A DNA stretch of 64,000 nt, from positions 21,903,365 to 21,967,364 of the forward strand of contig NC_092678.1 in the NCBI RefSeq assembly GCF_964355755.1, in the 5' to 3' direction. This document shows, piece after piece, positions 1 to 64,000 of the stretch. Position 1 is the first letter of the stretch. Each line of letters starts with the position of its first letter. The DNA is from Antedon mediterranea (Eukaryota; Animalia; Echinodermata). Position numbers and translations under genes: made by a program. The notes beneath the pieces are model-generated. The model had not been told where the DNA came from and did not search any database. It saw nothing but the letters and a program-made list of their open reading frames with translations.

Positions 1-2631
1 TTACAAAAGCAACAATTAGTTAGCGTGTTTTGTTATACTTTGTTCAATTCAATTCATCCCACGTGGGGGACAAGTACATTTTGAAAAATACATAGTTAAT
101 AATCAATTAAAAATACAAAAAAATCAAATCACATTTCAACGTAACATCTTAAATTTACAATATTCATAATTCATAATACTATGGCCCATAAACAAATTTA
201 TTTGGATCTTTTATTTAACAGTTGTTACCGCAATATGCGATATATCATCTGCTCTGCTGATTGATCGACAATTTTTCACAAAAAATAAATGAAAATATGA
301 CAACGCATGCGTACACCAATGCATTTGATTTACCTGAATAAAGTCGCTTAGTGGAAAACAAACTTTATGTCGTCATATTGAAAATATGTCAATATTTTAA
401 TAGTGATTTATTTGTATATTCTATGAATACCGAAACTTGAAATTACAAATTACGTTAGTAAACCGGAAGATAATTGACGAAAAAGAAACACCAAATAAAC
501 AGTGAAAATGCACTTTTGGTTTCATTCATGATCAATGTAATCATAGATTATGGTGAACTAATAGCATGGAGGTTTGAGCATACATTTAGCTTAGGACGTT
601 AGGTTCAGTTCAGTTATTTAAACATTATCGCCTCGCCCACTAATTCAAATCCTTGGTCCGCAACTTTAATTAACAAAATAAAATTGTCTATTAATCTATT
701 CATACTAAACAAAATATCCAAAACGGAAACAAAACCGTTTACCAAGACATTTGACGTGGTATAACATAGAGATATTATATTGTCTCTATTGGTATAATCA
801 CATATAATGTTTTGTTAGTATATAATTGCACGCTTTAACTTTCATACTACTGACCAAAGTCCATTTGATTGTCTCGGTGCGAATGTATATACAAGGCCTA
901 CTTATATCAGAAAATTCTCATACTAGAAGTTAACGTCTCCGAATTGGAATGTCCGAAAAGAGGCCTATAGCTAAAATTAGGTGTACCCACGGAAAATATA
1001 GAATCTGGATAATCGTAGTTATGATTCTCACAGTAGGCCTATTTTTTGTTCAATTATTTGTTACAATTAACAGAAATTTGTTTTGAAAACTGGCATATAT
1101 ATCCTATATAACTAAACAGTAAAAATACACAGATAAGCACAGCAACAACACAAACCGTTGATAAAAAGTGGCTAAAATATTAATATAATGTACTATTATT
1201 TTTGTTTTTGAAGTCAGACTCTCTTTTTTTTTTTTGGTAAGGGGTGGGGAGTGTGCTTAAAGTGTGATTTAAACAGTGTAAACCAATTGAGTGCAAAGCT
1301 AGGCTTGTCCACCCCTCCTCATTCAAGGTTTCGACGAAGGGTATAAACAAGCACCCCAAGGACAACCGGATAATCTAAGCATTGTGATTGACCTTAAGTA
1401 AATGCCTTCTATTGTCCACGTTGTATAATAGTACCGTGCCACTCCCTACGATATACGCTAACACACAAGTATAATATATCTTACAATAGTACTCAACAGT
1501 ACTTTGGTATTATTATGCCACGTTGAACAAATAGTGTTTGTCTAGTTTGTCAATAGGTAAGCTGAGATCAGGACACTGAGTCAGAACATGGAGTAAAGAA
1601 CCTTCAGAGTGTGCAATGTTCAGCGGATTGCTTATGATGAAGGAGGATGAAATTAATTAATTTCACTCCTCTCTTGTATTACATTTGTTTGGTCTTTTAG
1701 TAGCCTAAACGACATAATTTTCAAATCAGCTGCAATTGAGGGTGGAAGGGGTGCCGCGGTTGATTAGTGAGAGGGGGTTATTAATCATGCGAAGATCTTC
1801 AAGTGTGCAGATATGAACTTTATTATTTCAACAACAAAAAAACCAAAGGGGAACTTACTAATATGTAACATTAACAAATTCCAATTACTACAACAATTCT
1901 TCTCAATTGTTTTTATATGAACTTATGGAAATGCCAAAATAAACATTAATAACAAAATCATGCAAATAAGTTTTTATTAAAGTGAAACCGTACCATTTGT
2001 TACACAAGCTGTCACAACTGGTTCTGTAAAAACAGGGATCCCATTGACAATGGGTGTAACTAATTTTTATAATAATAAAAAAGGAATATAGTTGAAAACT
2101 ATTTTGGAGATATAATCATTCAAGAGTTTCTTCAAGAGTTTGTGACCGGATTCATTCATCTACCATTTTGCTTTATGGTCGTAAACTAAATTACAACAAC
2201 AAAACGTAATTGTCAGACTTGAAGTTATGACCATCTAACCATAGTTATTTGTAGGCCTACGCAAAGTACAGTCTGTTAATACTGGCTTGATGATGATAGA
2301 TGTCCGTTTGTTTATGCGAGTTGAAAACGCTTTTCCAACTCAGCATTGAAGTAACATGAGTTGTTGAGTTTCGACTAGCCTATATATGGACATGATGATG
2401 TCATATCACTTCCATATTTGAGCATCACTACCATAATTGGGCACTTCACACTTTTTTTTTTCAAACTAGTTTGATAGTAGCCTATATAGAGAACCATAGA
2501 TGGTGCCAATCCAATATCAAGCATGTCAAGATGAAAACAATATTCATTGATCATTATTTGTGTGTTCTTGGACTAAAAATAAAGTGCAGTGTCTTCTACG
2601 TCTATAGTTCAAAGATTGTGTTCACAAAATG

Positions 2632-2980
2632 AACAAGCACGAATGAGCGATACTCGGGGTACAGCAAAAGAAGCTGTAATGACGTCATAAGACCGGATGT
2701 AACGTCACATACACATCAATAACCTCGCTACCAAATACGGCTATACGGTACCATCTTCGAGACGTGATAATGGCTGCATCCGGTTTGAAATTAAAAAATC
2801 CGGCTCTATAGATTTGAGGACATGTCCCTTTAGTATATTAATGCTAAATCCCAGCTCAATACTAAAACGAATAAGGGAGGAGTAGTACTTTAAAAGTCGC
2901 ACTTTTTACTCAATAGTGTCCGGATGGAAGAAGAAGAGGAAAAGATGAGAGAGTCCAGACTCAGGTACCCCGAGTAATAA
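2632..2980 (-). mobile_element. Non-autonomous Helentron-type element (HINE/DINE-like), ~350 bp
   Basis: Subterminal IRs tactcggggtac (2651-2662) and gtaccccgagta (2965-2976), AACAAG/AATAA ends and a GA-rich tract. It interrupts an A-run of the profilin 3' flank that is contiguous at 15289-15310; no TSD. Confidence 0.7.
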
Positions 2981-3046
2981 AACGAGATATACTCTATATA
3001 ATATTGCGTATATACAGTACTCTTCACCATAAAGTTTAAAAAAAAA

Positions 3047-3123
3047 GGTTTCGCCCGAGCTCGAACCGGGGACCTTCTGCGTGTTAAGCAGACGTGATAA
3101 CCACTACGGTACGTCAAGAAGCC
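3047..3123 (-). pseudogene. tRNA-Val(AAC)-derived sequence, probably a pseudogene
   Basis: Minus strand reads GTAGTGGTTATCACG TCTGC-TTAACAC-GCAGA AGGTC CCCGG-TTCGAGC-TCGGG CGAAACC followed by T9. The 5' acceptor/D-stem is disrupted by an insertion of about 5 nt and mismatches. Confidence 0.8.
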
Positions 3124-3192
3124 GCATATAACAACATAACGCAAGTAAAAAGCAAATATGCAGTCTCCTCGGGTATACTGATGTACACGTTA

Positions 3193-3699
3193 TTAAAATC
3201 TATAGTGTTTTAGTACAGAAATACAAGCTTCCACACCAATATTTGTGTAGTGTGGGTTACCTCCTTCTTTTGTATGGGCTATGACTATAACAGTGTTTGC
3301 GGACTGCATCGATATTGCTCCATGATTCTCCAGTTTACCCCCAACAAGTAATGTGCCGTCTTCTTTCACTTCGTGCATCTCATATGTGTATAGGACACCA
3401 CCAACTTGTATATCACTTGACTCAAACGCTGTTAAGTCTTCATTTCTAAAATACTCCGCTATGTTCGCACCCTCACTACCCTTTAGTACAATCGTCCTAG
3501 AATCGAATTGTAATGGTTCCCAATAATTGCCGTTTTCTAAGCGAATTATACAGGCTTTATCTGCATGATACGCACCGGTTAGATCCGAACTGAGAGTGAT
3601 CACCGCATCAGTCCATGAATTAATATCAGTCAATGGTTGCGTGTACACCGGGTTAACAAGTGAAAGACAAACCAAGGCAACCAAACTAATGAAACCCAT
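3193..3699 (-). CDS. Divergent profilin paralog 1 with putative signal peptide (168 aa from ATG 3699; a further in-frame ATG lies at 3801)
   Basis: Intact intronless ORF. Leader MGFISLVALVCLSLVNPVYT-Q is followed by a profilin-like body (SW...HADKACII...EGANIA...GAISMQSANTVIVIAHT...TNIGV) that aligns with the two other copies. Confidence 0.85.
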   Translation of the reverse strand: MGFISLVALVCLSLVNPVYTQPLTDINSWTDAVITLSSDLTGAYHADKACIIRLENGNYWEPLQFDSRTIVLKGSEGANIAEYFRNEDLTAFESSDIQVGGVLYTYEMHEVKEDGTLLVGGKLENHGAISMQSANTVIVIAHTKEGGNPHYTNIGVEACISVLKHYRF

Positions 3700-4722
3700 T
3701 ATATCGTTTAAGTTCAGAATTGTAATCAACTTTGAGTTATATTCACTATCACTGTAGAAGGAATGAACATATTTTTTTGCAATTTCATCACTTTTATACA
3801 TTTTCTTCAGCCATTAAAATTATTTAAACATTATTTATTACATTTATAAACGTATGGAATTTATAATTATGCATTTTTTATGCAATTCGGCAAACTGTAT
3901 ACAGTAACGCATGCTAATTGTTTTATTATATTAAATTTTTTATTTAGAATAAACAACAAACATGCGATTTATGATAATTTTATTATTTTGATCTTTTTGT
4001 AACGATCCTAATGGAGTGGCTTTCATTACTATCTATATATTACAATTTTAGCATAAACAAACAAGCCATTGTTCTAACCGTATTTGTTATTTTTATGAGA
4101 AATAATTTTGAATTTGTAATAACAAATTAGAAACTATAATTGAATTGATCACTTTGACGAATTATAGGTGATCATTTTACTGATATTTAATTTAAACAAG
4201 AAATATTTCTTACAAAAAACGCTGCTCGCTTATTGAAAAATATTTTTTATTTCTAATGTTTTTGAATGTGTCTTTATTTTCACATAATAGTTATTTTACC
4301 TGAAAAAGTGTAATTTAAAGCAACAAATACTTAAATTGTCTGTCAGACAATGGTTTTTGGGTTTCTTTTCTCTTTTTATAGGCTGTGAATAAATATTATT
4401 TTTTTGTTACAGAAGTGAATACTCAATTTCTGTCACTTTAATTTTATTGCTAAGGTCAAGTCTGGCGGTCACTTCATCACCCTAGATATTTCAAGTGTGA
4501 AGTATTATATCCTATATTACAAACACAAACTTTAATGGACTGTTTCGATAATAATTCAATGAATATCTGACAGTGAATATACCAGAAATGCTTTGGGATT
4601 TGTAATTTTAGCATGACATGTCCTAATAGACTCTTTTCCCAGACGTTTTTTGGGTCTACTGTAGCAGCTGGAATCAATAAATTATAGTGGAGTTTCCATT
4701 TTCGCAAAACTGTCGTCCTTAG

Positions 4723-6672
4723 AACTAGCTATAACAGCAGCAGCGTGAAAAAACAGGCAGGTACGTTAAATAAGACCGCAAAATATTGATTAGGCAATCC
4801 TATTACCTGATGCATATATGCTTATGATGCTGATTGGTGCCTATTATGTGTCATAAAATCGTCGATGAAGTGTAAATGGGGTCTTTTTTTATATACTCTA
4901 TACGGTACAGTTCACTGTATATCTATATACTGTACTGTACAGTGTAACATAGGTGAAATTACGGGAACCACAACATGTTTTAATTTTTTGGTATGATGAC
5001 GTTGTCAAAATAAACTTGCAGATCACAATTTCGAAAGAAAATGAATTGAGCAAAAAATTATAAGATTTGGAAGAAAATTTGGCACGTAGAAACGCACTGC
5101 GCGCTCTTTGAAATGTGTATAAATTTGTCGAAAGGGAGAAAAGAACTACTTTTTAACTTCAACTACATCCTATAGGCTTAATTTTTATATGAATTCATAT
5201 CTACATTTCATCAGCTTTCATAACAAAATAATAATCATCAAGGTAACCTTTAATTCTGAAGAGCTGTAAGATATTCAAAAATACGGTGTAGGTAAATTTA
5301 CACGACCTACGTTATTCAAGTTTTTACGCGTGATGACGTCATCAAAATGAAAATGTTGACAACTCATGAGAAAGATAATTAATTGAGCAATCATATACTA
5401 AAATTTGAGCGAAAATCGGGCACAAAATAACCGAGGTGCGCTCTGTTGAATATGATAATCTATGACGAAAGAGAAAAAACTTAATTTTTAAATTCAAGAG
5501 GCCATTTGATGACGTCACAACATTTTGTACGTAAAATGTGTACATGAATTTATATCTACAACTCAATGGCTTCCAGAATAAGTTAAAAAGATTGGGGGTC
5601 AACGTGCATTCTGAAGAATTATTTTCATTTTAAAAATGCCTTATTTTTCACCATTTTCAGCACTTTTATTAATGTGCGTATTTTGTAATTTTTTACCTGC
5701 TCGTATAGCGTTATTTTAAGTCGGAACGGACTCAAATTCAGTGAATGTACTAAGGATGGTGAGTAGAATGCAATTTGTACAAACATTTTAAAGTATCGTG
5801 CGCATTTTTGAGCAGTTATTTTTTAAAACACGCAAATTTATGCTCTAAGTTGATCAAAACCTAATTTTGAGTTTTTTAAATTTTTAACGCGCGATTTCAC
5901 GCGCATGACCCTACGTGCGCGTGCGTTTTTATTTGCTAATATTTTTACCCTTGACCTGAAGTTTACGTGTAATAAATTTCATTAATATCTGATAATGAAT
6001 TATGGAGATATGATTGATAATGTGATTTCATAAAATGGCGTATAAATGACGTCACGGTTGAGTGATCGCGCTGAAAAGCTTATTATGATGCCTAAGTTAA
6101 AGTATTTGAAAGATATTGTGACATTTTTGTGATCATTGCCATTCAACTTTTTGAGATAAATGTTACACAAAAAGTGTAAAGAAAGAAGAATAACATTAAA
6201 GATTTTATACAATAAGAATAGGTAATCATTTTGTTCTAAATGATCACCTAAAAATGACAACAAAGACATTGTTATTCATGAATAATCAACATAATCAGTT
6301 TAATCATATTCAGTCGTATCAATGCACTTTTGATTTAATGTATAGCATTAGGCATAAAGAACAAATAAATTGTATGAACATTTGAATTATTTCTTATAGT
6401 GTTACGTTTGTCGTTAACGGCCTTGAAAATATTGATGTGGTTATCACGCAAGCAAGTGGACCAATTACAAGCAACTATTCCAAATCCTTTGCTCGCGCTT
6501 ACGTCAATGCGCTGCGAGTTTGTATTATTAGTGAAAAAGAAAAATATATTTTGGCACATATGGCGTTTCATACGTATACTACTTGATTTTGTATTTTCAG
6601 ACAAAAATCGCGGTCGAAACAAAAACAAATAAATAAAAAAAAAAGATAATAGACTTGGGGCAAGTCTACTAC
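4723..6672 (-). mobile_element. Longer HINE-like element, related to 41936-43167
   Basis: 5330-5900 is clearly homologous to 42187-42790. Terminal hairpin tagacttg-ggg-caagtcta (6650-6668) follows an A-rich tract. The left end (aactag at 4723) is tentative. Confidence 0.6.
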
Positions 6673-7216
6673 TTACTATATTGTTACAACACACTTTCAC
6701 AATTGGTTTTGTAAAATGAAAAATTCAGTGAATATTACTGAAACTGAAAATCGTGCATAAAAAACCATAAACAAATTTTGTATACTCATAAAAAAAAAGA
6801 ATATTTGGAGATACCGGATGTGTCACGATTCTACCATATCACTTCCATATTTGAGCATACTGTATCACTACCATATTTGGGCAAATCACTATCATATTTG
6901 GGCACATCACACTTTTGTTGTCAAACAAGTTTCATAGTGTAAACAGAGCTTAAAGGAAAAGAACTCACAACTTGTAGATGAAATGTAACCATGGTTAACT
7001 TTTGTTTGTGAATTTGATAGAAATTAGAACATTTGTATCATTGAAGTATCATAAGTTGTTTGTTGGAAGTTCGGCTAAAAAGATGATGCCAATCCACTAT
7101 CAAGTATCAGATGAGAACAATATTCATTGATTAATATTTGTGTGTGTTCTTCTTCTGAAAATAAAGTGCAGTGTAAATCGTCTACGCCTATAGTTCAAAC
7201 ATTGTGTTCACACAAT

Positions 7217-7460
7217 AGGCCCTAATTGATTATTTTTTATGATGCATACCAAAATCATATAAAACCAATTCCCATTTGAAATTGTTTATAATTAAAAGAG
7301 AATTATAAAATATTCCTGATTTAATGAATTAACTTGAATTTTAAATTTAGAAAATTAAAAAAACAATAGGGCCCTAATTGATTATTTTTTATGATGCATA
7401 CCAAAATCATATAAACCCATTCCCATTTGAAATTGTTTATAAATAAAACAGAATTATATT
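7217..7460. repeat. Direct duplication of a ~90-bp AT-rich block (period ~150 bp)
   Basis: ggccctaattgattattttttatgatgcataccaaaatcatat...agaattata occurs at ~7218 and ~7370. Confidence 0.85.
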
Positions 7461-8020
7461 ATATCGCTCAACATACAAAACCTTCCTAAGAAGAATGCTA
7501 GTGAATGGCTTTCAAAGGGTCTGGCCACCAAACCATGTAGACCCTCAGATGAAGAAACAGATGAAAACTATATAGACTGGAGTTACGTAATTGATAATGA
7601 CGATCTCTACAAGATTACTGGCTTTCAACCGCTAGAAGAATATGTCTACAAGCAACAATTCAACTGGATCGGACATGTAATTAGTAAAGAAAATGAAGAT
7701 CCTACAAAAATTCTTACTTTTCACACAACACAAAGTAAACGAAGAGGTCGGAAGATACCATCAGTACTTGATAGAGTTGTACAACAAAGTCAACTTACTA
7801 GATGCAACTTCATTAGAGCCTGCTTCAACAAAATGTATAATTCCCAGCAATGTTTTAACTGTATATATGACCTGTTTTATAAGTTGTTTTGTGACTGTGC
7901 AATTTGGTAGTAGTCACTCTCATACTGTACATTTAAAAGTAACACATCCAAATGCCAACTTTAAGTCAATGGCTACCAGATGTCTCTGTGAGACGGTTAT
8001 TTAAACCAGTACCAGTAGTA
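7461..8020 (+). mobile_element. 5'-truncated RTE-like LINE fragment
   Basis: Hand translation with one frameshift gives YKTFLRRM.../DWSYVIDNDDLYKITG..QQFNWIGHVI..KRRGRK, resembling the post-RT 'W.GHV...R.RGR' region of RTE-clade LINEs. Confidence 0.65.
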
Positions 8021-9269
8021 TAGGGCCTAACCAATTTCGAGCACACACGACTGTAGCATGTACATGGCCTTGTTCGTTTTGTTTTCGTAGTAAAAATAAT
8101 GTTTTCAGTTATAAAAATCACAAAATAAACGGTTAATTTCAACCAAAAACCCATTGGTAGACAGCCAATTTCATAATTTTTTGCTTTAAATTACAGTTTT
8201 TAGGTAAACATATATTTTAGGTTCAATTTTTGGTCAAAGTGAAGAACTATTATGTGACATTAAAATGGAATATTTAAAAAAAAAAAAAATAAAATTTTTT
8301 TTTCAGTGGGACAATACATCTTTAATATAATAATTAACCGGCTATTGGTCAATTCAATAGCTACCATGCTTATAATTAGCAATTACCAAAATACGCCTAC
8401 AAATTATTTACTAAATTTACTGTATTACAAAGTCGTCGTTATTATTATAGAAATAATAAATATATTAAATTAATCACCAAACACAATTAATATTCACTTT
8501 TCTGTTAAGCTCTGTCAACACTATCAAACTTTATGTGACATCAAATGTGACGTGCCTATATATGGACACGATGATGTCGTCATATCACTACCATATTTGG
8601 GCATATCATACTTTTTTAGTCACATAAAGTTTGATAGTGAGTGTAGACAGAGAATTACATACTACAACAACACAAGATGCCAGCACAGAAACAATATTAG
8701 TCACATCAAGTTTGATAGTGAGTGTAGACAGAGAATTAGAAAAAATCTGGAGTAGCCTACTGTAACCTAGAAAAACCATAACGCCACCAGATTATATGAA
8801 TTGCTTGATTCAAATTGAGATTGCCATGTACTCTTTGTAACCATCTGCTCTTGTGTATGTACTCTATGTATATTGTCGGGATTAGGCCTATATGATTTGA
8901 AGATGGTCTAATATGATTAAACCAATCGCATTTTCGCAATAATAAAGTCAGTCTAAACTGGTTAGATGTCCGTCTGTTGTGTGTGCGTTTGTGTAGGAAG
9001 ATAAACAATAGTATAGTTCACATCCATGTTGTATTTGCTCTTGTAAGGTTCGTGGTATATAATGTACACAATGCTGAGTATCGAAGATGGAACGTCGTTA
9101 GCAAATGGTTAGATGTCCGTCTGTTGTGTGTGCGTTTGTGTAGGAAGATAAACAATTAGTATAGTTCAAATCCATGTTGTATTTGCTCTTGTAAGGTTCG
9201 TGGTATATAATGTACACAATGCTGAGTATCGAAGATGGAACGTCGTTAGCAAATGGTTAGATGTCCGTC

Positions 9270-10398
9270 TGTGGCTAAAGATACGGTACCGTATTCTAAC
9301 TTCTGTTTACTAAAGATACGGTAAAATTGCATTACGTCATAACCAGCCAATGGGGTGCTGGCACGTGTGTGACGTCATCGTATAAGGACTTTGTGGATTT
9401 TTTTCATATCGCGAAAACCATGGAGGTATGGCGAAAACAGTTTAGTTATAATGGGAAAGTTTAGGCGATGTGCCTTTTTAAACCCCATATCAACTACATT
9501 GTGTCGATGCGATTCTTGAAGGTATTAGCGGTCTCAGAATTGACAACGTCGGCTGGTAAACTGTTCCAATGGTTTATTACTCGTTGCGAGAAGGTATGTC
9601 TTCTACAGTTCAATCCTTTATGGAAAGTAGGCTTGAAAAATCTCAGGTGATGCCCTCGAGTAATTCTGCTAATGTTACTTCTCATTTGGAAAAAGTCATC
9701 CTTGGCTACACCCTCGAAACCTTTAACAATTTTATATGCTTCAATCAGGTCACCTCGAATTCTTCTGTCATACAAGGTTGTTAGGCCAAGAAACTTTAAA
9801 CGATCTTCATATGATCAACCGCATTTTCTTTATGCTTTATTTATCGCTATTATCGCCGTCGTGTGTGACAAAAACTAAATGTAGCCTACGTCTGTTATTA
9901 TTATTGAAAAGCCATGTTGATTTTAATTCTAGAATAGAGAAAACCGTTTTAAAAGAGAAGGGAAAGCGATTCCAGGCTGTGGCCAGCTGCATATGTGTGC
10001 GCTGATTTCTGTGACTCGTCAGCCCTGGGACTACACTGCTGTCTAAATCATAGTATTTAAGGGCTCCTTTATTGTCCGCATTTGCTTGTTGTTTATGGTC
10101 ACCATTGTAAACAAAGTTTTAAAAAAATATAGGCCTAAATAGGCCATTTGGAATAAAAATAAAACCCTCATCTGCAGCGCAGCACACACATCCACGCAGC
10201 CTGGCGCCGCCGATAGGAATTCTCTACATATATACAACAACCAACAACAACAGACGCGATATGAAAAAAAAATCCCAAGTCCTTATACGATGACGTCACA
10301 CACGTACCAGCACCCCATTGGCTGATTATGACGTAATGCAATTTTACCGTACCTTTAGTAAACAGAAGTTAGAATACGGTACCGTATCTTTAGCCACG
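9270..10398. mobile_element. Non-autonomous DNA element with ~140-bp terminal inverted repeats
   Basis: 9270-9412 (gtggctaaagatacggtaccg...catatcgcg) is the near-perfect reverse complement of 10256-10398. Confidence 0.88.
9465..9815 (-). mobile_element. CR1-type LINE 3' fragment nested inside the TIR element
   Basis: RRIRGDLIEAYKIVKG..TRGH..RRHTFSQRVINHWNSLPADVV..FKNRID is the characteristic C-terminus of CR1 ORF2. Confidence 0.9.
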
Positions 10399-10661
10399 GC
10401 GATAAACAATTAGTATAGTTCACATCCATGTTGTATTTGCTCTTGTAAGGTTCGTGGTATACAATGTACACAATGCTGAATATCGAAGATGGAACGTCGT
10501 TAGCAAATGGTGTAGTTGTTTCTTCTTCTGTACATAAAGGACAAATCTTCTACATTTTTAAGTTTTGATAGATGAATCATTTTCACAAAAAAAAAAAAAA
10601 AAGCGATATACTGCATAAGCCTATCTGTAGTGGATATGCGTTGAGTATGGTTTGCATGTGA

Positions 10662-11153
10662 CTACATTCCCAGGGATTCAAGATATTCAGCAATAACTGC
10701 GACACCTTTATTTGTGTTTCCTTGCATTTCTCCCTCTATGGTGTGTGCGATGACTATGGCAGTTTTTGAAGACTGCATCGTAATTGCTCCGTGATCTTTC
10801 AGTTTACCCAAAACAAGTAGGCCTGTGTTCACTTCGTCTTCCCTCAAGAATTGGTATTGAACCCCCTCAGCTTGTATACCACTTGCCATGAACGCTGAGA
10901 AATCTTCACTTTTGAAACTCACTGCTATATCAGTAGCCTCACTTGTTGTTAATTTGTAGGCGTTGGCATGGCCATCTGTTGTCCATTTCGCACCACCGTC
11001 CAAACCAATTATACAGGCTTGATCAGCATGCTCTGTACCACTTGCATCCTTAGTTTGAGCAATCAAATAATCAATGTATGAATCCCAACTCTGCGTGTAC
11101 ACCGGATTGACAAGTGAAAAACAAACCAAGAAAATCAAACAGATGAAACCCAT
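10662..11153 (-). CDS. Profilin paralog 2 with putative signal peptide (163 aa)
   Basis: First in-frame ATG is at 11153 (the ORF-track start at 11210 is GTG). MGFICLIFLVCFSLVNPVYTQ is fused directly to SWDSYID...; the body is about 70% identical to the cytosolic copy by manual alignment. Confidence 0.9.
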   Translation of the reverse strand: MGFICLIFLVCFSLVNPVYTQSWDSYIDYLIAQTKDASGTEHADQACIIGLDGGAKWTTDGHANAYKLTTSEATDIAVSFKSEDFSAFMASGIQAEGVQYQFLREDEVNTGLLVLGKLKDHGAITMQSSKTAIVIAHTIEGEMQGNTNKGVAVIAEYLESLGM

Positions 11154-11816
11154 GTTTCTTCTTCTAAGTTCAGAATTAACCAATACCGAGTTACCGTATT
11201 TAGAGTACACCGCAAGGACTGTACATATTTCACAATAGTTCTCACTTATTCATTTAATTTTAATTAAAACAATGGAGCCTATTGTATTCAATATAATTAT
11301 AATTTCCATACAGAATGCATTGATTTAGATCCCGAAGATTAATAATTAATTAGTAAATAATTAAAATTTACCTTACAACCGAATTTTTTATTTTTTTCCT
11401 TTTGTAATACAATCTAATCCCCGTGTGGACGACAACACATTGTTTTCAGTTTATTTTAATTTTTAATATAATTTATAATATTAAACAAAAAAGCCATTGT
11501 TGTGATTTATTATTTTTTAATTTTATGTAGATATATAAAAAAATAACTAGTTTGCCTATTCAGTAAGTTTGTAATGGACTGGTAATTAAAAAATGGCTTA
11601 ACCTTTCGATGAAACATTGACATTTTAGAATTTTGCGTAGGCTACATTGTGATACCTACCGATATCACAGCATAGCGACGACGTCTGGTGGTTTATAGAC
11701 TATTATTTCAAACTTATCCCTGCAAGTCTGTATAGTTTATTGTTTACTTTTATGTTTTGTATTCTAGTCATCGGCGTTTTGATTTTTTTGAAACTAGATC
11801 AAGTTTTATAGTATCA

Positions 11817-11915
11817 TTTTAGTCGCGTACAAACGCGACTCTACAGCTCACTATCGGTCGGTAAACACTAACTAAAATTTGAGCACGCGACTGCAGCTGG
11901 CCATGTATGGTCTTG
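11817..11915 (+). mobile_element. Minimal ~100-bp HINE/DINE-like element
   Basis: tttt, then agtcgcgt-acaa-acgcgact hairpin, (tcgg)2, second acgcgact at 11885, 3' hairpin ggcca-tgta-tggtc, and ttg. Confidence 0.6.
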
Positions 11916-12529
11916 GACAAATGGAAGTGCGGAGGAGAGGGAGGGGGTGTCAGTTAGAGGAAGGTGTGCACAATGAGTGTACAGTTTGAATACGCCAAGT
12001 GATGAAAACATAAAACATTAATTATGTTAAATATTAACATATTGCGTGAACAATTAATTTGACGATTTGTTGCTGTTCTTCTTATATAAGGTTTTTTTTA
12101 TGTTATTATTATTTTAAAAAATACAAAAAGGGAAAAGGAAGTAAAAATAGGCTATATAGTATATATATGTATTGAAATGTATTATTTGCAATTCGTACTT
12201 TTTTTTAATACCTTATTCATTTATTTTTATTGTAATTGATTGAAAGAAAGAAAATAAATGTTTACGTTGATTGATTTGTCATATAGTACCGAAACTTTGA
12301 AAGGTCTAATCACCTCAATTGACTTTTGAAGAACGCACTTTTTGTTTCATGTGATAGGCCTACTCTACTACACATCAAACTTTATGTGACAAAAAATGTG
12401 ATGTGCCCATATATGGACATGATATATATCACTACCATATTCAAGTATATCACTACCATATTTGGGCAAATCACACTTTCTTTGTCAAACTAGTTTGATA
12501 GTAGGCCTATATAGACAGAGCTTTACTCA

Positions 12530-12712
12530 TGGCCGAGGTGTGGTCGTCTGTAAAGTTTGGTTCCAATCAGGGAGCGATGCAAGGTCGTAAGCGCAGCACA
12601 CGCGAGTTACCCAATATAATAGAAACTTCGGCGCCGTTTACCGTACCTAAAGAGCCAACAACATCGGCAAGGGTTCGAGGCCGACTCGCTCCTAGTTCTG
12701 GTGGTGGAATAA

Positions 12713-12746
<34 letters not shown>

Positions 12747-12950
12747 AGTGTACACAGTTATAATCTGTGTGTACTTTAAAGAACCCAGTTCATTATTCGA
12801 AAAGTGTAGGGGGTTACCCCGGTGAACTGGTTCACACAATAGCCCCTGTGTCAGGGGGATTACCACCTATCTGATAGGACAGTGATTAATTCACTATTGG
12901 TAATCCTTGGCCACATTGCCTAAAGACATAAAATTAAAAAAAAATAAAAA
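12530..12950 (+). mobile_element. SINE with Deu/Nin-type central domain
   Basis: B-box-like ggttcgaggcc; core cttctcagataaggactataaaccgtaggtcc...ttaaagaaccc...ttcga...gtagggggttaccccggtg; A-rich tail. Confidence 0.75.
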
Positions 12951-15365
12951 ATATATAGTATATGCTTGGAATGTGATTGGCCTAATTACTTTTGGTGCGC
13001 ATACGTCTGCCCTTCTGTTGCGTGCTAATGGAAACCACCAAGCTTAGGCTACTCTCCGGTATTTAGATGCACACGTCACTGTTTGGTTCCATTTCTCTAG
13101 AACACTACGACCAGTAAGTACTATAGATAGGCTATTTAAATGAAAATAACCAATAAAAATAATGATGCGAATATAAAAAACACATAAAAAAGAGAAAGAT
13201 AATCCAGGGCATTGTGATTGACCTTTAAACAGATATGCCTTTCAATTGTTCACGTTGTAAATGCCATGTCATTCCTGATGCCGGCTGACTGCACAAGTAC
13301 AGTATAGTTGCCTTAACAATTGAATAAGGCCTACTTAGTACCCCAGGACCAATATGGTACAGGATATAACATGTGCCTTGTATTTCGTAAACTTTGTTCA
13401 AACCTACCGAGCAATGATTTCGTAGGGTAAGCCAGGTGACATCAGCAACGTGTTCACATTCGTTCTCTGCAGACCATACTACTACTCTGCATTTCGTATA
13501 ACTTGGTCCAATAATTTGACCAATCACGACGCGATGACCACCGAATTGTCACTTATGATTGGTCAACTCACTTCCGTTTGGGGAGTTTGCTCCTTTTTAG
13601 CAAATTATATATACAGTAATGTAATATTGAAGTTGTCACATTTAAGGTTTCTTCACACTCACTTATAGTATTATACGCAGCGCAGGTAATTCGCGACAGT
13701 TCGACTTAGATTGGACAATGCGTTCTATTGTCACACATGCGCACAGGAGGTACTTTCCTGTTTTAGGTTGGTCTTCTTACGACATGTATATTGTAAGATA
13801 TATAAAGTTCGGTCTACACTCAATATCAAACCAGGGAGTTGTTATAATAACAACTCCCTGATCAAACTATATTGACAAAAATGTGTGATAAACCCAAATA
13901 TGGTAGTGATAATACATCATCATGACCATATATGGGCATATCCCACTTTGTTATCGCATAGCTTAATATTTGTTTTGGAGACTTACTTCCTATGCGTATA
14001 ATTTAAATTCAGAAGAAGTTGATTGAATAGAAGTAAATGCATTAGAAAACTGCAAATGTTAAAAAATTGATTCAAACACAAAATGAATGGTAAAACAAAA
14101 TTGTTGTTCTGCCAAAACACAAGGTCGGTTGATTTGGAAAGTTTGTTTAAAGTACGGTAATTTACCGTAAAACAAACAATATCTCGGGTAAAACAAATAG
14201 TTTGTCAAGTAAGCAAATTTGAACTTTATAAATATGGGATGTCATTTATTATTTCTGCCAAAATCAAAAGTGGAATTGTTTATACTATAATAATCATCAT
14301 AAAAAAGATAACATGCATTCATTATATCAAGTTACATACAAGCTTTCACAGTAAAATGAATATGTTGTCAAAGAAACCCATTTTATATTAGTGAAAAAAT
14401 TCTACTTTACTAAACTATTAAAAACAACGTTGCATAACCAGTTAAGATTTTTATACTCTTAAAAATAGAATATAAAAACTCAAAACAATGCTAAATACAT
14501 ATCAGTTTGGGGGATGATACTGTATATGGTTACTTTATTAAGAACAATGTTAAAAACTAGAATATTTGTCACAATTGTAAGTAATCAGAAGCTGCTTAGT
14601 TGACAATGTAGCAAATATTAAATACAAATTAATTAATTTACTAATTATTAGAAGACCGTTTATTACTACTATTTAGAAGATAATACTTGTATATTCAATT
14701 AATCAACCCAACTAATATTGCTTGGTATTGAAGCATTTTAGAATCAACATATCATTGCAAGTGTTATATTTATTGAGATAATGTCTTTAAACAGGAATAT
14801 CTCTGAAGTCTGCTGTGGCGGGAAAAGCATCACCAGAGGTTTATAAGAAAAGTTGCTTGGTCCAATAGTTCCGCATTTTGCGATTCTTGAATTTGGGTTC
14901 ATAAACTGTAGTGTCAATTATCTGGAAAAATGTTATTTTAACATTGGCTATACAGATCAACGTAACATTAAGCGTCGGGCCCATAGTAGTCATGCCACTT
15001 TTTATGTATTGATATATTATAAAGTTATTAGTATGGTAAATGTAAAAATTCTGGAAACACTGGATGAGATTCCTCCTCTGCTTGCTGTGTCCGTTCAAGT
15101 GGCTAGAGGTTTGGTTATGGAAAGATAGTGCCAACAATTCGACATGCAGTAAACTATGTCAAGTTACCGAAACAATATTATTACAGCATTGATCAATATT
15201 TTGTGTTCTTGGACTAAAAATAAATTGCAGTGTTAATCTTCTACTACACCTACAGTTTGTAAGTTCGAAAATTATGATAAATCATTTTCACAAAATGAAA
15301 AAGCGAGATATCTGTAGTATTAGTTAGTATGCTTTGGTCTCCTCTCGGGTACAGGTTGCATGCGA

Positions 15366-15788
15366 CTACATTCCCAGGGATTCTAGATATTCAGCAATAA
15401 CTGCTACACCTTTATTTGTGTTTCCTTGTTGACATCCCTCTGCGGTGTGGCCGATGACTATGGCAGTTTTTGAACACTGCATCGTAAGTGCTCCTTTATC
15501 TTTTTTTTTGCCGAAAACAGTTTTTTTGTCTTCTTCCCTCAAAAATTGGTATTTTTCTCCCTCAACATATATACCACCTGTCATGAACGTATTGAACTCT
15601 CTACTTTTAAAACACTTTGCTATGTTCGCACCCTCAGCACCTTGTAGTTTAAGCGCCATGGGATGGCCTGCTGTTGTCCAAGGTGCGCCACCGTCCAAAC
15701 CAATTATACAAGCTCTATCACTATGCGCTGTACCACTTGCATCCTTAGTTTGAGCAACCAAATTATCAATATATGAATCCCAACTCAT
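15366..15788 (-). CDS. PFN: Profilin, canonical cytosolic (140 aa)
   Basis: MSWDSYIDNL...ACIIGLDGGAPW...KYQFLR...QGNTNKGVAVIAEYLESLGM is a typical invertebrate profilin, similar to sea-urchin profilins. An in-frame TGA upstream fixes the start codon. Confidence 0.97.
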   Translation of the reverse strand: MSWDSYIDNLVAQTKDASGTAHSDRACIIGLDGGAPWTTAGHPMALKLQGAEGANIAKCFKSREFNTFMTGGIYVEGEKYQFLREEDKKTVFGKKKDKGALTMQCSKTAIVIGHTAEGCQQGNTNKGVAVIAEYLESLGM

Positions 15789-15859
15789 GATTTTAATTGC
15801 TAGGTTTATAAGTGTTCAATAAACTATGAGAATCAAAGAAATGTACGGCTTACTTTAAC

Positions 15860-16450
15860 CAGCACTTCCGCCTTCGCTACCGGTAAATGGTACAAGGACG
15901 TGTAGAATGGAAAATGGAGGTTGGTACCATGAGCGCGAGGAAGTTATTTCACACAAAAACAGACTCCCGCCCTCTACATTAAAGTCTTTATATTGGCTGT
16001 GCCTTTTCGGCTGTGTAGGATATCCATATTTAAAATTTCTATACAAACTCACAGACCTCATAAAATTAATTTTTCTACGATATTTTATTAATTAAAATTG
16101 TTTTTCAGATATATGATTCAATTAACACTATGGATGGAGTACATGAATAATTATTATCTCTGAAGAGAGAATTTAGACCCGCCCTCTAGTGTTTGAATTC
16201 ATGGAGAACAAAAATTCTCGAAATAATAATATCAATAGTTACATTTGGAGACAGTACTGATGTATGGTGCAAAAAAACCTCTCAAGTACCCAATTAAATG
16301 GATTATATAAGGAATTTATAATATAATTATATAATTTTTGTTGTTTCTCTTTTGGTGGAATGTACTAGATTTTTAGGACTTATTGCCACGTACTCATGCA
16401 ATTCGCACTTTTAGTACTATCATTTCACTTCCGCATTCACCACCGCCTCC
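15860..16450. promoter_or_regulatory. Candidate promoter region between divergently oriented profilin and dystroglycan
   Basis: ETS-like cacttccg (15863, 16426), GC boxes ccgccc (~15967, ~16179) and attgg/CCAAT (~15992) in a locally GC/CpG-richer stretch. Confidence 0.45.
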
Positions 16451-17376
16451 CATGTAGTTAAAATACGATTTGTTGCGGTTCGGCATGGCGATGTGAGACA
16501 CTCCCCTTTTTCAAAAAAAGTGGGTTACACTATCACGTGATAAACACTAGTAATAACAGAACATGAAATATTACGGTGCTAATCAAAACATGTATAAACC
16601 TTTATAGTAATTCTGTAGTATTAAATAAAATTTAAGTTACATAAAAAATATTAATTTTAATATTGTAACAGGTAATGTAAATGATTGGAAATGTTATTTA
16701 TTTTGGTTTTAGAAACATTTACTGGAGCCTAGTTAGAGGGGACGCTAACCGATTAATTTCCTTGGACACCACCGATACTTAGCCTAGATAGTGTTTGACG
16801 TGTAATTTAAATTTTTGATTTAAAACTACAATTAGGCCTAGGAGGGATTAACGCCTAATTAGTATTGAATATTATGGATCTCCGAATTTTGATGATAATA
16901 ATAATAACATGAATTGGTTGGTTTAGCCACAGTACGCCTTCCTATTTAGGCCTTAATGTGTACTGGCATGGTTGGTAGGGAGTTTGAACTTTTGTGTAAC
17001 TGTTTATACACAGATGCCCACCATTTCCTATGAAATCGTATGTTGTCTCTCCACACTCACTCTGACTCACAGGGCCGAGTCATATTAGCATTACACAGTA
17101 GTATATTATTTTAGCTAGCCTTCATATCTATTGAGTAGGTAGGTCTAATTATTATATAGTAATTAAACCTGGGTTGATATATTATTGTGTATTTTATTTT
17201 ACATTAGTTGAGTTTCCCCTGATTGTGATCTACCATCAGGTGTTTATTAACTAATGAATGATGTTTGAATTCATTTTTTTATTAAGGCATGAAGAACCCA
17301 AATATGGAATGTTACCACAAGATTATCAACAGAAAACCATTGAAGCAGTAAACAACTATATAAACATTTAAAAAAA

Positions 17377-20300
17377 ATGCGATGCATTACACGTTTATGG
17401 GGAGCATCGTCATTCTTTTACCACCGGCCTTTAAGGAAGCAGAGTTTTAAGATTTTACTAGTCGTTTTCTGTACCTCGATTATCAACAGCAATGCATTGT
17501 GGGGATTGGTAGAAGATGCGGAGGAAAGTAGAGCAATGGTACAGGACAAAATAGCAATTGTTGGAAAAGTATTTGTGTATCGCATTCCAAGTGTGAAGAG
17601 TAAGATGAAGGTGAGAAAATTATTCAACAATTAAATTAGACTGTTTTTCTTCACATCAGTATTGAGTAAAGTTACTATACAGTTGTAGTATACAGTAGTA
17701 CCACATTATAAAGCCTTGTCTACACTATCAAACTTTATGTGACAAAAAAATGTGACGTGCCCGTAGATGGACATGATGATGCCATATCACTAGGATATTT
17801 GGCCACATCAGTACCATATATGTGGACATCACACTTTTTTGTCAAATAAAGTTTGATAGACAAGGCTTAATATGCTATGCGAAAAAAAAAAAAATTATCA
17901 ATATTTTGTATCTCTGAATACTAACTATATATTATTGTTAAATATGGTTTGGGAATGCTTTTATTTTCGTTGTAGTGAATATCTCCATATCATGAAATTT
18001 TCACTGTCACTTCTTTTTTTTCCCTCCTTTATTTTAGGTAACAGAAGCAGGATGTGAATCTCTCCCTGATTGGTTGGACTTCAATGCTGATAATTTGACA
18101 CTGTATGGTATAGCTACTGTGCTGGACATAGGATACCACTACATAAGTGTAACAACCACATCGGAAAACAATAAAGTCTCTAGAAATAATGATATCTTTA
18201 CAATTGATGTCATGATGGACATATCTTTAACTGCAGATAAACTGTCGGACCATTTACCAGAACGAGCAAGAAATAAATTAACTGATATCTTGTTGTTGAA
18301 CCTTCAATCATCAGATGTGTTGACGTATGAGACCAGACTTGAATCATGTTCACCAGACCAACCTCGCTATTCGGCAACTATCATCTTCGATTCCACATTT
18401 AAGGAACTCGGTGGGCAAGCAAGAGTTGACGTTGCCCTACGGTTTGCAGAATTTGTGTCTCGTAGCCCGGTTGATATCACCTTGAGTCCACGTAAAAGTA
18501 CTAGTATCACTCGTCTACTTAAAAAATCAATTGTGGCAGCCGGCGCTGGGGATGTGGATGACAAACACATGGAGGAGAATGTTGAGATTTCATGGACCAT
18601 AGCTTGCAATTATCAATTCCGCATAAAAGACTTTATAATGATTTTAGAACACAATATTTTAAGCAAAACCTTGACAAATGTCATAGGATACTCCATACTT
18701 GGTTGGTATATAACCAAAGAGGCGCCCAGATTCAAACCAAGGATCAGACGGCAGGCGAATGGTATCATTGAAGGAACACCAATGCCCACTCCAAGTCTTA
18801 CCATAGTTCCGCCAACCAATGTAGGGAGTACAAGAACTTTCACTTTTCCGTCCACATCAATATTTTCCGAGTCCACATTTACAATTGAGACTATTCCGTC
18901 CATGTTTACACAAACTATATTTGCATCTCAAGATTCACAACCTTTAATATCATCATTTAGTACATCTGATCAAACATCTTATATTTCATTCAGTTCATCA
19001 GATAGTATAGTGTACTCAACCTTATTTACTTCAGAATCTGTACTCCTATCAACAACAAATTTGATTATGACTTCAACATTGCATATTTCCACTTTGGAAT
19101 CATTTTTCTCAGAATCCGTGTCCACATACAGTGTCCCTCAATTAACTTCATCCACTGCAAGAAGTAATCAATTTTCATCAACATTTATCACATCTTCTTT
19201 GTCTGAGCCATACTTCACAATGACCATTTCACCTGTTGAATTAAGCTCTTCACTTGCTAGAAGTTCTTTTGAAAGTTTTTCTGAGACTTCTTCCAGTACA
19301 TCATTTCAATATCTTAGTAGCGTTGAGAGCTCCTTCAGTTTCTACTTTTCAACAAGCATGGCTAGAGATTCTATGGCCACTGTTGTTCCATTTTCTACTG
19401 ATTCACTATCAATTTCTCCGGTGGTTTCGACAGTAACACTAACAACAGATGTAATGCCATCGACATCACAAAAATCCTCTCAAATGTTGACACAATTGGA
19501 GAGTGACTCTTTGTCAACTGTAATTGTATCAACTGCTGAAACTACTAGTCTAGATATTTCTTTAGACTTATCGTCTGTCATTACTCATCAGCCATTGTCA
19601 TCAACTGAGTTAAATTTATACTCATCAACTTTAATCACAAGTTCAGACTTATTTTCTGTGATGAGTAGCTCTGTTGATGATTCCTTTGTAACCAGTTCTG
19701 TTTTAAAAGAATCAAGCATTTTAGTGTCTTCAGTATCAACTATCCTATCATCAAGTTTTGAGGCGTCTGTTCCAGTGTTCAGCTCTAGCCTGTCACAAAC
19801 CTTCTATTCATTGCAACCATCCTCATCTCTCCTGCCATCAATGACACCTTCTGCATCATCTCAGCAAATCATGTCTTCATCTGAATTGTATTCCATGAAA
19901 TCTTCTTTTTCTATACTATCATCAGAATTGTCACCATCTATATCCGAGACATCTTTTTTTATTAGTTCAATCAACATCGAAACACAAAGTGTATCTCCCA
20001 CATCATCAGTGCTATTATCAGAACCCACCCCATCATCATCAGCAACACCCCAACCATCAGTATCCCAACCTTTAACACCCCAACCATCAGTACCCCAAAC
20101 ATTAACACCCCTAATTTCAACACCCCAATCATCAGTACCCCAAACATTAACACCCCTAATTTCAACATACCACTTATCAACATCAACAACATCCTTTTCC
20201 ACATCCAGCAGTTTGATGCCATCATCGACATTCTTGACACCCTCACCATCATATTTCCCGTCATCTGTTATGGAGAGCAGTTTGCCAACAGTGGTTCCAA

Positions 20301-22046
20301 CACCAACTCTATCTACATCTATCATGGGATCATTGTCCAGCATTTCTGTGTCGTCAATTCAGCAAGTGTTATCTTCTGACATCATACCGTCATCATCCAT
20401 TTCAAATACCATAATCTCATCCAGTTTGTATGTCATAACTCCAGGTAATAAGAACATTAACATGCATGTGTGTTTCTTTGGTGTGCAATATAGAATAAGC
20501 ATGTATTTGTTGTCATGTCCTATTGATTTTATCAGCATATAATAGTAAATATAGCACCAACTAAAAAATCAAAGGCACTGTGGTGAGCTCCTGAACCTTA
20601 TATTTTGTGTATGCTCTCCACCTTGGGTAGGGTTTTAATACTATATTTTGAATTGACTTTTTATATTTTTATTCGAACCATATTTAATGAGGGTGATCCA
20701 TCCAGTAATTGCTGATCATTTGGGACCCTCAGAACAGATACAATACACAAAAAAAGAAAAACAAAACTTGAGAGATTAGACCTCAGATATTCTAAATCCA
20801 CCCAATGTTTACAAATTAAATTTTTTTTACAGAACCCACCAATCAAGGACCGGTTGTTCTTAACGCCATCAATCATGTCTCAATCATAATTGGACGGATT
20901 CTACACTTTGATATTCCTGCCGATACATTTCACGATGCAGAAGATGGAAACACACGCAATCTTAAGCTTGAACTACTTGCAGGTGATAATGAACCTCTAC
21001 AGGGATCGTCATGGGTGAGGTTGGACTCTGAGAATCAGGTTATCTACGGGTTGCCGTTGGATTTTGATTTAATTGGCCAAAAAATAGTTTATAATTTACA
21101 TGCAATTGATACAAATGGTTTAAATGTGTTTGATGCTTTGTATTTAGAAGTGCTTCCTGACCCGTTTATATATAACCACCGATTTTTCATAACATTTAGC
21201 AATAATTACTTTGGATTTGCAAGTTACGTCAATAACGCTATAAACGTGTGTCAACGATTGGCAGATTATTATGGTGATCCGAACACGGATATGATTACAG
21301 TTGCCTCAGTAACAGAGGGATCTGTTATTTATGCGTATGCAAACAATAGCATTGCCAAAGATTTTTGCGATAAGGATACTGTATATAATGTGTATAGTCG
21401 TCTTGCGTATGCAAACGGTTCAGTAAACATTGGCCTATCGATTGTCATGCATCCAAAGTTTTCAGTTATTGCAGTGGACAAAGAATTTACAGGGATATGT
21501 TTACCAAAACCGCAAACCACCAATTCTCCGAATGTGATTGCGGAAAAACACACCAGTGAGGGTGACATAATTCCCATCATTGTACCTGCCCTCCTTTCTG
21601 CCTTAATAATTTTACTGATTGGAATTTGTGTTTGTTTCTGTTATAAGCGCAAACGTCATGGAGAGGAATTTCTATTACCGGAAGAGACTAACATGTTTGT
21701 TGGTAACCGTAAACCAATATTTCTTGATAATGAACTTCAGAAGCAAGCAAAGGCAGCCGAACCAGTAATCTTGCCTAAAGATATATCGCCCTTTCAAGCA
21801 AGTCCAATTTCTGTAAATTACCCCTTGGAAGGCAGGCCTTCTCCTCCTTCATACCTAAATGAAGCTTATGAGAAAGACGACATAGACTTGGGTATTCCTA
21901 TGGCACCTCTTTTTATGCCCCCTGCTTATTCCCCCCAACCTACTTTTAACAGACCACCTCCTTCGTATATGGACCCTCCTACTTATCGTTTACCTCCTCC
22001 GTATGAATCGGAAGATGTTGGGATTTTTGAGACATCAAAAATTTAA
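17377..22046 (+). CDS. DAG1: Dystroglycan precursor (~1284 aa)
   Basis: Coding exons 17377-17610, 18038-20444 and 20833-22046 (GT-AG, frame-consistent). Shows Ig/cadherin-like VTEAGCESLPDWLDF, furin site RIRR-Q followed by TPMPTP, a Ser/Thr mucin region, second Ig domain IPADTFHDAEDGNTRNLKL, SEA autocleavage motif VTEG|SVIY, a TM helix followed by YKRKRHG, and a PPxY tail. The exact start codon is less certain. Confidence 0.93.
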
Positions 22047-22627
22047 AATAGGGTTGAGTTATTATTAATATTATTGATTTAATAGTATTGATTGTAATGT
22101 GACGAAACTGCTTGGATTGATCCAGGCAGTCATCAAGAAAGTTTTTATAACACTAGCTGGTTCTAGGTTTGTTTTTTTTTAACTATAATGAGACAAAAAC
22201 ATTCCAGTTATGTTTAAAATGTTATATATTACTAATTAGGCTTAATGAAAAATAGCGCAATGTTCTTTAATGGATGCTTTTTTTATAAACTGTTTTTAAT
22301 TAAGGTTATTTTTTATGAAAACTAGCTGGTTCTGGAGTCATTTTATGCTGACATTTTTTAAGGTTCCAATGTAGTTAATGTTGATGAAAAAAAGTACAGT
22401 TTTAGAAGTGTTAATGATATTCCACCAATATGCAGATTACCAAGACCACCATATTTGTACATTCTATGCTTTCTAGCAGCTGGTTATGAGATCTTTCATA
22501 TACATGTATTATAATCTAATACTGTGTAATATACTATAGTAATGAAGCTTTATAGAAGTTTGATACATTCCAACAATTCTAATATAAATGTTTCTAATTT
22601 AATATACACTGTAAATACACCTGTGTC

Positions 22628-22826
22628 CAGTGGTGTAACGGCTATGAGTGCTCACTGGCTAAACCCAGGGGCCCCAGAACATATGGGGCCCTTGAGCAGT
22701 GCATATAGTGGAAAAACAGGCATTCAATATTAAAAAAAGGCTAAAAACGCCAGAGGCCTCCAGTGTTGGAGGGCCACTTAGAGGGTTCCTAAACCAGGAG
22801 CCTCAGGTCTCAACGTTACGCCACTG
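22628..22826. mobile_element. hAT-type MITE downstream of the dystroglycan stop codon
   Basis: TIRs cagtggtgtaacg / cgttacgccactg; 8-bp TSD cctgtgtc / cctgtttc. Confidence 0.85.
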
Positions 22827-23792
22827 CCTGTTTCATGTCTCCTTGAAATTACAGGAGGGCATGTTTTCCAACCTGAGTTTGCCAAGAACTAATTCATACT
22901 GACCATCGATTAATTAAGAGCAATACCTACCTTGATCACCTTCATAATATTTTTGTTTAAATTCAGTGACTGTTTGTACTGGATATATGTTTTTTTTTAA
23001 AGCAAAAGATATCATGTATAGAAAATAAACAAATATATGTTTTTAAATCAATTATTAAAAAAGTACAAGCAAGGTATTTTTAACTGAAATAAATTAAATA
23101 CTGTATAAAAGTATTATTTGTGTTTGTTATATTTATGAATAATTACTCTTCTATAGGCTAGGTACGGTACTGACTGGTAGTAGAGATGTAGACCTAGGCC
23201 CTAGGTCTGCTGAAAGTGCCCATGGGCATGGGCCATATAAATAATACAGTATAAAATAATGTATTTTTTATCCCGGCATAATTTATCGTGAATTATTCAT
23301 GATTTCTGCCGAGACGTAATAGAACTTTCGCTGGGAGCCTACAACCCACAATAACAGGCTAGCTAGCTCTACTACTACTAATAGGGCTAGGCCTACTACT
23401 TCTGAATAGACCAATCTCCACTAAGCTCTAGGCCGCCTGGCTAGCCTAGTGTAGTAGAGGCTAGGTTAAGTGTGTGTGTGTGGAGTGTACGTGTGTGCCA
23501 AAACAAGAAATTGGGAGTGAACTTACAAAAAAAAGTGCTAGGATTTTTTTTTTCTTAAATGCATCTAAAAGATATTTAAAGTAAATTCACAGTACACACA
23601 AATATAAATTGAGTAAACAACTAAATTTTAAACTTACCGCCTCATTTTTGTTTTTCAATTTTCATTGGAAAAAAAGTTTTAAAATGACGTCTGCGCTACG
23701 AACTAAAGAGGGCGCCAGACTTAAAATTAATTCTCATCATATCATCACACGCCTCAGTGCACACAACATACGTAAACACGTGTGTGTACAAG

Positions 23793-26700
23793 ATGGCAGT
23801 TGATGGCCAAGAAACGCATCGTTCAGGAACTTTAAAACAGAAAAATAAGACACATAAAACAGGTCGACATCGTAGTAAAGGACAACTAGAGACCATATCT
23901 AAAGGTACACCTTTAAAGAATTACCTAAATAGTATTAATTGTTATAGTTTTTTAGGCTAGGCCCGACGTCAAAACCAACTTTACTTGTTGTTGGAACAGG
24001 AAACTGGCCAGTGAGATCAATTTCCTGAGGCCTACTGTAGGCCTACCTTATCTAGGATGTTATCAGATGTTTTATGTAGTATGATTTAGTTACTATCTAC
24101 AAACTATCATATCTTTTTATATTATATTAATCCACAACATAAATTACTACTACAATACATAAGCATATCTGCAATTCATTTTCACTTTTTCATAATAAAA
24201 TAAATCATAATACAGTACACAGTATTAATAATAATATAATAAAAAAAACACTTTTTTTCTCAATGAAAAATGGTTTTCTTTTTTACCTACATTACAGGTA
24301 GAGTTAGTGTTAAAACAATAAGCAAGAAATTACGTAAGGACCTTTCCAAAAACCAGCGACGACATCAGGTTTGTAGATTCGCGTCATTATTTTGTTTGAA
24401 AAAATCTAACCATATTTTTATACCACTAATGTCTTTGAAATTTGTCTTAAAATTGTTTTTATTTTTTTTTGTATGTTTAAATTCAAATTATAAAGAAGGT
24501 GTTTGCTCATTCCCAAAGTCTGACACTTCTTTAATTTCTTGTTTTAAATTTTTATTTTAGGCAAACCAAATACGACAGAAGAAGAAAGATGATGTGATAA
24601 ACAGAAAGAGAAAAATTGGAGGGAAATATGGTGCACCCCATCTTGTGGTAATTAAAAATAGGGAGAGGGATTTCGGGAAAATGGTTGAGAAACCAGTGTC
24701 TCCTCTACAAAAACATTTCATCCTAATATCTTAAAGAATTTATGCACTTGTCAATTGTATGACCCACTATACAACCCTGGGAGAGGTGCAACATTTACAA
24801 ACAAAATGTTATTGTTTTGTAAAAAAACCTAGATGGTATGTCACATCAATGAACAATGGTGTGTCAATGTATGTCACTTAACACCCACCTGTCATGGTCA
24901 CCTAAAGGTAAGTCACCTTTTTTGATGCAGGTGTGTGATGGTAGTTCAAGTTCAAGTTAAAATTTATTGTCAAATACACAGTAAATGAAATTTGCCTTCC
25001 AAGGTTCAAATTACAATAAAAATAACAACAGTTAAAAAACATACAATAGTACTATACAATGGATGTATAAGGTATGACGCACATTGACAAATGAGGGGGG
25101 GGGGGGGGCTAGTATATTGGGTCATACAATTGATAAGTGCATTATAATAAATGATTATTAAAATAAATGTGACATTATTATCATTATTAATGATTGTATT
25201 TTATGCAAGAGTGATGATTGAATGTTCTTTTAAAGACTGTATTCTGTGCTCATCAAGAAACTGACGTAAACAATGTGGTAAACTTACTGAAGTCATGTGA
25301 CGAATCGGCAATAATCAGCCAATCAGAAAGCGGGTTAACATGTGACATAAGGTAGAGTGGTATTCTGTGTAACTTGTCCTAAGTTTTGGTAATTTTTTCT
25401 ATTTTATTGTAATAAAATTACAGTAGGACACTTATTAAAGCTCTGTCTACATTATCAAACTTTATGTGACAACAAAATATGTCATATCACTACCATATTT
25501 AAGAATATATATATTTGGGCACGTCACACTTTTTTTATCAAACTAGTTTGATAGTGTAGACAGAGCTTAAGAGAATACCGTACCTTCGGGACCCAACAAA
25601 GTGTCCCCTTAATATGGATTTTCCCTGAATAAGGGTTGGCCATAGTCTAAATGTTTGTTTCGCAGGAAATAGTAGGTGTGTCCCTTGAATAGATGTGTCG
25701 TCCCAAAGGAGAGTTTTACTGTATCGTTTCTTATATATTCATTTCTTTAACAGTATTCCTAGATTTAAACAACGCTTCACATTACTTCTTCCTCCTCCGG
25801 ACCTCAAATCGATTCTGGACGCTGCTAAAGCGTCCGACTCAATAGTAGCCGTGCTCTCACCGGACGAAGGCTGGGACGCATGGGGTGAACTATGCCTAAC
25901 CAGTCTGTTTGCACAAGGATTGCCAGCTACCACACTTCTGTTACAGGTAAGGTTACGATACAATACGATAAAACTTTATTGTCACAACGGCAAAAATATA
26001 CAGTTATGAGATATGGTAATACAGCAAACTGTCAAGATCTGTAGGGATACTGTATCTTAATTTGTTTCGTATCTTGGAAAGGTTCTAGGATACAGTATCA
26101 CATGTTCATCACATGTTACGTTTATATATTTTAGAAATTCATTCATGATACTATACAAATTATAATATTTGATCCACTGGGAGAATTGGCGTATTCAGAG
26201 GAGTTGATTATAAATATGAATTATATAATTGAGAGCGAGGACTATGTATTTTAAAAATACTTTTATGTTTTGTCTGTATGAATGTTGTAATGTGTTGTTG
26301 ATAACATTATATATTATTTTTTCTTGGTGTACAAAGGGCATGGTAGATTTATCAATCAAAAAGAAATCAGAATCAAAAAAGAACTTACAGAAGATTATAG
26401 AAAAGAGGCAAGTTTGTTTGTAAAAAAAAAATAAAATTGATCACTTAATTTTTGATAATTCATCATGATCTTTCAGGAATTGTTTGACATACATTTTATA
26501 ATCTATTTTCTCTTTCATGGAAAGGTTTCCAAAAGAAAAGATATACACGTTAGACTCGGCGCAAGATGCAATATTGTTATTGCGTCACCTAGGTGACCAA
26601 AAGTTGTCATCAATCAGGTGGCGTGACACACGCCCTCATATTCTAGCACGAAGTGTGAACTTTGAACCTAACCCTGAACAGGTACGTAGTGTTCTACATT

Positions 26701-29700
26701 ATATAAGTTTTTTTATTTGCATTTCACATGATTTAAATACTATTTAATAGTCAAACAAAATTATTGTTTTAAAAATAATTGTATTCTTTAATTTTATTTT
26801 GTCATTCAAGTGTCTTCTTGGAACTCTTAAAGTGTCGGGGTTTTTACGAGGACGACCTCTGTCTGTAAATGGTCTAATTCACATACCAGGGTATGGAGAA
26901 TTCCAAATGAAAGAGATTGATTCACCACCTGACCCTTGCCCTTTGAAATCGCATCCAAGAAAGAAAAAAAGTAAAGCTGATGAAATGAATATTGTAAGTA
27001 GAAATAATTAGAATAGTATTGAATATGAGTATTGCATATATGAATATGTATGAGTAATTGCATATATGAATATGTATGAGTAATTGCATATATGAATATG
27101 TATGAGTAATTGCATATATGAATATGTATGAGTATTGCATATGAATATGTATGAGTAATTGCATATATGAATATGTATGAGTATTGCATATGAATATGTA
27201 TGAGTATTGCATATGAATATGTATGAGTATTACATATGAGTATGTATCAGTATTGCATGTATGAATATGTATGAGAATGCTAATAAGTGACCTTTATTCA
27301 TAATCATAGGATGAAGATAAAGATCAAGCAATGGACGAAGACATAAACGTATTGGAGGTCGTTGACACGGCTAAGCAGGAGTCACTGCAAGCCGAGGCAG
27401 AGATGGATCCGATGGAAGGAGAGCAAACATGGCCAACAGAGGAAGAGATGGCGGATGCTGAAGGTATGCCATGTTGAAAATATGAAACAAAATATGTTTC
27501 TATTTTATACCTACTGTAGGCTAGTTAGCTCATCCTAGGCCAGGCTGCCTGTACTGCCTCCCGGGACAGCCTTCTTGATCCTTATAGGCTATCCTTGCTC
27601 TATGTCAACATAATCATTAGTCTGTTTAATCCTAGACCAGTCTTCTTCAAGGTCAACCTGATCGTTGGTCAAACCTTTTCCTAAGCCACCACCATCATCA
27701 TCAATTCATGTTCTAATTTATTTGTTTTTAGCTGCCCTGAAAGACAAGACAAAGAAAATATTAAGGAAGGTTCCCAAAGGAACGTCTGAATATCAGGCGG
27801 CCTGGATACTGGACAATGAAGAGGAAGAAGAAGAATCCGTGAGTAATATAATATTTAAATTATCTTGCTGGTTAAATCCTTTAAACAGATGAGCATAGTT
27901 TGAAATTAGGCATGTATTACAATCCTGTTGGTGCAGTACCCGCTGCTTACTGGGGCTCAAATCTAACCCCTAGCCATCAGCCCAAGCTCGGTCTAGAGGT
28001 ATGAACGCCAGGGGGTCGATCTGGAGGTTATGGGTTAGAGTTTCACCTGAGAATTACTTGCATACACAATAGGGAACTAAATCCCATGTATCTTAAATTA
28101 ATTTGGAATAATTTTATGAAATTAATAATAACTAGTATTACTTTGATTCTTTTAGAGTGAGGATGAAAGTGAAAATGATGATGCCTCAATGCAAGATGAA
28201 GACAACCTGCAAGCAAGAGAAATCAGTGATGAAGAGGGTGACATGGCTAGCATTGCAGATACAAATGATTTTGAAACTGTAAGTATTAAGCTCTGTCTAC
28301 ACTATCAAACTTTATGTGATGTGCCCATATATGTGACCCGATCTGGCAAAACCCTACTTTTGTAGGAAATATTCATTTTGTATTTTTTTATATATTTGGA
28401 TTATTTGAATCATAAGCTTTGCAATGGTGTTTATTTCATAAAAATTGAGTAAATATTTAAAAAGTTATTATATTTTAAAAACTTACAAATCATTCAATTA
28501 GTTTACGAGAAAATCGCGTTTGAAGTTTGCAATAATGAAATTCTTTTTGATACGCGCTGAAAACTCACTCCGTAGCAACGCGGTATTTTGGTCTAAGGGA
28601 AGTGTATGCGATATAGCAGCAGCGTGGCCACTATGGTCAATTTGACTGATTTCAGACGCCGTTTTAACCTATTTAGTCACTCGAATTAACTATTTTGCAC
28701 TATTGAAAAGCAGCATTATAACTACCAAGCTAATGTTAACTGGTTTCGGAAGTGTTTACGATATCAACAACAAAAAACCAAGCAGACCAAGCTTGGCCTA
28801 GGCGCGCCTATTCAGATTTTCGCCGTCATCGCCTGAAAGATGGGTGTTCATCAGGTCGTGTATTGCAGCGGTGCATCAACAACACGGGGGCTAGCGTTAG
28901 CCTAGACAAGTTGGCCGCCTTGCAGTGTCACAGCTAATTGCAAGCTTACATTGTATTGACATTTACATTTGTTTTTTTTTATAACGTGGAAGATTCGCTG
29001 TGATGTTTGGGCTTGAATCCAATGATTTAAAAAAACAACTGGACAATAAATTAAATAATTAAGAGCCGATTGGATATATAAAATGTATAAATAAAACTAT
29101 TGACAATAATATAAAGCTAAGCCCAGTAGTAGTAGGCCTACAACCATAATATTTAATAGAATTAGGCCTAGGGCCTACCCCAAAAAAGTGTAAAAAATAC
29201 AATTGAATTTATGACGTGAATTGTTTTTGACTTGTCTATTTTACTATGAAATAAACAAATACACACTACAGCTATTGCAGAACACTTTACTTTGAATATT
29301 AAAATCGTTTTTATTCCAATTTACGACATGCTGTGTGTAAAATAAAAATAACCTTACAAAAATGTAAACAACTTTTTATTTCCGCGCGTAGAGAGTATAA
29401 CATCTAGCGCGTTGACCAATAACGTTTGTTATTGCGATGATGCGCCATAGCAACACACGCAGTTCGCTGTTCCAGAAACTTCGAAGAACCGAATTTTCTG
29501 AAATTATGTCATAGTAAATCAAAGTTTTCATTGGTTCCTTCTTTAAACTCCGCCCTAAAACTTCCATATTTGGAATGTCAAATGGATGAGCTTTATTTTG
29601 ATGTGTGACCTTTCAATATTGTGCAGCGAACTGGCGATCAAAATGTCGTAAAGCTCGGCAACTTTCAACTGAATTTACGCAAAATTTTAGCGTAGATCGT

Positions 29701-32700
29701 GAATAAATTGTTAGGCTTGAGGAAAATACATGTTTTTAAAACTCTCTTTTTTCATAATTTTAGTTAAATTTCGGGAGTTTAAATCAGGTAGACGTATTCT
29801 TAAATAGTGAAATATTTCGAAAATGCAAAAACATGTAATCTGCCAGGGCAGTCGATTTGGACGTATTTTGACTGATTACGTGAATTTTGAATTGCCGACA
29901 TACAAAGAGAGGGTTTTGCCAGACATGGACATGGACATGTCATATCACTACAATATTTGGGCACATCACACTTTTTTGTCAAACTAGTTTGATAGTGTAG
30001 ACAGAGAAAACCTGCCAATACCATACACTCTTGAGCTAGCCCAGAATCTCTGGTTTTTAATTTTGTTTTATGACGTGGTCTGTCTTGTTAGAATAGGGCC
30101 TTTTGTATAGAGAATACTGAATATTTATATGTAAATTTAGTTATAATGAAACTGGAAATAAACTGTAAATTTGAAGTGTTTTTTTATCTTTAAAGATCAG
30201 TATAACAGGAGGACAGAAAGATAATTATGATAAAGTTCATTTTGATGAAGAAGAAGACCTAGAAATGTAAGTCAATCTTTCCTCTGAATTTATGTTTAGA
30301 CGCACTCTTGATGTACAATACATGTCTAGGCCTAGTCTTGTTGCACTTGTCTAGGCCCTGGAGTTATTGAACTTGTCTAGGCCTAGGCTTATTGCACTTG
30401 TCTAGGCCTAGGCGTTTTACACTTGTCTAGGCCTACCATTGCTGGGGTTATTACCCTTGCCTAGGCCTAATGACTTTTCATAATTGTTTTGGTTGTTTTC
30501 TGCTAGGCTCAACAAATACAGAGAAGAGAGAATGAATGCAATGTTTCCAGATGAAGTTGATACACCTAGAGACGTAACAGCAAGAACTAGATTTGCCAGG
30601 TAACTGAAATTAGGATGCGGCGGAGGATTACCAATTAAAGATCTATGTTATTATATATATTAGAATACCCTCCTTTGGATATTCCTATTCAGGGGAAACC
30701 TCTATTAAGTGGACACTTTGCTGTCTCCCGAATGTATATGGATTTTTTTACACGAGTTTTTTGCGGACGGAATTCAAAGAAATATAAAATATTTTTAGAA
30801 TATTTTAGTTATTAGTTATTTACTACAATTTGTAAAGCTATATCATTATATTTATTTATATCATATTTTTTATTTGTTTTTCAATATTTTTTCAATCATT
30901 TTTTATTTATATAGGTATAGGGGTCTTAAAAGCTTCCGGTCTTCTCCGTGGGATCCCAAGGAGAATTTACCGCTAGACTATGCTAGAATATTCCAATTTC
31001 AGAATTTTAATCGTACGAAGAAAAAAGTTGAGAAACAGGAGATTGAAACGGATGTACAACCTGGGATGTATATAACAATACATATAGTGAATGTACCAAA
31101 GTCATTTATAGGTTAGAGTGTTTTTAGTAATAATTATACCTTATATGTTTATTGCATTGTACTAGTAGACTGTATTAATTGAAACAATGCATTTATATTC
31201 AACCAAACAGTTAAGCTCTGTCTACACTATCAAACAAAAAAAGTGCCCATTTATAGACATGATGTCATCATATCACTACCATATTGCTCAGCGCTTAGAG
31301 GTGCCCTGAATTATGCACTATATTAAATTGAACATTATTATTATATATAGAGGTAAAGAAGAATATAGGCTTTGTATATTAAATTTTTATAGCATATTAT
31401 TTAATTTTTAGATGATTATAATGCAGAGAAGCCACTAGTACTGTTTGGGCTTTTACAACATGAACAAAAGGTAAGCAAATAATTTGCGTTAATATAGTGT
31501 ATTAAAGATATTTTTTACAGACCATCAAATACAAATTTTCGCACTGAATATGTAGGCAGATGTCTGAATCTGCCCAAGTGCACAAGTTTCCAAAACAAAA
31601 ACCCATATTAATTAATTAGGAGCATTTGCCAGTTACTTATTGTCATCATCTATCAAATTTTTTTTAAAATTATTTTTTCAGATGTCTGTGTTACATTTTG
31701 CACTCAAGAGGCAACAGAGCTATGCAGAGCCAATCAAATCAAAGGACCGGTTAATATTTCAGACTGGATACAGGTCATTTACAGCCTGTCCAATCTTTTC
31801 ACAACACACAGTTGGTGACAAACAAAAGGTAAAATGTTTTGATGATTTGCTAAGTACCATACTGAGAACTTATAGGATAGGGTGTATATAACCAAATGAT
31901 TATACATATAAATGTACAAAGCTAATGCATGTACATTACCTACTCAGATATAGGCCCACCCTGGGGTGTAAGCAACTTCTTTCCTAATTGCTTAATCTTT
32001 TGATTAATTTTTGTTTAGTATGAACGGTTCTTTCCAATTGAAGGAGTCACTGTTGCTAGTGTGTATGCACCAGTTGTTTTTCCACCAGCAAATATTCTAG
32101 TATTCAAGGAATTACCAGGAGGTGAGTTGATGGGTCCATTTGTGTCTAATGAGCATGGTATAATCCATTGAGGGATCAGCTCAAAAAAGTGTTTCTAATT
32201 TAGTATTAATATCTCCTGACTTTTGAATTATGAAGTCATCTTCTTTATTTTGCAGGGTCACATGTGTTAGTTGCTACAGGAACGTTGCTCAGCGCAAACC
32301 CTGATCGGGTCGTCGTCAAGAAGGTGGTGCTTAGTGGTCATCCATTTAAAATTATGAAAAGACAGGCTGTGGTCCGTTACATGTTCTTTAATAGAGGTTT
32401 GTAATTTATCAATACAAAAAATATATTGAACTTCGGGACCCAACAAAGTATCCCTTTAATAAGGGTGTCACATAGAGGCTCTACTGTATACTAAAAGTAG
32501 TAATGAGATGTCTATACTGAAGTCTTTACATAAGTCTTGACCCTTATAACCTTACCTTACCATATAAATAATATTTTTATTTTTGCGCAGAGGACATACT
32601 ATGGTTTAAGCCAATCGAATTGAAGACAAAATGGGGTCGACGAGGTCATATTAAAGAACCTTTAGGTGAGTGACACAATTATGATAGTAAAATTGAGGCA

Positions 32701-32956
32701 CATTTCGATTGTGCCGTATTCGTAATTTTTATAATTTCTGATGTTGTATAATAACATTTTACTAATTTTTACAGGAACTCATGGGCATATGAAATGTATA
32801 TTTGACGGCCAGATGAAGTCACAGGACACTGTGCTAATGACGCTGTACAAACGCATATACCCAAAGTGGACGTATGACGTAGAGGGCAGTAAAGGCCTTG
32901 AAATAACACCAGCAACGATTGGGAGCTGCACATATGTTGAAGATTATATGGAATGA
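23793..32956 (+). CDS. TSR1: Pre-rRNA-processing protein TSR1 (40S biogenesis factor)
   Basis: 20 exons: 23793-23904, 24298-24368, 24561-24647, 25236-25351, 25754-25946, 26337-26407, 26525-26681, 26811-26993, 27310-27463, 27732-27838, 28156-28278, 30196-30266, 30507-30599, 30915-31111, 31412-31470, 31682-31828, 32019-32121, 32256-32396, 32591-32665, 32775-32956. Motifs [76 protein letters not shown]. Confidence 0.96.
24743..25141. mobile_element. TWA-TSD MITE, family B (degraded copy in a TSR1 intron)
   Basis: TIRs tgcacttgtcaattgtatgaccc / gggtcatacaattgataagtgca; TTA TSD; homologous to 61019-61349. Confidence 0.85.
25439..25567. mobile_element. Family A MITE nested in a Tc1/pogo-like MITE (~25420-25723)
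   Basis: Clean TAA TSD; host has ta-cagtagga...ttttactg-ta ends and gtgtcccctt motifs. Confidence 0.8.
27020..27280. repeat. Minisatellite, 23-26-bp unit, about 10 copies, in a TSR1 intron
   Basis: (gagt(a)attgcat(at)atgaatatgtat)n; it accounts for the two repetitive minus-strand ORFs here. Confidence 0.95.
28332..29923. mobile_element. ~1.6-kb non-coding TIR element inserted into a family A MITE
   Basis: IRs tctggcaaaaccct (28342) / agggttttgccaga (29910-29923); MITE halves at 28289-28331 and 29924-30006. Confidence 0.8.
30320..30470. repeat. Degenerate ~25-bp tandem repeat
   Basis: About 6 copies of cacttgtctaggcctagg..ttg. Confidence 0.8.
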
Positions 32957-33632
32957 TAGTTTGCTTTGGCATGATGGGATTGCACAATATTTTAAACTTT
33001 GTGAAGCATATTCACATTTGATGTATTTAATTGGATACTTCAGGATTGCAATTTTAAATTTATTTTAAAGAGATCTTTGGCTTGTCTGTTTTTAACCGCC
33101 CTCTACAGCCCTCTGTACTTTAACATTGAGTACTGTATTGGTTTTTCCATTATTTCAATTGCTAAGCTTAGTTAGTAGAGAATAAAAAGCTTACGTTAAT
33201 TAATATTTACCATTCAAATAAAATGTTATGTTTCTGTTGAGCAGAAAGGTTTCCAATCGGATACGCCAATTGCATGTTGGGTTTTATTGATATTTTAGTT
33301 GCCTCATTTTAATGAGAAGCCATGCAAGCTCTACCACGAAATGGAAATAAAAATAAACTATGTAGATAGATGGTGTTACTGATTATGATGTTAGTATTAG
33401 TATTTGCGTGAATTGAAGCATTGAATCACAACATAGCCTTTTATAGCATAATCTACTTTTTAATAATTCTTTTAAGAAGTTAAAACAACTCCTTTTTTAT
33501 TTAGGCTAATCATTAATTTTGTATAAACTGTCCCCAGAGAAGTGGTAATCACAGTCCCAAAAATGAATTCACAGTATTGTATATAAAATAAACCTTGACA
33601 TTTCACACCTGCCTTGTATTTCGACTCCAACT

Positions 33633-33945
33633 AACTTGAGTGGCCAAGCGGTTAAGACAGTGGAACCGTAATTACGTAGCCATAACATCGGCAGGGGTTC
33701 GTGGCTCACTCACTCCATGGTTCTGGTGGTAGAACGAGTCTTCTCGGATAAGGACTATAAACCGTAGGTCCAGTGTACACATCTAGCTCGTGTGCACTTT
33801 AAAGAACCTAGTACATCTTTCGAGACGAGTAGGGGGTTACCCCGGTGTATTAGTACATCACAGCCGCTGATCACCAACTGGGCTCTCTGGGAGACCAGTC
33901 TTTGACTGAAGAGGTTACCCAGTATAAATATAAATTTCAATCAAT
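33633..33945 (+). mobile_element. tRNA-headed SINE with the same Deu/Nin-type core
   Basis: A-box tggccaagcgg, B-box-like ggttcgtggct, core 33740-33847 closely matching 12715-12824, (caat)n tail. Confidence 0.8.
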
Positions 33946-34522
33946 CTACCACACTTTAGAATTTAGCCTCAAAACTATTTTATGAAGCCTTAAGGTCAAT
34001 CCACATAAAAAGTAACAAATAATAATAATTTGATGATTTTACAGAGAACGTTGAAGTGGCAGAATATTTTCGTTTCTGTGGAGTACGAATTTGTCTAATT
34101 TTAATGCTTTTATTTGTGAAATACATGGTTTAATTTCAATAATATTATGTCAATGTTTTGTACATTTGTAGTTAAAATACAAGACAGGTGCGAAAGGGAA
34201 CTAGCTTGTATTTTCATTACATACAACACATTGTAATTACGCTTGAAAACCGTACACCTGGAAGCTACATGAGTTTATGCAAATTTTATAAAAAGATACA
34301 CAGCGCCACCAATAAACGCTAACGTTTTTTTTATATTAACTGTTGTTTGTTGTTGATTGTTTACTCCATAATAATTCCGCCTGGCGCGTGTCGTGTGCTA
34401 AGTTTTCCTTTACTCACGTACCTAAATATTCTTACTTGAAATGTTAATTTAAAGTGTTCATAGTAACACAAAATACCATCAATAGAACACGTAAATCACA
34501 TAGAAGTAATTTTATATCAATT

Positions 34523-37500
34523 ATGAAGCTTTCCGATCAAGTAATTCGGAATTTTCGTGTCGCAAAGCTTTTCAAGGATCAGAACACAGCAAAAATCAAC
34601 AGTGTTGATTTTTCACATAATGGCGAAACTTTAATATCCAGTAGTGATGATGATTCAATTGTTATTTATGATTGCTTAGAAGGAAAGTACGTGCTAACAT
34701 ACTTAGTAGTTTTTAGTCAAACATTTACAAAAAAGTACATTTTTTTAGTTTTAAAGTGTGTCGGTATTTCATTCGAAAATTCGGGAACGCCATTTTCGGC
34801 TTGGGACGAAACGACTATTTATCAGTGATACCGCCTGTGTGTGCGTTAGATTTAAAGATGATTTGGGATGCATAAAAAACAGGGTCAGGTGGCCTAGGTA
34901 CCCAACCCTTTATGAATTGGTTAAAATTCAAATTAACTAATTTGTTTAACTCTAATTGATAGAATACCCCATTTTCTGCATAATCCATTAATAATTTGGT
35001 AAATCAATTTATTCATAAATGTTGCAATAAATACATTTTTTTTAATTTTATCTAAAAAAAGAAAACACATTGATTGCAACTACAGTGTAATTTATGCACA
35101 GTAGGTAGCAGGCAATCTAGACTATTATTTATTACAAACAAACAAGGTATCTATTTGATAATTTAACAAAGTGTATTATTGACTTCATCGTCAAATAAAT
35201 AAGTTCAGCCCGCGTACACTACAAAATAAACATTTTATAAATAACACTAGGCCTACAGCTTTTTTTTTAGCGGGACGCATTGAACTTTTTTATTTTTAAA
35301 GATAAATTGACAAATATGTTTATATATTGTGGAAATTAATTCATCCACATACAGTATTCTTAATGATTTTTAAACATTTTTTCTCTTATTTAACAGACCT
35401 AAAAAGACATTGTACAGTAAAAAATATGGAGTCGACCTTATTCGTTTTACCCATGCCCAGAACACATGTATTTATAGCTCAAACAAAATTGACGACACGA
35501 TTCGATACTTGTCTCTACACGACAATAAGTTCATCCGGTATTTTCCAGGACACACACGAAAGTAAGTTCTGTACAGTACAGTGCTTTTCTAAATTTATTA
35601 TTTTACTTTTTATCTTTATGAGTAAAAACAAATGTCAATAAATAAACATTTTCTTGTGGCAGAATCGATTACGAAACTATATACAGTAGTAGCATAATAT
35701 TATAATACCGGAAAATATGTTTGCTTAATTTATACTTGAATTTGCATAATTTAACTATGTATAATTTATTTGCATTATTAAATTTTCATAATTTATTAAA
35801 TATGTATAATTTAATGCATATACATGTAAAAAAAAAATATTGTTTTTAATTCTTGCAGAGTTGTAAGTTTATCAATGTCGCCGATTGATGACAGTTTTCT
35901 ATCGAGTTCATTCGACAAAACTATACGGTTATGGGACTTGAGGTCACCGAATTGTCAGGTAATAGACATAGAAGTGTTGTTGTCTCAGAAGTGCGTGTTT
36001 AAAACTCTGTCTACACTATCAAACTAGTTTGACAAAAAAAAGTGTGATGTGCCCAAATATGGTAGTAATATGACATCATCATGTCCATATGGGCACATTC
36101 ACATTTTGTTGTCACATAAAATTTGATAGTGTAGACAGAGCTTAAGAAAGCAGATGCAGGACATGAGAATCTTCCTCCTATAATTCCCCCTAAAAATAGT
36201 CCCTAAAATGACACAGAATTGTTTACACTTTGCAGGGAATGATGCAGCTTCAAGGGAGACCGGTGGCAGCATTCGATCCCGAAGGATTAATTTTTGCTTG
36301 CGGAATAAACTCGGAAATGATAAAATTGTATGACCTTCGTTCATTTGATAAAGTAAGTTTTTGTAATATTACAGATTATGCGCACATTGGGATACATATG
36401 AGCAAGCATGGAATGAATTATTGGACATGGTTGAGTGGCTCGTCAATGTGATAAATAAGCTGACCACCAGTATATTTATATTTTACCTGTTTTGCTTATT
36501 GGTCTTGTAAAATGTAATGGACAGCGAGTTTAATCTAAATTAAAATCTTTAGTAATTTTTTTTTCTCTTTTATATGTACCTTTTAAAGGGTCCTTTTACG
36601 ACGTTCCGCTTACAACAAGATCGAGATTGCGACTGGACCGGACTTAAATTCAGCTCGGATGGTAAAATGATCCTAATCTCAACAAATGGACCAGTTATTC
36701 GTCTTATTGACGCTTTCTCTGGACATGCGCTACAATCGTACATGGTACAGTAATATTCAATTCAATATTTAACTTCATAAACATTTTCTATAGCATTTTT
36801 TTAATAAGAATCTTGGCCCCCACAGGGGTCTGGTTATATCTTTGTACCAGACAAACAAGATAGATAAAATAAACAAAATGATTAAGTGTACGTACAGGTA
36901 ATTTTTTTCGCCTCTTACCTTCAACACTAATGTTGCCACCTTCAATATTACAATAGTAAGCTGTTTTAATACTTTGAATTGTCACGGTTTATTAAACATT
37001 TTTGTGTTTGTTTTGCAGGGTCACATGAATCAAAAAGGCATTTTATTGGAAGCATCGTTCAGCCCGGATGCACAATTTGTTTTGTCAGGTAAATAAATAA
37101 ACAAAGCATGTATCATGCATGAATTTGTAAAGTTTATATATATTTTGGTATATTGTATTCAACATATAAATAAAAAAAAAAAAAAACTATTGCAGCCCAA
37201 AGAGCTGAATTTGCCGAAATACGTACACGTACGTATTCATGAATGAATTGAAATGTAAATAATCCCAAATGATCAGCAAATGCTGGATGGATCACCCTCA
37301 TTAAATATGGTTAAAATAAAAATAAATATACAGATTGCAGAAATAATAACATTAAATTGACAGCATCAAGGAATTTACAAGAAACACAATGTACAAAAAA
37401 TGCAGTCAGGTTAAAAAATAATTACTACAGGCTCTGAGTTGAAAAATCATCCTGCACATGATTACAATCATATGATCATGTGCAAAATTACTTGAACCCT

Positions 37501-39604
37501 AAGATTGTATTGTGAAAATGAAAATAATAAGGTAAAATATGATAAATTTGAAATATATTACCAGATTTGTATTTTCTCTATAGGATCTCAAGACGGAAAA
37601 GTCCATATATGGAATGCTGAGAATGGAACAAAGACGGCTGTACTGGAGTCGAAGCATAATGGTGCTCCAGTTCATTGCGTACAGTTTAACCCCAAGTACC
37701 TAATGTTGGCAACCTCCTCACAGTCGATGGTAAGGCTTTATGCTTTTGAATATTTTGTAATATATCTTATCAATCTATTTCAATTTTCAACTCAATTTTT
37801 TCCACATACGCCACCACAAACATGTACATGGAGGATGTATATTTTAAGATCTATGCAGATCTTGATTGAAAATGTTCATCTGGTTTGTAGGTATAAGTAT
37901 ATTGAAAATATTCTTTTTTTCAAACCAATAATTAGTAAGAACTAACCTTGAATGTTTCGCTGTCCTGATCGGACAGCTTCTTCAGAAATAATGACCAATT
38001 ATTGGTTTGGAAAAAAGAATATTTTCAACTATGCAGATCTTTAAGCTAATAAGCACTCTTGAAAAATATTAAATATTGACAATAAAAATAAAAGCAAATA
38101 AATAAGGCAGTATGCAAATAAATAACAATATATATAAACAAATCAGGCAAAGAACATTAATTCTAAACCGCCCGGTGATATATATATATATATATATATA
38201 GGTAACTTTATTCCAAAAAATGTAAGAAAACCACGCACAGTGGATTTACAAAATCTGATACGTTCTTATATGCATGCATCCTACAACAACAAAAAATATA
38301 AAATAACGTAAAAATAAAGATTCAAAATAACAAAAGCCACTTATTTCTGTTTAAATTATACTGAAATTTAATTAATTTGAAACGATAAAGATGAGGAAAT
38401 CTGTGAGAATGAGAAAAATTCGCCCCAACCGAGACTCAAACTCGGACCGCCTGCTTGATATGCAGATTTCCTAACCATTAGACCACAGGGGCTTTCATGG
38501 TATTGTTCAAACTCGATTGGATAGCGACTCTTTAACATTCTTGGCATGGTACGGCGGAACAGCACTAGGCCTCAGTTGTACGATATTATATAATTATGTA
38601 TTATATATAAATTAATAAGCTGGGTGTTATTTACTCACCATATATCGAGATCAGAGACAGTTTAAATGCACTTTAAAGCTGTTCGGGGATGTTTAACCTA
38701 AATTTAAATTGGAAATAAATTGTCACAAATATTTTTCATAAAATAAAGTAATTGGTTGAATACTATTTAGTATACCTCTAATACTAAATTACAATAGAAC
38801 TTCCACGTTTGGGACACCTCTACTAAGGAGACACTGTCAGATCCTGAAGGTGTCCCCTTGTAATACCTCTACTAAGGAGACACTGTCGGATCCTGAAGGT
38901 GTCCCCTTGTAATACCTCTACTAAGGAGACACTGTCGGATCCTGAAGGTGTCCCCTTGTAATACCTCTACTAAGGAGACACTGTCAGATCCTGAAGGTGT
39001 CCCCTTGTAATACCTCTACTAAGGAGACACTGTCAGATCCTGAAGGTGTCCCCTTGTAATACCTTTACTAAGGAGACACTGTAAGATCCTGAAGGTGTCC
39101 CCTTGTAATATCTCTACTAAAGAGACACTGTCAGATCCTGAAGGTGTCCCCTTGTAATACCTCTACTAAGGAGACACTGTCGGATCCTGAAGGTGTCCCC
39201 TTGTAATACCTCTACTAAGGAGACACTGTCAGATCCTGAAGGTGTCCCCTTGTAATACCTCTACTAAGGAGACACTGTCGGATCCTGAAGGTGTCCCCTT
39301 GTAATACCTCTACTAAGGAGACACTGTCAGATCCTGAAGGTGTCCCCTTGTAATACCTCTACTAAGGAGACACTGTAAGATCCTGAAGGTGTCCCCTTGT
39401 ACTAATGTTTGTTCAATTTTCGTGCTTATTCTGTATTCCATTCCATTATCAGTTTATTGTACTCTATTTGTATATGTTTTTATTTTGGAATAAACATTTC
39501 AATGATTGATTAATAGGGGTTCTACTGTATATTTGAATGTAAAATCACAATCTAATTTTTTTCTTTACTTTTAGTCGTTTTGGCTGCCAAACATTGACGA
39601 CTGA
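34523..39604 (+). CDS. WDR82: WD repeat protein 82 (Set1/COMPASS and PNUTS-PP1 subunit)
   Basis: Exons 34523-34686, 35397-35561, 35859-35958, 36236-36352, 36589-36744, 37019-37088, 37584-37729, 39575-39604. Sequence [57 protein letters not shown]-terminus SFWLPNIDD. Confidence 0.97.
37954..37985 (-). ncRNA. Hammerhead-ribozyme-like core, probably a Penelope-like-element remnant
   Basis: CTGAAGA-a-gctgtcc-gatca-ggacagc-GAAAC inside ~30-bp inverted arms (~37903-37933 / ~37998-38029). Confidence 0.6.
38421..38492 (-). pseudogene. tRNA-like sequence (Glu/Asp-type scaffold, ATC in the anticodon position); pseudogene or SINE head in the last WDR82 intron
   Basis: 72 nt: GCCCCTG TGGTCTAATGGTTAGGA TCTGC-ATATCAA-GCAGG CCGAG-TTTGAGT-CTCGG TTGGGGC. 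T-loop is mutated (TTT for TTC) and the acceptor stem has a mismatch. Confidence 0.65.
38816..39400. repeat. 49-bp tandem array, 12 copies, inside a Tc1/pogo-like MITE (38792-39527)
   Basis: Unit acctctactaaggagacactgtc(a/g)gatcctgaaggtgtccccttgtaat; flanks ta-caatagaac and ggttctactg-ta. Confidence 0.97.
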
Positions 39605-39979
39605 AGTCCATCAATCTTCTGCAATCAATCTATAAATATGAATGTCGATATATATGTGATACTGTACTAGTTTGATGACAAGAACAACCTGGACAATTCC
39701 TTAGTATTAAAAGCTAATTGTAAATGTCAAGTAATGAATTGGACAGTGATATAGACATTGGATTGGATCAATAATGTCTAGCATAGAAAGGTTTGAAACC
39801 TCTGTTTCTGAAGACACGTACAAGATACAACAAAGAAATATGCATTAAGAAAATGTGCGTTCACAATTTCAATAGAACAGTTCTGGTTTAAAATGACTGA
39901 GCTACAAAAAAATGATGACAAAATTGTAAATTTAAAAGATCAAATTCTATGATGTTTTACCTATTTTTGTACAGTATAA

Positions 39980-40148
39980 AGCGTGGTTCGCAACAACAAG
40001 GACGTAACGCAGCGCAAGTGAATTGACCAATCACAAGCGATGGCTTATTCGCTTGTGATTGCTAACTGCCTATAACTTCGCTTGTCATTGGTTAAAACGC
40101 TTGCGTTGCGTTTACGTCCTTGCGTTGCGTTCTAGTGGGGACCAAGCT
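39980..40148. mobile_element. Harbinger-like palindromic MITE downstream of WDR82
   Basis: agcgtggttcgca / tggggaccaagct ends, TAA TSD, internal arms aggacgtaacgca / tgcgtttacgtcct. Confidence 0.8.
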
Positions 40149-41155
40149 TAAGGGATTTGAGTATAAAGGGAATTTCCTGGTGTGAATTTGTCGTGTTGTG
40201 CAAGTGTTTAATATAGACATCTCCCAAATGATATTTAATGATAGTTTAACACAATATCATGCAAAGCATATATTTCTGTGACTTTCCCATATATGTTTCC
40301 CTGATGTATCCTACTTTATGTATGTACCATAAGCACATGTACTTGTCTAAATCTAAAAGTACTAAGTATCAACAGCAGGCATTCTAAAATCTTGGTCCAC
40401 ACTATCAAACTAGTTTAGTGATGAAGTGATGTGCCCAAATATGGTAGTGATATGACATCATCACAGACGGAGCTTAAGGAGATTTTGCATATTTTACATA
40501 ATGTTAATTGCGTAATTTAAGTACTGTAGTATTAAATCGAACACCACATTTGTATAAAATGGAAATAAATAAATAAAAATGTGTACTTCTCTGACTATTT
40601 CTGTCTGTAAAGTTTAAAAAAATGCATCATAGTCCTCAAGACTATTTAGACAAAGGAGACTATATATGTAAGTACTGTATACAATTGGAGTAATCCCTTT
40701 CATATAGGGGACACTGTTAGGGCTTAACACAGTGCCCTCTTAATAGGGGTTGGTTGTAGTGTTTAAACTATATATCACCCCCTCATTTCAAGAGAAAGTG
40801 TCCGCTCAATAGGTTGTTGAAAAGGAGGGTTCTGCTGTAAAACATGATATCATTGAGTTCCAATGTTATGACAAAAGAACATTAAACAATAAGATACTTG
40901 ATAATGAATACAAAGATTTAATGCAGCATGTAGTCAAACCGCCATAATGTGTCGTAACAAATATGTCTACAAAACTTGCATCTAGAACACATGTTGTTTG
41001 GAAGTTGTTTTGTCAGCAAATGGATGATTGCAATAGATTACATATAGGAACATTATGCTAATGCAATGTGGCACATAAAGACCAAGCAATATAACACCCT
41101 TTGGATGGGACGTTGAGCTATTGGATACACAGAATCTTAAAAAAACTTGGTATAT

Positions 41156-41312
41156 TACCGTATATACTCGGATATAATGCCACCCACCTAGAACATGATA
41201 TTGAGCTGAAGTTAGAGGTGGGACTATACCCGGAGAAACCCTGGTTCATGAAATAAATGATTGGTAAGAAACTGACTGACTAGAATTGGGATTATATTCG
41301 AGGATATACAGT
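41156..41312. mobile_element. Tc1/mariner-type MITE (related fragment at 41671-41915)
   Basis: ta-ccgtatatactcggatataa ... ttatattcgaggatatacag-ta. Confidence 0.7.
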
Positions 41313-41935
41313 ATACATAAATACAGTAAAACATCCATTGAAAGGACCACCAGGATAGTGTCCCTTTAATAGGTGTGTACTTAATAGGCATTTCCTTAAT
41401 AAGTATCCCCTGAAAAGGGTATACCCTGAAAATGAAACTATCACAGCACCGATCAGTCTATAGGCGTGTGCAGATATTTGTATGCCCCATTGCTTTGTAG
41501 TTTTGGTGTCACATTGTGGCAGCATAATGTCCCTATCAATGATGATGGAAGTCTTAGAGTGTTTACTGTAGTATATAACTTATGATTTAAATTGTATACA
41601 ACTACACTACCTAGTTACATTTATAATTTTCTGAGAAATGACCTTTAATGATGGTGTATTTAAATTTCAATACCGTATAATCCCAACCCCTACTTTATGC
41701 CTGAATTCACAAACAGGCAAATCCACAGATATAGACCCAGTATTGACGTTTGGTCCGGAGGTAGCCTAGGCCTCTCTCTAGCCAATTCAGATGAGTTTTT
41801 ACAAGAAATGCTTACCAAACCAGAACCAAGGTTTTCCTGGATATAGTCCCACCCCCAAAAGTCAGTCCAATTTTGGGTTCTAGGGGGGTGGGATTATACC
41901 AGAGGATATACAGTATAATTTATAAATATAAAAAT

Positions 41936-43088
41936 AACTAGATTTGAACTCGTCACTACGGACGAGTTAGGTTATCCGCAGCGCAAAAGCCACGTGCACG
42001 TCATACGTTAGAATATTGAGCGCAAAAAAAAAAAACGATTATGGCATTGAAAAATGTTAGTGCGCTCTCTATTTTGCGTCGCGTCTAAGAAGTATATACG
42101 GTATAACACTATATACTGTATACGTACTACATACAGTGCAGAATAGGTGAAAATAAGTGACCAACGTTATTGACGCATTTGAACATGATGACGTCATCAC
42201 AATTTTTAAAATGGTAGATCATGCGAAAGATAATTGATTGATCTAGACAATATAAAAAAATTGAGTGAAATGGAATAAGGATAAGTAGAGATGCGCTCTA
42301 TTAAATTGACGAGCTATGACGAAAGAGAAAAAAATCCTATATTTTATATTCGGGTGGCCATACGATGACGTCACAATGTCCGGTTAGGCATATCAATACA
42401 TGATTCGAGAAAAACAACTCATCTACTTCCAGAATATGTAATTTTAAAAAAGTTCACCACGTAGTTTAGAATTTATGACTGTTTAAAAAAAGGTCTAATT
42501 TTGACGAATTTTTGAACTTTTTCATCAAAAACGCGCGCAAATTGTTAAATTCTACCTGCTCGTATGACGTGATTTTAAGTCGAAATTGATTGAAAATTTG
42601 GTAAAATTACTAGAAAAGGCTGAAAAAACAAAAATCAAGCAAAAAAAAGATGTTTTTGCGCTAAGTGCGCACGCGCGCGTAAAAAATTTGCGCACGCGTG
42701 GGAATTTTTGAAATGTTCAAAATGACCTGAAACGCGTAGAAAGTTGATTAGAAATTGATTTTACGCATTTTGAAATTTTAAACGCGCGTGCGCGCGTAAC
42801 TTTCTGTCAAACATGCCATTTTTAATCCATAGAAAGTTTGCCCTTGGTATAACTTAAATTTTCACGAAGTTTCAATAAAAAATGACTTTTGGTTTTCAAT
42901 ATATGATCAATCATTGAAATTCATAAAATCGCGCGTAACTTACGCTGCGCAACTCCAAAATTGTCCAAAAGCTTGGCTGCACATCTACAGCTATAGCTCA
43001 ATCGTATGACAAAGTTACACAATCTTATGTTAGCCAGAAGATAGAGATGTGCTGCGGACAAAATTCGTGGAAAGAAAGAAGAATAAAG

Positions 43089-43120
<32 letters not shown>

Positions 43121-43167
43121 TCCTGACAATAACAAGGGGTTATCCGCCAAGTGCGGATAACCAATAA
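41936..43167 (-). mobile_element. Complete non-autonomous Helentron (HINE), ~1.23 kb
   Basis: On the minus strand: TTATT start, hairpin ggttatccgc-5nt-gcggataacc (43138-43162), T-tract, 3' subterminal IR (41970-41979), hairpin aactcgtc-6nt-gacgagtt (41947-41968), CTAGTT end. Confidence 0.85.
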
Positions 43168-45446
43168 TTAACAATTAAATATATATTATTAAAAAATTAT
43201 AGAATATGTTTATGTTTGGTTACCACTAAAGACGCAACACTTTTTCAAATATAATTAAACCCTAAAGTTGATTTTCTGCCAAAATATTATATATACGATT
43301 TTTATATTATTTTGATTTTAATAAATTTTGTTTATTTATATTTTGAAACTAAATAAATAAATAATTATACTAATTATTATAAACTAATAACCTATAATTA
43401 ACATATGTATTGCTAATGTAAATTATATAAAATTAAAGTACAAACTTGAAAAATAATTGGTATTGTAAAAATAATTTGTTAAATTGTCTTAAATATACAT
43501 TAGTTCATCAATATAGCATTTAAAAAAGGCATAAAAAAAAACAGTGGAGAAATATTTGATTTCTCCCTATTTAAACTAACACAGTTTGATAAGCAACACC
43601 ACTATAGTACATTTACAGAACATTGACAAAACTTTAATTTCTGTATATTTTATATAGCTCCTATAAAATATTTTACAAACAAATTTACAAATATTTTTCC
43701 AAGTAAACATATATTTCATTTAGAAATAACTTATTTTATCCTACAAATATCTTAATATAAGAAACTATGTATTACAACATGGTTTAAAATCTCTATACAT
43801 TTTATTGGACCCCTACAATGTTGATATAAAGATAAATTCAGTACTTTTATATGCAAGTCTATACCTGTTCACACTATCAAATTGCATTATATATGACGAT
43901 ATATGAGCAGACTTTTACTATGATGACATCATCATATGACGATATATGGACACACCATCACCCTATATGCACTTGAATACACCATGATTTGACCATATAT
44001 GGACACATAGCATCACCATATATGCATTTGAATACACCATATATGGACACATACCATCACCATATATGCACGTAAATACAGTAAACCATCATTTGACCAT
44101 ATATGGACACACCACAACCATATATGCACTTGAATACACCATATATGGACACATACCATCACCATATATGCACTTGAATACAGTAAACCATCATTTGACC
44201 ATATATGGACACACCATCACTATATATGCACACAGTATGATACTGTACTTCTGATAGTGTGAACAGAACTTTAAGATAAGTACACAGTATACATTTTTTG
44301 GTCATGTGTTGGTACAGTATTTTAGTTTACACAGATTTCAGATAAACAAAAACGAACATGGCTAAAGCAACAGCTACAAAACTCCCCATGGATATGCACT
44401 AGTTGCACTGGGCTTACACTGAGATTATACTGGGCTTATTCCAGGATTGCCCTGGACTGTGTAGACATATCAGTATGAACATAATCATGTATGCTCATTT
44501 TTATGTTTAAATAATCCAACACTGAATAATAATAATAATATTATTGGATGAGGGACTCATTTGGTCGAAAAGCTATTATATTATGGAATTCGTTATCGGA
44601 GGATGTAGTAGCTTCAAGATCAACCAATCAATTTAAGTCCGGTCTTGAACGGGCATGGTCGAACCACCCTCTTAAATTTGCGCCATATTCAAGATAATTA
44701 TCAAGAGGGGCTTATAGGCATAGCCTAGCCTCGACTCCGGACCCAGCATTGCTGAGCTCCGGAAACAAGTAAACAAGTAATAATAATAATAATAATAATA
44801 ATAATCAAAAGCCGTATAAGATTATGTTTTTAAATATTATTGGCAATAACATTGCACAATCAAATATTAATTAATTTTTACTGTATTTGAGGTAAAATTG
44901 GGAAGGAATTTCAAATTCAAATCTAATCATATTTGGTGAAGTATATACATAATATGAGGTATGTGCCTTAGGAATCAATTTTGACATTTTTATATACTTT
45001 TTATAGATTTTTAGTCAACATTATAACAACAATCTTTGTTTTTTTTCCTAAAAAATTCTTTATGTTCAATAAATTTCAAAGTTTGCTTTTCTGTTATCGT
45101 TTTATCAATGTAAACATATTTCAGTAACATATTTATTTATTTCATTCCAAACCAAATCGCCACTAACATACAGTGAAGAGCAATGTGTAATTACAGGTAT
45201 TAAAATACCTATGGCAATAAACCATGTCAATGTGTTCAATTTGTCAAATTCTAAGGCAGAAAATATTTCTAAAATTTGTTCATGTTTGAAAAGATTATTT
45301 GTTGATGTATAGCTCAAAATCCAAGAATATCCCCACCCCACCCCCACCCCCACCCCCCAATTTATAAGCTTATCATAGTAGTGACTTTCAACTTGATTAA
45401 CATGGATATAAATACAGATCTAAATTTAACCGCTTTGAATCTCTAA

Positions 45447-45659
45447 AGGCCAATTTACACAGGATTTAAACGGTCATGAGGAATAACATAGATTCTATAT
45501 TTTTATATTATCGCATGGTCATAAAAATATAGAATCTATGTTATTCATTATGACCATTTACACAGAACGCGGAGCGGATAGGCTGATTCCGCTCAGGATA
45601 GATACAGATTCTACGTGGGACAAGCTAAACGGTTACCGCTAATCTGTGTAAATTGCCCT
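45447..45659. mobile_element. Harbinger-like MITE with internal palindrome
   Basis: aggccaatttacacag / ctgtgtaaattgccct; internal arms aataacatagattctatatttttat / ataaaaatatagaatctatgttatt. Confidence 0.75.
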
Positions 45660-46571
45660 CAACTCAACACCCTCTCTCCCACCTAATTTCATGTTCAGTG
45701 GATGGGCTTATATTCAAGTAAGTAAATTAATTTTATTGGGGTAGTAACTAATATTAACAGTATAATACACTTCATGCACGTATTAGAAATTGCACAAATA
45801 CTGTAGTCACTCGTAAAAAACATACATGCACTATATAAAATACATATAGACAATATTCTTTATCATTTCAACAGTAATAATAATAATAAACAATATTTAT
45901 ATAACAGTACATACTAAAAACAATTTTAACTGGAGTACCACAGTACAAACTAATTCTTATTGCTAAAAAACAACCTAGCATACAAGTATATAATATACAC
46001 ATTCAGTTGTTGTATGTATAATGTAAATATTCTTCCAGCTTTGGCGTCGTTTCTGTATTATAAAAATGTCAAACGTCTGATATGAAATTCATTGTAGAAA
46101 CAGCGTATACTTTAAATTGTTTATGTATATATTAACTTTGGAATAAAAAAAGTGGATTCGGACCCAACACCCATCATAAGAAACATCTCAATTCAGTACG
46201 TCTGGATTTTATAAAATGGTTCGATAGGAAATTGTGTTGTGTGTAGTACTAGTAGATCTTATATATATTTGTTGTATATTTTCAAAAAAACAAATGTATT
46301 CCCTTGTTTTAAACCCAAAAAATACTTTTTCAAAAGAATCCTTTGTTATTGGTCTCTTTCATGCCTAGGTTACCTGGATAAACCAACAATAGCCTATTCT
46401 CCTCAAATTTGAAAAGTAGAAAATTAATCCCTCTGCACAAATGGTATAGTCCACAAACTATACCCCTTTTTTAATACCACCCACCCAAAATAATGAGTGG
46501 ATTTATTCAAATTCAAAATTCAAATTCATCAACTAAAACTCCCCCCATTAAAATTAAATGAATCTTAAATA

Positions 46572-49500
46572 TTAAACTGCATCATGTGATTCGGTGAGAC
46601 TGTTTTGAGGCGAGAGCATACTGTGTCGATAAAGTGGTATGACCATCGCTGTGATGTCATCACCAGATGCAAGAGAGTTGCTCTTGGTGCGCCATCCGTT
46701 CTCTCGCAGGATTCCTCTTGAGGCCATTACTAGATCTTGCGCTGCAGAGGTGTACCTAAAATAAAAAATAAAATAAGTTCATAATAATATTTTACATACT
46801 GTTTAATATAGCTTTATAAACAAAATTAGTTTTAGATCTGTCCAAATTTGATTCACTTTTTGCAAAACTGAACATTACACACTTATTCTAATACTAAACA
46901 GTTCTAGTTCAGATAGGCCTATGCTATTGGTAAGTACTACTTACATGGAAAATAACTTGGTTCCTATAATCTTGAAGGCATGCACTTAACATTATTGTGG
47001 AAGACTTTACTTTGTTTATGATGATGGAATTAGTGACATGATAAAATCTTTCTTATTTTTTTAACAAATAAAAAATTGTGGCCTTTTATTATGTTTTTAG
47101 CCTTTTATACTTTGAATTAATATTAGTGCTTCTCGGGAGATATTTTTGAAATAAATAAAATTAAATCAATTATTAATCAATGTCAGACACCATACAGTAA
47201 CAATGTTGACAGAAATATCTTCATTGTCATTGGTCAATTTTCTATAAAAAAAGCTGTGACTTTGCTAGACAAGGAATACATTTGAAGTTTGAACCACAAT
47301 TCAACACCAACATAAACATCTTCGCTTGACGATTGACATGTACGTATGCCTCGCTGCTTCGCGTCCGGCATTGACACATGTTTAGGCGTATATTAGACGT
47401 ACAGCCCAACCTATAGGAAACATGTTGTATTTCATCTAATAACAGATTTTGTTTCACATGTCAATTAATTTAATTTCGATATGTTTCAAATTTGAATGTC
47501 TGGGTCAAGAAACTCACATGTTGTGTGAAAGAACATTTATACAGAAATTGTATCGCAGTTGGAATACCATTTCAGAAGTATCACTTTTCACAAGTTTTCA
47601 CATTTAATTTCAAGATTTATCAAATATGCTTAGAAAAAATTATCTTAACTTTGTTTTAAGTTAAGTCAGTTTTCAAATAACCTAAACAAAATATTTTATC
47701 TATAAGATAAAAAGAACTAGGTTCATCAATAAAGCTTTAGGTTTTCACTAAGCACTTCTAATCTTAACTATCTTGACTTAAGCAAAAAGATTGATAAATA
47801 TCAGTTATATTGGAAATATTCAAACCATATCTATCAGTACAGTATAATAATATGATCATTTTGTACCTCTGTTTTAAATAATATTTTCACGCTCCCTTCT
47901 AAATCCCATCAAACCTACTTTGTAGCCCCTTAAGTTTATATATGGTATGTTGTTGTCAAATAATTTATGACTGTAGTGTAATTCACAAAAACAAAAAAAC
48001 ACTATTGTTCTTGGGTTGATTAAGTACTATGTATCTTAACAGATACATGTATCACACATTTTAATTAGTGTTGACCATGGACCTAAATAAATTAAGACAT
48101 TGATTAGTCATTGACCATGACGAGGCATAATGGTCATCAGTCCATTAGGGTCAAGAATCCACTACAAGACTGGATTAATCAATACTTAAACACTTAAGGT
48201 GCTGACTAGACCTAGTTATTAAGAGGCATCAACATCATAAAGCGAGTACGCTTTAAATAGATTGGCATTGGCATAACATTCACTACAAGACAGTACAACA
48301 CATTGAGATATTCCAAAGCTCTACACTATCAAACTACTTTGAAAGTGTGATGGCCCAAATATGGTACAGTAGTAATATGCCCAAATATGGTAGTGATATG
48401 ACATCATCATGTCCATATATAGGCACATCACATTTTGTTGTCACATTTGTTACTTTGATAGCGTAGACAGTGCTTTACTAGTTCCCACTTGCCCAATTAG
48501 TAGGAGGGCTTTTCAAACCTTGGGTTGTTGGTGGCGGTGGTAGTTGGGTAGGAAAGGTTGTTCACAACTTGGTACCCCTATCCCTTGCAGCTCATAACAA
48601 AGCTTCACTGAGATTGGGGTACATATTAAGCGTCCAAGCCAAAGTGCAACAACATATAATTTGAAAGAGAAATTTTGTTTTGTCCAATTTGCCATACATT
48701 ACCTATTATGATCATTTCTTGAAAATGATTCCAGAGATTTTGAAACTATTCTCCCAGCATCCTCTATGGTTAATACATCCCATAATCCATCAGACGCCAT
48801 AATAAGTACATCATTTTCTGTGTGGTCGTAATCACCGAGGTCATAAATATTCACCTGAAATGATACAATAAAACATTCATTTACATGAAAAAACATTCAT
48901 TTTTTATGTGGAGTCAAATTGTTCTTATGAAATTGTACAATTTATAATCAATTATCCTTTACAATTGAATCCGACACAACCACAGAGGGCAGGGTCCAAA
49001 TCATTGAATCATTGTACATACTATTATTTTATTATGATTTGATTAATAAATGTATTTGTATTTTTATTTGTTAAAGATGTATTGTGCTCCTGAAAAAATA
49101 ATTCTTAACAAATTTTTGTTGAATAAATATGTCATTTTAATGCAACATAATATTTATCCACTTTGACCAAAAATTGGATCGAAAAAAATGTATTTACCTG
49201 AAATAACTGTAATTTAAAGCAAAAAATGGTCAGACAATGGTTTTTGTTTGAATTTAACCATTTATTTTGTCATTTTATATGTGAAAACATGATTTTTTCG
49301 TTTTTTTCCTACGGAAGTGATTACTTTATTAAAAAATACAAAATAACAATACACATCCAAGGTCTGATTTAATTAATCTTCATTTTTCATGTATTTGGGG
49401 GACAATACATCTTTAAAGAATAAAGAAAGAATAAATAAATAAATAAATGAATAAAGAAAGTCCACAATTTGATGACAAACTGTAAAAAATGCAAAAATAT

Positions 49501-52500
49501 ACAGTAATGATGAAAATACTATACCTCAGGCATTGAAGACAAAAATGGTTTGAGCATAATGTCTGTACCGTGTACTTTCAAATTGTGATCTCCCAGCCCA
49601 CGGGAAACACCAATGGTGGCCAGCACTCGTGCTTTCTTCCCGTCTCCATATACCAATGGAAATTTTAAATCTTCTTCATCAATGGTTTTATAAGCCCTAA
49701 AAAAAATTATGAAAAAAATAAAATTTATGATAAATTTATTATTTTAAAATAAAATTTAATGAAATAAAAAAGTGATGCAAAACCATCATGAAACCATTCA
49801 ATACAAAATCAAAAGCACCAAAGAGTGACAGGAAATACTTAGTACTTTATAATTAGTTACAAAGAATGTTAAGCCTAAAGAGATAGATTGATTGAGTCAT
49901 TTTGTTTGTTAAAAGATAGTTTCAGCTCTTTGATCCAAAGCATTTCCTTAATTAAACAATCAAATTATAATTGTAATTAATATCAAGGTGTTTTATTTCA
50001 AGTACCATTTCGAGGAAATTTTTAACAGTACTGACAAAAGGGTCCGTAACAGAATAGACAGTTACTGTACAATAAACAGATAACCTATACAATACTCTCA
50101 CACATCATTATTATAGTATCTAGTGCTTTAAATGACGCAAGTTATACCTCATGGATACGATGATGAAAAGCATGACAATATGGATTATATCTATGCATTC
50201 AAATATTGAAAGTTGAAAAAAAAAAGCGATAGAAAAAACAATTTTTATCAGAGTATTGGGAACAAAGATGAAAGTTCAATCGAGATTAATTTTTAAAAGT
50301 CAGACACTTTTGACAGTCTTCCGAAACCGAGAGAATAGAGACATACTCCACATGTTCAAAATGTTCGAATTTCTATCAAATTCACAAACAAAAGTTACCG
50401 TGTTTACATTTCATCTACAAGTTGTGAGTTCTTTTCCTTTAAGCTCTATGCTCTACACTCTAAACAAAAGTGTGATAGGCCCAAATATGGTAGTGATTTG
50501 CCCAAATATGTTATTTATACGACATCATCATGTCTATATATGGGCACATCGCATTTTTTTGTCACATAAAGTTTGATTGTATAGACAGAGCTTAAGAGCC
50601 AGAAATGTAGCATTAATCTGAAGGAAGAGTCCATGGTTCTCTTTCCATTTGGGGAAGAATGCTGACTATGGGCTTGTAACTCTTGAATGCTAAACGCTGG
50701 TATTTACTGTATGACTCTAAACCACCCTCTCAGAGAGGTCGAAAATATCTGCGATTGTCGTATCAGGGAAGAGTAAAATTCTCCCTGGTCTTAGTAATAA
50801 AGTATTATCATTTTCTATTTTATGTATAAACAACATCCTAAAATATTAAGAAACATTTTTATCATTTTATGAAAAAAAATTGTTAATTCCGGACACCTTT
50901 GGGTTGGCCATTATATGTTCTTTCAGAAAGTATGGTATTCAGAATGATTTTTAATGGTAAAAATGAATTTGGGGATGTTTGGACTTCAAGAAAAGTCTGG
51001 TATTTGGAGAGCTGAGTGTATGATCATGGAATTGGGTTACTTTTGGGAGATGGAGAGTTTATCTCAAGGTACCGTTGTACTTTAGGTTTGTTTTCACATT
51101 TTGTAATTGAAATGAGCTTACATTCACATCAAGACCGAACGAGTCAAACTCAACTTTTTAAAAATCAATGACGATGCAACTAATATAAACATTTTGCACA
51201 AAACTACGCAATTAACAAACACAGCTTTACAGATGTACTGAAACCCCCAAAACGCTAAATCTCAAAGGTGGATGCTAGCTAATTCTACAAAGATTTTTAA
51301 TTACGTAACCTCAAAAACAGATGTCATTTGCTGGCAATAGGCCAGTGTATTCACCTTAGCTTAACATATTGACACAAAATCATTCAACTTTCGCTATGAC
51401 ATTTTTAATTAACTTTATGTAAAATTTGCAAAATGAATATATGAATTTTCATCTTTTCTAATATTTTTTTTCATTTTTTGTAACTAAATAAATTATAATT
51501 AAAAATTAATTTTGTTCTGAAGATTTTGAATAAAATATAAATAAATAATATTTTTAAAGAAACTAGTCAAGTTCTATAACAATTGTAATTATACAGAATA
51601 GTTATGTTTAAACCATGTTTTTTTAAAGAATGAAGAATCGTATGCCATCCAAGCCTCTTGCTCAAATTATTGCGCAAACCAAAAACTTAACTCTACACAA
51701 CCTGTATTAATTATGAGACCTACCGTAAAGTGTTATATCAACTAATTATTACTATTCTTCAAACAGTAGTAATTAACTGTATCATTAAAACAGTTAAATG
51801 GCAATTTATATTGAGAGTACAGCAGTCTTTCAAGTTACAGTAGGAGACGATGTGTGTTCAATATATGGTTTTATGTTAATTTAATTTATTTCCAAGTGTT
51901 CTATTCTATAAAATATAAAATATCTGCAGTAATTGAATTCATAATAACATTCATTAATAAACAACATCAGTTTATGATGAGAGCAAAAGAAAGAAGTTGC
52001 TTTTCACTGAGGAAGACTTTCAATTCCTGTATAACGTTCTCTGCCTATCAATTTAGACTCATTTCTTGCCCTCACTTTTTCTTTACTGAACCCAAGGGAC
52101 GATACTTAATGAAATTATATAACAGATTGCTTTGCGTCTATAATTATCTTTACATGTTTGCTCAATAAACACTTCCATCTTTTGAGTTTGGATTTCATTT
52201 TGCTGGGATGTGTGTAGATTTTCACGTACTTTTAGTTCAATTCATAATTATAAAACAAAAAACAAATCAGATTATTAATATTTATACGATTAAACTTAAC
52301 ACATATAACAGGGTATATTTGATTTGATATCATGTATAAAGCTCTGTCTATACTATCAAATTTTATGTGACAAAAACATGTGATGTGCCCATATATGGTA
52401 GTGATATGGCCAAATATGGTAGTGATATGGCCAAATATGGTAGTGATATGGCCAAATATGTATATAATGTTGTCATTTTGCTGGGATGTGAGTAGATATT

Positions 52501-55500
52501 CACATACTTTTAGTTCAAATCATAATTATAAAACGAAAAACAAATCTGATTATTTATACGATTAAACTTAACACTTAGCAGGGTATCTTTGATTTGATAT
52601 ACTGATATACTTTATAAAGCTCTGTCTATACTATCAAATTTTATGTGACAAAAACATGTGATGTGCCCATATATGTATATAATGTTGTCATTTTGCTGGG
52701 ATGTAAGTAGATACTCACATACTTTTAGTTCAATTCATAATTATAAAACAAAAAACAAATCTGATTATTTATACGATTAAATTTAACACTTAGCAGTAAG
52801 ATTTTGATTTGATGTACCGATGTGCGGTGTAAAGCTCTGTCTACACTATCAAACTTTATGTGACAAAAACATGTGATGTGCCCAAATATGGTAGTGATGC
52901 CCAAATATGTGATGTGCCCATACTGTATATGTACATTTATCGTTGTTCTTATTTATTCTATCAAACAATTAATCAATACAAAAGGTAGCCAAGATATAGC
53001 CGGAGCTAATCAAGCTTGGTGTGAAACAATAAACTTTAAAACATAATAATGTCATATCACTACCATATTTGGCCATATCACTACCATATTTGGCCATATC
53101 ACTACCATATTTGGCCATATCACTACCATATTTGGCCATATCACTACCATATTTGGCCATATCACTACCATATTTGGCCATATCACTACCATATTTGGCC
53201 ATATCACTACCATATTTGGGCACATCACATGTTTTTGTCACATAAAATTTGATAGTATAGACAGAGCTTTATACATGATATCAAATCAAATATACCCTGC
53301 TATATGTGTTAAGTTTAATCGTATAAATATTAATAATCAGATTTGTTTTTTGTTTTATAATTATGAATTGAACTAAAAGTACGTGAAAATCTACACACAT
53401 CCCAGCAAAATGAAATCCACTCAAAAACTAGTTTGATAGTGTAACCAGAATTTCACATAATAGAACCAACAATTAGTATCCCCTTAATAGGGGAGTCCCT
53501 GAATATTTCCCCTTGTTTGTTCCACAAGGAAGTGTAATACTGTATTATGTTTTTCGAACATTGTATTCTTATTATTATTGTTTGTTTTGTAAGTAAATAT
53601 ATGATATTGAAATTAAACTAGCCTTACATGTATTTTTTTCTTGGCGTGTAGATCTTACTTAATGAGAAAATATCTTCATCTGTTTTATAAGTGTTAAATT
53701 CCTTGCTTTGATTTTATTCAAAGTCAGTGACCTTTTTTCATTGAGGTCAAGTATATTGATCTGCTCATTGATATTCATACTTGGTATAGAGCATCAATAT
53801 TTGTCTGTCAGTGTAATTTAACATTGCGTGATTGAATTTGTCTGCGTATAGTATGGCGGCAAAATCATTACTAATTAATAGTCGCAGTTTGTGTATATAG
53901 GCCACTATGTGAAAGATGCAAAGTGTCTTTGTTTAAAAGCAATATTCATATTTGGTATTGATTAATGGGTAATAATAATAATAATAATATGCTTTATTTA
54001 AACATGAAAACTTAGCTCAACTAGAAGTTGTTTTTCTGCAAGCCCGTGTAATACATAGTCTCAGGTTTAAAAATTCTATCACTTATTATAAAATATGAAC
54101 TTTCACAACAATGATGATAGCCCAACGCAAGATTCTTTGTTTGCTCGTAAGTAAAGCAATATTTTTGATTGCACAAACTATATAATTTTCATATTTGGAA
54201 TTGATTATTGGGTACAGTAAGTCTCAGGTTTAACATTTCTATCGCTTATATTATAAAATATGAACTTTCACCACAATGATGATAACCCACCCCAAGATCC
54301 AGCGTTTGATCGTAAAGCAATATTGTTGGTCGCATCAAAATACATAATCTTCATATTCAGAATGAGTACAGTAGTTTTAGGTTTTAAAATGCTATTATTA
54401 TATAATATAAACCTCCGCAACAACAGGATTATAATAACCCCAGTACAGCAAATAAGTGGGGTTATAATCTAAGCTTGTGAAAGGTATTATCATTTTGAAC
54501 AATAGACATTGAAACCTCGACCTCTACCCTTTTAAGCTCTGTCTACACTATCAAACTAGTTTGACAACAATTGTCTGATGGTAGTGATGTGCCCAAATAT
54601 GGCAGTGATATAATGTCATCATGTCCATGGGTATACAGTACAATCACATTTTTTTATCCCATAAAGTTTGACAGAGTTTGACAGTGTAGAGAGAGCTTAA
54701 TAAAATTGAATTGAAGGGAAAACCAGGGAAGAGTGAAATTTTTAACAAACATTAAAAATACAATAAGGACATTTTGCTAAAAGACCCAACACAACATTTT
54801 TATCATATATTTATTTTTATTATTTTAGCTTCGTAAACCTCACCTGTAATTGAAAAAAAAATGTATTAAATTCTATTTTTTAAAGTTTAAAGGTCAAGGC
54901 GTACAACAACAGGAATATGTTGAAAATATTTGCTAACCAATGGTGTTATTAATTGAGGATAGTGTTATTAATTGAGGATAGTAGTATCATTAAATACAAT
55001 ATACAGCTGCCACAATAGTGACAATTCTTGGAATAGCTAAATATAGATACACTCAGTGCCTCAACAATCTCATAACGGTAACACATCGCTCTAGGAAAGA
55101 AAATATAGGACGAGAAAGCATTCAAACGCATTAGGAGAAGTCAAGAGCCTTTTATGTTAATTAAACATTAACGAAGAAAGCTTAATTAACTGAAAAGTAC
55201 ACAAGCATTGCACTTGGTATTGGGGTTACTTATGTTGGAAAATGATAAACAAAACGTCAGGTTTAGAAGTAATTGTCCACAATAATGGATAGTTGTTTAT
55301 TCAATGGAGATAAACATGATCTTGTTACTGTTAGGTCATAATTCTAATAATTTCTGAGTTTTCATTTTTCCTTCATTTTTATTGTTCCACATAAAATATA
55401 GACAAGATAAGACAAGACAAAGAAAAAACAATTTAAAAAAACTGGTTAATTATTTGTTTATGTGTGGAAACTCAAATAAGCCAAAAAAAGCTTTAAGGCT

Positions 55501-58500
55501 GAGTTCTGTTCTATCAAACTTTATGTGACAAAAAAGTGTGATGTACCCAAATATGGTGGTGATATGCTTAAATATGGTATTGATATGACAGCATCATGTC
55601 CGTATATGGGCACATCACATTTTTTGTCACATAAAGTTTGATAATGTTACGTCTAGACAGAGCTTAATACAATCGATTCAACAATTCTTATTATAATTTT
55701 AAAATGCAAACAAATTGAAAATGGTACAGTAGAAGGTAATTTTTTAAAAATAAAAAATAAAAACATTTTCATTATGGATATGGAGGAAAAGAGTGAAGAG
55801 TGATTATTAAGATATAGCATTACTATTACTATACTAGCATATTTATACTAAATTTTACTGAAATAAACGCCACTATATCTCTGGGCTATGTAACACTGTA
55901 TGGTAACAAAATGGCGCCCATGCTTTGTAACAAGATGGCGCCTGAAAGTCAATTGTCCAAACTCTTTATGGATCTGAATATGTTTAAATAACATAAAAAA
56001 TAATATAATGTAAGATTCAAACAATCATCAATCAACAGTTTAAAATGAAAAGAAACAATAGTAAGATTTTCAGAATTCTTTGATCTTTTTTGAATGACAT
56101 AAGAAAACGATTAAATTAGTTTATCAGATTGTAAAATGGAACCCACAAAGATTTAGATGGTAAAAGTTAGTATAAAAGTAATTAGGTTACGTAAGAACTA
56201 CATCCTGATATTAATTGTTTGTTTGTTTGAAGCAGTAAAAAAAAATAGTGGTCAGGTAGGTTTTATACTCAATGCACACAAAGAATTTAGTTTAAAGAAA
56301 TCACTGTTAAAATTGTTTGTAACCATTGAATCATAGTATGCCAGCTTGGTTCAACAATGGTCATATTCACCAATTGCACACTTACATATTACTAAAGTAT
56401 TTGACTTCAGTTATTTAAGAATTTTGTTATTCACTTTTATTATACAGGCATAAAGGCATGGAATAAACTACCTCATTCCATTCAACAAATAGAAAACAAA
56501 TTTAATTTTAAGAAAAATGTTAAATCACATTTCTGTTCTACCAAATAATTTTATAAGTCAATCATAATCTTTAATTTAACTTGTTTTTTATATTATTGTT
56601 TTTGTAATATTTACGTGTTTAATGCAATACTTTGTAATGTTTATATTTTTTATTTTAGATTGTAAAAGGATCCAATGGAAATAAGCTGATAAGCTTTTTG
56701 GGCTATCCTGGAAAGTCTTTTATAAATGTATTATTTGTAATGTCCGTAATTTATGTTATCACTTTGTATGTATTTTTTATGATGATTTTCCAAATAAATT
56801 CAAATCAAATCAAATCAAATCTTAATGAAAATGGGGTTTTCTTTATCTAACTAGACCAATCACACTTAAGTGAGATATTTCCCTTAAATATAAGTATTCA
56901 CCACGTACAGCTATTAGTTCTGAAAAGAGCTGTTGAGTGAGGACGATCAAAGCATATTGATTAAAACGTCAAGAAACTCAACAGTTCTTTTCAGAACTAA
57001 TATACGTGGTGTACCATAAACTTTATACAGTACATTTGATTTCGCCATGCAAACAATAATTTAAGTATTTCACTTAAATCAATAAATATTTAAATATTCT
57101 TGATATTGATGTTGATAGCTTTAGGATGGAATTGTTTTGTTTTTGTTTTTCCATTAATGTTTTAACTTCATATGAGACAAGTTTCACTATTATTTCCACT
57201 TGTTTTGTGAATGAAGTTTTCTTATTTTATCTTATTTCCTAGATAGGAGATTTTTCTTAATTTTAAGGTTAAATGTTTCCCTTAGCCTTAGTGTGAATGG
57301 TCCTGTACAGTATAAACATCGCTTAGTTTAGATGTAATGGGTAAGTTTTGGTGTGTGCCTTTTTGACCCCATGGCAAGTCCAAACCCACATGTATGTGAC
57401 AGGTTGTTAGTCATCAAAACCAACATAGTTTAGTCATAATAACAAAAATAAAGACGCACTGAAGCCAATGAAATGAGCAAACCTACTTCCTCAAACATTT
57501 AATGAGCGAAAAAAAAAAATCGATCGATTTGTCACATTTGAAGCAGAACAAATCCATGCTATCGGTTTCCTTCAAGAAAAGGCGATAAATTTCTCTGAAA
57601 CATTAGGCATGGTTACCTGAGCAAAGGGCAAAAGCAATTGGTTTTGTCGATTCTTCCCGAAAAAAGAAAGAAATTTTGCCACCATTCATAATTGTAAATT
57701 TGAATCAGTTTGGGAAACATTAGGCTGGTAACAGATTTTGGATGCAGTTTGTGGATTTAACTAGCAATTAAATGTGATGAGAAACAGAGTTATTAAAAAC
57801 ATTTTTTACAAACAAAATTCTAGTTGATAGTTACTTTGATAAAATGTGTTACAACTACAAGTATCAAAGGGAACGTAAAAGAGGCAGAATTTATGGAATG
57901 AGGCAATCCTCATTATTTATAGTGTGTACCAAAATATGGTAGTGATATGCCCAAATATGGTAGTGATATGACATTATCATGTCCATATATGGGCACATCT
58001 CTGTAGACAGAGTTTTACACCTATAGGAATTGACAACCTCGGTATAATTACCAACAACCGCAACAAAAACTTATCTTTCCACTTATTTTATAAAAATGAT
58101 ATACTGATAGTAAACAACAAAACACTAAAAGGGAAAGTACCTAGTTTGAAACCCTCTAGATTGTTTCAGAACAGGTGCAAGTAAATTCCAAACAATTAAA
58201 TTAAGATACACAGAAAAGATTGTCTCAAATCCTTGGGTAAATCTTATAATGTGTATTCAAATAATTGCAGGTGAATAATTCAACTCCATGTGGTATTAAG
58301 TCAGTAATTGTTCTGTTCTACAAATGACACATTTAGGTCAAAAAAACATTTCCAAATGGATTCATTTTTGCGATTTCAAAATATCATGGAAAACGTTCAC
58401 TGAAAAATTCTGTTTACTTTCAAATACAATAGAATTCTTATTGAACACCATTGTTACTCAACAAAGTGTCCCCTTAAAAGAAGTTTCCTTGAATAGGGGT

Positions 58501-61500
58501 TGGCCGTAGACTTGTTAAAACATATATTGCCCTTTGTTCAATTCACAGGAAAGTTTACCCTTAAAAAAAGTTTCCTTGAATAGTAGGGGTTGGCCGTAGA
58601 CTTGTTAAAACATATATTGCCCTTTGTTCAATTCACAGGAAAGTGTCCCCTTAGTACCATAAAATTAGTAAAACCCCTCCTTCTGTACACTTAGTATACA
58701 GAACACTCATAGGAGGAGATGTGTTGTGTTGAAGTCAACTACCTATTCAGGACCCTCTATTACAATAACTGAAGCAGGAAAGTAGATTAGTTTGATGAAC
58801 ATTTTGCTAGCTCAATTCCAAGGCTTTTGTGGGTCTAAATCCTGTTGAACACCAGGATATCAGGATTACATACTCCCACAGAATTTATACAGAAGAAGGC
58901 CATCTTGTAAAATATATTCATTCCGTGAATCAAACACCAGTTTGCTATTTATACTTGGTAATTTGCCAAATATCAAAACAAAAAAATTAGCCATCTTTAA
59001 TTAGAGAGTAACTTGCTATTGGATGTGTATGAAATGAAAAAAAAAAGACTTGAGCCAAACGTGACCTATCTATGCGTCTACTTGACCTATCAGAATGTGT
59101 GTTTTATCAACTCCATCACCTAAGGAGCACGGGCTATATTGACAAAATACAGGTTTCATTTCTTTATTTGAAATGTGCCAGAGAAATTGACGAAGTTTGG
59201 AGCAAGACATTTTGGGAAGTTAATGATTTTTTTTAAGATAATAATAATAATAATAATAAATGGGTCTTTATACAGACAGCTCTTATGCAAAACCTGAATA
59301 CGCTTAATAAAAGAAATAAAAAGTGGAAAACTAAAGAGAAAAAAGATTCATATGGTGATACTCTGTCTACACTATCAAACTTTATGTGACAAAAAATGTG
59401 ATGTGCCCATATATGGACATGATGATGTCATATCACTACCAGTACTATTGGTAACCCCACAAATTTTGTTGTCACATAAAGTCTGTAGACAGAGCTTAAG
59501 AGACTGTAAATAACACAACACACGTCACGACACTGAATTACAACACATAAGTGACCAACACCAAAGGATGACACCAGGAGAGGTCACTCTACTTACCATC
59601 CAGTCATGTGGGCATCCCGATATAACCTTTTCCTTCCTATATCTTTTCTTCCGATTCTCTTTTGGTATTCTAACCGTGAGAACTCATCTCCCAGAAGACT
59701 TGGATGAAGCTTGGCAATAGTTTGGAGACGCCGTCGCTCTGATAAAGGCGTGTGATCCGAAGACATTGGTATAACCTCTTTGTTTCTACATATAACTGCT
59801 CTGAAATTTGAACAAAATCATACAAAATAGATTATTTACACAATTTTACAATGATTTCTATAGCTTCCTCTTAACATAATAAATAAGTTGGTATTTATTT
59901 TGTATGGCGTATAGTCGTCTATTGATCTAAATATAAGCTTAACTGGAAAAACAAAAATGATTCCTAAGAAATTATTAAACTGATTTGCAAAGTTTTCTTA
60001 TTGTGAAAACGGTGCTATAGTTGGCTATTGATATAAAGGTAAATGTATTTATACTGGTCCTTAACTGGAAACTGAGGAAAGAAAAGGAAAAATAGGATTT
60101 ATAAATTCTAAAAAATGTAAAGTTCCCTTTTATGAATATGATTCTAACGTTTATTGGTGGATAGAGTTAGATTGTTGTAAATTATAAGACGAAAACTTGT
60201 TATAAAATAATAAGCATCTGTAACAGCCAAAATGAGAAACAAACTTTTGAGTTTTGAGCTACAATAAAAGTGTCATCCTCTGCTATTCTATCTGCAACTT
60301 TATTTTTCTTTTATATGTTTGATTTCATGTTTCATGTATGGATAACAATTGAAAGTTTAAAAGGCCATGTTTGAAAAATTAAGTCCGAATACTCGGTCAA
60401 TTAATGACAAATGTATGTCTGGGAATATTGGTATATTTAGCACAAGAAATTATTAGCATTGAGATCATAACAGGAAGGGTATGGTACAATTTATCTATTC
60501 AATCAATCACAAACAAACTATTAATAGGATAGCTTGAAATGTATTTATTATAGTTGAGGAAGAGATGCTTTCACTTCTTTTCTGTTATTTTAATGCTATT
60601 TCAATTGTTTTTATTTATTTATTAAACAATTTTATTCTAGAATAATACTGTAAGAACAAACTTCCAAGTCAAATTAAAATATAAAGCTCTGTCTACACTA
60701 TCCAACATTATGTGACAAAAAATGTAATGTGCCCATATATGAAGTCATATAACTACCATATTTGGTGATGTGATGTGCCCATAATGAAGTCATATAACTA
60801 CCATATTTGGGAATATCACTACCATATTTGGGCACATCACACGTTTTTGTCAAATTAGTTTGATAGTGTAGACAGAGCTTAATAATAAACTTTCAAACCA
60901 AATAAAAATAAATTTCTTAAATAAGTAATACAATATCATATGAAATTTTATTTGATGAGGAGCTTTTAACTGTACTATTATTACTATTAAGTACTGTGAT
61001 GTAGAAACATAAGGATAATGCACTTGTCAATTGTATGACCCACTATACGACCCCCGGGAGAGGTGCGTCATGGGTGCGTCATTTACAAATAATTACTGAC
61101 GCAGGGTGCGTCAAAAAACCTAGATGGTACGTCCCATCAATGAACAAGGTGTGTCCGTCACTTTACCACCCACCATATCATAAACAACATGGTCACAGTG
61201 CGTCAAAATGGGTGCGTCATGGTCACCTAAAGGTAAGTCACCTTTTTGACGCACGGGTGCGTCATGGTATTCAAAAGTATGACGCACATCGGACAAATGA
61301 CGCACCTCTCCCGGGGGTCGTATAGTTGGTCATACAATTGACAAGTGCATAAGTAATACTATAATTGTCTAAAAGTTCAGCTATGTTTCATTTGTTTTTC
61401 TTATCATTTTCACAATTGTATGTAGTATATTTCAGTTTTATATCTGAAATATTTTACTAATTTTGTGTTTTTATTTATCTGTGACCCATACACATATTAG

Positions 61501-62116
61501 TATGATGATTTTAGCAAGAGTATGACATGTGAACTATAATATCTCTAAGAGTGGAGGGATGGGAACAATAAAATATATTGCATACATCAACAACTGGCAA
61601 TCATTAGCAGCTTGTCTAGACTTCCAACAAGCAAGCAAAATCAATGACAAATGCTGGTACAATAAACTGACCAATCAGAGGACAAGGAATACAGGTTAGT
61701 AGGTCAAGTTGAATGACAAGTGTATTGTGACATCTACTTGTCACCTAGGTGACATTTATTTGTCACTTAGGTGACTGAAATTTACAAATTGATAGGCTGG
61801 TTATTGCAAAAAGCAATTTTATGCTTTAAAGACAAATTTTAAAGGGGGAGGTGGGATGCAGAAAAATAAAAACAGTACTATTAATTGTCCAGGGGTTTCT
61901 TGTGTGTTGAAGGCCTTAAATTCTTGGTTGAAAAGTTTGGGTGTCCCCACTCTCCTATGCCCTCAATGATTGCAATTCTCATCTTTAAAGGCCCACAACT
62001 CACCTTGAGTCCCCTGCATTTGCTACATACAACTTTCCGAGAATGAATAGCGCCACCAACGCAGTACAGCCACCGGATATATGATATAAACGTTTCTCTG
62101 CTAAAATCTGCTCATC
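46572..62116 (-). CDS. PPM1H: PP2C-family phosphatase, PPM1H/PPM1J/PPM1M type (3' part; upstream exons lie beyond the window)
   Basis: Exons 62116-62004 (DEQI..SGGCTALVALFILGKLYVANAGDSR), 59800-59597 (..LYRDAHMTGW), 49696-49525 (AYKTIDEEDLKFPLVYGDGKKARVLATIGVSRGLGDH), 48854-48703 (ASDGLWDVL) and 46755-46572 (YTSAAQDLV..GWR..SGDDIT). Most of these exons are absent from the ORF track and were read by hand. Confidence 0.93.
49075..49412. mobile_element. Kolobok-like MITE (relatives at 62168-62517, ~8080-8325, ~4250-4450)
   Basis: TTAA TSD; TIRs agatgtattgt / acaatacatct starting with AG. Confidence 0.78.
52180..53426. repeat. Complex inverted and tandem duplication seeded on a family A MITE
   Basis: Three direct ~250-280-bp units (starting ~52190, 52474, 52688), an eight-copy 21-bp array, and an inverted copy of the first unit ending at 53426. 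Confidence 0.9.
54057..54420. repeat. Diverged tandem repeat, ~160-bp unit, 2 to 2.5 copies
   Basis: agtctcaggtttaa..ttctatc..ataaaatatgaactttcac..caatgatgata recurs at ~54058 and ~54220. Confidence 0.8.
56428..56820 (+). mobile_element. LINE (CR1/L2 group) 3' end
   Basis: Translates to FYYTGIKAWNKLPHSIQQIENKFNFKKNVKSHF, followed by an AT-rich 3' UTR, aataaa and a (caaat)n tail. Confidence 0.7.
60685..60879. mobile_element. PIF/Harbinger-like MITE, family A (representative of about 20 or more copies in the window)
   Basis: TIR consensus AGCTCTGTCTACACTATCAAACT, TAA TSD, internal ccatatttggg/catatcacta units. Other copies or fragments near 2374, 6820, 8508, 12363, 13806, 17712, 25439, 28289/29924, 31214, 36003, 40397, 43865, 48317, 50441, 52340, 52618, 52833, 53050, 54535, 55502, 57920, 59361, 63420. 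Confidence 0.9.
61019..61349. mobile_element. TWA-TSD MITE, family B (intact copy)
   Basis: ~55-bp near-perfect TIRs, TAA TSD, internal ggtgcgtca repeats. Confidence 0.92.
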
Positions 62117-64000
62117 CTACAAGTAAAACGTAAAAATATTTAATTAAACTTTTGAAAAAAAAGTTAAAGATGTATTGTCCCTCAAAAACATAAAACATAT
62201 AGATGAATAAAATCAGATTTTGAATAGGCCATTTTGCAGTTTTAATAAAGTTATTGAATTCACTTCTGTAGAAAAAAAAATCAACAAAAATAATTATTTC
62301 ATTGCATAAAAAGACAAAAGAAACGGTTAATTTTAACCAAAAATCATTGTCTGATAAACAATTTAGGAAATTTTTGCTTTAAATTAGGCCCCTACATATT
62401 TTTTTTCAGGAGAAATTGTTTTTTTCAATCCAGTTTTTTGGTCAAAGTGAATAACTATTGTGACATTAAAAAAATTGCACTATTCAACAAAAAAATGTAA
62501 ATAGGAAAAATATGTCTTTAAAAGAAACCTGCTTGTATATTATAACCATTATAAATATAAGGAAACCAAAAAATATAATTCAAGAACATTGTAAAATTAT
62601 TAATCTTATTCTACACATTTACGTCACTTTAAAATCTTGACCGTTTCAGAGGGTGTCCAGATCAACTTATTTCCTTTACTCATTCCTGCTGACCCATGGA
62701 ATGGCCAGATTTCAAATAATAAGGAAAAACAAACGGTTTCTTTAGTTATTTGATTTATATAGGAGTTTGTACAGACAAACTCATAAGTATGAAAAACTAA
62801 ATCAAACAGAAATGTAATGATAAAGACAAAAACAATGAATATTAAAGTGAACAGTTTAGATTTACTAAGTACAGTATCAATGCATTTTCATTTATTTCCA
62901 ACAGTTTTGAGTGACTTAAAGTTTGCCCAAGGAAAAGAACAGCCCGATAGGTGAGAACCCAACCACGAAATATCAACCACACAATTCCATTTTTTTAATA
63001 TCTACTTTTGATTGCATCTGTTGTGACTGACTGAAGACTGTATAAAATCTTGATTGATTTTTGTTTCTTTATTAAAGCATTGTGTTTCACCTATGACAGT
63101 CTTCCACTCAATGTGCGTTTTTGGCCTTAGGGTTATTGGTTGACACCTATCACATCCCCTTAGGCGACTACGCTTAACCTCAGGCCGCTTTCAATCAGAA
63201 TGGAGTGAAGCGCAGAATGCTAATCAATGGACTCAAATGACAATCTACTGTAAATATGATGGATCAACTAGTTTTTTTTTAAACAATGTTTTAAGTCTTT
63301 TGTCTATCCAGGATCTCTAATTTTTAGGTCCATGTTCTATCTGATAATGAGTTTAAATTATAGTCCTATGCCATCAGAAAAGGTAAGAAAAACAACTTGA
63401 CTAAATTGTCTGCAACAATCTAACTATCAAACTAGTTCCCAAATATGGTGGTGATATACCCAAATATGGTATCTCTAGTAATGTGAAATCATGATGTCCA
63501 TATATTGGCATATCACAATTTTTTGTCACATAAAGTTTGATAGTGTGGACAGAGCTAAAAAGTAAAAAACAAATTTGGGTAATAATATCTTCACCATACA
63601 AATAAAAAAACAAACCAAATAGAAATCACATCATTATTTTCTCTCAAAGTCTTCATTTTTGGTTAAAATATTATTTAATATTGTAAATTAATTTAAAAAC
63701 TATGCCATGTAAAACGTCTCAACTATTTTGAAATTGAAAATAAAGCTAAAATAGAAACATTTCCATCAGGAAATATTGGAGAAAGTATAGGATTGCTGTG
63801 CATGGATTTGATTCCAATGGGAACGGGCTGTAATTAACAGGCTTAATTAACTTGGGATAGATTAATTATCAACTTATTTTGATATTTCAAAAATTGTCAA
63901 CTAAAATAAAACCTGTTATATTTCATTCACAGTATTTTGAAGTATAGTTTGTTATTATGTCTATAAAGTAGAGTAGAAAAATGTTAACTTCTCCTTTGGG

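Follow-up and report, generated by a model that had tools for sequence, protein, structure and literature searches.

Candidate secreted profilins in a tandem gene cluster of the crinoid Antedon mediterranea

Profilin is generally treated as a cytosolic protein, and the locus described here raises the question of whether an animal genome can also encode profilins that are sent out of the cell. Within a 64,000-nucleotide stretch of Antedon mediterranea DNA (the window), a tandem array on the minus strand comprises three intronless profilin ORFs, A, B and C, of which A and B carry a hydrophobic leader. Our main reading, to which we assign a probability of roughly 60%, is that A and B are likely secreted by way of a cleaved leader of non-coding origin and that B most likely binds actin from damaged cells. 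A first-pass annotation of the locus had already proposed a secreted subfamily; the homology of the leader to non-coding DNA upstream of C, the recurrence of the leader layout in other phyla and the contrast in likely ligand capacity between A and B were absent from it.

Three profilin ORFs, two of them with a leader

The array has the following features:

3193-3699, minus strand: profilin A, intronless, 168 aa, with leader
3640-3699, minus strand: leader of A, 20 codons, predicted signal peptide with predicted cleavage after Thr20 (from a rule and known signal-peptide anatomy)
3766-3761, minus strand: Inr-like hexamer upstream of A, read from the sequence; putative promoter element
3798-3792, minus strand: TATA-like box upstream of A, read from the sequence; putative promoter element
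10662-11153, minus strand: profilin B, intronless, 163 aa, with leader
11094-11153, minus strand: leader of B, 20 codons, predicted signal peptide
15366-15788, minus strand: profilin C, 140 aa, ordinary Met start, without leader
15789-15851, minus strand: non-coding DNA abutting the ATG of C, homologous to the leaders of A and B, with no ATG and one in-frame TGA

On rechecking, the ORFs of the first-pass annotation proved right in position, strand and frame, as did its leader sequences. All three products score above the Pfam cut-off of 25 bits for Profilin (PF00235; A 40, B 84.8 and C 103.6 bits), and a tblastn search of the 64-kb window returned no fourth copy. Their exact sequences are present in NCBI and UniRef entries, so the leaders are part of public gene models, and a third leader-bearing paralog is encoded outside the window (XP_071959797.1, here P0023). 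C is presumed to represent the cytosolic parent type. Its body is 69% identical to that of B, and the body dS values (B-C 0.32, A-C 0.47) indicate that the copies are young. Body dN/dS ranges from 0.66 to 1.29, the upper value being that of A-C.

The leader as a predicted ER signal

Both leaders display the anatomy of a signal peptide, as judged by a simple signal-like rule together with what is known of such peptides. Residues 3-15 carry no charge and have a mean Kyte-Doolittle (KD) value of 2.9 (A) or 3.2 (B), followed by a c-region of Asn/Ser-Pro-Val-Tyr-Thr in front of Gln21 that offers the small residues at -3 and -1 expected at a signal-peptide cleavage site. The chance rate of such an arrangement is low: a rule-passing open in-frame ATG 13-40 codons upstream exists for 794 of 127,726 codon positions in the window (0.6%). 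The start Met of the profilin family itself is absent from A and B, where the leader stands in its place (in B, the Gln codon CAG at 11093-11091 occupies the position of the ATG of C), and the next Met follows only at residue 108 in A and 89 in B; thus, a whole profilin domain cannot be made without the leader. For A, a further open in-frame ATG lies 102 nt upstream at 3801, overlapped by the TATA-like box, and would add 34 residues if transcribed.

The leaders of A and B have 16 of 20 residues and 54 of 63 bases in common with no gap, and that of P0023 shares 14-15 of 20 residues with them. By contrast, a usable alignment of the adjoining 110 bases upstream was obtained with two of the three gap settings tried and took 11-13 gaps (Poisson p 0.002 for the difference). 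Non-synonymous divergence between the leaders of A and B is well below that of the body (leader pN versus body pN, p 0.0004), whilst the leader dN/dS of 0.33, calculated from 4 synonymous and 5 non-synonymous changes, is not significant alone (p 0.19). The first-pass annotation had taken the similarity of the leaders as a sign of selection: the low pN agrees with this, but conservation is only partial evidence given that the copies are young.

It could be argued that the leader is not translated at all, with A and B weakly expressed or decaying, or with the ATG of B on an upstream exon that has escaped notice and is spliced to CAG, so that the apparent leader would be the pyrimidine-rich end of an intron. 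The leader of B is indeed 48% T and ends in CAG, a possible splice acceptor, and youth and high body dN/dS would suit decaying copies. Read data from run X1, which is RNA by guess only, lend this some colour: across region 10610-11500, contigs cover the body of B and none the leader, a gap that proves nothing, and the contigs of B are of low depth and may be genomic carry-over, one of them differing from the locus by 2 amino acids and by 6 nt inserted in frame. Run X6 gave no contig over this region, which is likewise no evidence. Another X1 contig joins 15789-15851 unspliced to the coding part of C; contig depth in this run is unfit for ranking genes. Against an untranslated leader, A displays CAA rather than an AG acceptor at the junction (its first 130 nt contain just two AGs, ending at nt 14 and nt 110), P0023 has Gly there, the low leader pN would be unexpected, and neither indels nor stops occur in the three leaders or in the bodies of A and B. 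Furthermore, in 6/6 informative genomic homologs, whose first exon ends within the domain, the break falls at codon 44-51 with the ATG joined to the domain; the family thus does not habitually place an intron behind its ATG. We therefore regard an untranslated leader as improbable.

A second alternative accepts translation but has the leader remain as an uncleaved membrane anchor, with the profilin domain cytosolic and tethered to ER or vesicle membranes near actin and PIP2. The n-region consists of Met-Gly only and contains no positive residue, the best 19-residue window reaches a KD of 2.0-2.2, which is hydrophobic enough for an anchor, a cytosolic domain would account for the ligand residues kept in B, and some homologs do carry an internal hydrophobic anchor (P0143, P0171, P0172, P0230, P0237 and P0240). 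However, many eukaryotic signal peptides also lack a positive n-region, and many of the other leaders found have a classic basic one. The core spans just 13 residues and ends in a motif that fits the -3/-1 rule; the residues following it are acidic, not basic as the positive-inside rule for membrane anchors would demand, and cysteines have been lost from the domain. An anchor is thus very unlikely in our judgement. N-myristoylation of the Met-Gly start was rejected, as the rule calls for Ser/Thr at position 6, which is Leu here. N-glycosylation sites are absent from A, B and P0023, and neither A (ending HYRF) nor B (ending LGM) exhibits an ER-retention end.

Taken together, the lost Met, the lack of indels and the third paralog with the same leader support a coding leader that resembles a cleavable ER signal, as do the acidic residues after the core, the cysteine loss and the same layout in other animals. 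This much of the proposed secreted subfamily stands at the level of the sequence, whilst the extracellular site remains a prediction. That A and B enter the secretory pathway is, in our assessment, quite probable: import via SRP/Sec61 would be followed by cleavage after Val-Tyr-Thr and by release of a protein with an N-terminal Gln, possibly cyclised, as known signal-peptide biology would have it.

Origin of the leader and its recurrence

The DNA of the B leader was compared without gaps to 127,882 window positions: besides A and B themselves, the best match is the DNA upstream of C, in register and with 34 of 60 bases identical, compared to scores of 13-26 for 26 unrelated profilin upstream regions. 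Over codons 3-16 the identity rises to 29/42, spread over the three codon positions as 10, 10 and 9 of 14; such evenness is expected if the C side is non-coding. Since the leader thus matches ATG-less, stop-containing DNA, the signal was probably born from 5' non-coding DNA. A C-like gene would have been duplicated in tandem along with its upstream DNA (the DNA homology is observed, the direction of duplication inferred), after which an upstream in-frame ATG would have turned a T-rich non-coding stretch into a hydrophobic leader, with the old ATG lost.

Profilins with a leader are not confined to the crinoid: mussels (Mytilus), clams (Ruditapes) and a worm (Owenia) have them too. Amongst 45 homologs with an extension of at least 13 residues, the signal rule was passed by 17 of 31 that lack the family Met and by none of the 14 that retain it (p 0.0003; p 0.0006 after merging evident kin), in a sample enriched for leaders as two of the homolog searches ran on a leader-bearing profile. 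A DNA scan with the body only gave no signal-rule pass among 40 rows with an N-terminus, which indicates that the leader form is a minority. The leaders of Mytilus and Ruditapes do not differ in length and agree at 6/19 residues, among them an FGRV motif; such likeness speaks for a coding sequence. A search with A matched only A (1 of 32 candidates) and returned no ortholog.

This distribution also admits an ancient leader common to the bivalve and annelid forms, a reading that concerns origin only: the DNA upstream of C would then be a decayed leader, whether C lost it, the ancestor had two starts or gene conversion intervened. Tandem genes do convert one another, and B and C are not grouped in protein trees. 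In a 28-row subset, hand-chosen without long branches, the leader label requires 3 changes and the AU test leaves a single clade of the six leader-bearing rows unrejected (p 0.24); in a 65-row quick tree, with the careful search unfinished and long-branch warnings, the label is not clustered beyond shuffles (62/500 as low). The protein trees are poorly resolved: a single origin is not rejected, and neither one nor many origins are favoured. Nevertheless, the Met of C stands at a position kept in 125/125 close ordinary homologs, the identity between leader and C upstream DNA fits the young body dS, nothing in the leaders of other phyla clearly resembles the crinoid leader when inspected by eye, and the label costs 3-6 changes on the trees. 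We consider an ancient leader unlikely and retain a non-coding origin.

Ligand residues, putative function and known systems

Both proteins are predicted to maintain the profilin fold. The AlphaFold model of A has the full fold (mean pLDDT 88.8) and its top Foldseek matches are all profilins (E 3.7e-8); for B, the Atlas model has a pTM of 0.84 with a profilin cluster as top structural row, and the ESM Atlas search gave profilin clusters only, at scores below 0.9. The domains have turned acidic (pI 4.9 for A and 4.5 for B; net charge -10 for mature A and -11 for B, the latter against -5 to +1 across 125 cytosolic relatives). Close leader-bearing domains are poor in cysteine, with one Cys in 5/6 as opposed to 6/125 ordinary domains; A has two in its body (C27 and C131; C numbering throughout). 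This cysteine loss and acidic shift may be an adaptation to the outside. Taken over all leader-bearing forms, net charge does not distinguish them from ordinary domains (p 0.47), and we rejected it as a general hallmark.

The two paralogs likely differ in ligand capacity, as far as residues can tell. B and P0023 retain W3, Y6, W37, Y134, R84, K94, K107, N125 and K126, so that all four poly-L-proline aromatics are kept in B; Trp3, Tyr6 and Trp31 are the poly-proline residues described for profilin in the available part of PMC2694148. A has replaced W3, Y134, K79, K96, K107, Q120, G122 and K126, and in its poly-L-proline site (W3 to I, Y6 to W, Y134 to V) only W37 is kept. On the putative actin face, whose equivalence to human R74, R88, K90 and K125 was derived through an Acanthamoeba alignment, B keeps R84, K94, K96, K107 and K126 yet is acidic overall, whilst A has changed K96, K107 and K126. 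In addition, K79 and Q120, which are invariant or hardly vary across the 125 close relatives, are replaced in B, and B has acquired an insertion of 3 residues near its putative actin face; together with the acidity of B, these may weaken actin binding.

Profilin and actin are a textbook pair. In coelomic fluid or wounds, B and P0023 would act as buffers of extracellular G-actin, a role that plasma gelsolin and Gc-globulin fill in vertebrates, whereas the ligand of A has probably changed. That actin buffering is the main job of B is a tentative proposal, with somewhat less than an even chance. A and B could instead both be secreted for another task, as acidic proteins of matrix, mucus or skeleton that bind proline-rich proteins or cations, or as cell-surface signals. 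In favour of such a role are the low pI values, three other leader-bearing domains as acidic as A and B (net -9 to -12), the A-C dN/dS of 1.29, the resemblance of the losses in A to mammalian PFN4 (in the accessible part of PMC2694148) and the signalling that extracellular profilin-1 sets off in smooth-muscle cells (in the accessible part of PMC2963617). Acidity is, however, not general, with P0023 and the forms of Owenia and Mytilus close to neutrality; the putative actin-face residues are preserved in B and P0023, and the available parts of the shell, mucus and coelomic-fluid literature contain no pointer to such a protein. For the pair we thus find this rather doubtful, although it is our preferred reading for A. 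Broader still, and speculative, is the idea that profilins of the marine-invertebrate type were repeatedly routed to secretion and make up an unrecognised class of extracellular actin binders, with members in crinoids, bivalves, an annelid and bacteria as well as in membrane-anchor-profilin-actin fusions of dinoflagellates: the cluster would then capture such a birth in the act, with the signal drawn from the 5' non-coding DNA of the parent and A on a new ligand.

Our literature search found no signal-peptide profilin, and the first-pass annotation was likewise aware of no described, classically secreted animal profilin family. Domain and fold of A and B match ordinary marine-invertebrate profilins (sea-urchin PROF_CLYJA and PROF_HELCR; Nematostella), and B is 70-77% identical to the nearest of these with the poly-proline aromatics kept, but A and B have a leader instead of the start Met, fewer cysteines and an acidic character, and A lacks many conserved residues. 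Bacterial eukaryote-type profilins, such as Microcystis PfnM, are of the same profilin type; copies from Caldora (NES19246.1) and a gammaproteobacterial MAG, on intron-free bacterial contigs, have likewise lost the Met and carry leaders, but these leaders serve bacterial export, bear no relation to that of the crinoid and do not pass the eukaryote-style rule. PFN4, a mammalian paralog that keeps the fold and has lost actin and poly-proline binding, parallels the loss that residues suggest for A, although it is intracellular and testis-specific with no signal peptide described in the available part of the source (PMC2694148). Human profilin-1 is counted among extracellular actin binders (PMC13763760) and acts on cells from outside (PMC2963617, available part), but exits via platelets, damaged cells and exosomes, unlike the predicted leader-driven export of A and B, and a 2026 review states that it has no extracellularly specialised form (PMC13763760).

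If our reading is true, dedicated secreted profilins would be candidates for clearing or sensing actin from wounds and autotomy in marine invertebrates, and the locus, with parent and daughters adjacent and a signal peptide still alignable to non-coding DNA, would offer a rare direct view of a compartment change. A precedent is gelsolin, a cytosolic actin regulator with a signal-peptide form in Drosophila and vertebrates (PMC2119988, available part). The analogy is one of working only: the gelsolin fold is unrelated to profilin and no gelsolin or albumin-family domain occurs in A, B or C, whose Pfam matches are to Profilin only; gelsolin severs filaments whereas profilin binds monomers, and secreted gelsolin arises by alternative splicing of one gene, whilst the crinoid profilins are separate paralogs.

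The profilin copies and their leaders

Three profilin open reading frames lie in the window, each above the Pfam Profilin cut-off of 25 bits:

3193–3699, minus strand: profilin A, 168 aa, intronless, Pfam Profilin 40 bits
10662–11153, minus strand: profilin B, 163 aa, intronless, Pfam Profilin 84.8 bits
15366–15788, minus strand: profilin C, 140 aa, intronless, Pfam Profilin 103.6 bits

Coordinates agree with the first-pass annotation, which had placed intact leader-bearing frames at 3193–3699 and 10662–11153 in a tandem cluster; tblastn found no fourth copy within the window. For A, the most diverged copy, AlphaFold predicts a complete profilin fold at a mean pLDDT of 88.8 (58 and 53 in the leader blocks), and a structure search gives profilins as its best PDB matches. 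All three sequences are present unchanged in NCBI/UniRef, and a paralog from outside the window (P0023; XP_071959797.1, "profilin-like [Antedon mediterranea]") bears the same leader, with 14–15 of 20 residues in common. A and B are profilins by domain and fold, departing from the family in their start and predicted location. An intron at codon 44–51, present in genomic homologs L006, L032, L038, L039, L041 and L046, is absent from A, B and C, which suggests intron loss or a retrocopy ancestor.

Two further genes lie in the neighbourhood:

18038–22043, plus strand: dystroglycan gene exons, Pfam a_DG1_N2 and DAG1
34448–37942, plus strand: WD40-repeat gene exons

The dystroglycan gene encodes a very long mucin-like region rich in Ser/Thr and is divergently oriented relative to the profilin cluster. 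Between A and B (8959–9272 and 9494–9814) lie a two-copy 148-bp tandem repeat and a frame resembling the end of a LINE retroelement, the latter judged by eye and giving no Pfam match.

The leader, a 20-residue extension, consists of Met-Gly, 13 uncharged residues (mean Kyte-Doolittle 2.9–3.2) and Asn/Ser-Pro-Val-Tyr-Thr, followed by an acidic domain start: the hydrophobic core, proline and small residues at -3/-1 (V-Y-T) are as first described. The -3/-1 and positive-inside rules serve to judge signal-peptide cleavage and orientation, and by both the leader of A and B fits a cleavable signal; on reading the two leaders, no basic n-region was found. Inspection of the sequences revealed neither N-glycosylation sites nor retention signals. 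C contains four cysteines, A two, and B and P0023 one each; a single cysteine occurs in 5 of 6 close leader-bearing domains versus 6 of 125 ordinary homologs (starting at their own Met), three of the six leader-bearing domains being paralogs and not independent. Judging from sequence, we put the probability that A and B enter the secretory pathway at roughly three in four.

Coding status and origin of the leader

The main artefact to be feared is an intron directly after the ATG, in which case the "leader" may be the intron's end: the B leader is indeed T-rich and its last bases are CAG, yet the junction is CAA in A and Gly in P0023, and in all six genomic homologs whose first exon stops within the domain, ATG and domain are contiguous, with the break at codon 44–51. 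The family's start Met, present in 125/125 close ordinary homologs, is gone from A and B, where the next Met after the leader is residue 108 and 89, respectively. Leader DNA of A and B aligns gap-free across 63 nt (54 identical), whereas the 110 nt upstream require 11–13 gaps under two of three settings (p about 0.002). As for the earlier proposal that the leader is under selection, pN between A and B is lower in the leader (0.11) than in the body (0.37), which speaks for it, while the leader dN/dS of 0.33, derived from 9 changes, is not significant alone (p 0.19). Signal-like open leaders arise by chance at 794 of 127,726 window positions (0.6%). A possesses a further open in-frame ATG 102 nt upstream, which probably lies outside the mRNA since a TATA-like box overlaps it. 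Contigs from sequencing run X1 (RNA by guess) match the B body at 10616–10724 and 10761–11062 and none lies on the leader, contig holes and depths proving nothing. Two contigs (one from X1, one from X2/X5) match the B 3' end (10660–10790) and continue into 3' sequence unlike A, B and C by eye; they may come from additional paralogs beyond the window, P0023 perhaps being one of them.

Using the B leader in tblastn, the alignment extends into the frame upstream of the ATG of C, through a stop. When the 60-nt B leader was compared without gaps to all 127,882 positions of the two strands, the best match after A and B themselves was at 15851, minus strand (34/60), immediately 5' of C and one codon out of register; the A leader matches the same DNA at 32/60, tied best. 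This likeness is not generic T-richness, since the DNA upstream of 26 unrelated profilin loci scores lower (13–26 with the B leader, 13–28 with the A leader). The stretch upstream of C has no ATG and one TGA, its identity to B is even across codon positions, and one X1 contig passes unspliced from the C coding part into it. Synonymous divergence of the bodies (dS 0.32 for B-C, 0.47 for A-C) indicates that the copies are young or converted. With the ancestral Met retained in C, the most economical scenario would be that a C-like gene was duplicated, that a new upstream ATG turned T-rich non-coding sequence into a hydrophobic stretch, and that the leader-bearing copies lost their original ATG; alternatively, the leader may have been lost in C, or the ancestor may have had two starts. 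We regard derivation of the leader from non-coding DNA as likely. At loci L013, L016, L018, L039 and L041 the frame upstream of an ordinary ATG also often reads as hydrophobic residues, and speculatively such frames might predispose a profilin gene to signal-peptide gain.

Leaders among other profilins

Three protein searches (best 120 of 510, best 120 of 740 and best 150 of 493 matches), two of them run with a profile that itself contained a leader and so favoured leader-bearing matches, gave at least 289 proteins among the matches listed, at least 250 including the domain start. Among these listed matches, 45 carry at least 13 extra residues, and our simple signal-peptide-like rule (not SignalP) was passed by 17 of 31 without the Met versus 0 of 14 with it (p 0.0003; 0.0006 after evident kin were merged). 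Named leader-bearing profilins are:

CAC5401405.1: Mytilus coruscus
XP_060562890.1: Ruditapes philippinarum
CAH1796580.1: Owenia fusiformis

The two bivalve leaders are of equal length, with a common FGRV motif and 6/19 identical residues. The leader-bearing form is a real minority, since in a body-only DNA scan (48 loci, 40 rows with an N-terminus) none of 40 passed the rule; a Met-less leader occurred in 3/40 rows, from two bacterial genomes. A search with A as query matched only A itself. A tree of the 139-column domain (65 rows) gave 6 label changes, with 62 of 500 shuffles as low, and a 28-row subset gave 3, with AU p 0.24 for one clade of leader-bearing forms: the domain trees are weak and do not support independent origins, which are suggested instead by unlike leaders and local DNA homology.

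Other architectures were also encountered. P0171, P0172, P0230, P0237 and P0281 are hydrophobic anchor-profilin-actin fusions (Pfam), with P0172 clustering with a EukProt protein of the dinoflagellate Polykrikos kofoidii; RRL repeats in the linker of two sequences inspected are possible processing sites, and a type II anchor would place both actin and profilin in the lumen. In P0145, P0162, P0210 and P0003 profilin precedes a C-terminal hydrophobic segment and three of the four have an N-terminal signal-like leader, a layout that predicts type I membrane proteins with the profilin domain outside; in P0162 a Cys-rich region separates the leader from the profilin. P0161 (record's start cut off) places an ShK-like domain ahead of a Met-keeping profilin. 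Animal-type profilins with bacterial-looking neighbours lie in bacterial contigs (L001, L003, L004, L005 and L002, about 3965–4480) from Calothrix, Caldora, Dapis and a gammaproteobacterial MAG, several misnamed "DNA primase" in the source records; the Caldora profilin has a 31-residue leader, 28/31 conserved in P0122, and the reading frame in Dapis stops prematurely after 113 aa.

Ligand residues and known systems

In C numbering, B and P0023 retain W3, Y6, W37 and Y134 as well as R84, K94, K107, N125 and K126. In mammalian profilins, PMC2694148 names Trp3, Tyr6 and Trp31 as poly-proline residues and Arg74, Arg88, Lys90 and Lys125 as actin residues, the putative equivalence of our actin residues to this set running via Acanthamoeba profilin. 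B has a net charge of -11 (close ordinary homologs -5 to +1) and is altered at K79 and Q120, and its ligand binding may therefore be weaker than in ordinary profilins. A is replaced at W3, Y134, G30, G72, K79, K96, K107, Q120, G122 and K126, with dN/dS of 1.29 against C, and probably binds neither actin nor poly-proline, the same two ligands lost by PFN4. Crinoids shed arms and gut; B and P0023 could buffer G-actin freed by tissue damage and A could bind another extracellular ligand, actin buffering by B being a tentative proposal that we hold at somewhat less than even odds.

Among the papers listed, titles and abstract openings of the crinoid, Mytilus, coelomic-fluid and bivalve matrix/mucus literature yielded no description of a signal-peptide profilin, and proteome tables may hold unremarked entries; the papers found on secreted or extracellular profilin concern human or Toxoplasma profilin, again with no signal-peptide form in title or abstract opening. 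Signal-peptide profilins would surprise a cytoskeleton specialist; the predicted forms recur across phyla, and here the probable non-coding origin of the signal is still visible. Profilin-1 is counted among extracellular actin binders with no form specialised for this location (PMC13763760), extracellular profilin-1 triggers signalling (PMC2963617), and secreted gelsolin provides the precedent of a cytosolic actin regulator with a signal-peptide form (PMC2119988).
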